In this document: positions 1 to 64,000 of the stretch, piece by piece
Numbering within the stretch: the stretch's first letter is position 1
How the letters are laid out: every line of letters begins with the position of its first letter
Source of the DNA: Eledone cirrhosa
Taxonomy: Eukaryota
Direction of reading: 5' to 3'
Length of the DNA: 64,000 nucleotides
Assembly (NCBI GenBank): GCA_964016885.1
Contig: OZ024744.1
Span: forward strand, 66,092,001-66,156,000
Notes under the pieces: model-generated
The model's input: only the letters and a program-made list of their open reading frames with translations
The model's database searches: none
Told to the model about the DNA's origin: nothing
Position numbers and translations under genes: made by a program

Positions 1-730
1 CAGAATTCCTGACATCCATGTCTTTATCAAAGCAGAATGTCCAAGCATTGAGTCCCAAGTAACATCTTCTAAAATGCGCTGGAAAGGACATATCGTCCGC
101 TTGAAAGAAAGCAGAATCCCGAAGCAACTGTTTTACGGTGAGCTCCATCTTGGAAACAGGTCTCAGCACAAATCGAAAATGAGGTTCAAGGACAGCATCA
201 GAACAATCTCAAAGAGCTGGCATTTGATAGAGACAACTGGGAGGAGATAGCTCTAAATATGGCTGAATGGAGAAAGCGCACAAAGTCATTTGCAAAACTT
301 TTGAGGAATGTCGTCTAGAACATAAACAACTGAAGCGTCAGCTCCGGAAGAGCTGGCTCACAGTCTTGATGAAGTTATTAGTAATTGGACATGCAAATTC
401 TGTCAACGTGTATTCTTCTCAAAAGCTGGTGCCATTAATCACCTGAACTCACATGAAAGGATAACCACCCGCAGCACCACTCAACAAAGTCTTGGCGAAA
501 CAACTAAAACTAGTTCCGGACTAAAAATACACATTGTGGTACATAAAGATTGTGTCCAACAGGGTGACCCCCCACCAGTCCTGTGGAAAGCACAATTCTC
601 TACTTTCACCTGTGTTGTAAACCCTGCAGATCTACAGCTGGTCTACAAAGTCATCTACGAAGTCATGGAAGCAGATGGGGTGACAATGAAGAATCAATTA
701 AAGACGGCAATCGTCTGTGAAGACGCTGCA
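1..730 (+). mobile_element. RTE-clade (BovB-like) LINE, degenerate 3' end of ORF and 3' UTR
   Basis: Frame from nt 2 reads RIPDIHVFIKAECPSIESQVTSSKMRWKGHIVRLKESRIPKQLFYGELHLGNRSQHKSKMRFKDSI, the RTE C-terminal RWxGHxxR..RIPKQLFYGEL motif. A C2H2-like CKFCQRVFFSKAGAINHLNSH follows; frameshifted. Confidence 0.85.
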
Positions 731-1280
731 AGACTCATTTATGTCCACGTGTATATCCACATTCCTCACATGTAAGTGCCTTTTTCGAACCCTGTTCTGG
801 GAGTAGACTAACACACACACATGCTTCAATGAAACCAAACGGACCGAGGCTGTCCATCGTAGTGATCGCATCACTGGCCACCTCCGTATAAATTCTTTGT
901 TTATATTTCGCTGTAACCCAGTAGAGATTACTTAACCAAATCTTTAAAATCTTTTATGTTCATTCCACCTGATGGCATCGGCGATTGTCTTGTGTCATAG
1001 TCTGATGAAATACGTATTGTGCAATTGCGCAATTCCTGCACCAAAACACGATATAACACATCTTTGGTGGATAATGCGCATAACATCGAGTGCTTTGATT
1101 ATTGCATCACTATCTACTAATCAGAATAACACTGATTAGTTGAACCATCCAACATAAACTGTATGTGAAAAAAAAAATATATCTAGGGAGTGTAACTTGG
1201 AGTTACTGCAGGTTCACCCGGGTGAGCACTCGATGTTTAGGTTCACTTCTGTGTTGAAGTGTAGAGCTATACAGAGTGTA

Positions 1281-1430
1281 ATATATTGAAAGAATAACAA
1301 GGACGATTGGTTACTCCTTCCTTACATTTATTGGTAGGTGACGCGCGTTTCGCCACTGATCAGTGGCGAAACGCGCGTCACCTACCAATAAATGTAAGGA
1401 AGGAGTAACCAATCGTCCTTGTTATTCTTT

Positions 1431-1438
<8 letters not shown>
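1281..1438. repeat. Perfect 158-bp palindrome centred on a hammerhead stem II (PLE-tail snap-back)
   Basis: The two 79-bp arms are exact reverse complements about TGA|TCA at 1359/1360. The axis reads GACGCGCG-TTTC-GCCACTGATCAGTGGC-GAAA-CGCGCG-TC. Confidence 0.9.
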
Positions 1439-1489
<51 letters not shown>

Positions 1490-1684
1490 TGTAGTTGTCT
1501 GTGTGTGTCCTCATTTTTGCAAAGTCTATACAAATCCACATTTCTACTCCGATTGACTTCAAACTTGCATTTATATATTCCTTGCGGTCTAAAGATATTA
1601 ACTGCAGCTTTTATTTTTCAATTTTGTGTTGTTAAAGGAGTGTTAGGCGCCGGTTATCTATCTCTGTCGCGCCCTTATAATATA

Positions 1685-2960
1685 CTAGCAGTAAAGCCCG
1701 GCGTTGCTCGGGGTCGCTCAGTAGCTGTGTTAAAGTTACAATGTTAAGTTTCTTTTTTGGCTTAAAAACTGTAGTGTCTACTGTGCAGACTTGCATGTGG
1801 TGTTTTTGATTAATATTCCCTCAACCAACAATATGCCTTATGAAGTTAAGAAAACATAACGATAACCCGAATGTTATAACAAAAGAGGATGCTGGGGATA
1901 AAAACTGCACTGGTTATTTATTAACAAAGATCGAACATGTAAACACTGCAACGCAGATAAAAACATTAGCGTAACCAAATTATCAGTTATGTCTGTCTGC
2001 ACGCCTATATCACCTCTCTGCACGACTGTCTGTCTGCACGCCTATATCACCTCTCTGCACGACTGTCTGTCTGCACGCCTATATCACCTCTCTGCACGAC
2101 TGTCTGTCTGCACGCCTATATCACCTCTCTGCACGACTGTCTGTCTGCAGGCGTATATCACCTCTCTGCACGACTGTCTGTCTGCACGCGTATATCACCT
2201 CTCTGCACGACTGTCTGTCTGCACGCCTAACGAAATTTACAGATACATATATTTTAAATAAACTTATATAATTTTTGCTTTTTTTTTACGAAATATTTGC
2301 TTGTTTTACGTAGTCTTTAAATATACTTGTTTTCAAGTAAAAATATTGTTTTAAAAGGCTTTTAAATGGAAATGAAGCAAAACGGAAGCTTAGTGTTCGA
2401 ACTGATGAATTTTGCAGGTCAAAATTTTGCTGGCTCGACAACTGTTCGTGTATTGTGTTAATGTCATTTTAAACGCTGAGAAAGCCAGCGTAAAACGTAA
2501 GACGCTCAATGTAAACAGAACAAAGGGAAATAACTCGTCACTTACGCTCAAAAATCGATACATTAGATTCGATTTCGTCACATACGGTGGGTCAATTTGA
2601 AATATTTTTTTTCCGATGTCTTCGCTAGGGCTCAATGTACAAGTATAGCAATTTCGGTGCAATTCCATCAGAGATTCTAAGAGGAGATGTGTGCCAAAAA
2701 TCGATAGACAGACAGACAACCACAGCTTTATATATATAGAACAAAGGGAAATAACTCGTCACTTACGCTCAAAAATCGATAAATTAGATTCGATTTCGTC
2801 ACATAGGGTGGGTCAATTTGAAATATTTTTTTCCGATGTCTTCGCTAGGGCTCAATGTACAAGTATAGCAATTTCGGTGCAATTCCGTCAGAGATTCTAA
2901 GAGGAGATGTGTGCCAAAAATCGATAGACAGACAGACAACCACAGCTTTATATATATAGA
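1685..2960 (-). mobile_element. Non-autonomous Helitron nested in another Helitron, with a duplicated 220-bp 5' end
   Basis: Minus-strand 5' end A|TCTATATATATAAAGCTGTGGTTGTCTGTC at 2960; 3' hairpin CCCGAGCAACGCCGGG + CTAG at 1688-1685. 2521-2740 and 2741-2960 are near-identical tandem copies. Confidence 0.8.
1990..2228. repeat. 36-bp minisatellite (~6.5 units) inside the Helitron
   Basis: Unit CTGTCTGTCTGCACGCCTATATCACCTCTCTGCACGA-like is repeated directly with no variable spacers. Confidence 0.95.
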
Positions 2961-3144
2961 TGTCTGTATGTCTGGCTGTCTGCATTACGACATTATGATA
3001 AACATTGATGACGTATTATGTTCGCTATTTTCCGTTCATTGCCAGGGAACGTCTTCACGAACCAAAGTATCGTCTTCCTGTTTTCCTTCGGTTGCAACGT
3101 TTTTCGAAATATTTACTTCTGCGTTCACAGATTGATTTTTTTTT

Positions 3145-3195
3145 AGTTTCAGAAGATCCCGTTAAGGGTGAAAGCAGCGATTCTTTGCTTAAACT
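3145..3195 (+). ncRNA. Hammerhead-ribozyme-like motif with variant core CAGAAGA (family E)
   Basis: AGTTT-CAGAAGA-TCCCGTTAAGGGT-GAAA-GCAGCGATTCTTTGC-TT-AAACT. Stems I, II and III can pair; copies at 18090-18140(-) and 20682-20732(+). Confidence 0.65.
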
Positions 3196-3926
3196 TTAAT
3201 CTGTTATTTTAATATATAATATAAACGAGGCAAGCCAGCCCAGTTGCCATTTCTTGCCAATAAACGTTAACCCTTTGTGCGCCATTCATCTAACTGTAGA
3301 CCAACAAATACGTAGCGTTGACAAGAACAATGGCGAATGAATCTTCGAGGTAAGCAGATTCCTCCCGAGCTGTTAGTTCACGCGGGATTCTCTGCTACAC
3401 CTTTTCGTATTAATACCGAACAACGTACTGCTGGTCACTCCTTCCTCCAAAAGCCGTACAAAGCGGACATGTGCATCGGGTGCAAATCTACACCAGGCCT
3501 ACGCGAAAATTTCGCAAGGGTCTGTACCGAGAGGGATAGAGAGAAAGAGTAACTTAGTGGAAAGATTGCGAATGAACTAGTGATGTAAGTAGCCTACGCC
3601 TTATTGCTATGACACTGGAACCTTCTGCCAACTTAACCTGTGACTTTCTCTTTCACATTTATTCCAATAAGCCAAAACAGACTGGAAACGCCGGGGGACA
3701 ACTATCACAGAAGGAGTATGAAAAGAAGGGGCTCAACAATATTTCTATGAACAATGCACGTAGACAGCTAAACTGTACTTTCAACTTCTTAATTTTCTCC
3801 AAATAAAACAAGTTTCCTGTCGGTATATTTTCGTGAGTCTTTAACAGGCTCTCACAAATAAACGTTTGTCATTGGAGGTGCTATTACCAATGTTCTTACC
3901 CGTTCAACGCCGGGATACACTGCTAG

Positions 3927-3983
<57 letters not shown>

Positions 3984-4323
3984 TAGGGTGTGGTAAAAAC
4001 CAGCTAGACCAAAACCCACCAGATTACTCGATACTTGGGGTATATATATATATATATATATATAAGAAAAAGGTCAAGGGCTCGTAAATACTCAACTAAC
4101 GTATTAAGTACCTTTTTTAACTGTGGCCACTTCCCGATATATATTAGGAATCCACCTATATATATATATATATATATATACATATATAAATATATATATA
4201 TAGGAGGTGAGTTTTATTGTAGCACAATAAAGCAATGCAAATATCGGATAAGTAGCACTCAACAATTTATAGGACTGGAGTATAAATAATATAAAATCAA
4301 AAGATGGTTAAAAGGGTTCCATG

Positions 4324-4394
4324 TATTTTATTATGCGCATTTCAAAAACAAATATCATCATGGGATGATATTTGCGTCCTCATCAGATAAAATA
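4324..4394 (-). ncRNA. Type I hammerhead ribozyme in PLE pLTR (family A)
   Basis: Minus strand reads TATTTTAT-CTGATGA-GGACGCAAATATCATCCCATGATGATATTTGTTTTT-GAAA-TGCGCA-TA-ATAAAATA. It has an 8-bp stem I and a short palindromic stem III typical of PLE minimal HHRs. Confidence 0.88.
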
Positions 4395-5245
4395 GGGAGA
4401 CATGATATGAAGGTTAAAAAACACTTGCGAGCAAGATTGGAAAAAAGGAAAGGAAGGGGGGGGGGGGAGAAAAGGTAAGGAAGAGGAAGAAAAAATATAG
4501 ATAGAAGAAAAAAAAATAATAAGGAAAGGATGACGGAGGAGGAGTATAAGAAGGAAGGATGAGAGAGGAGGCGAAAATGAGTGAGAGAGAGAGAGATAAC
4601 CTTTAATACTGAGAAACACTGTCTCACAGAGAAAATTGAAAAAAAACCGTTGTAAGATAATACATAATTTTAAAAAAATTAAGAAATTAAAAGTTAATGA
4701 GGTTTATGAATGGTGATGCTTATGGTTAAAGAAGGGTTTAATAAGATGTGCGAAAAGGAATTTATTAAAATGTATTATTAAAATAAAATATATTAAGAAG
4801 ATAAGGTGAATGAAGATAAGGTTAAATGAATTATGAACTTAGAGGAATTAATTAGGGTCCGAGTTTGTTTCAATATATTGTAATAGGAAAAAGTAAATAA
4901 TAGAGTTAATACGAGCATGGAAAGAGAGAAGGAAGAAAAAATATAACGTCAAAAAAATATGTTTACAAAATTTCTCTAATGGTAATATTAGTATATATTA
5001 AAAATAAAAATTTGTATGGCCGAGAATATAATGAAAATGCTATAGTGAGTTATAAGATGAATTAAGAAGTAATTGAGAAGTAAAAGTTGCAGATTAAAGA
5101 TTAGAAATTAAAAAAAGAAGAAAAATTAGGGGACCGCTAACGACATAGTATGAGTAATATTGTATAAGGTAGAAAGATGGGTATATTTAAAAAAAATATA
5201 AAAGTGTTTGAGAAAAAGATTTTAAACTAATTATGTAGTAAGATA

Positions 5246-6112
5246 TTAGCTGTATACTTTATGGAAAGTTCTATGGGATTTATACAAGCAGAGCGAAAAT
5301 AAATCCCTACGTCTATTTATTATAGAATTAAAATTAGAGATAATGGTAAATTTCTCTGCTAAGCAGAGATTACATGTTCTCGATAGGGAAGAATTAAGGT
5401 AAGAAGAGGCGTTGCAAACCTTTCTCCAAGAAATGTAGTTAATATTTTTGTACTTTAAGGACCATATGAATTCTGAGAGTGCTGTGTTAGTTCTTTTAAG
5501 TGGGTATCTAAAAGAAGAATTGTGATTATAAAATCTTGCCTTAAAGGAAGTGGAGCCAAAATAGGTAAAAGAATTAGTACCAGTTATAACCTTACATTCA
5601 TACACTAAATTTTTATCAGGACCTTGGTTACTAAGAGGACATTTAGTTCTAATAGGGCAATTGCAATTACGATTAGAGTAATTACCAGAGTTATTAGCAA
5701 GTGACCCTGTATTATTTATAGAAGGAATTGAATTGGAGAAGTTACTTACGATAGGTGCTAAAGTTTCCTGATTTAGATTGGTATTATGAACATTCGACAA
5801 AGTTGCGTTTGACGTCGTATTTAAATTTACGGAATCTAGCCTAGAGTTAACATTGACGTCGGGCTTATTATTGTTATTATTATGACGCTCAGTGTTGGAT
5901 GGATATGATTTATTATTTAATATTTTAGTATTATGTTTTGAGATAATGTTAGAGATGTTGGAAGTGGTGGAATAAGAGAATTTAATTGTATGCTTATTAA
6001 AGATCTTACTATAAATATGTGAAGGAGGGAAGCATTTATCTAAGGCCCTAAAAAATAGTTTAGGAATATTACTAATAATAGATAGAGAAAAAGGAACGTT
6101 ATACCAAATCAT
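5246..6112 (-). pseudogene. PLE C-terminal GIY-YIG endonuclease ORF fragment
   Basis: WYNVPFS..FPPSHIYSKIFNKHTIKFSYS, an Asn-rich linker, then CNCPIRTKCPL..VYECKV..YFGSTS.FKARFYNH..TALS..CNLCLAEK. Confidence 0.88.
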
Positions 6113-7111
6113 ATTTTTATATCTAGGTCTTTTCTTTATGCTTTTGGAATGCTTATAACTAACTATATTACTATAAGTTCCTCCATGATTGGTTTCTTTA
6201 TTGTATTTAATTTTGTCAGGATAACCGGCTCTGGAAAGCGCATTGTTGTAATAATTGGATTTAGCGTCAAAGATAAGTTTATTAGAAGATAGATTTGAGA
6301 TTCTTTTTTCAACATTACTGACTATAGCATTTTTAACGTTAATAGGGTGGTTAGATTTAAAATTAAGATAATTTAGATTCTCATTGTCTTTATGGTAAGG
6401 GTAATATAGGCCGGTGTCAAGATTAAGGGATATATCCAGGAAGTTAGCTAGTTGTTTTCAAATTCAATATTTAGGTTATGGTGCTTAAATAGATCAAGTA
6501 TATTATTCTTAATAATATTAAGGTTAACTAAGTTACAGTTTAAGACAGTAAAAAGGGCATCGTCACGATAAATTCCACCGCGAAGTTGAGGAATTTTCCA
6601 TTTTAAAGATTTATCTTCTTAATATATTTTATTTTAATAATACATTTTAATAAATTCCTTTTCGCACATCTTATTACACCCTTCAATATATAAACCTTAA
6701 ATAAATAGTATTCTTAATTCCTTATCCTTTAATCATAAGCATCACCATTCATAAACCTCATTAACTTTTAATTTCTTAATTTTTTTAAATTATGTATTAT
6801 CTTACAACGGTTTTTTTTCAATTTTGTCTGTGAGACAGTGTTTCTCAGTATTAAAGGTTATCTCTCCCTCTCTCTCTCTCACTCATTTTCTCCTCTCTCA
6901 TCCTTCCTTCTTATACTCCTCCTCCGTCATCCTTTCCTTATTATTATATTTTTTTCTTCTATCTATATTTTTTCTTCCTCTTCCTTACCTTTTCTTTCCC
7001 CCTTCCTTTCCTTTTTTCCAATCTCATATATCCCTCTAATTTTATTTTTCATGTGTTGATTTGACACTTCACTGCTCGCAAGTGTTTTTTAACCTTCATA
7101 TCATGTCTCCC

Positions 7112-7182
7112 TATTTTATCTGATGAGAACGCAAATATCATCCCATGATGATATTTGTTTTGGAAATGCGCATAATAAAATA
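7112..7182 (+). ncRNA. Type I hammerhead ribozyme in inverted pLTR copy (family A)
   Basis: TATTTTAT-CTGATGA-stem II-GAAA-TGCGCA-TA-ATAAAATA. Confidence 0.85.
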
Positions 7183-7212
7183 CATGGAACTCTTTTAACC
7201 ATCTTTTGATTT

Positions 7213-7293
<81 letters not shown>

Positions 7294-7507
7294 GCGAGAA
7301 TCGCATTTCGGCGGGTAGAAAAGGCGAAACGAAACGCAAAAATCAGAAATGATACTGGCAAGCGCTCGATAGTTTAAAAAAAACAGAGCTAAACAGAGTT
7401 AAGCGGCCATACAAAACTGAAATAGTGGTGAAGAAAGCGTCAACCACCTAAGCCAAAAAGCAAATCAAGCTAAAACAGGTCAAAACAAAATAAAATAAAT
7501 GATAAAG

Positions 7508-7565
<58 letters not shown>

Positions 7566-7655
7566 AAACAGAATAACAAAAATAACGAAACAAATGGCAC
7601 AGTACATGGAAGAAATATATTATTTTAACGAACGCTTGAAATAGCAGGAAGAGAG

Positions 7656-7691
7656 TCTTAACGTTTCGGACACTAGTCTTTCATCAGAAAA
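7656..7691 (-). ncRNA. Minimal hammerhead motif (family F)
   Basis: Minus strand TTTT-CTGATGA-AAGACTAGTGTCC-GAAA-CG-TT-AAGA. A degenerate copy with the same downstream tail is at 16273-16308(+). Confidence 0.7.
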
Positions 7692-8374
7692 TCGAGTTAG
7701 AAATAGAAGACACACACATATATATATATATATACACACATATATAGGTGGATTCCTGATATATATCGGGAGGTGACCACAGTTAAAAAAGATACTTAAT
7801 ACGTTGAGTATTTACGAACTCTTAACCTTTTTCTTATACATGGGTGGCACGAACATGGCATTTTAGCCCTACCAAGTACTTAGACACGTTTCTGTATATG
7901 CTGCAGCGAAAGAATAAAGAAAAACGCCATGTCGACGCAACACACATGAAAGTTGTTTAGAACATGTGATGCCTGTGGCTGAAGAGGTTTAATGATGATA
8001 GGTCTTGCATTGGATTAATCTCATTCACTGAACAACAGTGACGGGTTTTCAAGAGAAGAAGAGGTTAACATCATTGGCTGCCATCGAGTTGCATGTTTTA
8101 CATTACTCCTAACCACACATATATGTATGTATATGTAAGTAAAAAATAAACAGAAATAAGAAAGCAAACCACACAGTACAATGAATATATATATATATAT
8201 TCAATGATATTAAATAAATTATACTCCAGAAAACTTGTCGAGTGCTCTAAATCAGTTATAAACATTTACATTTGTTGAATTACCCCAACAAATTGAATAT
8301 CCCTTTTGCTTATATATATATGAATAAATGTACAGGTATGCAGCCAGCATTATATAGACATATCCCTTAACGGT

Positions 8375-8490
8375 CTGAGTTCAAATCCCGTCGAGGTTAA
8401 CTTTGCCTTTCATCCTTACGAGGTCGATAAAATAAAGTACCAGTAATGTACTGGATAATTTGCTGGCCTTGTGTCAAAAGTAGAAACAAT
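8375..8490 (+). mobile_element. tRNA-derived SINE fragment
   Basis: GAGTTCAAATCCCG B-box + CTTTGCCTTTCATCCTTACGAGGTCGATAAAATAAAGTACCAG core shared by about 10 copies in the window. Confidence 0.8.
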
Positions 8491-8650
8491 TATATAGACT
8501 TATATTGTATCGAAACATATGTTAACGAACTTTTGATAAAATTCTTAATTTTTCAATACTTTACGCCTAATATTTGTTTTTCCTATACCTTTAATTATAT
8601 ATATGAAAAGAGTCAGGACCCCGACGTCTGAGCTCCAGCCGTTTCGAACT

Positions 8651-8718
<68 letters not shown>

Positions 8719-8758
8719 GCACATACACAAACACACATATACACACATATATATACAC

Positions 8759-8799
<41 letters not shown>

Positions 8800-8810
8800 C
8801 ACTCACAAAC

Positions 8811-8843
<33 letters not shown>

Positions 8844-9539
8844 TATATATATATATCACACTGAGAGTTTCTTTGACGATTTCCTTTGTCGCTACTCACA
8901 GTTCCAAGTATTGATATAATCTCTCTCTCTCTCTCATACATACATACATACACACATGTCACCTAGTATATAAGCAAAATCATTTGTAATTTGTAAATAT
9001 AAAAAATAAATACACATTCACACAGACACACACACCATCGCCTATATCTCTCCTTTATTCACACACACACACACACGCGTGTCCTTATACACACACATAT
9101 ATATACACACTTTATCTCTCACTATCATCATCATCATCAACGTTATGATCTCCAACGCGGTCATTAATTAGATGTTGTCAGTTTTCAGTTTTAGTATGCA
9201 ATGAGAACAATGAGAGAGAGAGAGAGAGAGAAAGAGAGATGAGGGGGAGAAGAAATAAATAAATAAAGAATGTATGTGTTTGTAGCAGAGAGAGCGTAAC
9301 TGATGAGTCGTATTTAGTAAAACTCTGTGGAGAGTGGTGGACAAGTTGAACATGTTAAATCATGCACATCGGAAACCTTATTATCATTTGTACGAAGAAG
9401 CATTAAATGCGAATTAGAAGAAAGTTAGTGACCAAACATACACATCTGGCAAAATGCCAAGCGTTAGTGTCAATTTGTGTTTCACAAATATTGGTATATA
9501 TCTCACGTATTTCACTGTATGTATTTGTCTATCTAGTAC

Positions 9540-10025
9540 CCAGCCAATCAACTATGCAACAAACCTAACAGCCAACCGATCAACCAACCAGCCAACCAAC
9601 AAACGATCCGGTCAGCCAGTCAACCAACCAGCCAACCAGTCAATTGACCAACCAGCCAGCCAACCAACCAACGAGCTAGACAGCCAACCAGCCAACCAGA
9701 CAGACAGCCAACCGGCCAGCCAAACCAATCTACTCACATATTTACCTATTTCCCTCCCTAGTTACTTACCTACCCGCCTACCTGTCTGCCTGCCGACCAA
9801 AAACAACCAACCTTCCTACCTCCCTACCTACCAACCAATCTACCTATCTACTGACATACCTTCCTATCTGCCTACCCATCTACCAATCTACCTACCTACC
9901 TACCCACCTACCTACCAATCTACCTACCTACATACATACTTTCCTATCTAACTACCTATCTAATTACCCACCAACCTACCTACCAACCTACCTACCAACC
10001 TACCTATCAACCTACCTATCAACCA
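9540..10025. repeat. Degenerate (CCAA/CCAG)n and (CCTA)n tetranucleotide tract
   Basis: Low-complexity tetranucleotide repeats; the ORF at 9454-9951 is an artefact. Confidence 0.9.
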
Positions 10026-10029
10026 AACA

Positions 10030-10170
10030 ACATATGTTGATGCCCTAAAGACAGACACCGGTCTCTTGGAGACGCAGGACATGGCGGCGATGATGAAGGA
10101 CAGAGACCGCTGGAGAAAACTCGTCCATGGATCTCGGGAATTTTACCCGCCCTAGATAGATAGATAGATA
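10030..10170 (+). mobile_element. RTE-type LINE 3' terminus with (TAGA)n tail
   Basis: YVDALKTDTGLLETQDMAAMMKDRDRWRKLV (DRxxWR terminal motif) followed directly by TAGATAGA. Confidence 0.7.
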
Positions 10171-10171
10171 G

Positions 10172-12127
10172 ATATATTTCTTTATTAGCCACAGGGGCAC
10201 AAAAGAAGGGGACAAATACAAAGGGGAAAGTTTACATACAATAAAAACGTGTAAAATGTTATCACAGATGGAATTTAAAAAGTTAGTCGATTTTCCCCAA
10301 TAGAGGGAGACAGTTTATATGAGTAACACATACCCCCGAAAAAAATGTGCAACCCTCATCTCCAGGAGTACGAAGAGTTTGTACTCCCTTCCTCTCCTCC
10401 TCCTTTTCCTCAACCAACAGGCTGATATAGAGAGAAGGCCCATTCACTCGGGCCATTCTCGCCACTTTCACCCACCTTTCATAAAACTTGATGGGGTACA
10501 GCACCTCTCTCTCCATCCTGATTCTTCTTCCAAAGTGGTATTTGAAAAAAAGAATCAGTTGTTGGCCGGAGAGAAAGGTGTCTGACCTCAGCCCTTTCAA
10601 CCTTGTCCACCATACAACCTCTTTCGTCATAGCTATCACACAAAGGAAAACCGCCTCTCCTTCGTTTTTGAAGGAGGGTGGCGGTTTGATCGTGACAATG
10701 GACTCGGTGGTCAACTGGACTGGTCCCACCCGCGACAATAGTCGTTCTACATAGCCCCACAGGTCAGTCACGCCCGGGCAGTGTATGAATGCGTGCGCGA
10801 CGGTTTCTTCGTCTTGCACGCACCTCGGACAGATCTTTTTTGCAGGGTCCCTGCCCGGGCGCCCATGTCTGTAGAGCTTGTCTCGAACTGGTAGAGCTCC
10901 TCGGTAGCACTGCCAGGCCAGGGACTTTTGGAAGTTGTCCATCGGTCCCGGGCGGAAGGTCCTACCGAACAGACTGGCCAGTTCATCTTCCTCTACGCCT
11001 AGAGTTTCACCGAGCGCGTCGTCGCACTTGCTGCGGACTAACCCTCTATAGAATGACGAAGTGGAGTCTCCACTGATTGCCGGGTCCGCCTGCCAGAGGG
11101 CTGTGAGCGCCTGAGCACATTCGATGTGCCAGTCGCCCATTTTCCTCGGTCTTTGCTTGACCCAGGACTGCAGCTCGGTCAGCGAGACGAGTCGTGGGAA
11201 GGTTCGCCTCACGAACGGGGCCCACACCGGTTGTCCGGTGAGGAATACGTAGAGATGCCGCAGCCTGAGCGCGTGTTTGCGCATCGTCAACCACGGCATC
11301 CGCAACCCTCCGTTAGAAGGGTATTGGCAGCAGATGGATCTTCTCACCAAAGGAGTCCGCCTCTTCCAAAGGAATCGGAAGAGCGCGCGCTCCATTTTGG
11401 CGAGCGTTTTGGCTGGACAAGGCACGACGGTCAAGCGGTAGTAGATGGCGGACGCTATAAAAGTGTTCGTCACCTCCGCTCGACCTTTCAAGGATAGTTT
11501 GCACTCGGCCCACTTCTGGGTGAGTGCAAACACCTTGGCCGTCACTTCGTTCCAGTTCTTCTCCACCTGGAGGTCCGGACCAAACCAGACCCCGAGCAGC
11601 TTTACCGGTCCTTCCGTCCAGCGTCCGACGACGCCATCGGAAGGCATCGGTCTGCCTCTCCACGATCCGAGTTGCAAACCGATGGACTTGTCCCGGTTCA
11701 GCTTCGCTCCTGTGACACTTTCGTATTCCTTCAGTAAGGTGCCGACTTCCTCGATTTGCGAGGCATTCGACACCATTACTGTCACGTCGTCGGCGTAGGC
11801 CGACGCCGCTTTCCGCAGTCCCGGTTCCAGAGGGATGCCCTGCAATAGCTCCAGCTTCCGCAGTAGTGGCTCGAGAGTCAGTACGTACAGAAGGGAGGAG
11901 AGAGGGCATCCCTGTCGAATGGATCGCGTAATATGGAACGGCTCCGAGAGGAAGCCGTTCACCTTGACCCTTGAGCAGATGTTGCTGTTGTGCATTGCAG
12001 CAATCCAGCCCCTGAACACGGGTCCGAAGCCTGCCGCCTCGAGCACCGCATCCAGGTAACGATGGTCAACCCTATCGAAAGCCTTAGACTGATCCAAGTT
12101 GATCAGGGCCCCACCGAAGCCGGGTGG
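10172..12127 (-). mobile_element. Tx1/L1-clade non-LTR retrotransposon, 5'-truncated ORF2 (RT + zinc finger), inserted in (TATC)n
   Basis: LDQSKAFDRVDH, RQGCPLS, YADD and CPRC..ETVAHAFIHC in an uninterrupted frame. The 3' UTR ends GTGGCTAATAAAGAAA. (TATC)n lies on both sides, and ORF residues from 12128-12337 are microsatellite/flank. Confidence 0.95.
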
Positions 12128-12210
<83 letters not shown>

Positions 12211-13139
12211 TTGAAATCCAGAGGAATTTTAAAGAGACAATGAAATAGTAAATAAGGTTGTCAATGCGGGTTTTGTAGAAGAAAGAATGGTAATGTAGCG
12301 GCGGTAAGAAGTTTGAGATGAAGAAATAAGAATTCAAAGAGGCATAAACTGTGGGGATATTTTTTCCTTCTGTAGTTTGGTCAATTTGAACAGGAAGAGT
12401 CAGAAAGAATTCGGAGAATTTTTGAGAAAAAAGCTCAGGGTGAGCTTAGCTCTGTGTGAGAATGTACCTGTCTTGATACGTGAGTGTGTGCATGTGTGTA
12501 TATGTCGGTATGTACGTGTGTGCATTTTTAAAAAGTGATGTCTTAGGCTTGTTTGTGTGTGCGTGAGTGTACGTGTGCGTGCACATGCGTACGTGTGTAT
12601 GTCTGTTATCGAAGTGAGTTGAACTGGGTGTTTATGTTCGTTTGTTATGGTGTGTGTACAAGGTTTGTGTGTTTGCATTGTGTGTGTGCATATGAACCAG
12701 TGCCTGCGTACCAAGTGTGTGTGTATGTTATAATGTTAGTGTGCGTATGTCTGTGATTTTTATATGTGTATGTTGCATATTATTACAGCGGGTGTGCATA
12801 TATATATGTGTATGACTATTTACATGCGTATGTTCATGTCTAGATGTATGTGTGTCCAAGTGTGTGTATGTATTCAAAGTACACGTGTGTTAGTGTATGT
12901 GGTGTATTAACGTGTCTATATGTGCGTGTTAGAATGGTGAGTATGTGTACCCGTGTGATGCGTCTCTATGTGTGAGTTCGTGTTTGCTTGTGTGTGTATG
13001 CGAGCGCCGGCGTAAGGTTGCGTGTTGAATTAGTATGCACGTGTGCGCATAGAGTATGTATAAGGACGCAAACATGTGGAATCGTGTGAGGGAGGAACAC
13101 GTGTGGTGTTGATCGTAAAGGCATGTGTGCGGTCTCGGT

Positions 13140-14300
13140 AAATACTGGCATGTGATGCTGGGGGAAGGGGGGTGGGGTGATAAGTATTCAAATGGGTGTG
13201 GGGAATAATGGTATGGTAGGGGATGTACAGATCAGACGTATTAGGGTGGTTCATTGAGGCCGTAGGGTGTGATGATTTGGAAAGAGAGAATGAAGGTCTG
13301 TTCCTTCGGGAGTCGTGAGTCTGACGATCCTGTGTTAGAAACGAGGCCGAAGTCAGGAACATATTGTGTGGAATTACCACATAACAGGCATCGAAACCTC
13401 TATATGAGGCTCATGGGTGTGCAGCAAAATGAGTCCTTGATCCGAAAAGTACGGTCGTAGGGTCGTGTTTGGTAAACGGTATGTATAGCAGCTGGGACAG
13501 GAACAGAAATGTGATCCAGGCGATGAATTAGCGAGTGAAAGCAAACTGAGGTAAAAGAGATTCCTAAGGTTGTGAGCATTATTAAAGGAAGGAAGGAATG
13601 AAAGGGTGAGATCAGAAAAGCAGCAACGGAAGAGATAAATGAAGGATCGGATTTTGATAAGGCAAGGTGGAGGTGTGGTAGGTGAAAAAGAAGTGTAGTC
13701 GTCGGTCGGTGAGGGTGGGGTAGGTGGCTGACGGCGAGGGTATGGTCGACTCCACGGACTCAGGTAAAAGCGGTTTGAACCAGGGTATGGGGTATCTGCA
13801 CCGAATAAAAAGACCAAACACGTAATGAGCCTGAGTTTCGAAATATAGCTTCGGCTATACAGGTGGCGGACACGGGGAAATTAGGAATTAGGGGTGAGGA
13901 ATGGAGCGTTTAGAGTGGGTGGGGTAGGAGGAGGTAATATGGAGATAAGAGTGGGAGAAAATAGGCGCGTAGAAGACAGAGGCGATGGGGTTACTGGGAA
14001 GAGAGATGGCGAGCAAGTTGACAGAAGTGTTGGAAACAGAGGTGAGATCGAGGGCATGATAAAAGGAGCAGAAGAGAGAAAGGAATTGAATCGGTCACGG
14101 TTGAGAGATGTGGCGCTAATACAGTCATCGATGCAACGATCGTATTTCTCGGGGGTACATCTGGCGACCTGAGCAAAGATTTGCGCCTTAGCATCTAGCC
14201 TAGGCCATGATTTCGAGGCTCAGATCCAATACAGGCTTAACTGTTTAACTAAAGAGATAGCATACAAATGCCAAATAATAAAGGAGGATCCCGCCAAGAC
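13140..14300 (-). mobile_element. Highly degenerate, internally deleted Penelope/Poseidon-like element
   Basis: Manual translation of the minus strand gives YDRCIDDCISA (RT YxRYIDD-like, ~14110-14145), NLRNLF..PGSHFCSCPSC, an LIxRFRCLLC GIY-like segment and KEQTFILSFQIITPYGLNE (PLE EN terminal PxGLN). Confidence 0.7.
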
Positions 14301-14591
14301 GTAAGTGTGTGTGTGTGAGCTGAAATGTAATTTGGTAAAGAATATATAAAGTTGGGAGAGCACTCAGTCCGTGGAAGGAGTTGTGCTATACAGATACTAT
14401 ATACATTACAAAATGGTAACAATATAGGTTGAGGATTTGGGACCTCTCAGAAAAATCTGAAATATGCGGACAAAGGAAGATTTGTACCTAACTGACAGCA
14501 TAATGTAATAAATATCTGTATATGTATCTATCTGTCTATCTATCCGTCTGTCTGTCTGTCTGTCTATCTATATATCTATGTACACTAATAT

Positions 14592-14672
<81 letters not shown>

Positions 14673-15200
14673 TGTGTGTGTGCGTGTATGCCCGTGTCTG
14701 TGTTTATATCCAGTGTTTGTTTATATCCCGTAACTGAGCAGTTCTAAAAAAATGATCGATAAAACAAATACAAGACTTGAAAAAATTAGTAATAGCATCG
14801 ATTTGATCGACCTAAAGACTTCTAGTTTGTTTCGCGGCAAGGCCGCAGTGCTATGATTGAATGAAAACCATAGGTTATAGATTCCATACACTGGTGGTTT
14901 TCACTGTTTTATTGATGGCTCACTATCTCTCTTTAGTGTGTTACCTTTTCAACATATTGTATTTTACAAAGCTCTGGATTCCTTTTTCTTTGAGCACATT
15001 ATTGACAGGGAATAACGAGAGTCTATGGCTCCGTTAATTTATCGTCATATATATATATATATATGTCCAGAATTAGCCGTCGAAACGGCTTGAGCTCAGC
15101 CGTCGGGGTCTTACTTGTTCCTATATATATATATATATATATATATATAACCTACACATATATAACCTATCAAAGTTATGTATATATATATATATATATA

Positions 15201-15478
15201 TATAACAAAGAGAGTGTGGTAAGATACCAGGTGGACCATAACCCACCAGAGTACTCAATACTTAGGGTAGTAGAGTGGGTAATAGGAAAAGAGTCAGGAC
15301 CCCGACGGCTGAGCTCCGGCCATTTTGACAGCTAAATCCGGATCTAGCTGTCGGAATGGCCGGAGCTCAGCCGTCGGGGTCCTGACTCTTTTCCTATTAC
15401 CCACTCTACTACCCTAAGTATTGAGTACTCTGGTGCGTTATGGTCCACCTGGTATCTTACCACACTCTCTTTGTTATA
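15201..15478. repeat. ~278-bp palindrome centred on hammerhead stem II, flanked by a 20-bp direct repeat
   Basis: Axis ATCC|GGAT at 15339/15340 lies inside GACAGCTAAATCCGGATCTAGCTGTC, followed by GGAA-TGGCCGGAGCTCAGCCG-TC-GGGGTC. TATAAC(C/A)TATCAAAGTTATG occurs at 15161-15180 and 15483-15502. Confidence 0.88.
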
Positions 15479-15699
15479 TATATATAACATATCAAAGTTA
15501 TGGTGCTGTTATAAAGTCAGACATGGTCTGGGTCATCACTGGCCGAAACCTATCGAAGTTATGTCTGTATATATATCTCCGCTGTGACCCGTCTATTTCG
15601 TTCTTACTGCTTCCTCTTTCTCTGTATCTTTCACCTCCCTTTACCCTCTCTAACAGTCACTCTCTCTGTTAGCCTCTTCCTCACCCTTCACTCACTCAC

Positions 15700-16030
15700 T
15701 CTCTGCTACTACCTCTCCTACTTCCTTTCGTTTGACCTGTGCGGAATTCCTTCCTTGCTCACATTTCGACGAGGTTTGATAGTCTTTATTCTCTCTCGTT
15801 CACGATTTCACCGAACTTATATTCATGGAAATCTGGGACTTGACTCTTTCTTCCTCACTTTTCGTTGCATTACCATCTTTGATTGTTTACAGTCTCGCTC
15901 GTTCCCCTTATTTACGTGTCCCAACGACTTTCTTTAGCCGTTGCTCGCACCAACCGGAGGTATATGGTCTTTAAAGCGATGAAATACCGATGATGGTTGG
16001 AAGATCATTGATGAAGGACTAACTTTATTC
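15700..16030 (+). repeat. Dispersed PLE-tail-like repeat ending at C(A)TGATGAAGGACT; copies at ~20757-20990 and ~25360-25640
   Basis: Three homologous copies share TTTACGTGTCCCAACGACT..GCACCAACC..TGATGAAGGACT. Confidence 0.7.
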
Positions 16031-16099
16031 ATATATATATATATATGAAAACAATATGGTGTAAGACAAAACAAAGGAGAGACACAAAATAAAAACCTA

Positions 16100-16142
16100 G
16101 TCACTGAGGAGGTCAGAGAATTTGTGACGAAAGAGCTTTGAC
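16100..16142 (+). ncRNA. Hammerhead motif (family D)
   Basis: GTCA-CTGAGGA-GGTCAGAGAATTTGTGAC-GAAA-GAGC-TT-TGAC. Confidence 0.7.
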
Positions 16143-16409
16143 AATATATAAACAACCATCCGGTTATCGAACCAACCAACCAACCAGTCAACCAACAGGA
16201 AATTTATAATAAAATGAAGTGAAAATCAACAGGTGCGTGTGTTTTTATTGGCAGCATGACCCTCTCATTCTTTCTTCTGATAAAGGACTAGCGTCCGACA
16301 TGTTAAGACCCTCTTCCTGCTATATCAAGCATTAACCTAATATATTCCTTCCATATACTGTACCGATTGTGTTGTTATTTCTGTTTACCTTTTACATATA
16401 TATATATAT

Positions 16410-16498
<89 letters not shown>

Positions 16499-16618
16499 AA
16501 GTGGCTCTCGAGTGTCACTGGTAACATGTAACCCAGTACAACCTGTCTCATGGTCGGGTTGTCGGGGACTAAACTGGCAACCCCACCAAGTTTGCTTGAT
16601 GAGGAGGGTGATATTTGG

Positions 16619-16676
<58 letters not shown>

Positions 16677-16805
16677 ATACTTTGGGAGGGTCATGTTGCC
16701 AATAATATATATATATAAATCAGCATATAGAAGTACACATAGAGATATGTGTTCAATCATAGGGGATTGTGAGTCTTTAACTCCACTTTTTAATTTTTAT
16801 ATATA

Positions 16806-17108
16806 CTAGTAGAATGGCCCGGTGTTGCTCGGGATTTGCTCTAGGGTTCTTATATATTTGATACATATTTATCCTTCTCGAGCCTCGTGAAGTAAATACG
16901 TTTGTTTATATTTTGTTATTGTGTATGCAAAATTATCTGTACACGAATATATAAATAACAGTACAGAGAAGTACGGAATACCTGGACCTCGGATTGGTGT
17001 ATACATTTTGTGCTTAGAAAAGAAGTTCGAAGAAAATCAATACTTTATCGCGAAATAAATACTTTTGTTTATATGTGTATGCAAAAATATCTGTACACGA
17101 ATATATAG

Positions 17109-17189
<81 letters not shown>

Positions 17190-17991
17190 TTCGTTTCTGA
17201 ATTTGTTTAGCAAGATTCTTTATCTGAAATCGTGTGTTGAAACCGATATTGTTATACTTTGGGAGGGTCATGTTGCCAATAAGAAACACACGCACACAAC
17301 ACACACACAGAAACAAAATGGCGTAGGACAGAACAAAGGAGAGGCACAGAAACAAAGAAAGGAATCCCCAGTCACTGAAGAACTATGACTATATATAAAC
17401 AACTATCTGGTTGTGGAACCAACCAACCAACCAGAAATTTATAAATTTATAAATATATAATAAATTGAAGTGAAAGAAACTGGTGCGTGTGTTTCTTATT
17501 GGCAACATGACCCTCCCAAAGTATAACAATATATATATATATATATAGAGAGAGAGATTACAGTAATCAAAGTTCAGTTTAAGTCATTTATTTGCTTACA
17601 ATTGTTTCCTCCAAACCGAGGTTTGGATTCTTCGGAGCAACTATTTATAACATACTTGACCTCCTTTTCAACCCAAGAGACACATAAAACATATGTGTCT
17701 CTTGGGTTGAAAAGGAGGTCAAGTATGTTATAAATAGTTGCTCCGAAGAATCCAAACCTCGGTTTGGAGGAAACAATTGTAAGCAAATAAATGACTTAAA
17801 CTGAACTTTGATTACTGTAATCTCTATATAACTGCTCTGTATAACAACTGATGTTATTGCATTGAGCTATTTAACTTACTGGTAATAGGATAGTAATTAA
17901 AGACTATCTCTCACTATTTAGGGTTTGTGTATATATAATATATTACCATCAAAGGTTTTATTGCATACATAACCATAAATAGTACCCTTAA

Positions 17992-18078
<87 letters not shown>

Positions 18079-18523
18079 TAACAGATTAAAGTTTAAGCAA
18101 AGAATCGCTGCTTTCACTCTTAACGGGATCTTCTGAAACTAAAATAATAAATCTGTGAACGCAGAAGTAAATATTTCGAAAAACGTTACACACTATATGT
18201 ATATATATACACACACCGCGTCATAATGACGTAATGCAGACAGCCAGGCATACAGACAGATATTATAAGGGCGCAACGTAATATCTATGTATCTATCTAA
18301 AAAGAGAAAGACTAAGAGAGAGAGAGAAAGAGATCGCTAAATCGCCTAATGCGGACCCTAGGGCATTGAAAATTTGAAATTTCTTTTGCTCAGAACACTC
18401 AATAGGACCATAAGTATTACATGTGTAAAGTTTGAAAACAATCAGTTGGGTGGTTCTCGAGTTTTAGTGATTGAACAGACAGGCAGACAGACAAACAAAT
18501 ATTCTCTGTTTTAGTAATATAGA
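16806..18523 (-). mobile_element. Non-autonomous Helitron with PLE-derived insertions
   Basis: 5' A|TCTATATTACTAAAACAGAG..GTCTGTCTG at 18523; 3' CCCGAGCAACACCGGG hairpin + CTAG at 16809-16806. Confidence 0.7.
17553..17825. repeat. Near-perfect palindrome (134-bp arms, 5-nt loop) carrying a hammerhead motif in each arm (family C)
   Basis: Arms are 17553-17686 and 17692-17825. The + arm 17738-17786 reads TTGCT-CCGAAGA-ATCCAAACCTCGGTTTGGAG-GAAA-CAATTG-TA-AGCAA, mirrored at 17592-17640. Confidence 0.9.
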
Positions 18524-18631
18524 TAAATATATATTTATATACTCATATATATATATATATATGTATATATATATTTCGTTTCTGAATTTGTTTAGCAAGA
18601 TTCTTTATCTGAAAACGTGTGTTGAAACCGA

Positions 18632-19478
18632 TATTGTTATACTTTGGGAGGGTCATATTGCCAATAAGAAACACATGCACCAGTTGCTTTCACTTCAATT
18701 TATTATAAATTAAATTTATAAATTTCCGGTTGGTTAGTTGGTTCCACAACCAGACGATTGTTCATATATTGTCAAAGTTCTTTCGTCACACATTATGTGA
18801 CCTCTTCAGTGACTGGGGATTCTTTTCTTTGTTTTTGTGCCTCTCCTTTGTTCTGTCCTACGCGATCTTGTTTTTGTGTGTGTTGTGTGCTTAGTTTGCG
18901 CATGTGTTACATCCGGGTGTCTGTGTGTGTTTATATTTGTTTATTTACATGTTACTGGTTGGTTGTTTGATCTATGTGTGTGTGTGTGTTTTCATTTTGT
19001 CCTTAACTGTAAGTTGTGATGTTGCTGTTCCATCCATGTTTTCTATTTAATTTTGGTTGGAGTTCATTTATGTTTATTGCCTCTGTGATTTGTCTAAACA
19101 TTGCGTCTTTTCTGTGTGTAGATTCTATTTTTATTTCTATGTTCTCTAATTTACCCTTATGTTCTATTTTAGCATGTTAATAAATAAATAAACAAATATA
19201 AACACACACAGACACCCGGATGTAACACATGCGCAAACTAAGCACACAACACACACACAAACAAAGGAGAGGCACAAAAACAAAGAAAAGAATCCCCAGT
19301 CACTGAAGAGGTCACATAATGTGTGACGAAAGAACTTTGACAATATATGAACAATCGTCTGGTTGTGGAACCAACCAACCGGAAATTTATAAATTTAATT
19401 TATAATAAATTGAAGTGAAAGCAACTGGTGCGTGTGTTTCTTATTGGCAACATGACCCTCCCAAAGCATAACAATATA
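18632..19478. mobile_element. Non-autonomous PLE-like mini-element with ~300-bp inverted arms, each with a hammerhead (family D)
   Basis: 18632-18950 is inverted at ~19185-19478. The HHR GTCA-CTGAAGA-GGTCACATAATGTGTGAC-GAAA-GAAC-TT-TGAC is at 19299-19341(+) and 18771-18813(-). The tail CATGACCCTCCCAAAG(T/C)ATAACAAT also occurs at ~16670, 17250, 17510 and 55460. Confidence 0.85.
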
Positions 19479-19554
19479 TATTTATATATATATATATAAT
19501 AAAAGGATTGATAGCTACTTAGCTAGAAGGCTATCTATCTATCTGTCTATCTAT

Positions 19555-20110
19555 CTAAATCTGTAGGTTGAAGAAGAGAGCAGAAGTAAGAAGGGAGCAC
19601 TTGCACGCTCCTGAAGTTGAGGGTTGTTCTATCGACGAGGTTTTAAACAACCCATTTGTGTCGCCTCCCCCCTATTGGGGATTTCGATAGTTATATTTGT
19701 TTGTTTCATATTTTTACACGATTGTATGTAAAATCCCCGGCATTTGTCTTTGTTTTGTCCCCTTTTCTTGTGCGCCCTTGTGGCTAATTAAGAAATATAT
19801 CTATGTATCTCTATATCGAGATACATTCTCTGTATATAAACCTGTAGGTTGAGGAAGATAAACAGAGGGAAGACAGGTACACATACAAAACGTGTTCCTG
19901 GTGTTGAGGGTTGTTCTATCCACGGGGTGTAAAACAACCCTGAAGTAACGTTCCCCCCTATTGGGGATATCAATTGTTATTTTATTATATATAGTTTATT
20001 GTTATTTATTAATGTTAAAGTTATATGATTTTTATGTAAAACCCCCGCCGTCACGTCTTGTAATGTCCCATTTTTGTACGCCCCTGTGGCAAATAAAGAA
20101 AGATATCTAT
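19555..20110 (+). mobile_element. Two tandem Tx1 3'-UTR fragments in TATC context
   Basis: Both start (A)CTGTAGGTTGA(A/G)GAAGA and end GTGGC(T/A)AAT(T/A)AAGAAA..TATCTAT; homologous to the 3' UTR of the 10172-12127 element. Confidence 0.75.
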
Positions 20111-21261
20111 ATAGAATAAATAAAAAATAAATAAAAGAAAGATATCTATGTATCTCTGTGTATATATAAACATCTTATGTATGTATGTATGTATGTATGT
20201 ATGTATGTATGTATGTATGTATGTATGTATGTATGTTATCTCTTTCTCTTAATTTCGAGTATATTTTTTTGTCCGGCCACCTTCCTGGTGGCAAGGTTGT
20301 AAAAGAAAAGAAATTGTCATCCCTTGAATCGCAAGAATGTTTTGCAAATTTTGAAGGTGCCTGCTATCGCAGCCATTTGTAGACTATGAATTAGGGAGCT
20401 GCGCTATAAACATCTTATGTATGTATGTATGTATGTATGTATGTATGTATGTATGTATGTATGTATGTATGTATGTATGTATACAGTAGATTATAATAAA
20501 CAACCACAGGCACAAATACATACACATATAAATATACACTTACATACCCCCACCCACACACACACATATATATATATAGTAATAATAATAAATGTGAAGA
20601 CTAAAATTCGAAGAGGGCTCGACAAGGATAATATATATATATATAATTATATAAAACCATAGAGCAAATATTTAAATAAATAGTTTCAGAAGATCCCGTT
20701 AAGGGTGAAAGCAGCGGTTCTTTGCTTAAAGATTAATCTGTTATTTTAATATATATTCTCTCTCGTTCACGATTTCACCGAATTCATAGAAATTTGGGAC
20801 TTGACCCCTTCTTCCTCACTTTTCGTTGCTTCACCATCTTTGTTTGTTTACACTCGTGTCCCCTTTATTTACGTGTCCCAACGACTTTTTTTAGCCGTTG
20901 CTCGCACCAACCGGAGGTATATGGTCTTTAAAGCGAGGAAATACAAATGATGGTTGGAAGATCACTGATGAAGGACTAACTTTATTCATATATATATATA
21001 TATATATATTTATGTTTGTGTGTGTGTGTGTGTGTATAAACTTAAGGAAATTAGAACGGAAACAAGGGAAAACGAAAAACAATTTTTAAGGCAAAACCTT
21101 AAAAAATGTTTTAAAAAAATAAGTGTACAAACGAAGGACACAGAACTCCATGGTCATCAGCCGTGAGATGGACTTAGGCAGTTTCGACCCCCTACCAACG
21201 GTCAGTGAAATAAGTGACGAGAGACAAAACATTAATTAATCGCAATATATATATTTAAGTG

Positions 21262-21570
21262 AAGGCGGCGAATTGGCAGAGTCGTTAGAACGTCGGATAG
21301 CATGCTTTATGGTATTTGTTCCTGCTCTCTGAGTTCAAATCCTGCCGTGGTCAACTTTACCTTTCATCCTTTCGAGGTCGTTTAAAAAAAAAAAAATACA
21401 TTTCTAGCACTGGGGTGGATTCTTCCTCTATATCTCTTTCTTTTTTCCCCTCTCTCACTTTCTAGCTTTCTCTGGAAGAAATCTGCTGTACTTAGACTTG
21501 GAGAGGAGATGGTCACCGCCGGGCTTAAAATGCCCAAGAAATGCCGTATGTCAATAGCGCGCTCATACGA
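21262..21570 (+). mobile_element. tRNA-derived SINE (near full length)
   Basis: GGCGGCGAATTGGCAGAGTCG A-box, GAGTTCAAATCC B-box, CCTTTCATCCTTTCGAGGTCG core. Related minus copies at ~28150-28325, 29550-29745, 29980-30598, 32830-33090, 33515-33700 and 50930-51090; plus copies at 37565-37676 and 56825-56990. Confidence 0.85.
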
Positions 21571-21899
21571 CTCTATCATCAATCCCACCTCATCCCATAT
21601 ATATAAGTATGTTTGTGTATTTATGTGTTTGTCGACATGTTTATATGGTTGTCAGCTCACGTATCACTTTTGTCTAATCTTTAGCACTGTCAGAAAGGCA
21701 ATATGTATCAGTTGATTCACTTATTTCGAAATACGACTAAACCAACCACTGTCATCTTTTTAAACATCGCTTTTATCTACAAGCGTCATTTACAACGAAG
21801 AAACTCTGTTCACTCTATTCTGTCCGCCGGATCCGGGGGCGGCCAGTCCACTGGACCCACGAGGAGGCCAGCACGTGGGTCTCCATTTGCTCATGATAT

Positions 21900-22367
21900 T
21901 GAGAGATGGTGAGAGCAGGAGAGACGGAGGCAGTGAAAGTGGGAGTTTGGTTCCTTTGTGTTCTGACCTGGTGTATATGAGAGATGGTGAGAGCAGGAGA
22001 GACGGAGGTAGTGAAAGTGGGAGTTTGGTTCCTTTGTGTTCTGACCTGGTGTATATGAGAGATGGTGAGAGCAGGAGAGACGGAGGCAGTGAAAGTGGGA
22101 GTTTGGTTCCTTTGTGTTCTGACCTGGTGTATATGAGAGATGGTGAGAGCAGGAGAGACGGAGGTAGTGAAAGTGGGAGTTTGGTTCCTTTGTGTTCTGA
22201 CCTGGTGTATATGAGAGATGGTGAGAGCAGGAGAGACGGAGGCAGTGAAAGTGGGAGTTTGGTTCCTTTGTGTTCTGACCTGGTGTATATGAGAGATGGT
22301 GAGAGCAGGAGAGACGGAGGTAGTAACAGTGGGAGTCTGGTTCCTTTGTGTTCTGACCTGGTGTATA
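21900..22367. repeat. 60-bp minisatellite (~7.8 units)
   Basis: Unit GAGAGATGGTGAGAGCAGGAGAGACGGAGG(C/T)AGTGAAAGTGGGAGTTTGGTTCCTTTGTGTTCTGACCTGGTGTATAT-like; the C/T site alternates between units. Confidence 0.95.
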
Positions 22368-24255
22368 TGTATATGTTTCACGGACACGCTATCTCAGATG
22401 AGCCATGATCGAACAGACTCATGGTCACAAGTTTTCCAGCCGTGACTATAGACTATATCGCCTGTTGTTTATTGATGTATTTTTTTAATATATCATGTAC
22501 TACATTTTCTTATATAATTTTAAGTAAATTTGGCTGCTAAGTTAATCAATCGACAACATGGTTTCCATCATTTATACGTGATGGTGATAATGATTGTGAT
22601 GATGACTGGTGGTGGTGGTAACGGCGGCGGTGACATCGATGCCAATAATGGCAATTGAAGCTACTAACAGAAAAAAAAAAGAAACAACAGCAACAACAAC
22701 AACAACAACAAAACCAAGAACCTTTAAATCTATGAACAAAATTCTAGGAATTATAAATCTTGATGGAAATCTCTTAAAAAATGACTGAATCTAAAGAAAG
22801 CTAAGCAAGGATAATTTCACCAGCCATTAAATCGTCTTCATTATTTGACAACCCAACGTCCATATATTATTCCAGCTGTAAAATAGGTTTTGGATATTAG
22901 CTGTAATATACCATTGGTGTGGTGCTAACATAAAAGAACCAGAATAAATAAATACAGAACCAGAATAAATAAATAAATATATAAATAAATATATAAATAA
23001 ATAAATAAATATATAAATAAATAAATAAATATATAAATAAATATATAAATAAATATATAAATATATAAATAAATATATAAATATACAAATAAATATATAA
23101 ATAAATATATAAATAAATATATAAATCAATATATAAATAAATAAATATATAAATGAAGATGTCATGCTTCACTCACTAACAGCTAAAAGTCGAATTCATA
23201 CTGGAGAGAATGGAAGAATTTGTAGAATAGAAAAACCACATTTGGAACAATAGATACACGGATAACAGAAACCATACTGAGAATCATAGTTGAACAATCG
23301 ATAGAAATAAATTCTTTTCTTGGACATTAACATATCAGATTACGGGGCGGCGCGGTGTGGCGTGGTATGGTGTAGTGTGCTGGTGCTGGTAGTTGTTGTT
23401 GTGGTGGTGGTGGTGGTGGTGGTGTGAGAGTTTGGTGGTGGTGTGTGGTGGTGATGTGTAGCGTGGTATGGTGGTGCTGGTAGTTGTTGTGGTGGTGGTG
23501 GTGGCAGGAGAGTGTGGTGGTGGTGTGTGCCGTGGCGTAGTATGGCGTAGTGTGGTGGTGGTGTGTGAGTGTGGTGGTGGTGTGTGGCGTGGCGTGGTAT
23601 GGCGTAGTGTGGTGGTGGTGGTGGTGGTGGTGGTAGTGTGAGAGTGTGATGGTGGTGGTCGTGGTGGTGTGCGTGTGTGGGTGGTTGGTGAGGTTCGGGT
23701 GGTTGGAAAATGGCTTTCATAGCAATAGATAGAAAAGATATTGCAGAAAAATAACGGCAAGTTATGTCATTGCTCGTAAGATAATATCAATTGAACATAT
23801 ATATTATATGAAGGGATCAACTTCAACAGCCATATTCTTCACTTTGCGTGTGAAGCACCAGCAGGTGTATAAGATGTGTGAGTGGCTTAGTCTTATTGTG
23901 TGAATGTGCATGCGTCTATGTGCGTGTAAGTGTGCATGTCTGCGTGTGTGTATGTGTGTAAACGCGTGTGGTGTGTGTGTGTGTGTTTCTGTGTACATGT
24001 ATGTGTGTGTCTGTGTATGAGTGTATATGTGTGTGTGTGCATGTGTATGTATGTGTGTGTGTGTGTATGTGTGTGTGTGTATATATCTGTGTGTGTGTGT
24101 GTGTGTGTGTAGTAATTTGTGTTTTGTGAAGAGGGTCAGCCAATTGTTCTGTGTTGAAGAGCTGAAGAACTAAGTAGTTTCTGGCCATGAAAAGAAAAGG
24201 GCTAACTTTGAAATTCAGCATGTGTGAGTGTGGTGTGTGTGTGTGTGTATGTGTA

Positions 24256-24286
<31 letters not shown>

Positions 24287-25687
24287 GTGTGTGTGTGCGT
24301 ATGAGTGTGTGTGCGTCGTGTATGTACTATGTACGTACTTAATGTATGTATGTATGTATGCATGTATGTAGGAACTAGCGTGCGTGATCACCGACGAGAG
24401 ATCATCAGAGGTTGTAAGAGCAAGTATTTCTAAAGGTTTCTGAAGGCTTCGGTTGTGTATTGTTGATGAATTGAGCGAATTCTCATATATATATATATAT
24501 ATATATATGCATGTATGTACGTACGTACGCATGCATATATATAAAGCAGTACGCTAGCAGCTGAAGTGTGTGATATTATATCTGATATTAGCTGAAGTTA
24601 TATCTGTATAAATACAAAATGTGTAACCAACGTGAAATATATACACATATCTAATATGTAGGCATGTAAACATGCCAGAAAATACGATTGTCCTGTAAAT
24701 TGGAAAAAATGATCGATTTTCGGATCTAATTGAATCCTCACCAGAAGACATGTATATCACCCAATAAGCCTCAAAGAAACATGTACTAGATAAGTACATA
24801 TTCAAATTTGCTGTTAGTATTATTCTGAAATGAACGAACTAATTTGCATATAATTAGTGCTTGTGTTGGTAATTAAGATATATATATATATTAAGAAGTG
24901 CGCTTGCAGTCGAAATGTATGAGAAAGTTATATCTGTATGAATAAAGAATGTTGTAAACGAGACTGCCCCAATGTGTGACATACACATATTTAATATGTA
25001 GGTATGTAAACATGCTAGAAAATACGAATTACCTTGTAAATTGAAAAAAAAAAAATGATAAATACACACACACATATATTCTCAGGAAAAAGGGAAAACA
25101 ATGTGATGGCATAACTGCTCCAGTTAGTGGAGAAATCTATGAGTATGTAGGTGTGGCGAGCAACATATATTCTAGCCATTAGAAAAAAAAATGCATACTT
25201 CACTTTTTTCTCTCTCTCTTTCGTCTGCGACTTCACAAAACTTACGTTTACTGAATTCGTAGAACAGACCCCTTTATCTTCTTCTTCTTCTTCTTCTTCT
25301 TCTTCTTCTTCCTTTTCTCTCCTTTTTCTCTCTCTCTTTTTTCCCCCCCGTCAAACTTGGGCGAAATTCTTTCCTTGCTCACATTTCAACCAGGTTTGAT
25401 GGTCTTTTGTCTCTTGTTCACGATTTCACAGAGTTTATATTCATAGAGATCTGGGACTTGTCTATTTCTACTCACTTTCCGTTGCTAAAACTTTTTTGTT
25501 GTTACTCTGGCGTCCCCCTTTATTTACGTGTCCCAACGACTTTTTTTAGCCGTTGTTCGCACCAACCCGAGGCATATGGCCCTTAAAGCGATGAAATGCC
25601 CAGGACGGTTGGAGGGTCACTGATGAAGGACTCACTTTTTCATATGTATCCCATTTGCAACGCCGCAGCTCCATTATTATCATATTT

Positions 25688-25772
<85 letters not shown>

Positions 25773-26061
25773 GAGTATATGTTGGTTGTATACCAACACC
25801 TCAGTATGCAGGCTGCAGCACTATGATTCCAGTTCCTCAGTGAAATAACAACCAGGAACTGGGCATATCAGAGTATTGACAATATTATACACCTCAACAA
25901 CATATGTACTTGTCTATACCACACTAATTCGGACTGCCTGAAGAGGTCACAGCCAAAGAAATATATATAGCAGCAATAAACGACATTTTAAATATATATA
26001 GCAGCAATAAACGAACATTTGACTTTTTATTTAACTTTATTTTATATATATATATATATAT

Positions 26062-26681
26062 AGTAAGACCAAAGAATCGTTATATATATACACACACACA
26101 CACAAATTAACTCGAAAATATAGTTTTGAGACGTGATTGTATTAGGATTCTCAGGAAAATGGGACCACTCGGCGTATGGAAGCTGTTAGAAACAACAAAA
26201 TACCGCCGAGGAGGCGTTGGGTAAAATATTAGCTGGAAGGACAGAGATCAGCGGCTATATGTGAGTTGGCTGGAAGGAAGGAAGAGAAGATAGGAAGGAG
26301 GAAATAGAATGGATGAAAGTGAACAGGTCACAAACATTAAAATATGCTCATCGGATCTCAACCTCCAGCACTTTCAACAATTCGTCGAAACTGCAGGAGG
26401 TTGAGATCCGATATTTGTGACCTGTTCACTTTCATCCATTCTATTTCCTCCTTCCTATCTTCTCTTCCTTCCTTCCAGTCAACTCACATCTAGCCGCTGA
26501 TCTCTGTCCTTCCAGCTAATATTTTACCCAACGCCTCTTCGACGGTATTTTGTTGTTTCTAACAGCTTCCATACGCCGAGTGCTGCCATTTTCCTGAGAA
26601 TCCTAATACAATCGCGTCTCAAAACTCTATTTTCGAGTTAATTTGTGTGTGTGTATATATATATAACGATTCTTTGGTCTT

Positions 26682-26684
<3 letters not shown>
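26062..26684. repeat. ~620-bp inverted repeat (arms ~300 bp) with TTTC-hairpin-GAAA axis, TA-flanked
   Basis: The arms match with a few substitutions and one indel. Centre CTTTC-AACAATTCGTC-GAAAC at 26371-26391; nested inside an outer inverted pair 25107-25207/26760-26860. Confidence 0.88.
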
Positions 26685-26740
<56 letters not shown>

Positions 26741-28539
26741 TCTTGAATCATCCCTCCATCGAAAGTGAAGTATGCATTTTTTTTCTAATGACTAGAATAT
26801 ATGTTGCTCGCCACACCTACATACTCATAGATTTCTCCACTAACTGGAGCAGTTATGCCAACCCATTGTCGAATTAATAATCGATCATCTGCGAAGTCAA
26901 CGGTGTTCACGACACCGAGCTTATCTAATTAAACTGATGGTCGCTGCATGAGCTACTGCTTATTATGAGACAAGCAGGATTGTTCTCGAAGCTTACTCAT
27001 GTAGAACTGGCCTTTTCTGTTAGACTATCCTATGATAGCCATACCAGAGGCACCTCATGTATGATGTGGATCTTCATTACACAAGTCAGTCTTACAAAGC
27101 CAGCAATTTGCCCCCAAATTGCTGGCTTTGTAACAATGCTAGAAAGAATTATTTACGAGGAGCCATAACACGTTGGCTTTCCTGTAACCACTGATGCATG
27201 TCGGTCTTGACTGCGATGACGGATAAAGGTCTGGACAGGATAACTTTTTATCAAGTTTCAGTTAGGTTGAGTTAAGTTATGTTCCAAGTACCAGCTAAGT
27301 AATGTGAAAGTAACTGTGATTGAGGAATTCTACTTTACAGTGAGTGAATATGAATTTTTCTTCTGAAGATAACTAACCCAGCATCGATATCCCAATGATG
27401 AGGGGCTGAGATGGTGTGCAGAGAGGACGTTCCCTTTTGAGTGAGAGCCCATGCACAGACCACATCGTGGTCCCAGCCGACAGAATGGCGAAAACGTTGT
27501 CCCAGAGGATAACGAGGGGGACACGGTGGAATAGCCATTCCAACTCGCGGGTGTCGCTCCTACGGGTGGTTGGTCAATTCCACCCTCCGATAGTAGTTAG
27601 TAGGGAAGTGATCTGAGACCAAGAACACCATAAGACTCCACTGCTACAAGTCGCTCATCTTGGATAACAACACGTGGTGACAGCACGTTCTCCGGTACCA
27701 ACCTGATCACTCTGGCCACAAAACCTCGGCACCACCGCTCGTAATACTAAGGCGCGGAAGATGAGACCAAATACCAGGCATTGATTAATCGATTCCTATT
27801 TTTGTGCGAGTGGTCACCATTGAGACTAGCGGTGTCCTCTGTCACCGGACTTCCGTGATCCTCCGCCAAAATCGGGACGAGAACATCACGCCTGAGGAAA
27901 GAACTGATGAAGGTGGAATGGCTGATACAGTGAATAACGCTAGCTGTTCTCCATGCCAACATTTCCACCATCTTATCTAGAGGACACAACTGGGATGTGC
28001 CACCCACTTCCCATTTAGACACGCCCTATATTTTCTTTTTCATCAATAAAATTTCATAGTGAAATATAAGAAAAAATATTCTGTTTACAAATTCTTTAAC
28101 ATAGTCTATGAATTATATAAAGAAAGAAATCATTATAATAATTGTTTCTGCTTTTGGCACAAGGCCAGCAATTATTCCAGTGTATTACTGGTACTTTATT
28201 TGATCGACCCCGTAAGGATGAAAGGCAAAGTTAACCTCAGCGGGATTTGAACTCAGACCATAAAGGGCCGTAACTCTATGCTGCAAAGAATGACGTCCGA
28301 CCCGCTACCGATACTGCCAATCCACCACATATACATGTTTCATAAATACACACGCATATGTGTGTATTTATGCATATGCATATATACGTGTGTGTGTGTG
28401 TACATTTATATATGTATATATACGTGTGTGTGTGTGTATTTATGCATATGTATATATATGTGTGTGTGTGTGTGTGTGTACATGGATATATAAATATAGA
28501 TATATGTATATGTGTGTGTATATATATTTGTGTGTGTAA

Positions 28540-28635
<96 letters not shown>

Positions 28636-28904
28636 ATGTGTGTGTGTGTGTGTGTGCGTATGTGTGTGTGTGCGTGCGTGTATATATTCAGTTGCTCAAA
28701 GATTGCTGCCGTCTGAAGGAGTATATAAACATGAAACTTAATTAATTGTATGTATGTGTGCATACACACACACACACACACACAAATATACACACGTATA
28801 TATATACACACACTCACAGGCACATCACATACATATCAAATTTACAAAAACTGAAATATATAAACTTCAAATTATATACTGTATATCTATATATGTATAT
28901 ATAC

Positions 28905-29076
28905 CTTTCCAATCCCTGGGTTCTGCATTTTCCCTGCATTCCTCAATAAATAAGGCGGTGCTGGTGGTGGATTTAGTCTGATGATTTCACTGTAACATGT
29001 TGGAAATATCGGTAATTCAGGGTCCATATGTGACTTCTTTTTCTTCTTTGAGGATATACTTAATTTCTGGGCAGCC
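28905..29076 (-). CDS. KIF26: Kinesin-like protein KIF26 exon immediately preceding the motor domain
   Basis: ttttaag|G-GCT.. encodes (R)AAQKLSISSKKKKKSHMDPELPIFPTCYSEIIRLNPPPAPPYLLRNAGKMQNPGIGK|gtat. This matches vertebrate KIF26A/B FFARAAQKLNLSSKKKK..PPPAPPCLLR..PGLGK; 172 nt, phase 2 to phase 0. Confidence 0.95.
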
Positions 29077-30228
29077 CTTAAAAATGACATAAAAAAACAA
29101 CAACAACATTAGTCACTGACTTTTTAGATCAGTCGTGGGCATAATGTGGCTCGTAAATCGCATGCAGCCCGTTTGGCTTTCTGAATAGCACGCCTAATTT
29201 CAAAATTGCTCTGGATTTTTTTTAGTAGTGTGGCCCGCCGCCCGGTTGATGAGTCACATCTTATGCGGCCCACTGCTCGAAAAAGGTTGCCCATACGTAT
29301 AGAGCAAAACATTGTGATTAACTCTTGTTTCCGAAATACTTGAAACTACATCTGGTTCTATCAACTATACAAAAACTTTGTTTTAAGCCTTTTTTTAAAA
29401 ATACAAAACCACTTGAAAACCGATCCTGGTTTTATGAGACAACGTTGTTTCTTTTAAAGTATTAATATTTAAATTTAAACCTCTCACCGTAAAATTATGT
29501 AAGAATCCTTGTTAAGTTATGTTCCAAATACCAGCTTAATAATCATTTCTGGTATAGGCACAAGGCCAGCAATTTGGGAGGAGGGGAAAGTCGATTAAAT
29601 CGTGATTGCTACTTTATTTTACCGACCCCGTAAGGATGAAAGGCAAAGTTAACCTCGGCGGGATTTGAACTCAGATCACGAAGAGCCGTAACTCTATGCT
29701 GCAAAGCATGGCGTCCGACCCTCTACCGATACTGCCAATCCACCAGCTTAATAATGACAATGAGCCGCAGTTTGTCCATGACTGATTCGAATTAACAACA
29801 CACATGAAACCACATTGAAAAATACAAAACAGCACTATGATTACATCACAAGTCTTTACTATATTATTGCAAATTTTCCCAACAATCTAACTACTAGTAA
29901 AGATAATAAAAACATTTGGATTAAAAAAACTATTTTTAATTATTTAATAAATCAGTGCATGCATGTGTGTGTGGTCCCGTAATTTCTGATAGAGTCGTAG
30001 GGGCGCCGTTGACATACGGCGTTTCTTAGGCATTTTAAGCCTGGCGGAGCCCATCCCTCTCCAGGCCCGAGTAGAGCAGATTTCTTCCAGAGAAAGATAG
30101 AAGTGAGAGAGAGGATATGAGAAAGAGATATAGAGGAAGAATCGACCCCAGTACTAGACTGGTACTTTTTAATCGACCTCGAAAGGATTAAAGGCAAAGT
30201 TGACCTCACCAGTACGAATACCATAAAG

Positions 30229-30549
30229 CAGGGGCGTGCAACAGGCAGCCGGCGGGCCACAATCCGGCCCGCCAGACCAGTCAGAGTGGCCCGCGATGAC
30301 CGTTTTTAATTTTTACTTTGTAGACTTATTTAGAATTTTTCTTCATAACCGTAACACAATTTTCTGTTAGTTGACCTATACTAAAGGGCTTCACTGGATA
30401 GGGTTATGCATGTTATAATTTCCCAGTTCCATGTTATGGAAAGAAGTTGTTGTGAATCTTTGGAAAAGTGCTTAATAAATATTAATGGCCCTAATAGTTG
30501 TTCCAATGTTCAAAAGTGGCCCGCCAATGGAATATGTTGCACACTCTTG
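30229..30549. mobile_element. hAT-like MITE inserted into a SINE
   Basis: TIRs CAGGGGCGTGCAACA / TGTTGCACACTCTTG; 8-bp TSD CCATAAAG at 30221-30228 and 30550-30557. Confidence 0.88.
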
Positions 30550-30651
30550 CCATAAAGTATTCTATCCGACGTTCTAACGACTCTGCCAATTCGCCGCCTA
30601 TCATTAAAGGGTGTTAAACATTAATAACGTTGAATTAATCATAAGACATAC

Positions 30652-30878
30652 CTGGCAAAAAAGGACGAAGCTGAGGAAGGCTGCGCCATGGGACTAGTTG
30701 CAGCATTTACTGTGGTGCAGCGTGGTTGGTTGTAAGGCGACGATGGTGGTGACGAGATACGTGGATGAGACATTGAACTTCCCCGATATTCATTCATTAA
30801 ATTCCCAGAAAGTGGAACCGTTTCGTTGAAAACTGGAGTTCTGTCTGCACTGGGCCCCCCAGGTAATGGCCTGTTTAC
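30652..30878 (-). CDS. KIF26: KIF26 exon (Ser/Pro-rich, ending SSASSFFAR)
   Basis: cttttcttcag|GTAAAC..TTTGCCAG|gtatgt; 227 nt encoding VNRPLPGG..QPSSASSFFA(R). The phase-2 end joins exon 28905-29076 to rebuild the conserved SFFARAAQKL. Confidence 0.93.
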
Positions 30879-30963
30879 CTGAAGAAAAGAAAAAATAAAA
30901 GATTAAAAAAAAAATTCAAATGAAATTATAGTACTTTATAATTTGACATTTGTACCACTCCTG

Positions 30964-31029
<66 letters not shown>

Positions 31030-31163
31030 ACACAGTGCCCCGTTGGCCAAGGGATGCTCATCATCTTGCCAAAAACATTTTACGATGATTTTTTTCAGAT
31101 GTTCTTCAAATAAGGGACCTGATATTTTAACTAACACAAGGCCTCATTTGTCGTAAATCCGGC

Positions 31164-31194
<31 letters not shown>

Positions 31195-31219
31195 CAACAC
31201 CATGTATCGTGGGTTATAA

Positions 31220-32084
31220 TCTATATATATAAAACTGAGGATGTCTGTCTGTATGTGTGTGTGAGTTTGAATCCCTAAAACTCGAGAACCACCCAACCGA
31301 CTGTTTTCAAACTTTACACATGTAATACTTGTTTCAGGGAGTGTTCTGAGCAAAAAAAATTTCAAATTTTTAATGCCCTAGGGACCTCATTAGGCGATCT
31401 CTCTGTATAATGCTTAGTCTTTCTCTTTTTAGATAGATACATACATATAACATCACTTCCCTGAGGATGTCTGTGTGTGTGTGTGTGTATTTCTGTGAGT
31501 TTGAATCCCTAAAACTCGAGAAGTACCAAACTGACTTTTTTCAAACTTTACATGTAAATTACTTATATTTCAGGGAGTGTTATGCACATAAAAAAAATTC
31601 AACTTTTTGATCCCCTAGGGCCCGCATCAGGTGAAAAACTGTGTATTTTCAGTTATTTTGTGGTTTTTTGAGTCCTTACGTCAGACTGATTTCCTTGAAA
31701 TTGTAACTATGTATTAGTCAGTCTCTTCTTCATACCGTGAGCAAAGAAAATCCAACTTTTTATGGCCTAGGTAAAAAAACTTCATTTTTTCAGCTTTTTA
31801 GAGCTTTTTGGAGGCGTTACGTCTAGCCGATTTTCCCGAAATTTAAAAGCATATTATGCACATTAAAAAAATTCATTTTCTTGATCCCCTAGGGCCCACA
31901 TTAGGTGAAAACCTGCATTTTTCCTGCTTCAGCGAGGAAAATCTTAAAGATTATCCAGCCATCAGAGTATTCGATTTATTTTCTTTACGTATTGTCCACG
32001 CATGCAGTTTTTCCACGATTAGGTCTGTTGGTGGCCCGCGTTCCAAAATACCTTATCCTGTGCAACGCCGGGTACCACTGCTAG
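31220..32084 (+). mobile_element. Complete non-autonomous Helitron
   Basis: A|TCTATATATATAAAACTGAGG start, CCTGTGCAACGCCGGG hairpin + CTAG|T end, no TSD; inverted related copy at 49006-49760. Confidence 0.88.
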
Positions 32085-32363
32085 TGGTCTATAAATGTAC
32101 AATCGAATTTAGGAATAAACAGATATACTATTATTGTTTAGTCTAATATCAGCCCTATCCTAGAAGAAATATATAACCAATGGCTCGCTATCTGTTCGTC
32201 TGATCGCCCAACAGCCCGCATCCAATCATTTTCTTATTATTTTTCTTCTGATAAAGTGTATCTACAACTACATTATCAAATGTCTCCTTCCTTCATAAAA
32301 ATAGTACGATATTTGATGGAGATTTGCTTTGCAATTTCCAGCATGTCAAGCAACTATATAGAG

Positions 32364-32579
32364 CAGTCACGAGTAACCTGCGACCCTCGGAGTGCCTGCG
32401 GCCCGCGAAGCTTTCTGAATGGGTCGTCTAAGTCACCTAAGTGAATGCTTTCTGATTTTTTTACCCCCAACTTTTCAGTCGTAATTTATCTTTTTATCAT
32501 TTTTACGATCGAAGAAAACCGCCTGATGATGAGCCATATCTCATGCGGCTCGCTTCTTGAAAAAGGTTGCCCATGCCTG
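32364..32579. mobile_element. hAT-like MITE
   Basis: CAG..AACCT / AGGTTGCCCATGCCTG ends with 8-bp TSD ATATAGAG; related copy at ~29130-29300. Confidence 0.8.
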
Positions 32580-33299
32580 ATATAGAGGCTTCTTGGATGA
32601 CCAGATGAAACATTAATATTTATAGAAGTGTGGACGCTGGTTAAAAAGTTCGCTTTGCAATCATTAGATCCTGGGTTCTAGGTAACTATTCGTAAACCTG
32701 CCAGATGGATTGTACTTGTAATGGACAGACAAACCTTGTCGTACACTGTGTCATGCTGGATCACCCCACCCAACTCCGAGAACTACGTTAATAGTACACG
32801 TGTCTGTGGAATGCTCATCCACATATGTATGTATGGTCCCGTAAATCCTGATAGAGTCGTGGGGGGGGGGTATTGAAATGCGGTGTTTCTTGGGCATTTA
32901 AAGCCTGGCAGAGCCCATCCTTCTCCAAACCTGAGTACCAGCAGATTTCTTCCAGAGAAAGAGATATAGAGGAAGAATCCACCTCAGTACTTGACCTCGG
33001 TGGGATTTGAACTCAGAGAGCAGAGAGCCGGAACGAATGCTATAAACCATTCTAGCTGACATCCTAAAGACTCTGCCAATTCACCGTCTACCCACATATA
33101 CGTTGATTTTTATGACTAAGCTGTTCCATTGATCGAATAACTGCAAAGACTCATTGTCGAAACCGACGAAAGTCCATTGATTTATTAGAACACTAGGGTA
33201 ATAGAGCACCATAAACTGTTATACTGATGAAAGCTGAAGATACAGAGAGAGATACAAGTAATTTATTTCACAGAAACCCCAAAATATACACACACACAC

Positions 33300-33344
<45 letters not shown>

Positions 33345-33915
33345 AAACATGACATAGCAGGGTTTATTATTGAAAGATAGTTGAGACGAGGGAGCAGAAT
33401 TGTCCATAACTACGGAATAATAGATATCTTTGAGGTAGCTCTTAAATATAGCAATTTAGCTTGATAACTAGAAATCAATTGGAAAAGCATTGCATTATGT
33501 TATAACATAATTGTTTCTACTATTGGCGCAAGGCCAGCAATTATTCCAGTACATTACTGGTACTTTATTTTATCGACCCCGTAAGGATGAAAGGCAAAGT
33601 TAACCTCGGCGGGATTTGAACTTAGAATGGCAAGGGCCGTAACTCTATGCGTCAAAGCATGGCGTCCGACCCTCTACCGATACTGCCAACCCACCGACAT
33701 AATATAATTATAGAAGGGTCTGCCGCCATTGTATGGTATCTTTTAAAATGTAAAGGTCTCACACATACATACGTACATATAAATATACACATATATACAT
33801 ATGTACATGATGGCTACCCCCTCGTTATCGAGTATGGCCATTGCACGAGAAGAAAAAAAAATAATAATAATATAAAATAAAATAAAATAAAATAAACTAA
33901 AATAAAATAAAATAA

Positions 33916-33985
<70 letters not shown>

Positions 33986-34253
33986 GAAATATATGTACAT
34001 ACATATGTACATACATACACACATATATATATATATATATATTAATAAGAGGAATTCCAACTTTGTCTGATTTACTCGCTTTATTTACAATCATTTAAAA
34101 TTATAATGGTATTAGAATGAAATAGTATGGTAGAATATTAAATGTTAAGTGTTAATTGAACAAGTACTTTCATGCTTTCGCAATCTTCAGGTTCATAATG
34201 TGTGGTGACAGTCAAGTTTGCAATTTTCAACATATATATATATATGTATATGC

Positions 34254-34313
<60 letters not shown>

Positions 34314-34326
34314 GTATATATATGTA

Positions 34327-34401
<75 letters not shown>

Positions 34402-34470
34402 GTATATATATGTATATATATATATATATAGTGTGTGTGTGTGTATGCACTTATGTATTTATTATGAATG

Positions 34471-34555
<85 letters not shown>

Positions 34556-34579
34556 GTGAGTGAGCGAGAGAGAAAGAGG

Positions 34580-34612
<33 letters not shown>

Positions 34613-34889
34613 TGTGTGTGTGTGTGTGTAATACACATACATATATACATATGATATAACGGTTGAGTTTTTTAATGTTAAACTGAAACTTAAATGATGC
34701 ATTTACACACCCACACGCACACACACACACACTGACACACACACACGCACACACACACTCTCTCTCGCACATTCTCACACACACACACTCACACACACAC
34801 ACACTCTCTCGCACACTCACGTATTTATACATGTATGTCTATGTCTATGTTCAGAAATGAAGGCAAAGAGTAATTAGTAGAACGTTTAT

Positions 34890-35935
34890 TGTTGACGTAT
34901 CTACAAATTGGTTAAACATACAGAAAAAGGAGCCAGTTTAGAAAGGACTATAAATGTCATAAATGAGGGGAAAAGGAGGGAAGAGTAAGGACTATTAGAC
35001 AAAGAAAGAAAGGGGGTGGGAGAGGAGAGGGTGACAGACTCTACACCTTAGGTTAGAGTTCTGTTTTGGCTGAATCTCGTGGCCAAAATAGCAAAGGTAT
35101 TTCTGCAGACAATGGCCAGCGACAGCCACTGCGACAGCTACCTCCACCTGGCGGACTCGTTCCTTAGACGGGCTGCTGATGTTCCGATATCACGGAGTTG
35201 GTCAGCTGACCTGTGTCTGAGGAGGCCCGAGATCCCGACGGCAACCGGTGCAAAGAGGAAGCAGATGATCAAGCTCCGGTATTTGCGTGTCTTCATGTCT
35301 TCTGTATTGCTGGTCGTGGTACCGGGGCTTGTGGCCGAGGTGATTAAGTTGGTGGTGGAGAACATGTCACAATCTGTCACGTCCCAAATGTGGAGGTTAC
35401 TTCCTTCAAAAGGGAAGAGGGTAATTCCGTTAGGGCGTTTGCTGTCACCACGGTCGAGGCCTTCTGGTTCCAACTGTGACCGGAAGCGGGCTGCGCCGAG
35501 GATCCTTCTCATTATGTCGTTGAGGGTGGCATGTCGGGGAAAACGGCCTCCGCTTTGGCGGCATGATAGTGTGTGTAGGCTGAACTCGTCGACAACAACC
35601 CCACAACGTCATTTATATGGCTCACACGTAGAGGCCGAGGCAGTGGGTCACTCCAAATGCGTATGCACTCGTCATCAAGAAGGGTATTGGCTGATGAGGA
35701 GTGCACCAAATTGATCTGCGCACTGATGTTCGGCTGCGAGGCGATGTTGGTCCAAGCCAGACTCGATCCGCCTGAAAGTAGACCTACACTGGATGTCGTC
35801 CCAGTTAGGTTGGACATTTGTATACTGAGGGGGCGGAGAGGCCTTCGTTGGCCTAGTCGGCCATCCCTGTTCCAGTTCTGGCAGCTGAAAATTGTTGGCC
35901 AGATGGCTATATATAGTATTATGGAACACACCTAG
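34890..35935 (-). mobile_element. CRE-like non-LTR element 3' part (zinc knuckle + restriction-like endonuclease), frameshifted
   Basis: LEPEGLDRGDSKRPNGITLFPF..IWDVTDCD..EDMKTRKYRSL..FAPVAV resembles the CRE-clade RLE (EP..RPDG..WDVT..E..K..KY). Confidence 0.8.
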
Positions 35936-36006
35936 TCAGATGTGTGATCATCACCAAGAAACAACAACAACTACTACTACTACTACTACCACCACTACTA
36001 CTATCG

Positions 36007-36040
<34 letters not shown>

Positions 36041-36105
36041 CACCACCACCACCACCACCACTACTACTACTATCGTTACTGCTACTACTACTACTACTAC
36101 CACCG

Positions 36106-36157
<52 letters not shown>

Positions 36158-37825
36158 TACCACTACTACTCCATCATCATCTTCTTCTTTACCCACTTAT
36201 CCCTGGGCGAGTAGTGGCAGCAGAGTGCTCAAGCACACCTTCCAGTGGGTTATGTCAGAAACAGCCGTCTCTGATTGATCCAGCTGGAGTGCCAAGCTAG
36301 ACCATTGAGCTCATGGATATAATCCAATCATCTTGCTCGTGGTCTACCCCTGGGCCTTCGGTTAGTTGGTTTTATTGAATCTTTGCCTTAAATTTGAATC
36401 AGTAGGCCTAGATTTCAGGCATATTGGAAGCTGTCTAAAATATGTTTTTTATGACAACTAGATAATATCTTGTATCTCTGGTTAAGCGATATCGTTGACT
36501 ATTTAAATATCTGAAATCTTTTAGTTACGCACAAGCTGCAGTTTGGGGATCCATAGAATGAAGTTGATGTGGCTTTGTCAATGATGCTCCATGTTATTGG
36601 TCTACATTCTGATCCAAGGTCACTGAGTTCCCAGAGGGATTGGGGCAAGAATGTAGAATCATCTTTGTACCTTGTTCTGAATGAGGGTAGGTGCTGGCAT
36701 ATCGACTCTTGAATCGGTTCATGGTGTGTTCCATCTGATTCATTTCAATACTATCTTGGAGCTCAAAATATTACTACTTTGGAAAGACAACATCTTCTGA
36801 ATAGATAGGCAAGGAAATTTCTGTATCTACAGGCTGACTGTTGGAGGGAGAACTATCTATGTGAGTGTGTTTTCAACTGTTGCATGTCATCTAGGTAATC
36901 TGGGTAATAATAGCTGAACCTAATGTTATTGGTGTTGAAAAGTGTATTGTATATTAGTGTGTAATTGGAATGTTATCTTACAAGAGGAAAAATTTCCACT
37001 CTAGCCTCAAGCACAGGTTAATCAACTTTTTCAAAGGTGAATTGGGAATAATTAACGAGTGAATTCTTGACAAAATTAACATGAAAATTAAGATAACAAA
37101 ACTAGAACAATTACACTGGAGTGCCACCATTATTAAGTGGTTTCGTGGTATGAATTTGATATTATCGACCTCTACATAGCCAGAAGATAGGGTTTAACCC
37201 TTTCTTCTGGCTATGTGTTTCAATTAATTTTGAAAATAATTAAAACTTTGGTGGAATTTTGTTAAATAATTAACTTTTTCCTTAGGAAGCTGTTTTTGGC
37301 AGCATAACTTAAAAAAAAAATGGCTTTATATGGAATTATGTTGGTAGGTTTTGATATTAATGTGAGCATTTTAAAATAAGCAGCTTTCTATCATAAAATC
37401 AGGGGTGGTTTCAAGTGTGATGGTATCAAAAGGATTAAAGGGTTGGATTAAATGCTTTGTGTTATTTTTTTCTGAATCTCTACACTCTTGAGTTTAAATC
37501 TTGCAAGATGAGCTTTGTTTTTTCATCTTTTTGGAGTTGATGAATAAAGTATCAACCCAGTGTAGGCTTCAAATCCCGCAGAGGTTAACTTTGCCTTTCA
37601 TCCTTACGGGGTCGATAAAATAAAGTACCAGTAATGCACTGGGTAATTGCTGGCCTTGTGCCTAAAGTAGAAACAAGTATCTTTTACAGCCATTTGTGTT
37701 CTGAGTTCACTTGTGACACACGTAGTGCCAACATGTGTTAGCTTTTGCTTTCTTTTCCTTGAATAACATCAATGGTCTGGAGAGGAGAGTCATGCTGTCA
37801 CTAGTGATTACTGCGGCCTCACATA

Positions 37826-37867
<42 letters not shown>

Positions 37868-37992
37868 CACTTTCCTGGTGTAGATCCAACAGAGAGTTAC
37901 AAAACATACAGAGGCCCTGAATAAATAACAACTTAGTAATAGCTACTTTTTTAAACATTACACCAGTTTTAAACACCCAGTACTAGTATAAA

Positions 37993-38276
37993 TGGTCATG
38001 TGGCTTAGTGGTTAGGGTGTTTTGCCCTTGAGCAAGTCACTTTATTTCACGTTGCTCCAGTTCACTCAGCTGTAGAAATGAGTTGCGACGTTACTGGTGC
38101 CAAGCTGCAATGGTCATTGCCTTTCCCTTAGACATCATCGGTAGCGTGGAGAGGGGAGACTGGTATACATGGGCGATTACTGGTCTTCCACAAAACAAAC
38201 TTAGCCCAGGCTTCTGCATTGGAGGGAAACTTTCTAAGTGAAAAACCATGGTCATTCGTGACCGAGTGGGCCTTTG
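37993..38276 (+). mobile_element. Second tRNA-derived SINE family (Meta/V-like core)
   Basis: TGGCTTAGTGG A-box, then CCTTGAGCAAGTCACTTTATTTCACGTTGCTCCAGTTCACTCAGCTGTAGAAATGAGT. Confidence 0.7.
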
Positions 38277-39349
38277 AATCCATTAGGCTTGAAAAAATAA
38301 ATTATACCTTTACGCCACCTCCCCACCAAACAAAAAACAAAACAAACAAAACCATTTGATCACATGGGCATTCAAACACTGGCTTAATGACCAATTAGAT
38401 AGACTATTTCTTGTTTGACCATACTTTGATAGCTGTGTATTTGCTAATCCTTTTGTATAGGAATAGGTAATGAAAATTGCTCAGGTCCCAAAAGAACAGA
38501 GGCAAAACTTTGTACATGTCCAAAGACCAAAAACTATCCAAAAGGTCACCAAAGTATGATATTGTGAAACTAAAATGCAGTGAAAGTTGAAACAGCTTAA
38601 ACTTGACTATAGGGTTTACATATACGAGGAAAAAAACTGAGCATTAGAGGCATCAGATGTAACAGAGTATATTTGAAGTGGCATGGAGATGTGAAGTGTA
38701 TGGATGATATCTGTTGAGAGGAGAAGTGCCAAGAGATTCTATTGGAAGGAAGCTACAGAAGAGGAAAATCTGATCGAAGGGAGTAAAAGTGAGAGCAAGT
38801 CTCAAAATGCTATACCAAACAACATGGAAAAATAGACATAAAAATGACGATGATGATGATGATGGTGATGATGGTGGTGGTGTTGGTGGTGGCAGTGATT
38901 ATGATAATGGTGATGATGATGATATACAATAAATAATTATGCAAAACACAGCATATATTAGAAGATTAAAGATAAATTTAATGTAGATGGCTATAACTAC
39001 AGTTTTTGAATTAGAATTTCTGCTATGAAAAAACAAAACAAAAAAGAAAACTGAAGTTTCTACTATTTCATCTGTACAGAGGAAAACATAAGAGCTTATC
39101 TTTATACATTTTAGAGATTATCGACAATAATAATTTCTGAAACAAGAGAAGATAATCTCTTCTTTTTCAAATTGGTGCTCATAATGCTGTTATTTTTACG
39201 TCTAGTTTTCCATACTGGCATGGGCTGTAAGGGACTGTTTGAGGCAGTATTTTATAACCAGATGCTATAAAATACTGCCTCCTTTTTTTACATGTTATGA
39301 GGCTTGGTTTTCTATGACTGGATGCCCTTCATAATGCTAACCACTTTTA

Positions 39350-40050
39350 CAGGGTGGATTGGATGTTCTTCGCTACGGCATCAGTATGACCACACTACAA
39401 GATACACTGGGTGCTTTTTGTCATGGCACTAGTATGACCACCTCACAAGGTGAACTGGCTTCTTTCTGTTATGGTACCAGTAAGAACACCTTACAGGGTG
39501 AACTAGGTGCTTTTTGCCATGGCACTAGTATGACCACTTTACAAGGTGAACTGGGTTCTTTCTGGTATGGTACCAGTAAGAGCACCTTACAGGGTGAACT
39601 GGGTGCTTTTTGTCATCACACCAGTATGATCACCTTACAGGGTTGACTGGGTGCTTATTGTCATGGCATCAATTGAGGGTGAACTGGGTGCTTTTTGGCA
39701 TCACACCAGTATGATCATCTTACAGGGTTGACTGGGTGCTTATTGTCATGGCATCAATTGAGGGTGAACTGGGTGCTTTTTGGCATCACACGAATAGGAT
39801 CATCTTACAGGGTTGACTGGGTGCTTATTGTCATGGCATCAATTCAAGGTGAACTGGGTGCTTTTTGGCATCACACGAATAGGATCATCTTACAGGGTTG
39901 ACTGGGTGCTTATTGTCATGGCATCAATTCAAGGTGAACTGGGTGCTTTTTGGCATCACACGAATAGGATCATCATACAGGGTTGACTGGGTGCTTATTG
40001 TCATGGCATCAATTCAGGGTGTACTGGGTGCTTTTTGCCATGGCACTAAC
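39350..40050. repeat. Minisatellite (~40-bp subunits, ~78-bp higher-order unit) grown inside an RTE-3'UTR-related repeat; diverged sister array at 41590-41970
   Basis: Repeated GGGTGCTTTTTG..CATGGCAC..CCTTACAGGGTGAACT. Both arrays are preceded by CTGGATGCCCTTCATAATGC. Confidence 0.85.
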
Positions 40051-41072
40051 ACAACCACCTATATTTCTATCTATTAATGGAAAAGTTTACTACTTTACTA
40101 AAAATCACTCTAAATTCTTGACTTTTTCAAAATTAATTGAAATTCACAAGCAGAGTATTTCCTGAGAAATATAATCTTGAAAGTATTAATGTAGCAGCTC
40201 AATTTGCCCCAACAAATTTTCTCTCTTTAAAATGGAGTCTTATGTTTGTATTTTATTCCTGACTAAACAACTTAAGAAGAAAAATAAGCAATGAAGGATA
40301 TCATGCCTAACAGCTAAGAATATTGATTAAATAGTTCTTCTGATCAGCTACTTCTAGAAAATCGGAGGATGTAATGTAATTATTTAATTTGCCTCAAATC
40401 CAAATGATTTTCATAAACAAAACATTAATAGTTTTTGATTGATTTGCTAGTTGTCATTAATAGCAATGGATGCTATATGATTTTCTGCCATTTTAAATAT
40501 ATCTTTTTGCTTCCTTTTCTATTTATGAATGTTGATACTCAACGATGTTGTCATCATCATCATTCTTTATCTTCCTCTTCTTCTTCTTCTTCGTCGTCGT
40601 CGTCGTCATCTTCTTCTTCGTCTTCTTCTTCTTCTTCTTATTATTATTATTATTAATGATGTTGTTATTAGGGTTAAAAAAACCCATAGAAACATTTTTA
40701 TAATTAGTTAAATATTTGCAATATGTACCATGGCATTAAACAGCTTTATTGCATCTAAAATAAGCATTTTCACACATACACACGTACACACGCACACACA
40801 CACACACACACACACATATATGCACACATACACACAGATATATATAAACATAAACATGCACAAGCATACATAAACTCATATATATATATATATATATATA
40901 TATGCAAACACACTATATATATGCACACATACATACAGATATATTTATATATATATATAAACAAACACACCCTGCTATTTCAAGCATTAAACTAATATAT
41001 TCATTCCATATACTGTACTGTTTGTTTTGTTGTTTATGTTTTCCTTTTATACACACCACACATTTATATATG

Positions 41073-41135
<63 letters not shown>

Positions 41136-42460
41136 TGAGGGAGAGAGAGACTGCAGTACTGAGACCGGGGAAACCACTAATCATGGGAGTAATATACTCA
41201 CATATATGAAGATGTGGGAATCCCAAAGACAGAAAATAATTTGCTATAAATTATAGCTTAGAGAAATAAGTACTTGGGCCAATATGATAAATTAATTCAA
41301 GGTGGTGTTCCAGCTCAGCCACAGTTTAATGACTGAAACTAGTAAAACAATAAAAAGATAGAAGACATACATACATCTCTCTCTTTCTTCCCCCACCCCT
41401 CTTTCTCAATACATATATCTATAGATATAATCATCATCATTTAACATCTATTTTTCATCCTTGTGTAGGTTAGAATAGTGTTACATTACATGCCTAGACT
41501 TGTCAGGTGACTACATCTTGCTCATATGGTCCATTTCTTTGGCTTCATTTCCACAACTGGATGCCCTTCATAATGCCAAACAGCTTATAGGGTAGACTGG
41601 ATGCATTTTTGTTATGACACCAGTGTAACCACATTACAAGGTGGATTTGGGTGGGATTTCTTTTTCAGGCCACAAGAATTACCACCTTTCAGGGTGGATT
41701 GCGTACTGTTTTTGTTTCACCAATAAAACCATCTTACAGGGTGGACTGGGCACATTTTCCATGGCACCAGCACTACCACCATACAGGAGGGATTGGGTGC
41801 TTTCTCTCATGGCACCAGCAATTCCACCTTACAAACTGGATGGAGTGCTTTTGTTATGGCACCAGCAGAACTTACAGGGTGGACTAGATACTTTTTGATA
41901 TGACACCAGCACAACCATCTTAGAGGCTGGACTGGATGTTTCTTGTCATGGCACTAGTACAACCCTCATACAAGATGGACCTTGTGTGTTTTATCACGAA
42001 AAAAGATAGAGCAAGAGTTAGACGACATGTTGCTTGTGATGTGTAAGTGTAGGGTGATCATTCCAAAATTAGGGAGCATCCAACATGTTATATGGGTGGC
42101 CTTGTAGAAAGTGTTTTGCATTTGGAAATATGTTGTAGAATGTGTCAGGATCTTCACACATACATGAATTGGATACAACAAGTGCACTAGTTATATACTG
42201 ATAGCTGGGGTGGGGGTGAGGTGAAAAATATCCTACAAAGTGAGAAGGAAGCATGTATATATATATCTATGTATGTTTGGTAAACAATTTTTGAAAATGT
42301 GACATTTCTCTAAGAGTCAAACTAAAATTATTTGTATATAAATATTTTCATGATACAATAGCTATGAACAGAATTTTTACTGAAACAGCTGTAAGGTAAC
42401 AACAGATTAGTACTGTTTGCATGAACAGTACTAATGGAATATATATGAACATTTCTTGGA

Positions 42461-42688
42461 TTACCCCTTTAGCATTCACATTACTCTAGATATACTATTA
42501 TATTTTCATGGTAAAGGCTTTATCTCATATAATTATCTCACATAATAATGAATCTATGAGATTTTGAAAGTATTTATTTTGAGAACAATACTTTAACATC
42601 AGTTTCAGTGACCAGTTACAGCCAGTTTCAACAGAAAGAGGTAGAGAATTCTGGCTGGCTATGGCTGGTTTGAATGTTAAAGGGTTAA
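42461..42688. mobile_element. piggyBac-like MITE; interrupted copies at 47331-48170 and 56773-57172
   Basis: Ends TTA(C)CCCTTTAGCATTCA / TGAATGTTAAAGGGTTAA (TTAA + CCC..GGG); internal sequence shared by three copies. Confidence 0.75.
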
Positions 42689-43082
42689 GCAGCATTTTCA
42701 TCTGACCTCATAAATCAGGTGGTGTCTTGAATGTGGTTTGCACCCAGATTATGATAACCATTAAAATCTATATATACATACATATATATCTATATATATG
42801 TGTGTGTATATTTAAGATGGTGTGGTACCTATGTTGTATGGGGAAGTATAATTTCAGCAAAGTGAAGAAAATCCTAGCTATCGTAGAGACCTCTCTATTG
42901 AAGGGAGGGTTGTACCAGCTAATCTGCCTATGCTTATTCCTCCTCTGCAATCTTGCGGTGGTTTCTAGGTAGGTTATCTTTTCTTTAAATCCGCTGCGGG
43001 CGAGGGCGTCATTGTAGTAGGACGCAGAGGCGTTAAAAATATCTTTGTTGGCGGAGAGGCCAGATATTCTAATAGAGACACT

Positions 43083-44477
43083 TTATACTAGGTTATCAGT
43101 GATGTTTTGGGGGTGGTTTGAATTAACATTAATATATCTAAGGGACTCGTTAGGTTTGTGGTACGGGTAATAGAGGGAAGTATCTTGGTCAAGAGTGACA
43201 GCCAAGAAGTTGGCCCTAGTCAAATTAGATTCTATAGTTATACTAAATCCTAGATTAGAGAAGAACGAGCTTAAGTTTTTCCGAAACCCATCGGTGGTTC
43301 TGGGGGTAACCTTGTGCAGGGCGAAGAGGCTGTCGTCTCGGTATAAACCTCCGGTTAGGCCGGTAAAGAGGTTCTTCAGGTGATGTAGGATGTACAAGCC
43401 CACAAGGTCGCTAATTTCAGCCAAGTCACTCGCTCCCATACTAACGTCAAATGGGGTCTGAGATTTCTTGTTGATCCAGTAAGATCCATCGTGGTATAGA
43501 AAGGTCTTACGAGCGTGGAGGATAACAACTTGCTCAGCATCGGTAATGGTGGTAAAATTCCTGGCAAAGTTAATTGCGTCCTTCAGGAGGGGCTCCGAGA
43601 TAGAGGCATAGTAGTTATCTATGTCGAGTTGCAGGAAGCGAGTGTGGTGTTTGTCGGGTAATTCTTGGAACCAGGATATTGCCTCAGATGTTCTGCTCCA
43701 GAGTTGAAATGGTGAGGCAGCCCGCAATGATGGTAGAACTCTATCCAGGATCTTCTTACTGATAGAGCCGATGTCTGAACGAGTGGGGTTGATAAGTCTG
43801 ACTGACGGTTTGTTGAGGAAGTTTCCCTTATGGTCCTTCAGGGTAAAGTGCGGGGTCTTTACCCTTAAAGGTTCGGTTCGGTCGTGTAATTTAAGGGACT
43901 TGGCGATTTCTTTTCCGGCCGCGTTTGTCTCAGTCAGTGCCATCTCTATTACCTTTTTGTAGGTGGTCGTGATGGCATTTTTTGCCAGCTTATTGTACGT
44001 CTGTGGGTCTACCTCATAAACGTTTTTGGTTTTATCGGAGGAGACATAAAGATTAGGGGATTTTTTTATATTCCTCAATTCGGCATTTAAGTTGGCCTGG
44101 AATGGTGTGGTGGCTCTACGGAATTTTATATCTTTGATCATCTTGAAGAGGTCTTCTTCAAATGGTTGGAGTAGGCTGTTGGTGGGTGGTGTCTTATTCG
44201 TTTTGAAGCCGAACTTCTCATCATTGGCAGATGCTACATCAGGGTTGTCGAGGAAGAAGGCCCTCCATCTAATTCTCTTGATGAACTCGTCGGTACGACT
44301 GATGAGTGTTTTTAGGTAAAGTTTCCTTTGAGGGATGGGGATGTTCTTCATGGAGACATCAAGATCGAGTTTGGTCAGCATGGTTTCTTGATGATGGTTA
44401 TAAGGGGCACAGAGAGTGCTAAAAGGTACGTTATTCCGGGTTGAATCGGAGGTAACCACAGTAAGTAAGGTACTCAA
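43083..44477 (-). pseudogene. PLE reverse transcriptase ORF (premature stop)
   Basis: 464-aa ORF with the PLE RT motifs listed above. Confidence 0.92.
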
Positions 44478-44511
44478 TACATAGCAGAGTATAAAAGTTT
44501 TAATATAGATG

Positions 44512-44562
44512 AGATTCTACAGGACTAGAACTGTTTCATTCTTTAGAAATCATCAGGAATCT
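44512..44562 (-). ncRNA. Canonical type I hammerhead ribozyme in PLE 5' pLTR (family B)
   Basis: Minus strand AGATTC-CTGATGA-TTTCTAAAGAAT-GAAA-CAGTTCTAGTCCTG-TA-GAATCT, 35 nt upstream of the RT ORF; a decayed homologue is at ~60631-60690(+). Confidence 0.9.
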
Positions 44563-45087
44563 GGGTATCAAAAAATAAGTATGGTATTTATAGGTCTCTT
44601 CAAGTGGTAGGAGAGGGTAGGGAGTGGGATGGGTGTAGGTAATTGGTTGATAGAAAAGGGAATTCGTTAAAAGCTAATTCTTCAAAGCTATAGTTTATTT
44701 TTAGAGTAACAAAGGCAGAAAGAATTCTATAAACAAGTTCAGGATGGGGTGCCACTCCTTATTTTTAAGTTTCTCTTAAGCTAACAGGTGTCTATAAGAT
44801 CAGTGGGGGGGTCAGTCATGGTTGATGGATTTAAAGGAAAGGGAGATTCTTTAAAAGCTAAATTCTTTAAGGTTCTACTATGTGACAAAGGCCTAGAGAA
44901 TTCTGTAGAGAGATTCAAAATATTGAGTGCATATCATATGATTATCTTCAAATTTCTCTTAAACTATTCAACTATATGCCAAAAATCAACAGACACATTC
45001 ACAAACACACTCACTCACACACTCGCATACACCCACACATACATATATACATACACACACACATATACATATATATATATATATATA

Positions 45088-45467
45088 TCATCATCATCAT
45101 CAACGTTTAACGTCCGTGTTCCACGCTTGCATGGGTCTGGACGGGGGTTTTCCCACTTGAGGCAAGAGTGATTGTCTTGCTCGCATAGGACTGTCTGGCA
45201 GGTTTTCTACAGTTGGATGCCCTTCCTAACACCAACCACATTTACAGTGTGGGTCTGGGAGGTTTTTACCGTGTTGCCTACATGGCCACATTACAGCGTG
45301 GACTGTGTGTTTTTTTTGTCGTGACACCTACACGATCTCATTTGTTTCAGCCTCGATGGTGTGGCACCAACATAACTTTACATAGAAGGGGACGTTGTGG
45401 ATGGGGTGGGGGTGGTGGGACGGGGGTGTATTTTGTTAGAGATGCCTACTGACTGTAGTAGGTTTTA
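45088..45467 (-). mobile_element. RTE-family 3' UTR fragment with (GAT)n tail
   Basis: Near-identical to the 3' part of 47419-48049 and 55500-56155. Confidence 0.88.
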
Positions 45468-45497
45468 CTATATATATATATTTGTATATGTATATGC

Positions 45498-45539
<42 letters not shown>

Positions 45540-45919
45540 ATATGCATATCATCATCATCATCATCGTCATCATTTTACGTCCACTTTTCCCTGCTTGCAC
45601 ACACAGATATGTATATTCATATATAGTATGTTTCAAATTCTTTCTTTTTACATTGTGTTCCATACATAATTAATAATTTACATTAGTTGCTAATAAGCTT
45701 GTGAGATGTTTCTTTAAGATGGAATTATTTGGTTCAAGTAAGATGAAGATGTTTGTATTTGTTCTTTAAAAGTGTTACAAATAAGGTGAAATCATATCTT
45801 AATAACTTTTATAGAAAAACCCAATGTAAGTTATTTATTTATAAGCTGAGGTGTAATGCATGATGTTAATATTTAAACAATAAAAAAAAAGAACAAAAAC
45901 AAATAACCAGATCTCTTAC

Positions 45920-46046
45920 GTAGGCGAACTTCTTTTGATTGGAAGCCCATATTCGTGACTTTTGTTCGATATATTCCTGAGATTGCATATTCATGGGTAT
46001 CGTTGGCGGTGTTACAACATGACGCACATTTTGTCCACGAGGTGGC
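45920..46046 (-). CDS. KIF26: Probable upstream KIF26 exon
   Basis: ctctttccag|G..GCCTAC|gtaaga; 127 nt of unique open sequence PPRGQNVRHVVTPPTIPMNMQSQEYIEQKSRIWASNQKKFAY. The phase-0 end fits the next exon, but there is no recognisable homology motif. Confidence 0.7.
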
Positions 46047-47418
46047 CTGGAAAGAGTCAAATATTTTCATGAAAGCTATATATATATATTTACACACACA
46101 TGCACTTATATATATATATTTACATACAAATGCGCATATATATATACATATATATATGTTTATACACACTCACATGCACATATATATCTTTAAATACATG
46201 TATTAAATTGGGAATTTCACGTTTGAGAAGACGTAACTAGCCCAAAACACCCAGTCTCACATGATTTGAACAAAGACAAAACAAAAAAGTCCATGTCACT
46301 TGAGAAGCAGCCTTGTTACATTGACCTTATCATCCTGTCAAGATTTAATAGAAAATATCTGAAAACATGTTTGTTAATTCAAATGTTAGTAGTATCTTTA
46401 CTGAGTGAGAGATCATTGTGAAAATTTGTTGTTAGAGTAAAGACTTTAATTTGTAATGTGATATAGTTACAATGCTGTTTTGTACTTTTCAAGAATCTTA
46501 TGAATATGGTTTGATATGTTTGTGATTTAAATGTTTTATAATATCTTCACTACTTGACTGATCATTATGAAAAGTTACATTGTGAAAATTGTAACCCAGT
46601 ATAACCTGCTTCATGTTAGAGTGATCTGTGACTAAATTGGCTTCCACACCAGCCCCTGGTTTGATGAAAATGGTAAGTTGAACCACAGCACCATAAAAAC
46701 AAAAGCTATTAAAAGGGGCAGATGAACTTCTCAGAGTGAACAGCCATCCACCCCAACTATGGGCTAAATAACCTCAATTAGTCAAGCATGTAGTCTATTG
46801 CTACACCCCTAAAGACATGATCAAAACCAAACAGAAAGTGGTGGAGCTCATTAAGTTAGTGTTTGGAACTTAAAGATTTTTACATAAAATTGTGATAAAA
46901 AAACTTTAGAAATCTAAGATTTGTACCATAATGAGATAGTTTGGCATTAAAAAGTTAATTTAAATAGTGATTTCATTAAAAAATATGGTCTTGAAAAGGT
47001 TAAGATTCAGCTAATTCTTTATTTGCAAGAAAGTGTTTCTCTCTGTGTGAAAAAGTTTGATTACAAGAAGCAAATGTAAAAGTATGATGCTACTTGGTTT
47101 GGAGAGAAGGATATTAAGTGTAAAAGATCTCTGGAGACTGGATGTGACTCACTGTGGTGAGTATAAGATATTGGATATATTCTATTAAGATGATATGTGT
47201 ATTAGTGTACTTTTTATCAATGAGTGAGAAAAAGTAAGTCGATAGAATTGTAGAGTTTTAAGGAACAGTAGATGAGTATCTTATTTGTATTGGTAAAGTT
47301 AATTGATGCCATTAATCCAGCAGTATGTGTTAACCCTTTATCATTTACATTACTTTATATTTACTATTGTATTTTCACAGTAAAGGCTTTTATCTTACAT
47401 AATTATCTCACATAATAT

Positions 47419-48049
47419 GTTTACTCGAGAGAAGGCTACGTTGGTATGGTCACGTGATACGCATGAAAGTCGATAGCTGTATAACAAAGTGCAGGGCAAT
47501 AAAGATAGACGGTAGCCACGGAATAGGTAGACCTAGAAAAACCTGGGACGAGCTGATAAACTCCGACCTCACACGCTTACACCTCTCCAAGACAATGTCA
47601 CTGGACCGAGACCTTTGGCGGTACTCAGTAACAGAGAAGACCCGCCTTACCTAAATACATAGTAAAACCTACTACAGCCAGTAGGCATCTCTAACAAAAT
47701 ACACCCCCGTCCCACCACCCCCACCCCATCCACACCACCCCGTTCTATGTAAAGTTATGTTGGTGCCGCGCCATCCAGGCCGAAACAAATGAGATCGTGT
47801 AGGTGTCACGACAAAAAAACACACAGTCCACGCTGTAATGTGGCCGTGTAGGTAACACGGTAAAAACCTCCCAGTTCCACACTGTAAATGTGGTTGGTGT
47901 TAGGAAGGGCATCCAACTGTAGAAAACCTGCCAGACAGTCCTATGCGAGCAAGACAATCACTCTTGCCTCAAGTGGGACTACCCCCGTCCAAACCCATGC
48001 AAGCGTGGAACACGGACGTTAAACGTTGATGATGATGATGATGATGATG
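47419..48049 (+). mobile_element. Young 5'-truncated RTE LINE inserted in a piggyBac-like MITE
   Basis: [33 protein letters not shown]; (GAT)n tail; AATAT duplicated at both junctions. Confidence 0.92.
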
Positions 48050-49005
48050 AATATCAAATCTATGAGATTTTGATATTATTTATTTTGAGAACAATACCTT
48101 AACATCAGTATGAGCAACTGATTACAGCTGGTTTAAACAGAAAGAGGTGAGATAATTCTGGTCAGTTTAATCATATGAACATTTTTAGCAAAATTTTATC
48201 TCTTCTCGTATTATGTAAAAATTTAGTAAATAGCCCTTCATGTGTGTGTGTGTGTATGTGTGTGCCAATATGTGTGTATGTGTATTGCATGTGTGCGTGT
48301 GCCAATGTGTGTATGCACATGCATATGCGTACATGTGTATGTGTGTGTGTGCTAATGTGTGTGTACACATGCATGTGTGTCTGTGTATGTGTGCCAATGT
48401 GTATGAATGTGTGTGTATGTGCATGTGCCAATGTGTGTGTGTGCTCATGCATGTGTGTGCATGTGTATATGTGTGTCTGTCTGTGTGTATGTGTGCCAAT
48501 GTATGTGTGCACCATCATGTGTGTACACATGGATGTGTGTGTGCATGTGCATATGTATGTGATGTGTGTGCATATGTATGTGTGTGCATATGTATGTCTG
48601 CACATGCATGTGTGTGCATTTGTATGTGGATATGGCAATGTGTGTGCATGTGTATGTATGAGTGTGTGTGTGCATGTGCATATGTGTGTGTGTGTAATTA
48701 GAGTACAGTCTTTTTTTTGTATGTAGTTTAGTTAAATACACCAATGAAGAGAGACTAAATGAACTTTTGGTCAAGCTTATAACCATCTTCAGAGTGGAGG
48801 TGTTAATGTACGTGTTAGATCAGAGGTTCTTAAACTTTTCGCCCCCCCCCCTCACGGCCACGTAATATCATCAGCCCCCCCCCTATTTCCAAAGAGACCT
48901 TCCTTCAAACAAATTGTAAATGATATATAATAAATAAAATCCTTAATTTATATATACTATATATAAATAAATATTATATATTTTTTGTTTTACTATATTT
49001 ATATA

Positions 49006-49760
49006 CTAGCAGTGGTACTCGGCGTTGCACGGGATAAGGTATTTTGGAACACGGGCCGCCAACAGACCTAATCGTGGAAAAACTGCATGCGCGGACAATA
49101 TGTAAAGAAAATAAACCGAATACTCTGATGGCTGGATAATCGTTAAGATTTTCCTCGATGATGCAGGAAAAATGCCGGTTTTCACCTAATGCAGGCCCTA
49201 GGGGATCAAGAAAATGAATTTTTTTTATGTGTATATAATATGCCTTGAAATTTCGGGAAAATCGGCTAGACGTAACGCCTCAAAAAAGCTGAAAAAATGA
49301 AGTTTTTCACCTAAATGCGGGCCCTAGGCCATAAAAAGTTGGATTTTCTTTGCTCATAGTGTGAAGAAGAGACTGACTAATACATAGTTACAATTTCAAG
49401 GAAATCAGTCTGACGTAACACCTAAAAAGAACCCCTAAAAACTTGAAAAAACGGAGTTTTTCAACTAATGCGGGCCGTAGGGAATCAAAAAGTTGAATTT
49501 TTTTATGTGCATAACATCCCCTCAAACATAAGTAATACACATGTAAAGTTTGAAAAAATTGGTTGGGTACTTCTCGAGTTTTAGGGATTCAAACTCACAG
49601 ACACACACACACATCCTCAGGGAAGTGATGTAATGCAGACAGTCAGACATACAGACAGATATTATAAGGGCGCGTTCTGGACGCAGAGGGAATTGTGGGA
49701 AGTGACGTAATGCAGACAGTCAAACATACAGGCAGCTATTATAAGGGCACAATGTTATAT
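49006..49760 (-). mobile_element. Non-autonomous Helitron (same family as 31220-32084), next to a hAT-MITE end at ~48821
   Basis: CTAG end at 49006-49009 with CCCGTGCAACGCCGAG hairpin; reverse-complement match to 31460-32084. Confidence 0.85.
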
Positions 49761-50514
49761 GTATTCAGAAACAAATGGTTAAACCTACGTAAAGGAAAGT
49801 TTATTCCTGAGAAATGTTCACATACCAATGACTAAGTTCAGCATTAGTAAAGTAGATATACTAGGGAGGGAGTGGAAGGTGTTTAGGGCACTTTTATCTC
49901 TTTCTGTTAGTAAATATTTATAAGAGAGAGAAAGAGAGGAAGAGTATGTGTGGCCAAACAGATATATGTGTGTGTGAATCGCTAGAATTTGGAAGTATTT
50001 TAAATATGTATGTGTGTATACATTTGTATGTGAATGTGTATGCTTGTGTAAAATACTTAAAATTACAGACTTCTCAAGTAAATATTCAAAACTGTAAAAT
50101 GTTGACATTTTTCATAGTGCATCGTTTCTTTCAGCACGTCAGATGTTGGGGTAGTTTTAAATTTAAGGTTCTTCCAATATTTATCATGTCTATTTTTCAT
50201 TTTATTGGTTTGTCTTTGTCTAAAAAAAAAAACCTCCTCTTGGTAATCAATTCCCAGCTTTTATTGATTTGGTTTGAGAAAGTTTGCTGTCTTGTTAGCT
50301 CCTTAAATAATTTATGTAGCCGGCTTCACGTTAATGACTGATGTGATTTTAACATCTCTTTTATTTATTTTTAAGGGGCAACTCTGTTTGTTGTTTTATT
50401 TTACTATAGACCTTTATCACATTTACACATCATGTGTCTATGTCTCAGGAAAGAATCGCTGGACAGATTTTATTGCGGGGGGGGGGGTGTAAAAACAATC
50501 GGCAGGTGACTCAG

Positions 50515-50700
50515 GGGTAGACCCAGAGCAAGATGGTTGGATAACATCTATGAGTTTGGATGGCCAAGCTTGGGGATCCAGCCAGATCAGTTGGTGATGG
50601 TTGCTTTTGACAGGACCTGCTGGAAGGAGTGTTTGAGGACTCTGACCCCACGACCCGCTCAAAGAGTACAAAGTGTCACTAAGAAGAAGAAGAAGAATTA
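50515..50700 (+). mobile_element. RTE-type LINE 3' terminus with (AAG)n tail
   Basis: GRPRARWLDNI..AFDRTCWKECLRTLTPRP followed by AAGAAGAAG; matching tail at ~58575-58600(-). Confidence 0.7.
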
Positions 50701-51289
50701 TCTATGGAACACTAAAGGCAAATCAAATGTCCTTTTTGAACATAATATTTGGTCTTTTAATGTTGAAATCGATTTATGGGCTGTCCACTGCTTATTTTAT
50801 TTATTTTATATGTTATTATTTTTTTTTGCAGAAAACTGATCCTTCATGAAATGTGGTTACTAAATGATGTTACGAAGAAAATTGGAACAGCGTTTTTGAT
50901 GATCTTGCAAAACAACTTCCAGGATAGAGTTACGGCTCTTTACGTTCAGAATTGAAATCCCACCTAGGTTAGCTTTGCCTTTCAACCTTACGGGGGTTGA
51001 TAAAATAAAGCACCAGTAACACACTGGGGTTGATTTAATCAACTTTCCCCTCCCCTTCAAATTGCTAGCCTTGAGCCTAAATTAGAAACCCTTATTGTTC
51101 AAAGAATAATGTTAAAATTGTTTATTGGCATATTTCTAATGAAAACACTGCTTATGATTTTCTGATCTTTTTGAAAATGATCAAGAATTTGGAAGGATTT
51201 AGCAACATAACTAACTTTCTCCTTATAATATAATGAAAATTATTGTGTACAGTGCTCAGGTGCACTACAAAAAAAAAAAGTTGCCATTG

Positions 51290-51356
51290 GCTGCTATAAA
51301 GAATCGAACCCCATATCTCCCAGATAGGCACTTTTAACCATTAAGCCAAGCGACGC
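51290..51356 (-). pseudogene. tRNA-like SINE head / tRNA pseudogene
   Basis: Minus strand TGGCTTAATGG (A box) ... GGTTCGATTC (B box), with no intact cloverleaf. Confidence 0.55.
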
Positions 51357-51834
51357 TGATGTCTCAAACACACCTTAACATAGGTTCTTACATAAAATTA
51401 TGACAGCAGATTTTTTTTTTTTAGATAAATTTAAACATCATTTTTAAATAAACACCTTTCTATTGTAGAAGCAGCGACATATGAAGGCAGATTGGTTCTG
51501 AAAAAGTTAATCTTCATTTGTAGGGTGCTTACAGAAGAACTTCAAGGCATTCACACTACTTCCCAGAGAAATATTTCTCATCTTCAACAGATTCAACAAT
51601 ATAATCCTTCATTTGGTGGAAACAGTTTTGATTGGCGAGGGTGGTAAATCTAAGCACTTAACATTTTTCTATATCCAAGGGTAATTGTGGCAATTATATG
51701 AAACATTCAGTTTATTTATGTCTTCTTGTATCTTCTATAATGAGATTTGGTTTTTTTCTTTGCTTTGTTTTGTTTTCATTAGTTGTACTTTGGGTGTAAT
51801 ATAGTAAATCTTGTGGGCATACATGAGTGATTGT

Positions 51835-54790
<2,956 letters not shown>

Positions 54791-55057
54791 TAGCCCTTCT
54801 CTATTTACATTAGTGACTGGTTTGTATTAGGTTTCATCAAGAAATATGATAACTATGTATATGTACCTGTATGGGTTGATATCCATATGAATACACATAT
54901 ACATACACACATACATCCCACATATGCACAACACAAACACACACACACACACATACAGATGCATACATACACATACAAATTCACACACACGCACACATAC
55001 CCTTTAATTAATTCCCATCTGGCTGTTTCATTATTTGTCTTTCTACCCCCCCCCCCA

Positions 55058-55205
<148 letters not shown>

Positions 55206-55245
55206 AATATATATGTATATATATATATATATAAATATATATATG

Positions 55246-55277
<32 letters not shown>

Positions 55278-55294
55278 AATATATATGTATATAT

Positions 55295-55325
<31 letters not shown>

Positions 55326-55499
55326 AATATATAGCGGCGATGAATTGAGGACCGAGTAAGTTAGATCGCAGATATAAAAGACAGCGAGAAGCGAAAACCA
55401 ACCAAACAGTGAGTGTGTTCTGTTATTAATTCTGGCAATATTACGTAAATATGACCCTCCCCAAGTATAACAATATAAATATATATATTATAAATATAT

Positions 55500-56154
55500 C
55501 ATCATCATCATCATCATCATCAACGTTTAACGTCCGTGTTCCACGCTTGCATGGGTTTGGACGGGGGTAGTCCCACTTGAGGCAAGAGTGATTGTCTTGC
55601 TCGCATAGGACTGTCTGGCAGGTTTTCTACAGTTGGATGCCCTTCCTAACACCAACCACATTTACAGTGTGGGTCTGGGAGGTTTTTACCGTGTTGCCTA
55701 CACGGCCACATTACAGCGTGGACTGTGTGTTTTTTTGTCGTGACACCTACACGATCTCATTTGTTTCGGCCCGGATGGCGCGGCACCAACATAACTTTAC
55801 ATAGGACGGGGTGGTGTGGATGGGGTGGGGGTGGTGGTGGTGGGACGGGGTGTATTTTGTTAGAGATGCCTACTGGCAAGGCGGGTCTTCTCTGTTACTG
55901 AGTACCGCCAAAGGTCTCGGTCCAGTGACATTGTCTTGGAGAGGTGTAAGTGTGTGAGGTCGGAGTTTATCAGCTCGTCCCAGGTTTTTCTAGGTCTGCC
56001 TATTCCGTGGCTACCGTCTATCTTTATTGCCCTGCACTTTGTTATACAGCTATCGACTTTCATGCGCATCACGTGTCCATACCAACGTAGCCTTCTCTCG
56101 AGTAAACAACATCTGATCCCTCTTATCTCTAATTTTTTCCTTAGTTCGTTTATG

Positions 56155-56155
<1 letters not shown>
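55500..56155 (-). mobile_element. Young 5'-truncated RTE LINE (inverted relative to 47419-48049)
   Basis: Same peptide ([28 protein letters not shown]) and 3' UTR. Confidence 0.92.
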
Positions 56156-56198
<43 letters not shown>

Positions 56199-56297
56199 AT
56201 ATATATATGTATATATATATATAAATATGTATGTATATATATATATGTATATATATATATATAAATATATATGTATATATATATATATGTATGTATG

Positions 56298-56349
<52 letters not shown>

Positions 56350-56352
56350 AAT

Positions 56353-56384
<32 letters not shown>

Positions 56385-59300
56385 GTGTATGTATATATAT
56401 ATATATATATATACATATATATATAAATATATATGCGTACAGGTGTATTTGCATATTCATGTGTACATAAAATGACACACACATGCAAATATGTGTGTGC
56501 GTGGGTGGGTGTGGGGATATATTTGAAGTAAATACACAGTTGCTTAAATGATAAAGCTATTGCTAAACCATTTCTGTAAACCATGTTTCATTCCTAGTCA
56601 TAGGCAATTCCCTAATTCCCCTATTACTGCTTTTGGGCAGGTATAGATGCCACAGATTTTATCAATTGAGCTGTTTGCCCATTGATGGATACTTCTGACT
56701 TTGAATAGTCAGGTAGTTGGCTTTGTTCATGGAACTAGTAAACAACTGAAATATTTATTTCACAGGACTTCATAACTCTTTAACATTTACATTACTCTCT
56801 GTATATTATTATATTTTCATGGTAGAGTGTCGGACGCCATGCTTTGACGCATAGACTTACAGCCCTTGTCATTCTGAGTTCAAATCCCGCCAAGGTTAAC
56901 TTTGCCTTTCATCCTTACGGGGTCGATAATATAAAGTACCAGTAATGCACTGGGGTAATTGCTGGCCTTGTGCCAAAAGCAGAAATAATTATGGTAAAGG
57001 CTTTACCTCACATAATTATCTCACATAATATCAAATGTATGAAATTTTTATATTATTTATTTTGAGAACAATGCCATAACATCAGTTTGAAGAGCCACTA
57101 ACAGCCGGTTTAAACCGAAAGTAGCGAGAGAATTTTGGCCAGATATGGCCAGTTTAAAAGCTAAAGCGTTAACATAACAAGAAACTAATCAATCAAATTC
57201 CCATAACTGATGCAGCCAGTCTTTGAGGTGTCATGGTAGACGTTTGACTGTGTGTGTCCATCATAGCATTTCACTGGGCCTTGGAAGTGCTCAGTGGTGC
57301 CTATCTCCTCTCCAAGCATCCAGTCCCTCACTAAGTTTAGTTTGCCACCGGGGTATGGCTTAAAAATGTCCCAGAGCCAGAAGTGAAAGTCAGGTGAAAA
57401 TGTGAATGAGTGTAACTGCCCAAGGATGCCACTGCCAGAACATCAAGGTATTCTCTCTACTAGAATACCTCAGTAACAATATGATGTTTCTTTAAATTCT
57501 TGATGAAGAAAGTATGTCCAGTATTCTTCTAATCACTTCACTCTATTTGCAAAAGAACATTAGATAACGCTATATCCAGTATTGAAATAATGTTTCTTCA
57601 AATCACTTCACTCTATTTTCAACAGAACATTAGATAATGGTATACTCAATATTGAAATAATGTTTCATTAAACTGTTTTACCTTAGTGTCAAAGGGACAG
57701 TGAATGATGGTACATTTAGTTTTGATAATAATGAAGCCTATCATAAGCATACAATTTAAATTCTGACCAAACCATAGACTCTCATACCCTCATATTTTTT
57801 TTTAGTAGTAGAATAGCAATTGTATCACTATTGTGACAATATAACAAGTATTTTAAGGCTTGTGAAAATATATGGTGCCTTTATTCAAATTACTTTTTTA
57901 CATTTTTTTTTTGTTGCCGGTAAAAGCATTTGGTGATAGTAACCTTGAATCATCCTGATCAATTTTGCCATCAGGACCTCTGGTGTTGTCAGTCTTTTGA
58001 GGAAGAAGCCAACATATGGAAGAGTGACTGATACAGTGGATGTCACTGGCTGTTCTCTGTGGTGATGCTTTTGTCCATGGGGTGCAGTTTAGATATACCA
58101 CCTATCCAGGAGTTTAGAGACTGTCCCTACCCCTTTGCCCGCATTTCATTATTTTCTTGTGTTCCATTTTTTGTGAGGAGAACAGAGGGAGTCGATTATA
58201 TTGACCCCCAGTGCTTAACCAAATATTATCCCAGTCAAATACTGGGGGATCAATAAAATCAACTTTCCCCTTCTATCACACCCTCTCAAATTGCTGGCCT
58301 TGTGCCAATGACACCAAGAATTATCTTAAGTCTTAAACTGAACAAAGAGAACTTGAGACTTTAAGATGAAAGCCTGCTCAGATAACAAACGACATGTAAA
58401 AGAAATGGTTCCATTAAGAAAAATAAGTACACCACACCTTGAATTGTATTTTAAGAATTGGAAGCTGTGTAGGATAAAAGAAACTTGTGTGACAACCACA
58501 GATACCATGTTTGTGTAGGCAGATTATTACTACACCACCAACACCTTTTTTCTTCTTCTTCTCCTTCTCCTTCTTCTTAGAAGTGACACTTTGTACTCTC
58601 ACTTTAAACCACACTCTCACATTCTTACTGCAAATCTGCTGAAGCAAAATTTGCCTTTTATCCTTGGGGGGGGATAAATAAAATACCAGCCCAGGGCAAG
58701 GGATTGATTGAATGCTTTATAGTATTTTTTCTGACTTTGTGAGTTTTGAGTTCAAATCTCTTCTTTTGTCACTTGAAAAATTGAGTGACAATAGGAAAAG
58801 AGTCAATGTCATTAAATCACCCAAGAAACCTCATATGAGATGCAATCCTATAAGGGGCTGGCTAAAGCTATGTAGGTGTGTGTTGTAGCAACAACAGTAG
58901 CATACAAATTACACACATATAATTACAGCATATCAGAAGTAAAGGCTATAAAATTACCAGCAACACGAAATATGCTATTAGGTGGTACTGGTAATTTTTT
59001 ACCTGCAGATGCCTGCTTAGCCTTTTTCATGCCAAACCACCTCAAACCGATCTTAGTTCTATGATAGAAAGCTGTTTATTTTGAGGTGCATATATTTATC
59101 TAAAAATCGTTTATGGTCATTTAATGTAAAAACTTTGATAAGTTAAGTTCCAAACACCAGTTAAATCACTCCAAATTCTCGCTTATTTTCAAAATTACAG
59201 ACGTCTTTTATAAGAAATATGATAATTGAAAGCATTAATGTCTAATGTTGAGAAGCAATCATAGGACAGGAAGTTTCTGCACTGTGGTATCGTCACATAG

Positions 59301-60286
59301 AACAAACAAGCAGAAACTGCAATTGGAACCAATACCTTTTATAACTTTCTCTTTTGACCAAGTAGTGAATCAATAATTGGGTCTGTGGGACCCCCTTTAG
59401 CTTAAATGTCTAAATGTTCTAAAGAGGTTATTTGTTACAGCTGCAAACTGATCTGCACAAATGTCTTTCTATTTTAAGAATAGCAGTTTGGTGATCTTAT
59501 ATTGTACATACATATGCCCCCCACCCATATATATATATGTGTGTGTGTGCACACACATACAAGCATGGAAGAACAGACAAAAAATGCCAATGCTGATGAT
59601 GAAGACATATATACCTACGAAGATTGGAAAGAAATGAAGCTTGCATGCTGTAATGGAAGTGTAATAGTAGTATATGTGAACGGCAAAGCATAAATGGCTT
59701 GAGAGAAAAATTGACCTCATGCCAATTACATCTCTCAAAGGCAATGACATAAGATCAAGATCTTTTGCTTTATTCAGTGCTGCAGAAGACCCACATCCTC
59801 ATGTGCATAGGATAAAGCGACATTTAGTGGTCTCTAGCATGCACCATACACCACTTCTCCCACATCCTCCATACACCCTCATGTCTTAAACCTTTCCCTT
59901 CACCAGCTAAGTACCTCATCCTGACCTACCTCTCAAATTCCCACCCTACATACATGCATCTCCACAACCATTTTCTACTTCTGACCCCCTGCTCCTGACA
60001 AACCCATATATATCAGCAAGGAAAGATGAACATGCTCTCCCACAAGCAGGGAACAATAGGCATAAAATGATGATGATGGTGATAATATATACACACACAC
60101 ACACACATATATAAAAGTTAACAAGATATCGTTTAAGGTAATCCAAGTACAGGTTATGAGTACTCTGTATCGAGGATAGTTTTAACGTTCGGCATTGTTT
60201 GACTCAACAAGACGTTTCTTTGCTTGAGTGGTCGATTTAAGAAAGTCCCTAGGCAGACGGTTCTTGGAGTAATAATAGAAAATAAG

Positions 60287-60459
60287 TGAAGAATAATGTG
60301 GATCGACTATACAATAGGGCTTATTTAAAGTATTAACTATTGTTTCATTAGTTAGGTGTGTCTAAAAATCGCAGATCGCCAGAAGTTACGTCACTCGATT
60401 GAAACAATTGTCAGTACTTTAAATAAACCGTATTGTACAGCCGACCATGTTATTCTTCA
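60287..60459. repeat. Old diverged inverted repeat with GAAA-CAATTG-TC hammerhead half
   Basis: 60287-60347 is the imperfect reverse complement of 60400-60459; the inner edges are TGTTTCA / TGAAACA. Confidence 0.7.
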
Positions 60460-60468
60460 ATCATTTAC

Positions 60469-60519
<51 letters not shown>

Positions 60520-60546
60520 ATAATGAATCTGAAGGGTTTGATAAGG

Positions 60547-60590
<44 letters not shown>

Positions 60591-60754
60591 TACTTATAAA
60601 TCCGTAGAGCAAATATTTATATATATATATGATGATTTCTCTCAAATGAAGCAGTTCTAGTCTTGGCGAAGCCATTTCTATATTAAATATATATATAAAG
60701 GTCCCTTATGATTTGAATGCATATATGTATATATTTGTGTTTGTCTCTCTTTAT

Positions 60755-60804
<50 letters not shown>

Positions 60805-61074
60805 GTGTGTGTGTGTGTGTGCATGCACCTACATGCATACACACATTCACAAACATATACACACACAGCTATGTGAGTATACCCATTTAATACAAAGTTT
60901 TCACCAAGTTACTCTTACATTTGAGTGTTAAAACTGTTCACTCTATCAAAGGATAGTTTGTATTTTACTGTATACAGGCAAGAAAATTTCAGTTTGAAAC
61001 ATTTACATATACCAATAAAGTTAGATTTGAGAAGAGAAGTGACTCAGAAGTGATGAAAGACAAACCAAAGTAAC

Positions 61075-64000
61075 TACCATCATGATCACAACCACTACCA
61101 ACTACCACCACCATCACCACCACCACAACCACCCACAATCACCAACTACCACCACTACTACCACCACCACCACAACAACCATCACAATTACCACTACTAC
61201 AACAACCACCACAATTACCACTACCAACTACTACCACCACCACCACCACCACATCCACAATCACCACCACCACTACGAACCATCACCACCACCACTACCT
61301 ACCATCACCACAACCACAATCACCACCACCACTACCAACCACCAAAACCACCACCACCACCACCACCACCACAACCACAATCACCACCACCACTACCAAC
61401 CATCAGCACAACCACAATCACCACCACCACAACCACAATCACCACCACCACTACCAACCATCACCACAACCACAATCACCACCACCACTACCAACCATCA
61501 CCACAACCACAATCACCACCACCACTACCAACCATCAGCACAACCACAATCACCACCACCACTACCAACCATCAGCACAACCACAATCACCACCACCACT
61601 ACCAACCATCACCACAACCACAATCAACACCACCACTACCAACCATCACCACAACCACAATCAACACCACCAAAACCACCACCACCACCACCACCACCAC
61701 AACCACAATCACCACCACCACTACCAACCACCACCACAACCACAATCAACACCACCACTACCAACCACCAAAACCACCACCACCACCACCACAACCACAA
61801 TCAACACCACCACTACCAACCACCAAAACCACCACCACCACCACCACAACCACAATCACCACCACCACTACCAACCATCAGCACAACCACAATCACCACC
61901 ACCACTACCAACCATCACCACAACCACAATCACCACCACCACTACCAACCATCACCACAACCACAATCACCACCACCACTACCAACCATCAGCACAACCA
62001 CAATCACCACCACCACTACCAACCATCAGCACAACCACAATCACCACCACCACTACCAACCATCACCACAACCACAATCAACACCACCACTACCAACCAT
62101 CACCACAACCACAATCAACACCACCACTACCAACCACCAAAAGCACCACCACCACCACCACCACCACAACCACAATCACCACCACCACTACCAACCACCA
62201 CCACAACCACAATCAACACCACCACTACCAACCACCAAAACCACCACCACCACAACCACAATCACCACCACCACTACCAACCACCACCACAACCACAATC
62301 AACACCACCACTACCAACCACCAAAACCACCACCACCACCACCACCACCACAACCACAATCACAATCAACACCACCACTACCAACCACCAAAACCACCAC
62401 CACCACAACCACAATCACCACCACCACTACCAACCATCAGCACAACCACAATCACCACCACCACTACCAACGATCACCACAACCACAATCAACACCACCA
62501 CTACCAACCATCAGCACAACCACAATCACCACCACCACTACCAACCACCAAAACCACCACCACCCACCACACCACAAACACATCACCACCACCACTACCA
62601 ACCCACCACCAACCACAATCAACACCACCACTACCAACCACCAAAACCACCACCACCACCACCACCACCACAACCACAATCACAATCAACACCACCACTA
62701 CCAACCACCAAAACCACCACCACCACAACCACAATCACCACCACCACTACCAACCATCACCAACCAACCACAACACCACCACACAACCAACCACCACAAC
62801 CACAATCAACACCACCACTACCAACCACCAAAACCACCACCACCACCACCACCACCACAACCACAATCACACCACCACAACCACCACCACCAACCACAAC
62901 AACCACAACCACACACCACCACCACACCACCACACCACAACCACAACACCACCACTACCAACACCACCACCAACCACCAACCACCACCACCACAACCACC
63001 ACCACCACCACCACCACCACCACAACCACAATCAACACCACCACTACCAACCACCACCACAACCCAATCAACACCACCACTACCAACCACCACAACCACC
63101 ACCACACCACCACCACCACCACAACCACAACACAATCAACACCACCACTACCAACCACCAAAACCACACCACCACAACCACAATCACACACCACACCAAC
63201 CACCACCACCACCAACCACAATCAACACCACCACTACCAACCACCAAAACCACCACCACCACCCCACCACCACCACAACCACAATCACAATCAACACCAC
63301 CACTACCACCACCAAAACCACCACCACCACAACCACAATCAACACCACCACTACCAACCACCACCACAACCACAATCAACACCACCACTACCAACCACCA
63401 AAACCACCACCACCACCACCACCACAACCACAATCACAATCAACACCACCACTACCAACCACCAAAACCACCACCACCACAACCACAATCACCACCACCA
63501 CTACCAACCACCACCACAACCACAATCAACACCACCACTACCAACCACCAAAACCACCACCACCACAACCACAATCACCACCACCACTACCAACCACCAC
63601 CACAACCACAATCAACACCACCACTACCAACCACCAAAACCACCACCACCACCACCACCACCACAACCACAATCACAATCAACACCACCACTACCAACCA
63701 CCAAAACCACCACCACCACAACCACAATCAACACCAACACTACCAACCATCACCACAACCACAATCAACACCACCACTACCAACCACCACCACAACCACA
63801 ATCAACACCACCACTACCAACCACCAAAACCACCACCACCACCACCACCACCACAACCACAATCACAATCAACACCACCACTACCAACCACCAAAACCAC
63901 CACCACCACAACCACAATCAACACCAACACTACCAACCACCACCACAACCACAATCAACACCACCACTACCAACCACCAAAACCACCACCACCACAACCA
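61075..64000. repeat. (CAC/CAA)-rich satellite with ~33-bp units, running off the window
   Basis: Unit CACAACCACAATCA(A/C)CACCACCACTACCAACCA(T/C)-like with variable CAC runs. Confidence 0.95.

Follow-up and report, generated by a model that had tools for sequence, protein, structure and literature searches.

Palindromes have been described at the head-to-head junctions of Penelope-like elements (PLEs) in Adineta vaga, where those of Pen2 and Pen3a were interpreted as products of self-priming (PMC3846280), and (TA)n targeting together with inverted, 5′-truncated PLE copies is reported in PMC8557442 and likewise in PMC8969392; here and below, statements on published work refer to the portions of these sources that were accessible. 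The PLE hammerhead consensus consists of a helix II 3′ strand ending in C, the series GAAA-N-palindrome-N-U-H, helix I and an AU-rich stretch (PMC4209133, Fig. S3), and the same source presents a dimer model for the palindromic helix III and records hammerheads on opposite strands 100-700 bp apart. The PAc protein cleaves AT-rich DNA and extends both of its strands, with synthesis initiated at a stem-loop internal to the RNA, and cleavage-dead hammerheads still support PLE insertion in vitro (PMC11167929). Non-LTR retrozymes occur as monomers or as head-to-tail tandems with whole ribozymes (10.64898/2026.07.22.740005). Penelope-like families are known from Octopus vulgaris, in a report whose main text, in its accessible part, mentions neither hammerheads nor palindromes (PMC13282606). 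Both the origin of the inverted PLE ends and the function of the hammerhead are posed as open questions in PMC8557442 and PMC11167929.

Head-to-head PLE insertions are already known, and the point of some interest at the locus analysed here is the place of the join. We consider that positions 1281-1438 of the window, the 64,000-nucleotide stretch of DNA under analysis, are probably what a hammerhead-bearing Penelope-like retrotransposon left behind in an abortive insertion, head to head. Most likely, two head-to-head PLE tail ends were joined inside the hammerhead, which leaves the ribozyme unable to cut.

The palindrome and its arms

The sequence from 1281 to 1438 equals its own reverse complement, with 79-bp arms and zero mismatches, and its centre falls between 1359 and 1360 with no spacer, just as the earlier note had claimed in describing a perfect 158-bp palindrome without a loop. 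The outermost 6 bp of either arm read ATATAT, which is self-complementary by nature, so that the informative arms are 73 bp and the informative palindrome 146 bp (1287-1432). These 146 bp alone look element-derived and the outer ATATAT, the right copy of which runs into (AT)26.5, fits a (TA)n target. Symmetry ends immediately outside the arms, with unique sequence on the left and the (AT)26.5 run (1433-1485) on the right. The window contains no N bases and, once AT runs are removed, the next-longest perfect even palindrome in these 64 kb is 16 bp. GATC lies at the centre of the palindrome, the central 40 bp of which are 65% GC, and its RNA is predicted to fold into a single hairpin (-143.6 kcal/mol, z -30; 0 of 200 shuffles equally stable). 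What can be read directly is a 146-bp zero-spacer palindrome in a TA tract, in which each arm carries the 3′ half of a hammerhead followed by AATAAA and a short tail, the core is absent and the architecture recurs nearby. The features of the locus are as follows.

1281-1286, unstranded: ATATAT, presumably what is left of the (TA)n target on this side, or else a 6-nt copy of target sequence
1287-1359, minus strand: left arm, 73 bp, read as a PLE pLTR 3′ end running leftwards; exact mirror of the right arm
1352-1367, unstranded: central 16-bp self-complementary joint at the hammerhead helix II position (DNA hairpin -4.8 kcal/mol)
1360-1432, plus strand: right arm, 73 bp, read as a PLE pLTR 3′ end running rightwards
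1363-1379, plus strand: hammerhead 3′ half, with helix II 3′ strand (1363-1367), GAAA (1368-1371), palindromic helix III (1371-1378), then UC
1380-1392, plus strand: helix I 3′ strand (from 1380, partner missing) and AATAAA (1387-1392)
1399-1431, plus strand: 11-bp stem-loop at the outer end of the element (z -3.2; 1 of 200 shuffles equally stable)
1433-1485, unstranded: (AT)26.5 microsatellite, likely insertion target
1486-1690, plus strand: start of a dispersed repeat, other copies of which begin TC(TA)nAAA (E 2e-4 to 2e-3 to three copies)

Read outward, each arm presents 8 nt ending in C, GAAA, CGCGCG, TC (1378-1379), ACCTACC, AATAAA, a stem-loop and (TA)n, and the motifs that had been quoted for the right arm sit where they were placed (16-mer at 1352-1367, GAAA at 1368, CGCGCG at 1372 and ACCTACC at 1380). 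The earlier hammerhead reading of the arm is borne out by its fit to the 3′ half of the PLE consensus in the accessible Fig. S3 of PMC4209133. C11.1-GAAA and N-U-H with helix III are present at 1367-1379 and in the mirror; the 3′ half of a hammerhead-type pLTR motif with a palindromic helix III fits the consensus and its 5′ half is missing. The would-be cut site lies after 1379 and the hammerhead 3′ half is mirrored at 1340-1356 on the minus strand. The helix III 8-mer is self-complementary, with a predicted duplex energy of -13.3 kcal/mol, in agreement with the suggestion that a palindromic stem III would suit dimers; self-complementary helix III is also found in complete hammerheads of the window. 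A terminal stem-loop like that at 1399-1431 was absent from all four of the other ends that were folded, which counts against the PLE reading. When the 52,759 unmasked bases were dinucleotide-shuffled 60 times, C-GAAA-palindrome(6 or more)-T-H turned up on average 0.47 times per shuffle. The strict motif would lie within 15 nt of a given centre about once in 10,000, and its loosest C-anchored form 8 times in 10,000, figures that are optimistic because the motif was picked after the locus had been seen and because the real window has 2-6 times as many of the looser forms as the shuffles have.

Neither strand of 1200-1520 contains a CUGANGA core or a variant of it (C/T-TGA-N-G/A-A). Of the helix I that would close the core there is only the 3′ strand, its complement at 1333-1339 being the mirror arm with no core after it. 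The GGTAGGT at 1333 and the left half of the proposed helix II each mirror the opposite arm of necessity. The parent predicted in the earlier note was over-specified in its 7-bp helix I, since helix I of published PLE hammerheads spans 2-6 bp and includes wobble pairs by our own reading of the accessible part of PMC4209133, and its inclusion of the left half of helix II is not supported, because those 8 nt are forced by mirror symmetry and carry no evidence on the parent. Within the central joint (1352-1367), parental origin is certain for 1360-1367 only. The central CTGATCA was rejected as a catalytic core because of a G8C change, which inactivates the PAc hammerhead (PMC11167929, accessible part), and because helices I and II are lacking; a two-part ribozyme using CTGATGA at 1002 was rejected by eye, with a helix I of 2 bp and no helix II. 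As the core is missing, the locus is not a ribozyme, and it is predicted to be inert as one, CUGANGA being absent and any transcript being expected to form a 79-bp duplex.

Zero mismatches in 73 pairs have a probability of 0.27, 0.11 and 0.05 at 1.8, 3 and 4% arm divergence, respectively, and flawless arms are not unique to this locus, since a longer flawless pair lies 16 kb away (17553-17825: 134-bp arms, zero mismatches, 5-nt spacer). The description of the palindrome as very young or gene-converted is therefore too strong: its youth holds and the stronger wording is not required.

No second copy of the arm was found in the 64-kb window, where blastn, a 3-mismatch pattern search and nhmmer returned only the two arms at meaningful scores, nor did the window yield a homologous copy linking the arm family to a PLE ORF. 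As no copy with an upstream core was found there, the assignment of this family to the PLEs rests on motif and geometry rather than on homology. The best similarity of the arm to another hammerhead-bearing end, that of the 60401 family, was not significant, as 95 of 18,645 background windows did as well or better. Rfam gave no match at the gathering threshold across the whole window and, ranked by E-value over 700-2000, 12 matches that all fall far below threshold and include no hammerhead; this silence is uninformative, as the complete hammerheads at 7120 and 19303, both used as controls, were missed too. The palindrome found nothing among phages and plasmids by blastn. An exact 20-mer scan of GTDB gave four matches in bacterial contigs of 64-71% GC, which were dismissed as chance, the similarity being confined to the seed region with no upstream core. 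A 12-mer from the locus was not found in published papers, and 10 sequence motifs had no match in the supplement of PMC8557442, which may not hold nucleotide sequences as text.

The locus sits in repeat-rich eukaryotic DNA, with 127 rows of tandem repeats in the window and many TA, CA and TG runs, a repeat landscape that would seem to be octopus-like. To its right, 1486-3929 is made up of nested dispersed repeats that start with TC(TA)nAAA, end in a hairpin and CTAGT, and enclose tandem arrays of 37-bp and 220-bp units; we take these repeats to be Helitron-like. A decayed frame at 2-331 is presumably retroelement-like, and a long open frame on the minus strand at 10283-12124 contains RVT_1 and zf-RVT domains (a non-LTR retrotransposon). 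Minisatellites with open frames, one of 78-bp units (6 copies, 97%) and one of 48/85-bp units, lie at 21900-22369 and 39377-40041, and a 3-kb degenerate (TA)n array and a 2.9-kb CAC/CAA-rich array at 51836-54785 and 61087-64000. Short imperfect hairpins of 41-55 bp occur outside TA runs at 27092-27133, 37174-37216, 39241-39281 and 58947-59001.

Fold-backs and probable Penelope-like elements elsewhere in the window

Masked self-comparison of the window detected 13 close inverted pairs, five of which, 1281-1438 included, are fold-backs of 100 bp or more. The arms of the four further long fold-backs are 100%, 97%, 89% and 73% identical. These are given here together with the largest PLE-type structure.

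4281-7225, unstranded: 5′-truncated PLE-type ORF remnant (5246-6457, minus strand) between head-to-head pLTRs, ending in (TA)n
15193-15486, unstranded: fold-back without spacer, lying in (TA)n; 4 of its 135 pairs are mismatched, and a decayed GAAA lies 13 nt 3′ of the centre
17553-17825, unstranded: fold-back with identical 134-bp arms and a 5-nt spacer, centre about 80 nt 5′ of GAAA
26043-26703, unstranded: older fold-back, 89-91%, centre about 6 nt 5′ of C-GAAA-CTGCAG
60275-60471, unstranded: fold-back with 73% arms, GAAA-CAATTG-TC and AATAAA in one arm

All five fold-backs touch a TA run, both arms stop at the same base in each of the four well-kept ones, and GAAA-palindrome-TH is present in the arm or in sister copies of four of the five. 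The earlier note overlooked that 1281-1438 is one of a class of PLE fold-backs with further members in this window. The join lies within 13 nt of GAAA in two of the five and doubtfully in a third (26043-26703), which has a G where the hammerhead requires U and is therefore doubtful as a hammerhead derivative; the centres of the 17553 and 60275 fold-backs are not on helix II. At 15193-15486 the GAAA has decayed differently between the arms, and sister copies of this fold-back at 15066-15121 (plus strand) and 8601-8647 (minus strand) keep C-GAAA, a long near-palindrome and TC. These solo sisters are truncated 16 and 2-7 nt 5′ of GAAA, respectively, and the 15066 copy retains 3 nt across the 15193 fold-back centre, which is weak support for a native palindromic tip. 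In each of its arms the fold-back at 17553-17825 has an entire hammerhead-like motif (core variant CCGAAGA at 17743 on the plus and 17635 on the minus strand), with a 5-bp helix I, a long helix II, GAAA-CAATTG-TA and a U4C core change, and would be a better candidate for a cleavage assay than 1281-1438.

A descriptor search identified four complete hammerheads in the window (4386 minus, 16104 plus, 18809 minus and 19303 plus), and further ones were read by eye at 7120 (plus), 7687 (minus), 16277 (plus) and 17743 plus/17635 minus. Two pairs, 4386/7120 and 18809/19303, belong to repeats arranged head to head; 4386 and 7120 lie on either side of the PLE-type ORF of 4281-7225, where each pLTR has a complete hammerhead (cores at 4386 minus and 7120 plus) built on GAAA-TGCGCA-TA. 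These hammerheads have a long helix II, and an extension of about 90 nt is present at one outer end of the structure only. The ORF remnant includes an asparagine-rich stretch, as in A. vaga (PMC3846280, accessible part). A second inverted pair (4058-4185 and 7718-7841, 87.5%) encloses 4281-7225, which suggests nested insertions into TA runs. No Pfam family reached threshold for the PLE-type ORFs of the window. Among relatives of the 5246-6457 remnant, 14 of 22 contain PF26215 and one of the four scanned has a sub-threshold GIY-YIG match, while a second PLE-type ORF remnant, at 43083-44516, resembles eukaryotic RT clusters carrying PF26215. We assume that both ORFs belong to PLEs also from their YRDD motif and the CxC-x5-C linker ahead of a GIY-YIG-like stretch.

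Measured from GAAA, AATAAA lies at +19 and (TA)n at +65 in the arms of 1281-1438. Matching pLTR ends in the window reach (TA)n at 55-61 with AATAAA at +16 (17770), at 68 with +21 (60401) and at 55 with +11 (7163); other pLTR ends, with (TA)n at 122, 141 and 267, do not match. Three copies of one repeat (15735-16046, 20754-21003 and 25355-25649) end about 17 nt past a core, which reads TTGATGA in the first copy and CTGATGA in the others; two of the three are at (AT)n, and this 5′-half-hammerhead repeat is the converse of the arms of 1281-1438. Some Naiad PLEs are marked ‘HHR_half_core’ in the accessible part of PMC8557442, in whose supplement the repeat has no sequence match. At 17286-17534 a copy of the 19303 hammerhead family has helix II and GAAA deleted and bears an inverted terminal piece of 46-50 bp.

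Proposed origin of the palindrome

The arms of 1281-1438 point outward from the centre, a head-to-head, 5′-truncated arrangement with the polarity reported in the accessible part of PMC3846280, and the insertion lies in an AT-rich/(TA)n target. Only the end product is before us, and we infer from it all five steps of the following route. The GIY-YIG endonuclease of the element would nick the (TA)n tract; the RT would prime on the nick and start on the RNA about 53 nt beyond the hammerhead cut site, on its 3′ side; the cDNA would halt in helix II when only about 73-80 nt long; the self-complementary helix II end would prime the second arm; and repair would fix the product. In the fourth step, either one cDNA would fold back on itself or two equal cDNAs, one per nicked strand, would anneal tip to tip, and a single locus cannot separate the two. 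Since PAc extends both strands and starts at an internal stem-loop, its activity allows either variant. A simple snap-back should keep the loop of the parent, whereas the centre of 1281-1438 has no spacer, and this leans towards tip-to-tip cDNAs or towards families with a self-complementary loop. Such helix II loops are found in one of 56 published hammerheads by our own reading of the accessible part of PMC4209133 and, by eye, in none of the four complete hammerhead families of the window. By either variant, the product of the insertion cannot transpose on its own.

A broader and speculative proposal, which we regard as unlikely, is that hammerhead helix II has a second, non-catalytic role in PLE retrotransposition, as the site at which the RT stalls and as the cDNA joint that primes the second arm. 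Families with a self-complementary tip might then, though we doubt it to the same degree, leave palindromes that have no spacer and a centre 6-16 nt 5′ of GAAA. This pattern is seen in two of the five fold-backs, in one of four when the selected 1281-1438 is set aside and in two of four when the doubtful 26043 is then counted; the two solo sisters of 15193-15486, with their truncation points 16 and 2-7 nt 5′ of GAAA, also conform to it. The clustering at helix II is only suggestive, because two of the five fold-backs are centred away from helix II and because short 5′-truncated copies would in any case be expected to end close to the 3′ hammerhead.

An improbable alternative to the abortive insertion is that a solo 5′-truncated PLE end was already in place when host replication or repair made an inverted copy of it, folding back beside the unstable (AT)n through a template switch or a hairpin-capped break, in which case the palindrome would say nothing on retrotransposition. 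The (AT)26.5 run does abut the arm, solo truncated copies of the comparator family exist, and fold-back inverted duplications are a general outcome of repair (10.1101/2024.12.14.628481, accessible part). However, none of the four well-kept fold-backs has unique flanking sequence in its duplication, which goes no further than the end of the element, and five such structures in 64 kb all touch TA runs, four of them with hammerhead pieces.

The zero spacer, zero mismatches and central GATC could also point to an artefact of the assembly or library (a fold-back read, an inverted chimera or head-to-head ligation at the GATC), which is very improbable, as the unique flanks differ between the two sides and the neighbouring fold-backs show graded decay (0, 3, about 10 and 27%) and other centres (CCGG, AATT and a 5-nt spacer), unlike the products of one enzyme or one read artefact. 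We attach equally little probability to a MITE or fold-back DNA transposon with a TA target duplication and a hammerhead-like motif by chance: inverted arms do lie between TA dinucleotides, but 1281-1438 is single-copy in the 64-kb window, no sequence family is common to the five fold-backs, solo arms truncated at the inner end occur, and the probability of the motif is about 1e-4 to 1e-3. Least probable of all is a functional hairpin-RNA locus, such as an siRNA or miRNA precursor, in which selection or gene conversion would maintain the perfect match of the arms, for although a 79-bp duplex would form and AATAAA is present on both strands, there is no Rfam match at threshold, youth alone explains the arm identity and the locus sits among decayed repeats.

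As a single locus, a dead retrotransposon fragment of described architecture matters little, and its value is as a mechanistic footprint. If true, a joint role for helix II would give poorly active minimal hammerheads a function independent of cleavage and would explain the palindromes at PLE inverted junctions; should junctions pile up at helix II genome-wide, both the origin of the inverted ends and the role of the hammerhead would become testable. Such insertions would seed perfect double-stranded RNA and break-prone DNA, and automatic annotation will mis-call them as MITEs or hairpin RNAs.

Comparison with known systems

The non-LTR retrozymes (10.64898/2026.07.22.740005, accessible part) are like 1281-1438 in being short non-coding derivatives of PLE pLTRs with hammerhead sequence. 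The present locus differs from them in being head-to-head, coreless and single-copy in the window. Twin priming of L1 copies two different stretches of one RNA, whereas both arms here represent the same stretch and end at the same base. The 5′-inverted (twin-primed) L1 insertions (10.1101/2024.12.14.628481, accessible part) are nonetheless alike in that both ends of the nicked target prime cDNA, with inversion as the outcome.

Closer are the minimal type I hammerheads of PLEs from Aedes, Drosophila willistoni and Saccoglossus (PMC4209133, accessible part), which resemble the arms in C-GAAA-N-palindrome-N-U-H, a short helix I strand and an AU-rich 3′ flank. Unlike them, 1281-1438 is missing the core and the helix I 5′ strand, and its halves are locked in a duplex. 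No published statement placing a PLE junction at helix II was found in the literature searched, a set mostly without subscription papers, and this silence is weak evidence that the helix II junction is a new observation.

The Pen2 and Pen3a insertions of A. vaga differ from the present locus in three respects. Their junction palindromes measure 18 and 38 bp, whereas here the whole insert is a palindrome of 146 bp; no ORF or full pLTR remains at 1281-1438; and its junction is at hammerhead helix II, a feature that the accessible parts of the A. vaga reports do not mention. The two systems are nevertheless alike in head-to-head polarity, a palindromic inverted junction, an AT-rich/(TA)n target and strong 5′ truncation (PMC3846280; scheme in PMC8557442).

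What the first reader, a model, noticed from the sequence alone, without database searches (positions are those of the whole stretch)
3095..3215. Helitron family appears to carry a captured hammerhead module with a CAGAAGA core
Seen: the same ~120-bp block (AACGTTTTTCGAAATATTTACTTCTGCG..HHR..TTATTTTAATA) lies just downstream of the same Helitron internal segment (TGCATTACG.CATTATGA) in two Helitrons, 1470-3926(+) and 16806-18523(-). A free copy is at 20682-20732. All three have U4 changed to A in the core while keeping the stems. Inference: rolling-circle elements are spreading a PLE-derived ribozyme or ribozyme relic.
Basis: partly seen in the sequence, partly recalled or inferred. Interest (0 to 1): 0.7.

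Follow-up and report, generated by a model that had tools for sequence, protein, structure and literature searches.

The report
Penelope hammerhead hitchhiking in Helitrons
The block is the tail end of a very abundant retrotransposon and holds a hammerhead-shaped RNA motif with one core letter changed; a piece of it also sits inside rolling-circle DNA transposons (Helitrons) at over a thousand places, likely copied along as passive cargo, and whether the altered RNA still cuts itself is untested.

Summary
The block is real and has a parent. It is the 3' repeat (pLTR) end of a Hydra-clade Penelope-like retroelement (PLE); a full-length copy has the motif in both pLTRs around a reverse transcriptase ORF. 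A 28-mer of the motif has 20,081 exact genome matches, mostly truncated or inverted PLE insertions, and the 'free' copy is one of these. Two non-autonomous Helitron subfamilies carry it with fixed junctions (997 and 80 matches), roughly a tenth of all copies. The motif has Hydra-type hammerhead architecture except U4A. A4 is ancestral in the PLE lineage, not a Helitron change: 184 native non-A matches, and A in 64 of 69 hits from related, older subfamilies. Between PLE subfamilies only loops and flanks change, while Helitron-borne copies decay evenly (with caveats). Reading: retroelement cargo, likely passive, which is known for Helitrons. The novel part is a U4A hammerhead fold apparently kept by selection in the PLE; cleavage is untested. 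The scan's notes held nothing on this sequence.

The parts
1470..1684 (+). 5' part of non-autonomous Helitron subfamily H1; its start is merged in a (TA)n run and it ends in the first half of the shared internal segment
   Evidence: same 5' part in most of 20 H1 loci
1685..2960 (-). Nested, different Helitron (TC start at 2960, hairpin and CTAG end at 1685) inserted between A1684 and T2961
   Evidence: uninterrupted H1 copies
2961..3008 (+). Second half of the Helitron internal segment shared by H1 and H2
   Evidence: 89.6% to 18267-18221; 979 exact genome matches of a 25-mer
3009..3214 (+). 5'-truncated pLTR piece of a Hydra-clade PLE (subfamily B), ending at the PLE's own short 3' end
3127..3204 (+). 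Type I hammerhead-like motif: outer stem I 3127-3135/3196-3204, inner stem I 3145-3149/3191-3195, core 3150-3156 with A4 at 3151, U-U pair 3157/3169, stem II 3158-3160/3166-3168, GAA 3170-3172, stem III 3173-3177/3185-3189, predicted cut after U3190 (CUU)
   Evidence: sequence; architecture as in the Hydra table; outer stem I, II and III in the centroid fold, inner stem I not
3215..3926 (+). 3' part of Helitron H1 with hairpin 3899-3914 and CTAG|T end
18188..18523 (-). 5' part of Helitron subfamily H2: A|TC start, internal segment, (TG)n(TA)n tract
18071..18187 (-). Shorter PLE pLTR piece with the hammerhead-like motif (18156-18081); stem II has a mismatch
16806..17113 (-). 3' part of Helitron H2 with hairpin and CTAG|T end; includes a second PLE piece, the inverted tail (16886-16834); separated from the module by about 0.9 kb of later insertions
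20577..20679 (-). Inverted PLE tail, the upstream half of an inverted PLE insertion
   Evidence: against L031 2490-2582; same layout in L003, L010, L028
20681..20755 (+). 5'-truncated PLE end with the motif (the 'free' copy); stem I 3' strand mutated

Best explanation
The module is the 3' pLTR end of a high-copy Hydra-clade Penelope-like retroelement whose hammerhead motif has A instead of U at core position 4 throughout the lineage; a 5'-truncated piece of it sits in non-autonomous Helitrons at over a thousand places, likely acquired once and then copied as passive DNA cargo by rolling-circle transposition. Shown: parent element, copy numbers, shared junctions, Helitron ends, ancestry of A4. 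Inferred: (a) the piece entered by ordinary PLE retrotransposition into an AT-rich spot of a Helitron, because its 3' edge is the PLE's own end at TA; (b) one acquisition followed by deletions and end-swapping gave H1, H2 and the minor junction types; (c) the motif does nothing for the Helitron; (d) in the PLE the fold is still under selection, probably as a weak or protein-assisted ribozyme or as an RNA handle for the PLE protein.
For: Parent: L031 has the motif at 2429 and 5688 around a 645-aa ORF with a YRDD motif and 912 homologs among 7999 candidates scored; Hydra features match. Copies: 20,081; 2-3 of the first 30 hits are Helitron-borne by eye. H2: 997 exact junction matches; of 30 read, 23 have the 5' end, 23 the 3' junction, 18 the CTAG end, 15 both ends, and three are head-to-tail. 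H1: 80 matches at up to 1 mismatch; 18 of 20 read carry the motif. 28 of 30 loci picked by the internal segment and 26 of 30 picked by the Helitron 3' part have the PLE piece next to them. A4: 184 native non-A matches, first 100 = 39 G, 36 T, 25 C; 64 of 69 in older subfamilies; 24 A, 1 G, 0 T among the 25 of 70 flank-anchored loci that keep the stem I 5' strand (by eye). Helitron copies vary evenly: core 27/759, stems 77/1656, loops 39/828, and L093, L103 and L108 share stem-breaking changes (by eye). Precedent: bat Helitrons carry retrotransposons and retroposed inserts (PMC4224331, passages).
Against: No clean empty Helitron was found: 0 of 30 from either anchor; the two module-less H2 loci that kept both sides hold other inserted or inverted DNA, so capture of a pre-existing PLE remnant is not excluded. 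The 5' junctions differ among subfamilies, which also fits several acquisitions. Pfam did not name the RT or GIY-YIG domain, so the Hydra call rests on motifs read by eye. The tally includes some fold-back copies in the PLE set and some loci counted twice in the Helitron set. No compensatory base-pair change was seen inside the lineage, and folding energy is unremarkable.
Confidence: 0.85

Rival explanations
1. The Helitron captured a PLE remnant that was already in the genome (3'-end bypass or template switch), instead of the PLE inserting into the Helitron.
For: H2 holds a second PLE piece (inverted tail) right before its hairpin, and its 3' parts are mosaic, including a helicase-like fragment in L069. 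With about 20,000 PLE ends available, capture is easy. End bypass is shown for Helraiser (PMC4778049, abstract). No empty site found.
Against: The piece ends exactly at the PLE's short 3' terminus next to TA in H1, H2 and the minor types, and carries no recognisable host flank.
Confidence: 0.35
2. H1, H2 and the minor junction types arose from separate PLE insertions into related Helitrons, each then amplified.
For: The PLE piece starts at several different pLTR offsets, from about 39 to 139, in different groups; H1 and H2 have different 5' and 3' parts.
Against: All follow the same internal segment, in the same orientation, and carry subfamily-B letters; L098 joins an H1-like 5' junction to the H2 3' part.
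Confidence: 0.2
3. The U4A motif is a dead relic in the PLE as well; its stability reflects a young lineage or a sequence-level protein-binding site, not an RNA fold.
For: U4 is a conserved core base and U4C lowers activity considerably in vitro (PMC3088659). Hammerhead cleavage is not needed for PLE insertion in vitro (PMC11167929). Copies end about 24 nt past the predicted cut, so uncut RNA was copied. No covariation inside the lineage.
Against: Majority changes between L031 and the older subfamilies fall in 11 of 41 unpaired non-core columns and 0 of 47 core or paired columns (9 anchor columns left out). Position 7, the free position of the hammerhead, toggles (16 of 69) while 4 stays A.
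Confidence: 0.35
4. The hammerhead is functional for the Helitron (for example processing read-through transcripts) and was selected there.
For: The piece is present in nearly all members sampled (28 of 30, 26 of 30) and the shortest common junction still keeps the whole motif.
Against: Even decay across core, stems and loops; a sub-lineage spread with broken stem I and II pairs; Helitrons move as DNA (established knowledge).
Confidence: 0.05

Closest known systems
Hydra-clade PLEs and their hammerheads (Craig et al. 2021, PMC8557442; section 11 and supplementary Files S1-S2 read)
   Same: Short single ORF, RWK-like and DKT motifs, CxCX5C linker, CxxC and CxH motifs, (TA)n targets, type I hammerhead near the 3' end. 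U-U flanking stem II occurs in 14 of 26 listed Hydra rows and U at the cut site in 10 of 26.
   Different: All 26 listed rows have CUGA (they were found with a canonical descriptor); here CAGA. Stem III here is 5 bp with a 7-nt loop, not a short palindrome. About 20,000 copies.
PLE hammerhead variants (Cervera and De la Pena 2014, PMC4209133; parts 1-2 of 4 read)
   Same: Hammerheads in both pLTRs, mostly dispersed as truncated copies or opposite-strand pairs; low activity in vitro.
   Different: The core variant described in the text read is U3-A8 covariation; no U4A there.
Natural hammerhead core variants (Perreault et al. 2011, PMC3088659; section 8 and passages read)
   Same: Rare core changes and U10.1-U11.1 can retain activity; U4C supports viroid infectivity.
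   Different: 'U4A' does not occur in the main text; figures were not seen.
Helitrons amplifying nested retro-sequences (Thomas et al. 2014, PMC4224331; passages read)
   Same: Non-autonomous Helitrons carry retrotransposon pieces and retroposed inserts and multiply them.
   Different: There empty sites proved insertion; here none was found. The cargo is a ribozyme-bearing PLE end, at over 1,000 copies.
Non-LTR retrozymes (10.64898/2026.07.22.740005, abstract only)
   Same: Non-autonomous hammerhead sequences related to pLTRs.
   Different: Retrozymes are tandem arrays thought to move through RNA; these copies are single pLTR ends or sit inside DNA transposons.

Membership tests
Hydra-clade PLE (parent, L031) | Single RT ORF flanked by direct pLTRs | tested here: met
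   Motif at 2429 and 5688 around ORF 2612-4549 plus a frame-shifted C-terminal piece
Hydra-clade PLE (parent, L031) | RWK, DKT, CxCX5C, CxxC and CxH motifs; no N-terminal endonuclease | tested here: met
   RWR, DKT, CNCRNRVDC, CDLC and CKH read by eye
Hydra-clade PLE (parent, L031) | C-terminal GIY-YIG endonuclease by profile match | tested here: inconclusive
   No Pfam hit and no PDB hit; an IIY..AYTG..R motif by eye only
Hydra-clade PLE (parent, L031) | Insertion into (TA)n, inverted 5'-truncated copies, optional tail | tested here: met
   the tail here is about 85 nt, longer than the 30-40 nt cited
Hydra-clade PLE (parent, L031) | Placement in an RT phylogeny with named Hydra families | not tested
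   No named reference proteins were loaded
Type I hammerhead ribozyme | Three stems around the core in type I order | tested here: met
   Pairings by eye; outer stem I, II and III in the centroid; inner stem I not predicted
Type I hammerhead ribozyme | Core C3 U4 G5 A6 N7 G8 A9, G12 A13 A14, A15.1-U16.1, H17 | tested here: not met
   All met except U4, which is A
Type I hammerhead ribozyme | Compensatory covariation in stems | tested here: inconclusive
   Stems invariant, no compensatory change between subfamilies
Type I hammerhead ribozyme | Site-specific self-cleavage | not testable with these tools
   Needs an assay or RNA-end data
Non-autonomous Helitron | 5' TC, 3' CTRR, subterminal hairpin | tested here: met
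   H2: 23 of 30 match the 5' end motif, 18 of 30 the 3' end motif; H1 ends; window ends
Non-autonomous Helitron | Insertion between A and T without duplication | tested here: met
   Mostly A before TC and T after CTAG; the nested element splits A1684/T2961. Empty target sites of H1/H2 copies were not compared
Non-autonomous Helitron | Autonomous RepHel partner with matching ends | tested here: inconclusive
   Only a helicase C-terminal fragment downstream in L069, Pfam E 9e-4, below cut-off

The most novel reading that the evidence does not exclude
A whole PLE lineage (over 20,000 copies, several successive subfamilies) runs on a natural U4A hammerhead that still cleaves, perhaps only with the element's own protein, and that canonical ribozyme searches miss. 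Helitrons have seeded over a thousand extra copies of it, some of which could cut host transcripts.
Probability: 0.3. Interest if true: 0.6.

Novelty: new variant of a known kind. Interest (0 to 1): 0.38.

Why it matters
The Helitron part is an instance of a known process (retro-cargo amplified by rolling-circle elements) and matters mainly for repeat annotation and for over-counting ribozymes. The part worth a bench test is the PLE's own motif. What PLE hammerheads are for is open: cleavage was dispensable for insertion in vitro (PMC11167929). Here a successful lineage keeps the fold and every other core base but has lost U4. If it cleaves, it widens the natural hammerhead core; if it does not, it is a natural case of the fold being kept for something other than catalysis. 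The Helitron-borne copies give a built-in neutral control.

Tried and rejected
DNA search of the genome with the module found nothing because its words are too common; patterns were used instead. The repeat finder was swamped by microsatellites. Rfam gave no hammerhead. Naiad identity of the parent was considered and rejected (DKT, CxCX5C, endonuclease-like part at the C terminus). A terminal-inverted-repeat transposon was considered because of opposite-strand pairs and rejected: they are PLE inversions with variable junctions. A CUGA parent subfamily was sought: 1,061 hits, but 28 of 30 read are fold-back junctions, 1 a point mutant, 1 an unrelated motif. The pattern wrongly excluded the native base before the core (10 hits, 9 with A4); one search replaced it. 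Empty Helitrons were sought from two anchors and none was clean. No RNA holder was listed, which says nothing on expression. Lunse et al. (PMC5785218), on PLE hammerhead variants, is not held and may list U4 variants; supplementary figures of PMC4209133 and PMC3088659 were not seen. Searches for prior reports: hammerhead + Helitron (6 papers), hammerhead ribozyme + U4A + core (5), hammerhead + the core word (44 papers, 20 listed), Helitron + Penelope + captured (8); by listing none reports this case. A stricter re-tally (fold-backs and duplicate loci removed, shared changes by Helitron sub-lineage) was not completed, so those numbers keep their caveats.

Full report
Observation. The block lies at 3093-3223(+) and 18190-18061(-), 94.7% identical over 132 nt, with a partial third copy at 20681-20755. 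All three have A at hammerhead core position 4. Copy 2 has a stem II mismatch and copy 3 a damaged stem I strand, so the stems are not all kept. Rfam does not call a hammerhead and folding energy is ordinary. The window lies on contig C28 of a 3.0-Gb genome.

Parent. A 28-mer from the motif has 20,081 exact matches, against 0 for the reversed control. Of the first 30 hits most are 5'-truncated repeats ending in (TA)n, at one of two fixed 3' ends about 85 nt apart, often with an inverted copy upstream. Among 20 longer stretches chosen for paired hits, L031 has the motif twice, 3,259 nt apart, around a 645-aa ORF with YRDD and a frame-shifted C-terminal piece. The protein has 912 homologs among 7,999 candidates scored but no Pfam or PDB match. 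Its RWR, DKT, CxCX5C, CxxC and CxH motifs and (TA)n targeting match the Hydra clade of PLEs as defined in PMC8557442 section 11; that is by eye, without a tree. The window's third copy, an inverted tail plus a truncated pLTR, is a typical insertion of this element.

The motif. Against the Hydra hammerhead table (File S2) the order and spacing are the same: stem I, core, stem II flanked by U and U (14 of 26 Hydra rows), GAA, stem III, U at the cut site (10 of 26 rows), stem I. The two features that look odd at first, U-U and a CUU triplet, are thus normal for the clade, and U10.1-U11.1 is known to be tolerated (PMC3088659 section 8). The only core change is U4A. Stem III is longer than in the listed families.

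A4 is ancestral. With the native upstream bases, non-A at position 4 gives 184 matches; the first 100 are 39 G, 36 T, 25 C, a mutation spectrum and not a U subfamily. By comparison, 19 of the 30 hits have the native context with A, which scales to roughly 12,000-13,000. A looser canonical-core pattern gave 1,061 hits (control 4), but 28 of 30 read are fold-back junctions, about 25 centred on position 4, where the bases form a 7-nt near-palindrome; one arm then reads CUGA but lies in a long inverted repeat. A pattern for older related subfamilies (it also catches a few main-family copies) gave A in 64 of 69 hits, while position 7 is T in 16 of 69 and loop II varies (core and stems fixed by the pattern). 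Anchoring only on the 3' flank (176 hits; 70 read), the 25 copies that keep the stem I 5' strand have 24 A, 1 G, 0 T (by eye). In genomic contigs of run X1 no other letter reaches 5% at that place.

Selection. In one search (25 of 68 distinct older copies used, some of them fold-backs) the majority base differs from L031 in 4 of 22 flank, 3 of 7 internal-loop and 4 of 12 loop columns, and in 0 of 11 core, 0 of 24 inner-stem, 0 of 18 outer-stem (9 are the search anchor and uninformative), 0 of 2 U-U and 0 of 1 cut-site columns. That is 11 of 41 against 0 of 47. It suggests purifying selection on the fold with A4 in place, but columns are few, some loop differences depend on alignment, and no compensatory pair was seen. 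A stricter re-tally was not completed.

Helitrons. The copy-2 junction has 997 exact matches. Of 30 read, 23 match the 5' end motif, 26 the internal segment, 27 the motif, 23 the 3' junction, 18 the hairpin-CTAG end and 15 both ends; three are head-to-tail. The copy-1 junction has 80 matches at up to one mismatch; of 20 read (one is the window copy) 18 carry the motif and 12 show the hairpin end by a strict pattern. In the window this element is split by a nested Helitron at 1685-2960. Picking loci by the internal segment (979 matches), 28 of 30 have the PLE piece downstream; picking by the H2 3' part, 26 of 30 have it upstream. The 5' edge of the piece comes in several fixed lengths, the 3' edge is the PLE's short end, and all carry subfamily-B letters; B also exists as free PLE (4,400 matches of a B 27-mer; about 12-14 of 30 Helitron-linked by eye). 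So Helitron-borne copies number at least 1,000, probably about 2,000 by exact match, around a tenth of the total. They vary evenly over core (27/759), stems (77/1656) and loops (39/828) (69 of 73 used, some loci counted twice), and L093, L103 and L108 share a junction and two stem-breaking changes (by eye).

Mechanism. Most likely a subfamily-B PLE inserted, 5'-truncated, into an AT-rich spot of a non-autonomous Helitron; deletions and exchange of ends produced H1, H2 and minor types, which spread by rolling-circle transposition with the motif as passenger. Insertion versus capture is not decided: the two module-less H2 loci with both sides hold secondary DNA. In the PLE the fold likely still has a job. 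For another PLE the hammerhead cut only with protein present and cleavage was not needed for insertion in vitro (PMC11167929), and U4C lowers but does not abolish biological function in a viroid (PMC3088659). I put active cleavage by the A4 form at about 0.3 and a dead relic at about 0.35, with a non-catalytic but selected fold taking the rest.

Comparison and novelty. PLE hammerheads, the Hydra clade, and Helitrons amplifying retro-cargo (PMC4224331, passages) are all known. My searches listed no report of a Helitron-borne hammerhead or of a natural U4A PLE core, but Lunse et al. could not be read. The scan's own notes had nothing on this sequence; the eight genome notes shown concern a differently wired Naiad hammerhead and were not used. 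Verdict: new variant of a known kind, interest 0.38.

Noticed in passing
genome-wide; e.g. L014/L015, L017/L018, L171-L200: About a thousand PLE insertions are fold-backs centred on hammerhead core position 4, and many other truncation and inversion points cluster at the 5' side of the motif. This is likely a hotspot where reverse transcription stalls at the fold and pairs through a short palindrome; it recreates a CUGA core that would fool ribozyme searches.
   Followed up: partly
window 18809(-), 19303(+), 16104(+): A second PLE-like repeat with a canonical-core minimal hammerhead (long stem II, 2-bp stem III, CUU site).
   Followed up: no
window 1685-2960(-): Nested Helitron with a duplicated 5' part (2509-2740 and 2730-2960) and an internal 37-nt tandem repeat near 1990-2229.
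   Followed up: partly
window 17553-17825: A 273-nt near-perfect palindrome (98%) inserted inside the copy-2 Helitron.
   Followed up: no
window 49626-49764(-): The Helitron internal segment occurs twice without the PLE piece, in front of a different Helitron-like body; a possible relative of the progenitor.
   Followed up: partly
L201 4507, L202 1555(-), L207 2457: A separate repeat family with a canonical core, U-U flank and covarying 3-bp stem II; no parent ORF found nearby.
   Followed up: no
runs X4, X5, X6 laid on L031 5500-5752: Three runs labelled as other organisms each hold a single low-depth contig 97-99% identical to the pLTR, with A4 and no Helitron sequence. Contamination, a close relative or horizontal transfer; unexplained.
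   Followed up: no
L217 3438-5000: A more distant Hydra-like PLE (39-50% protein identity to L031) lies near a subfamily-B-like fragment; its hammerhead was not located.
   Followed up: no
L121, L126, L139, L141: A PLE-derived subfamily keeps the pLTR up to the outer stem I and then continues with unrelated sequence, lacking the hammerhead core.
   Followed up: no
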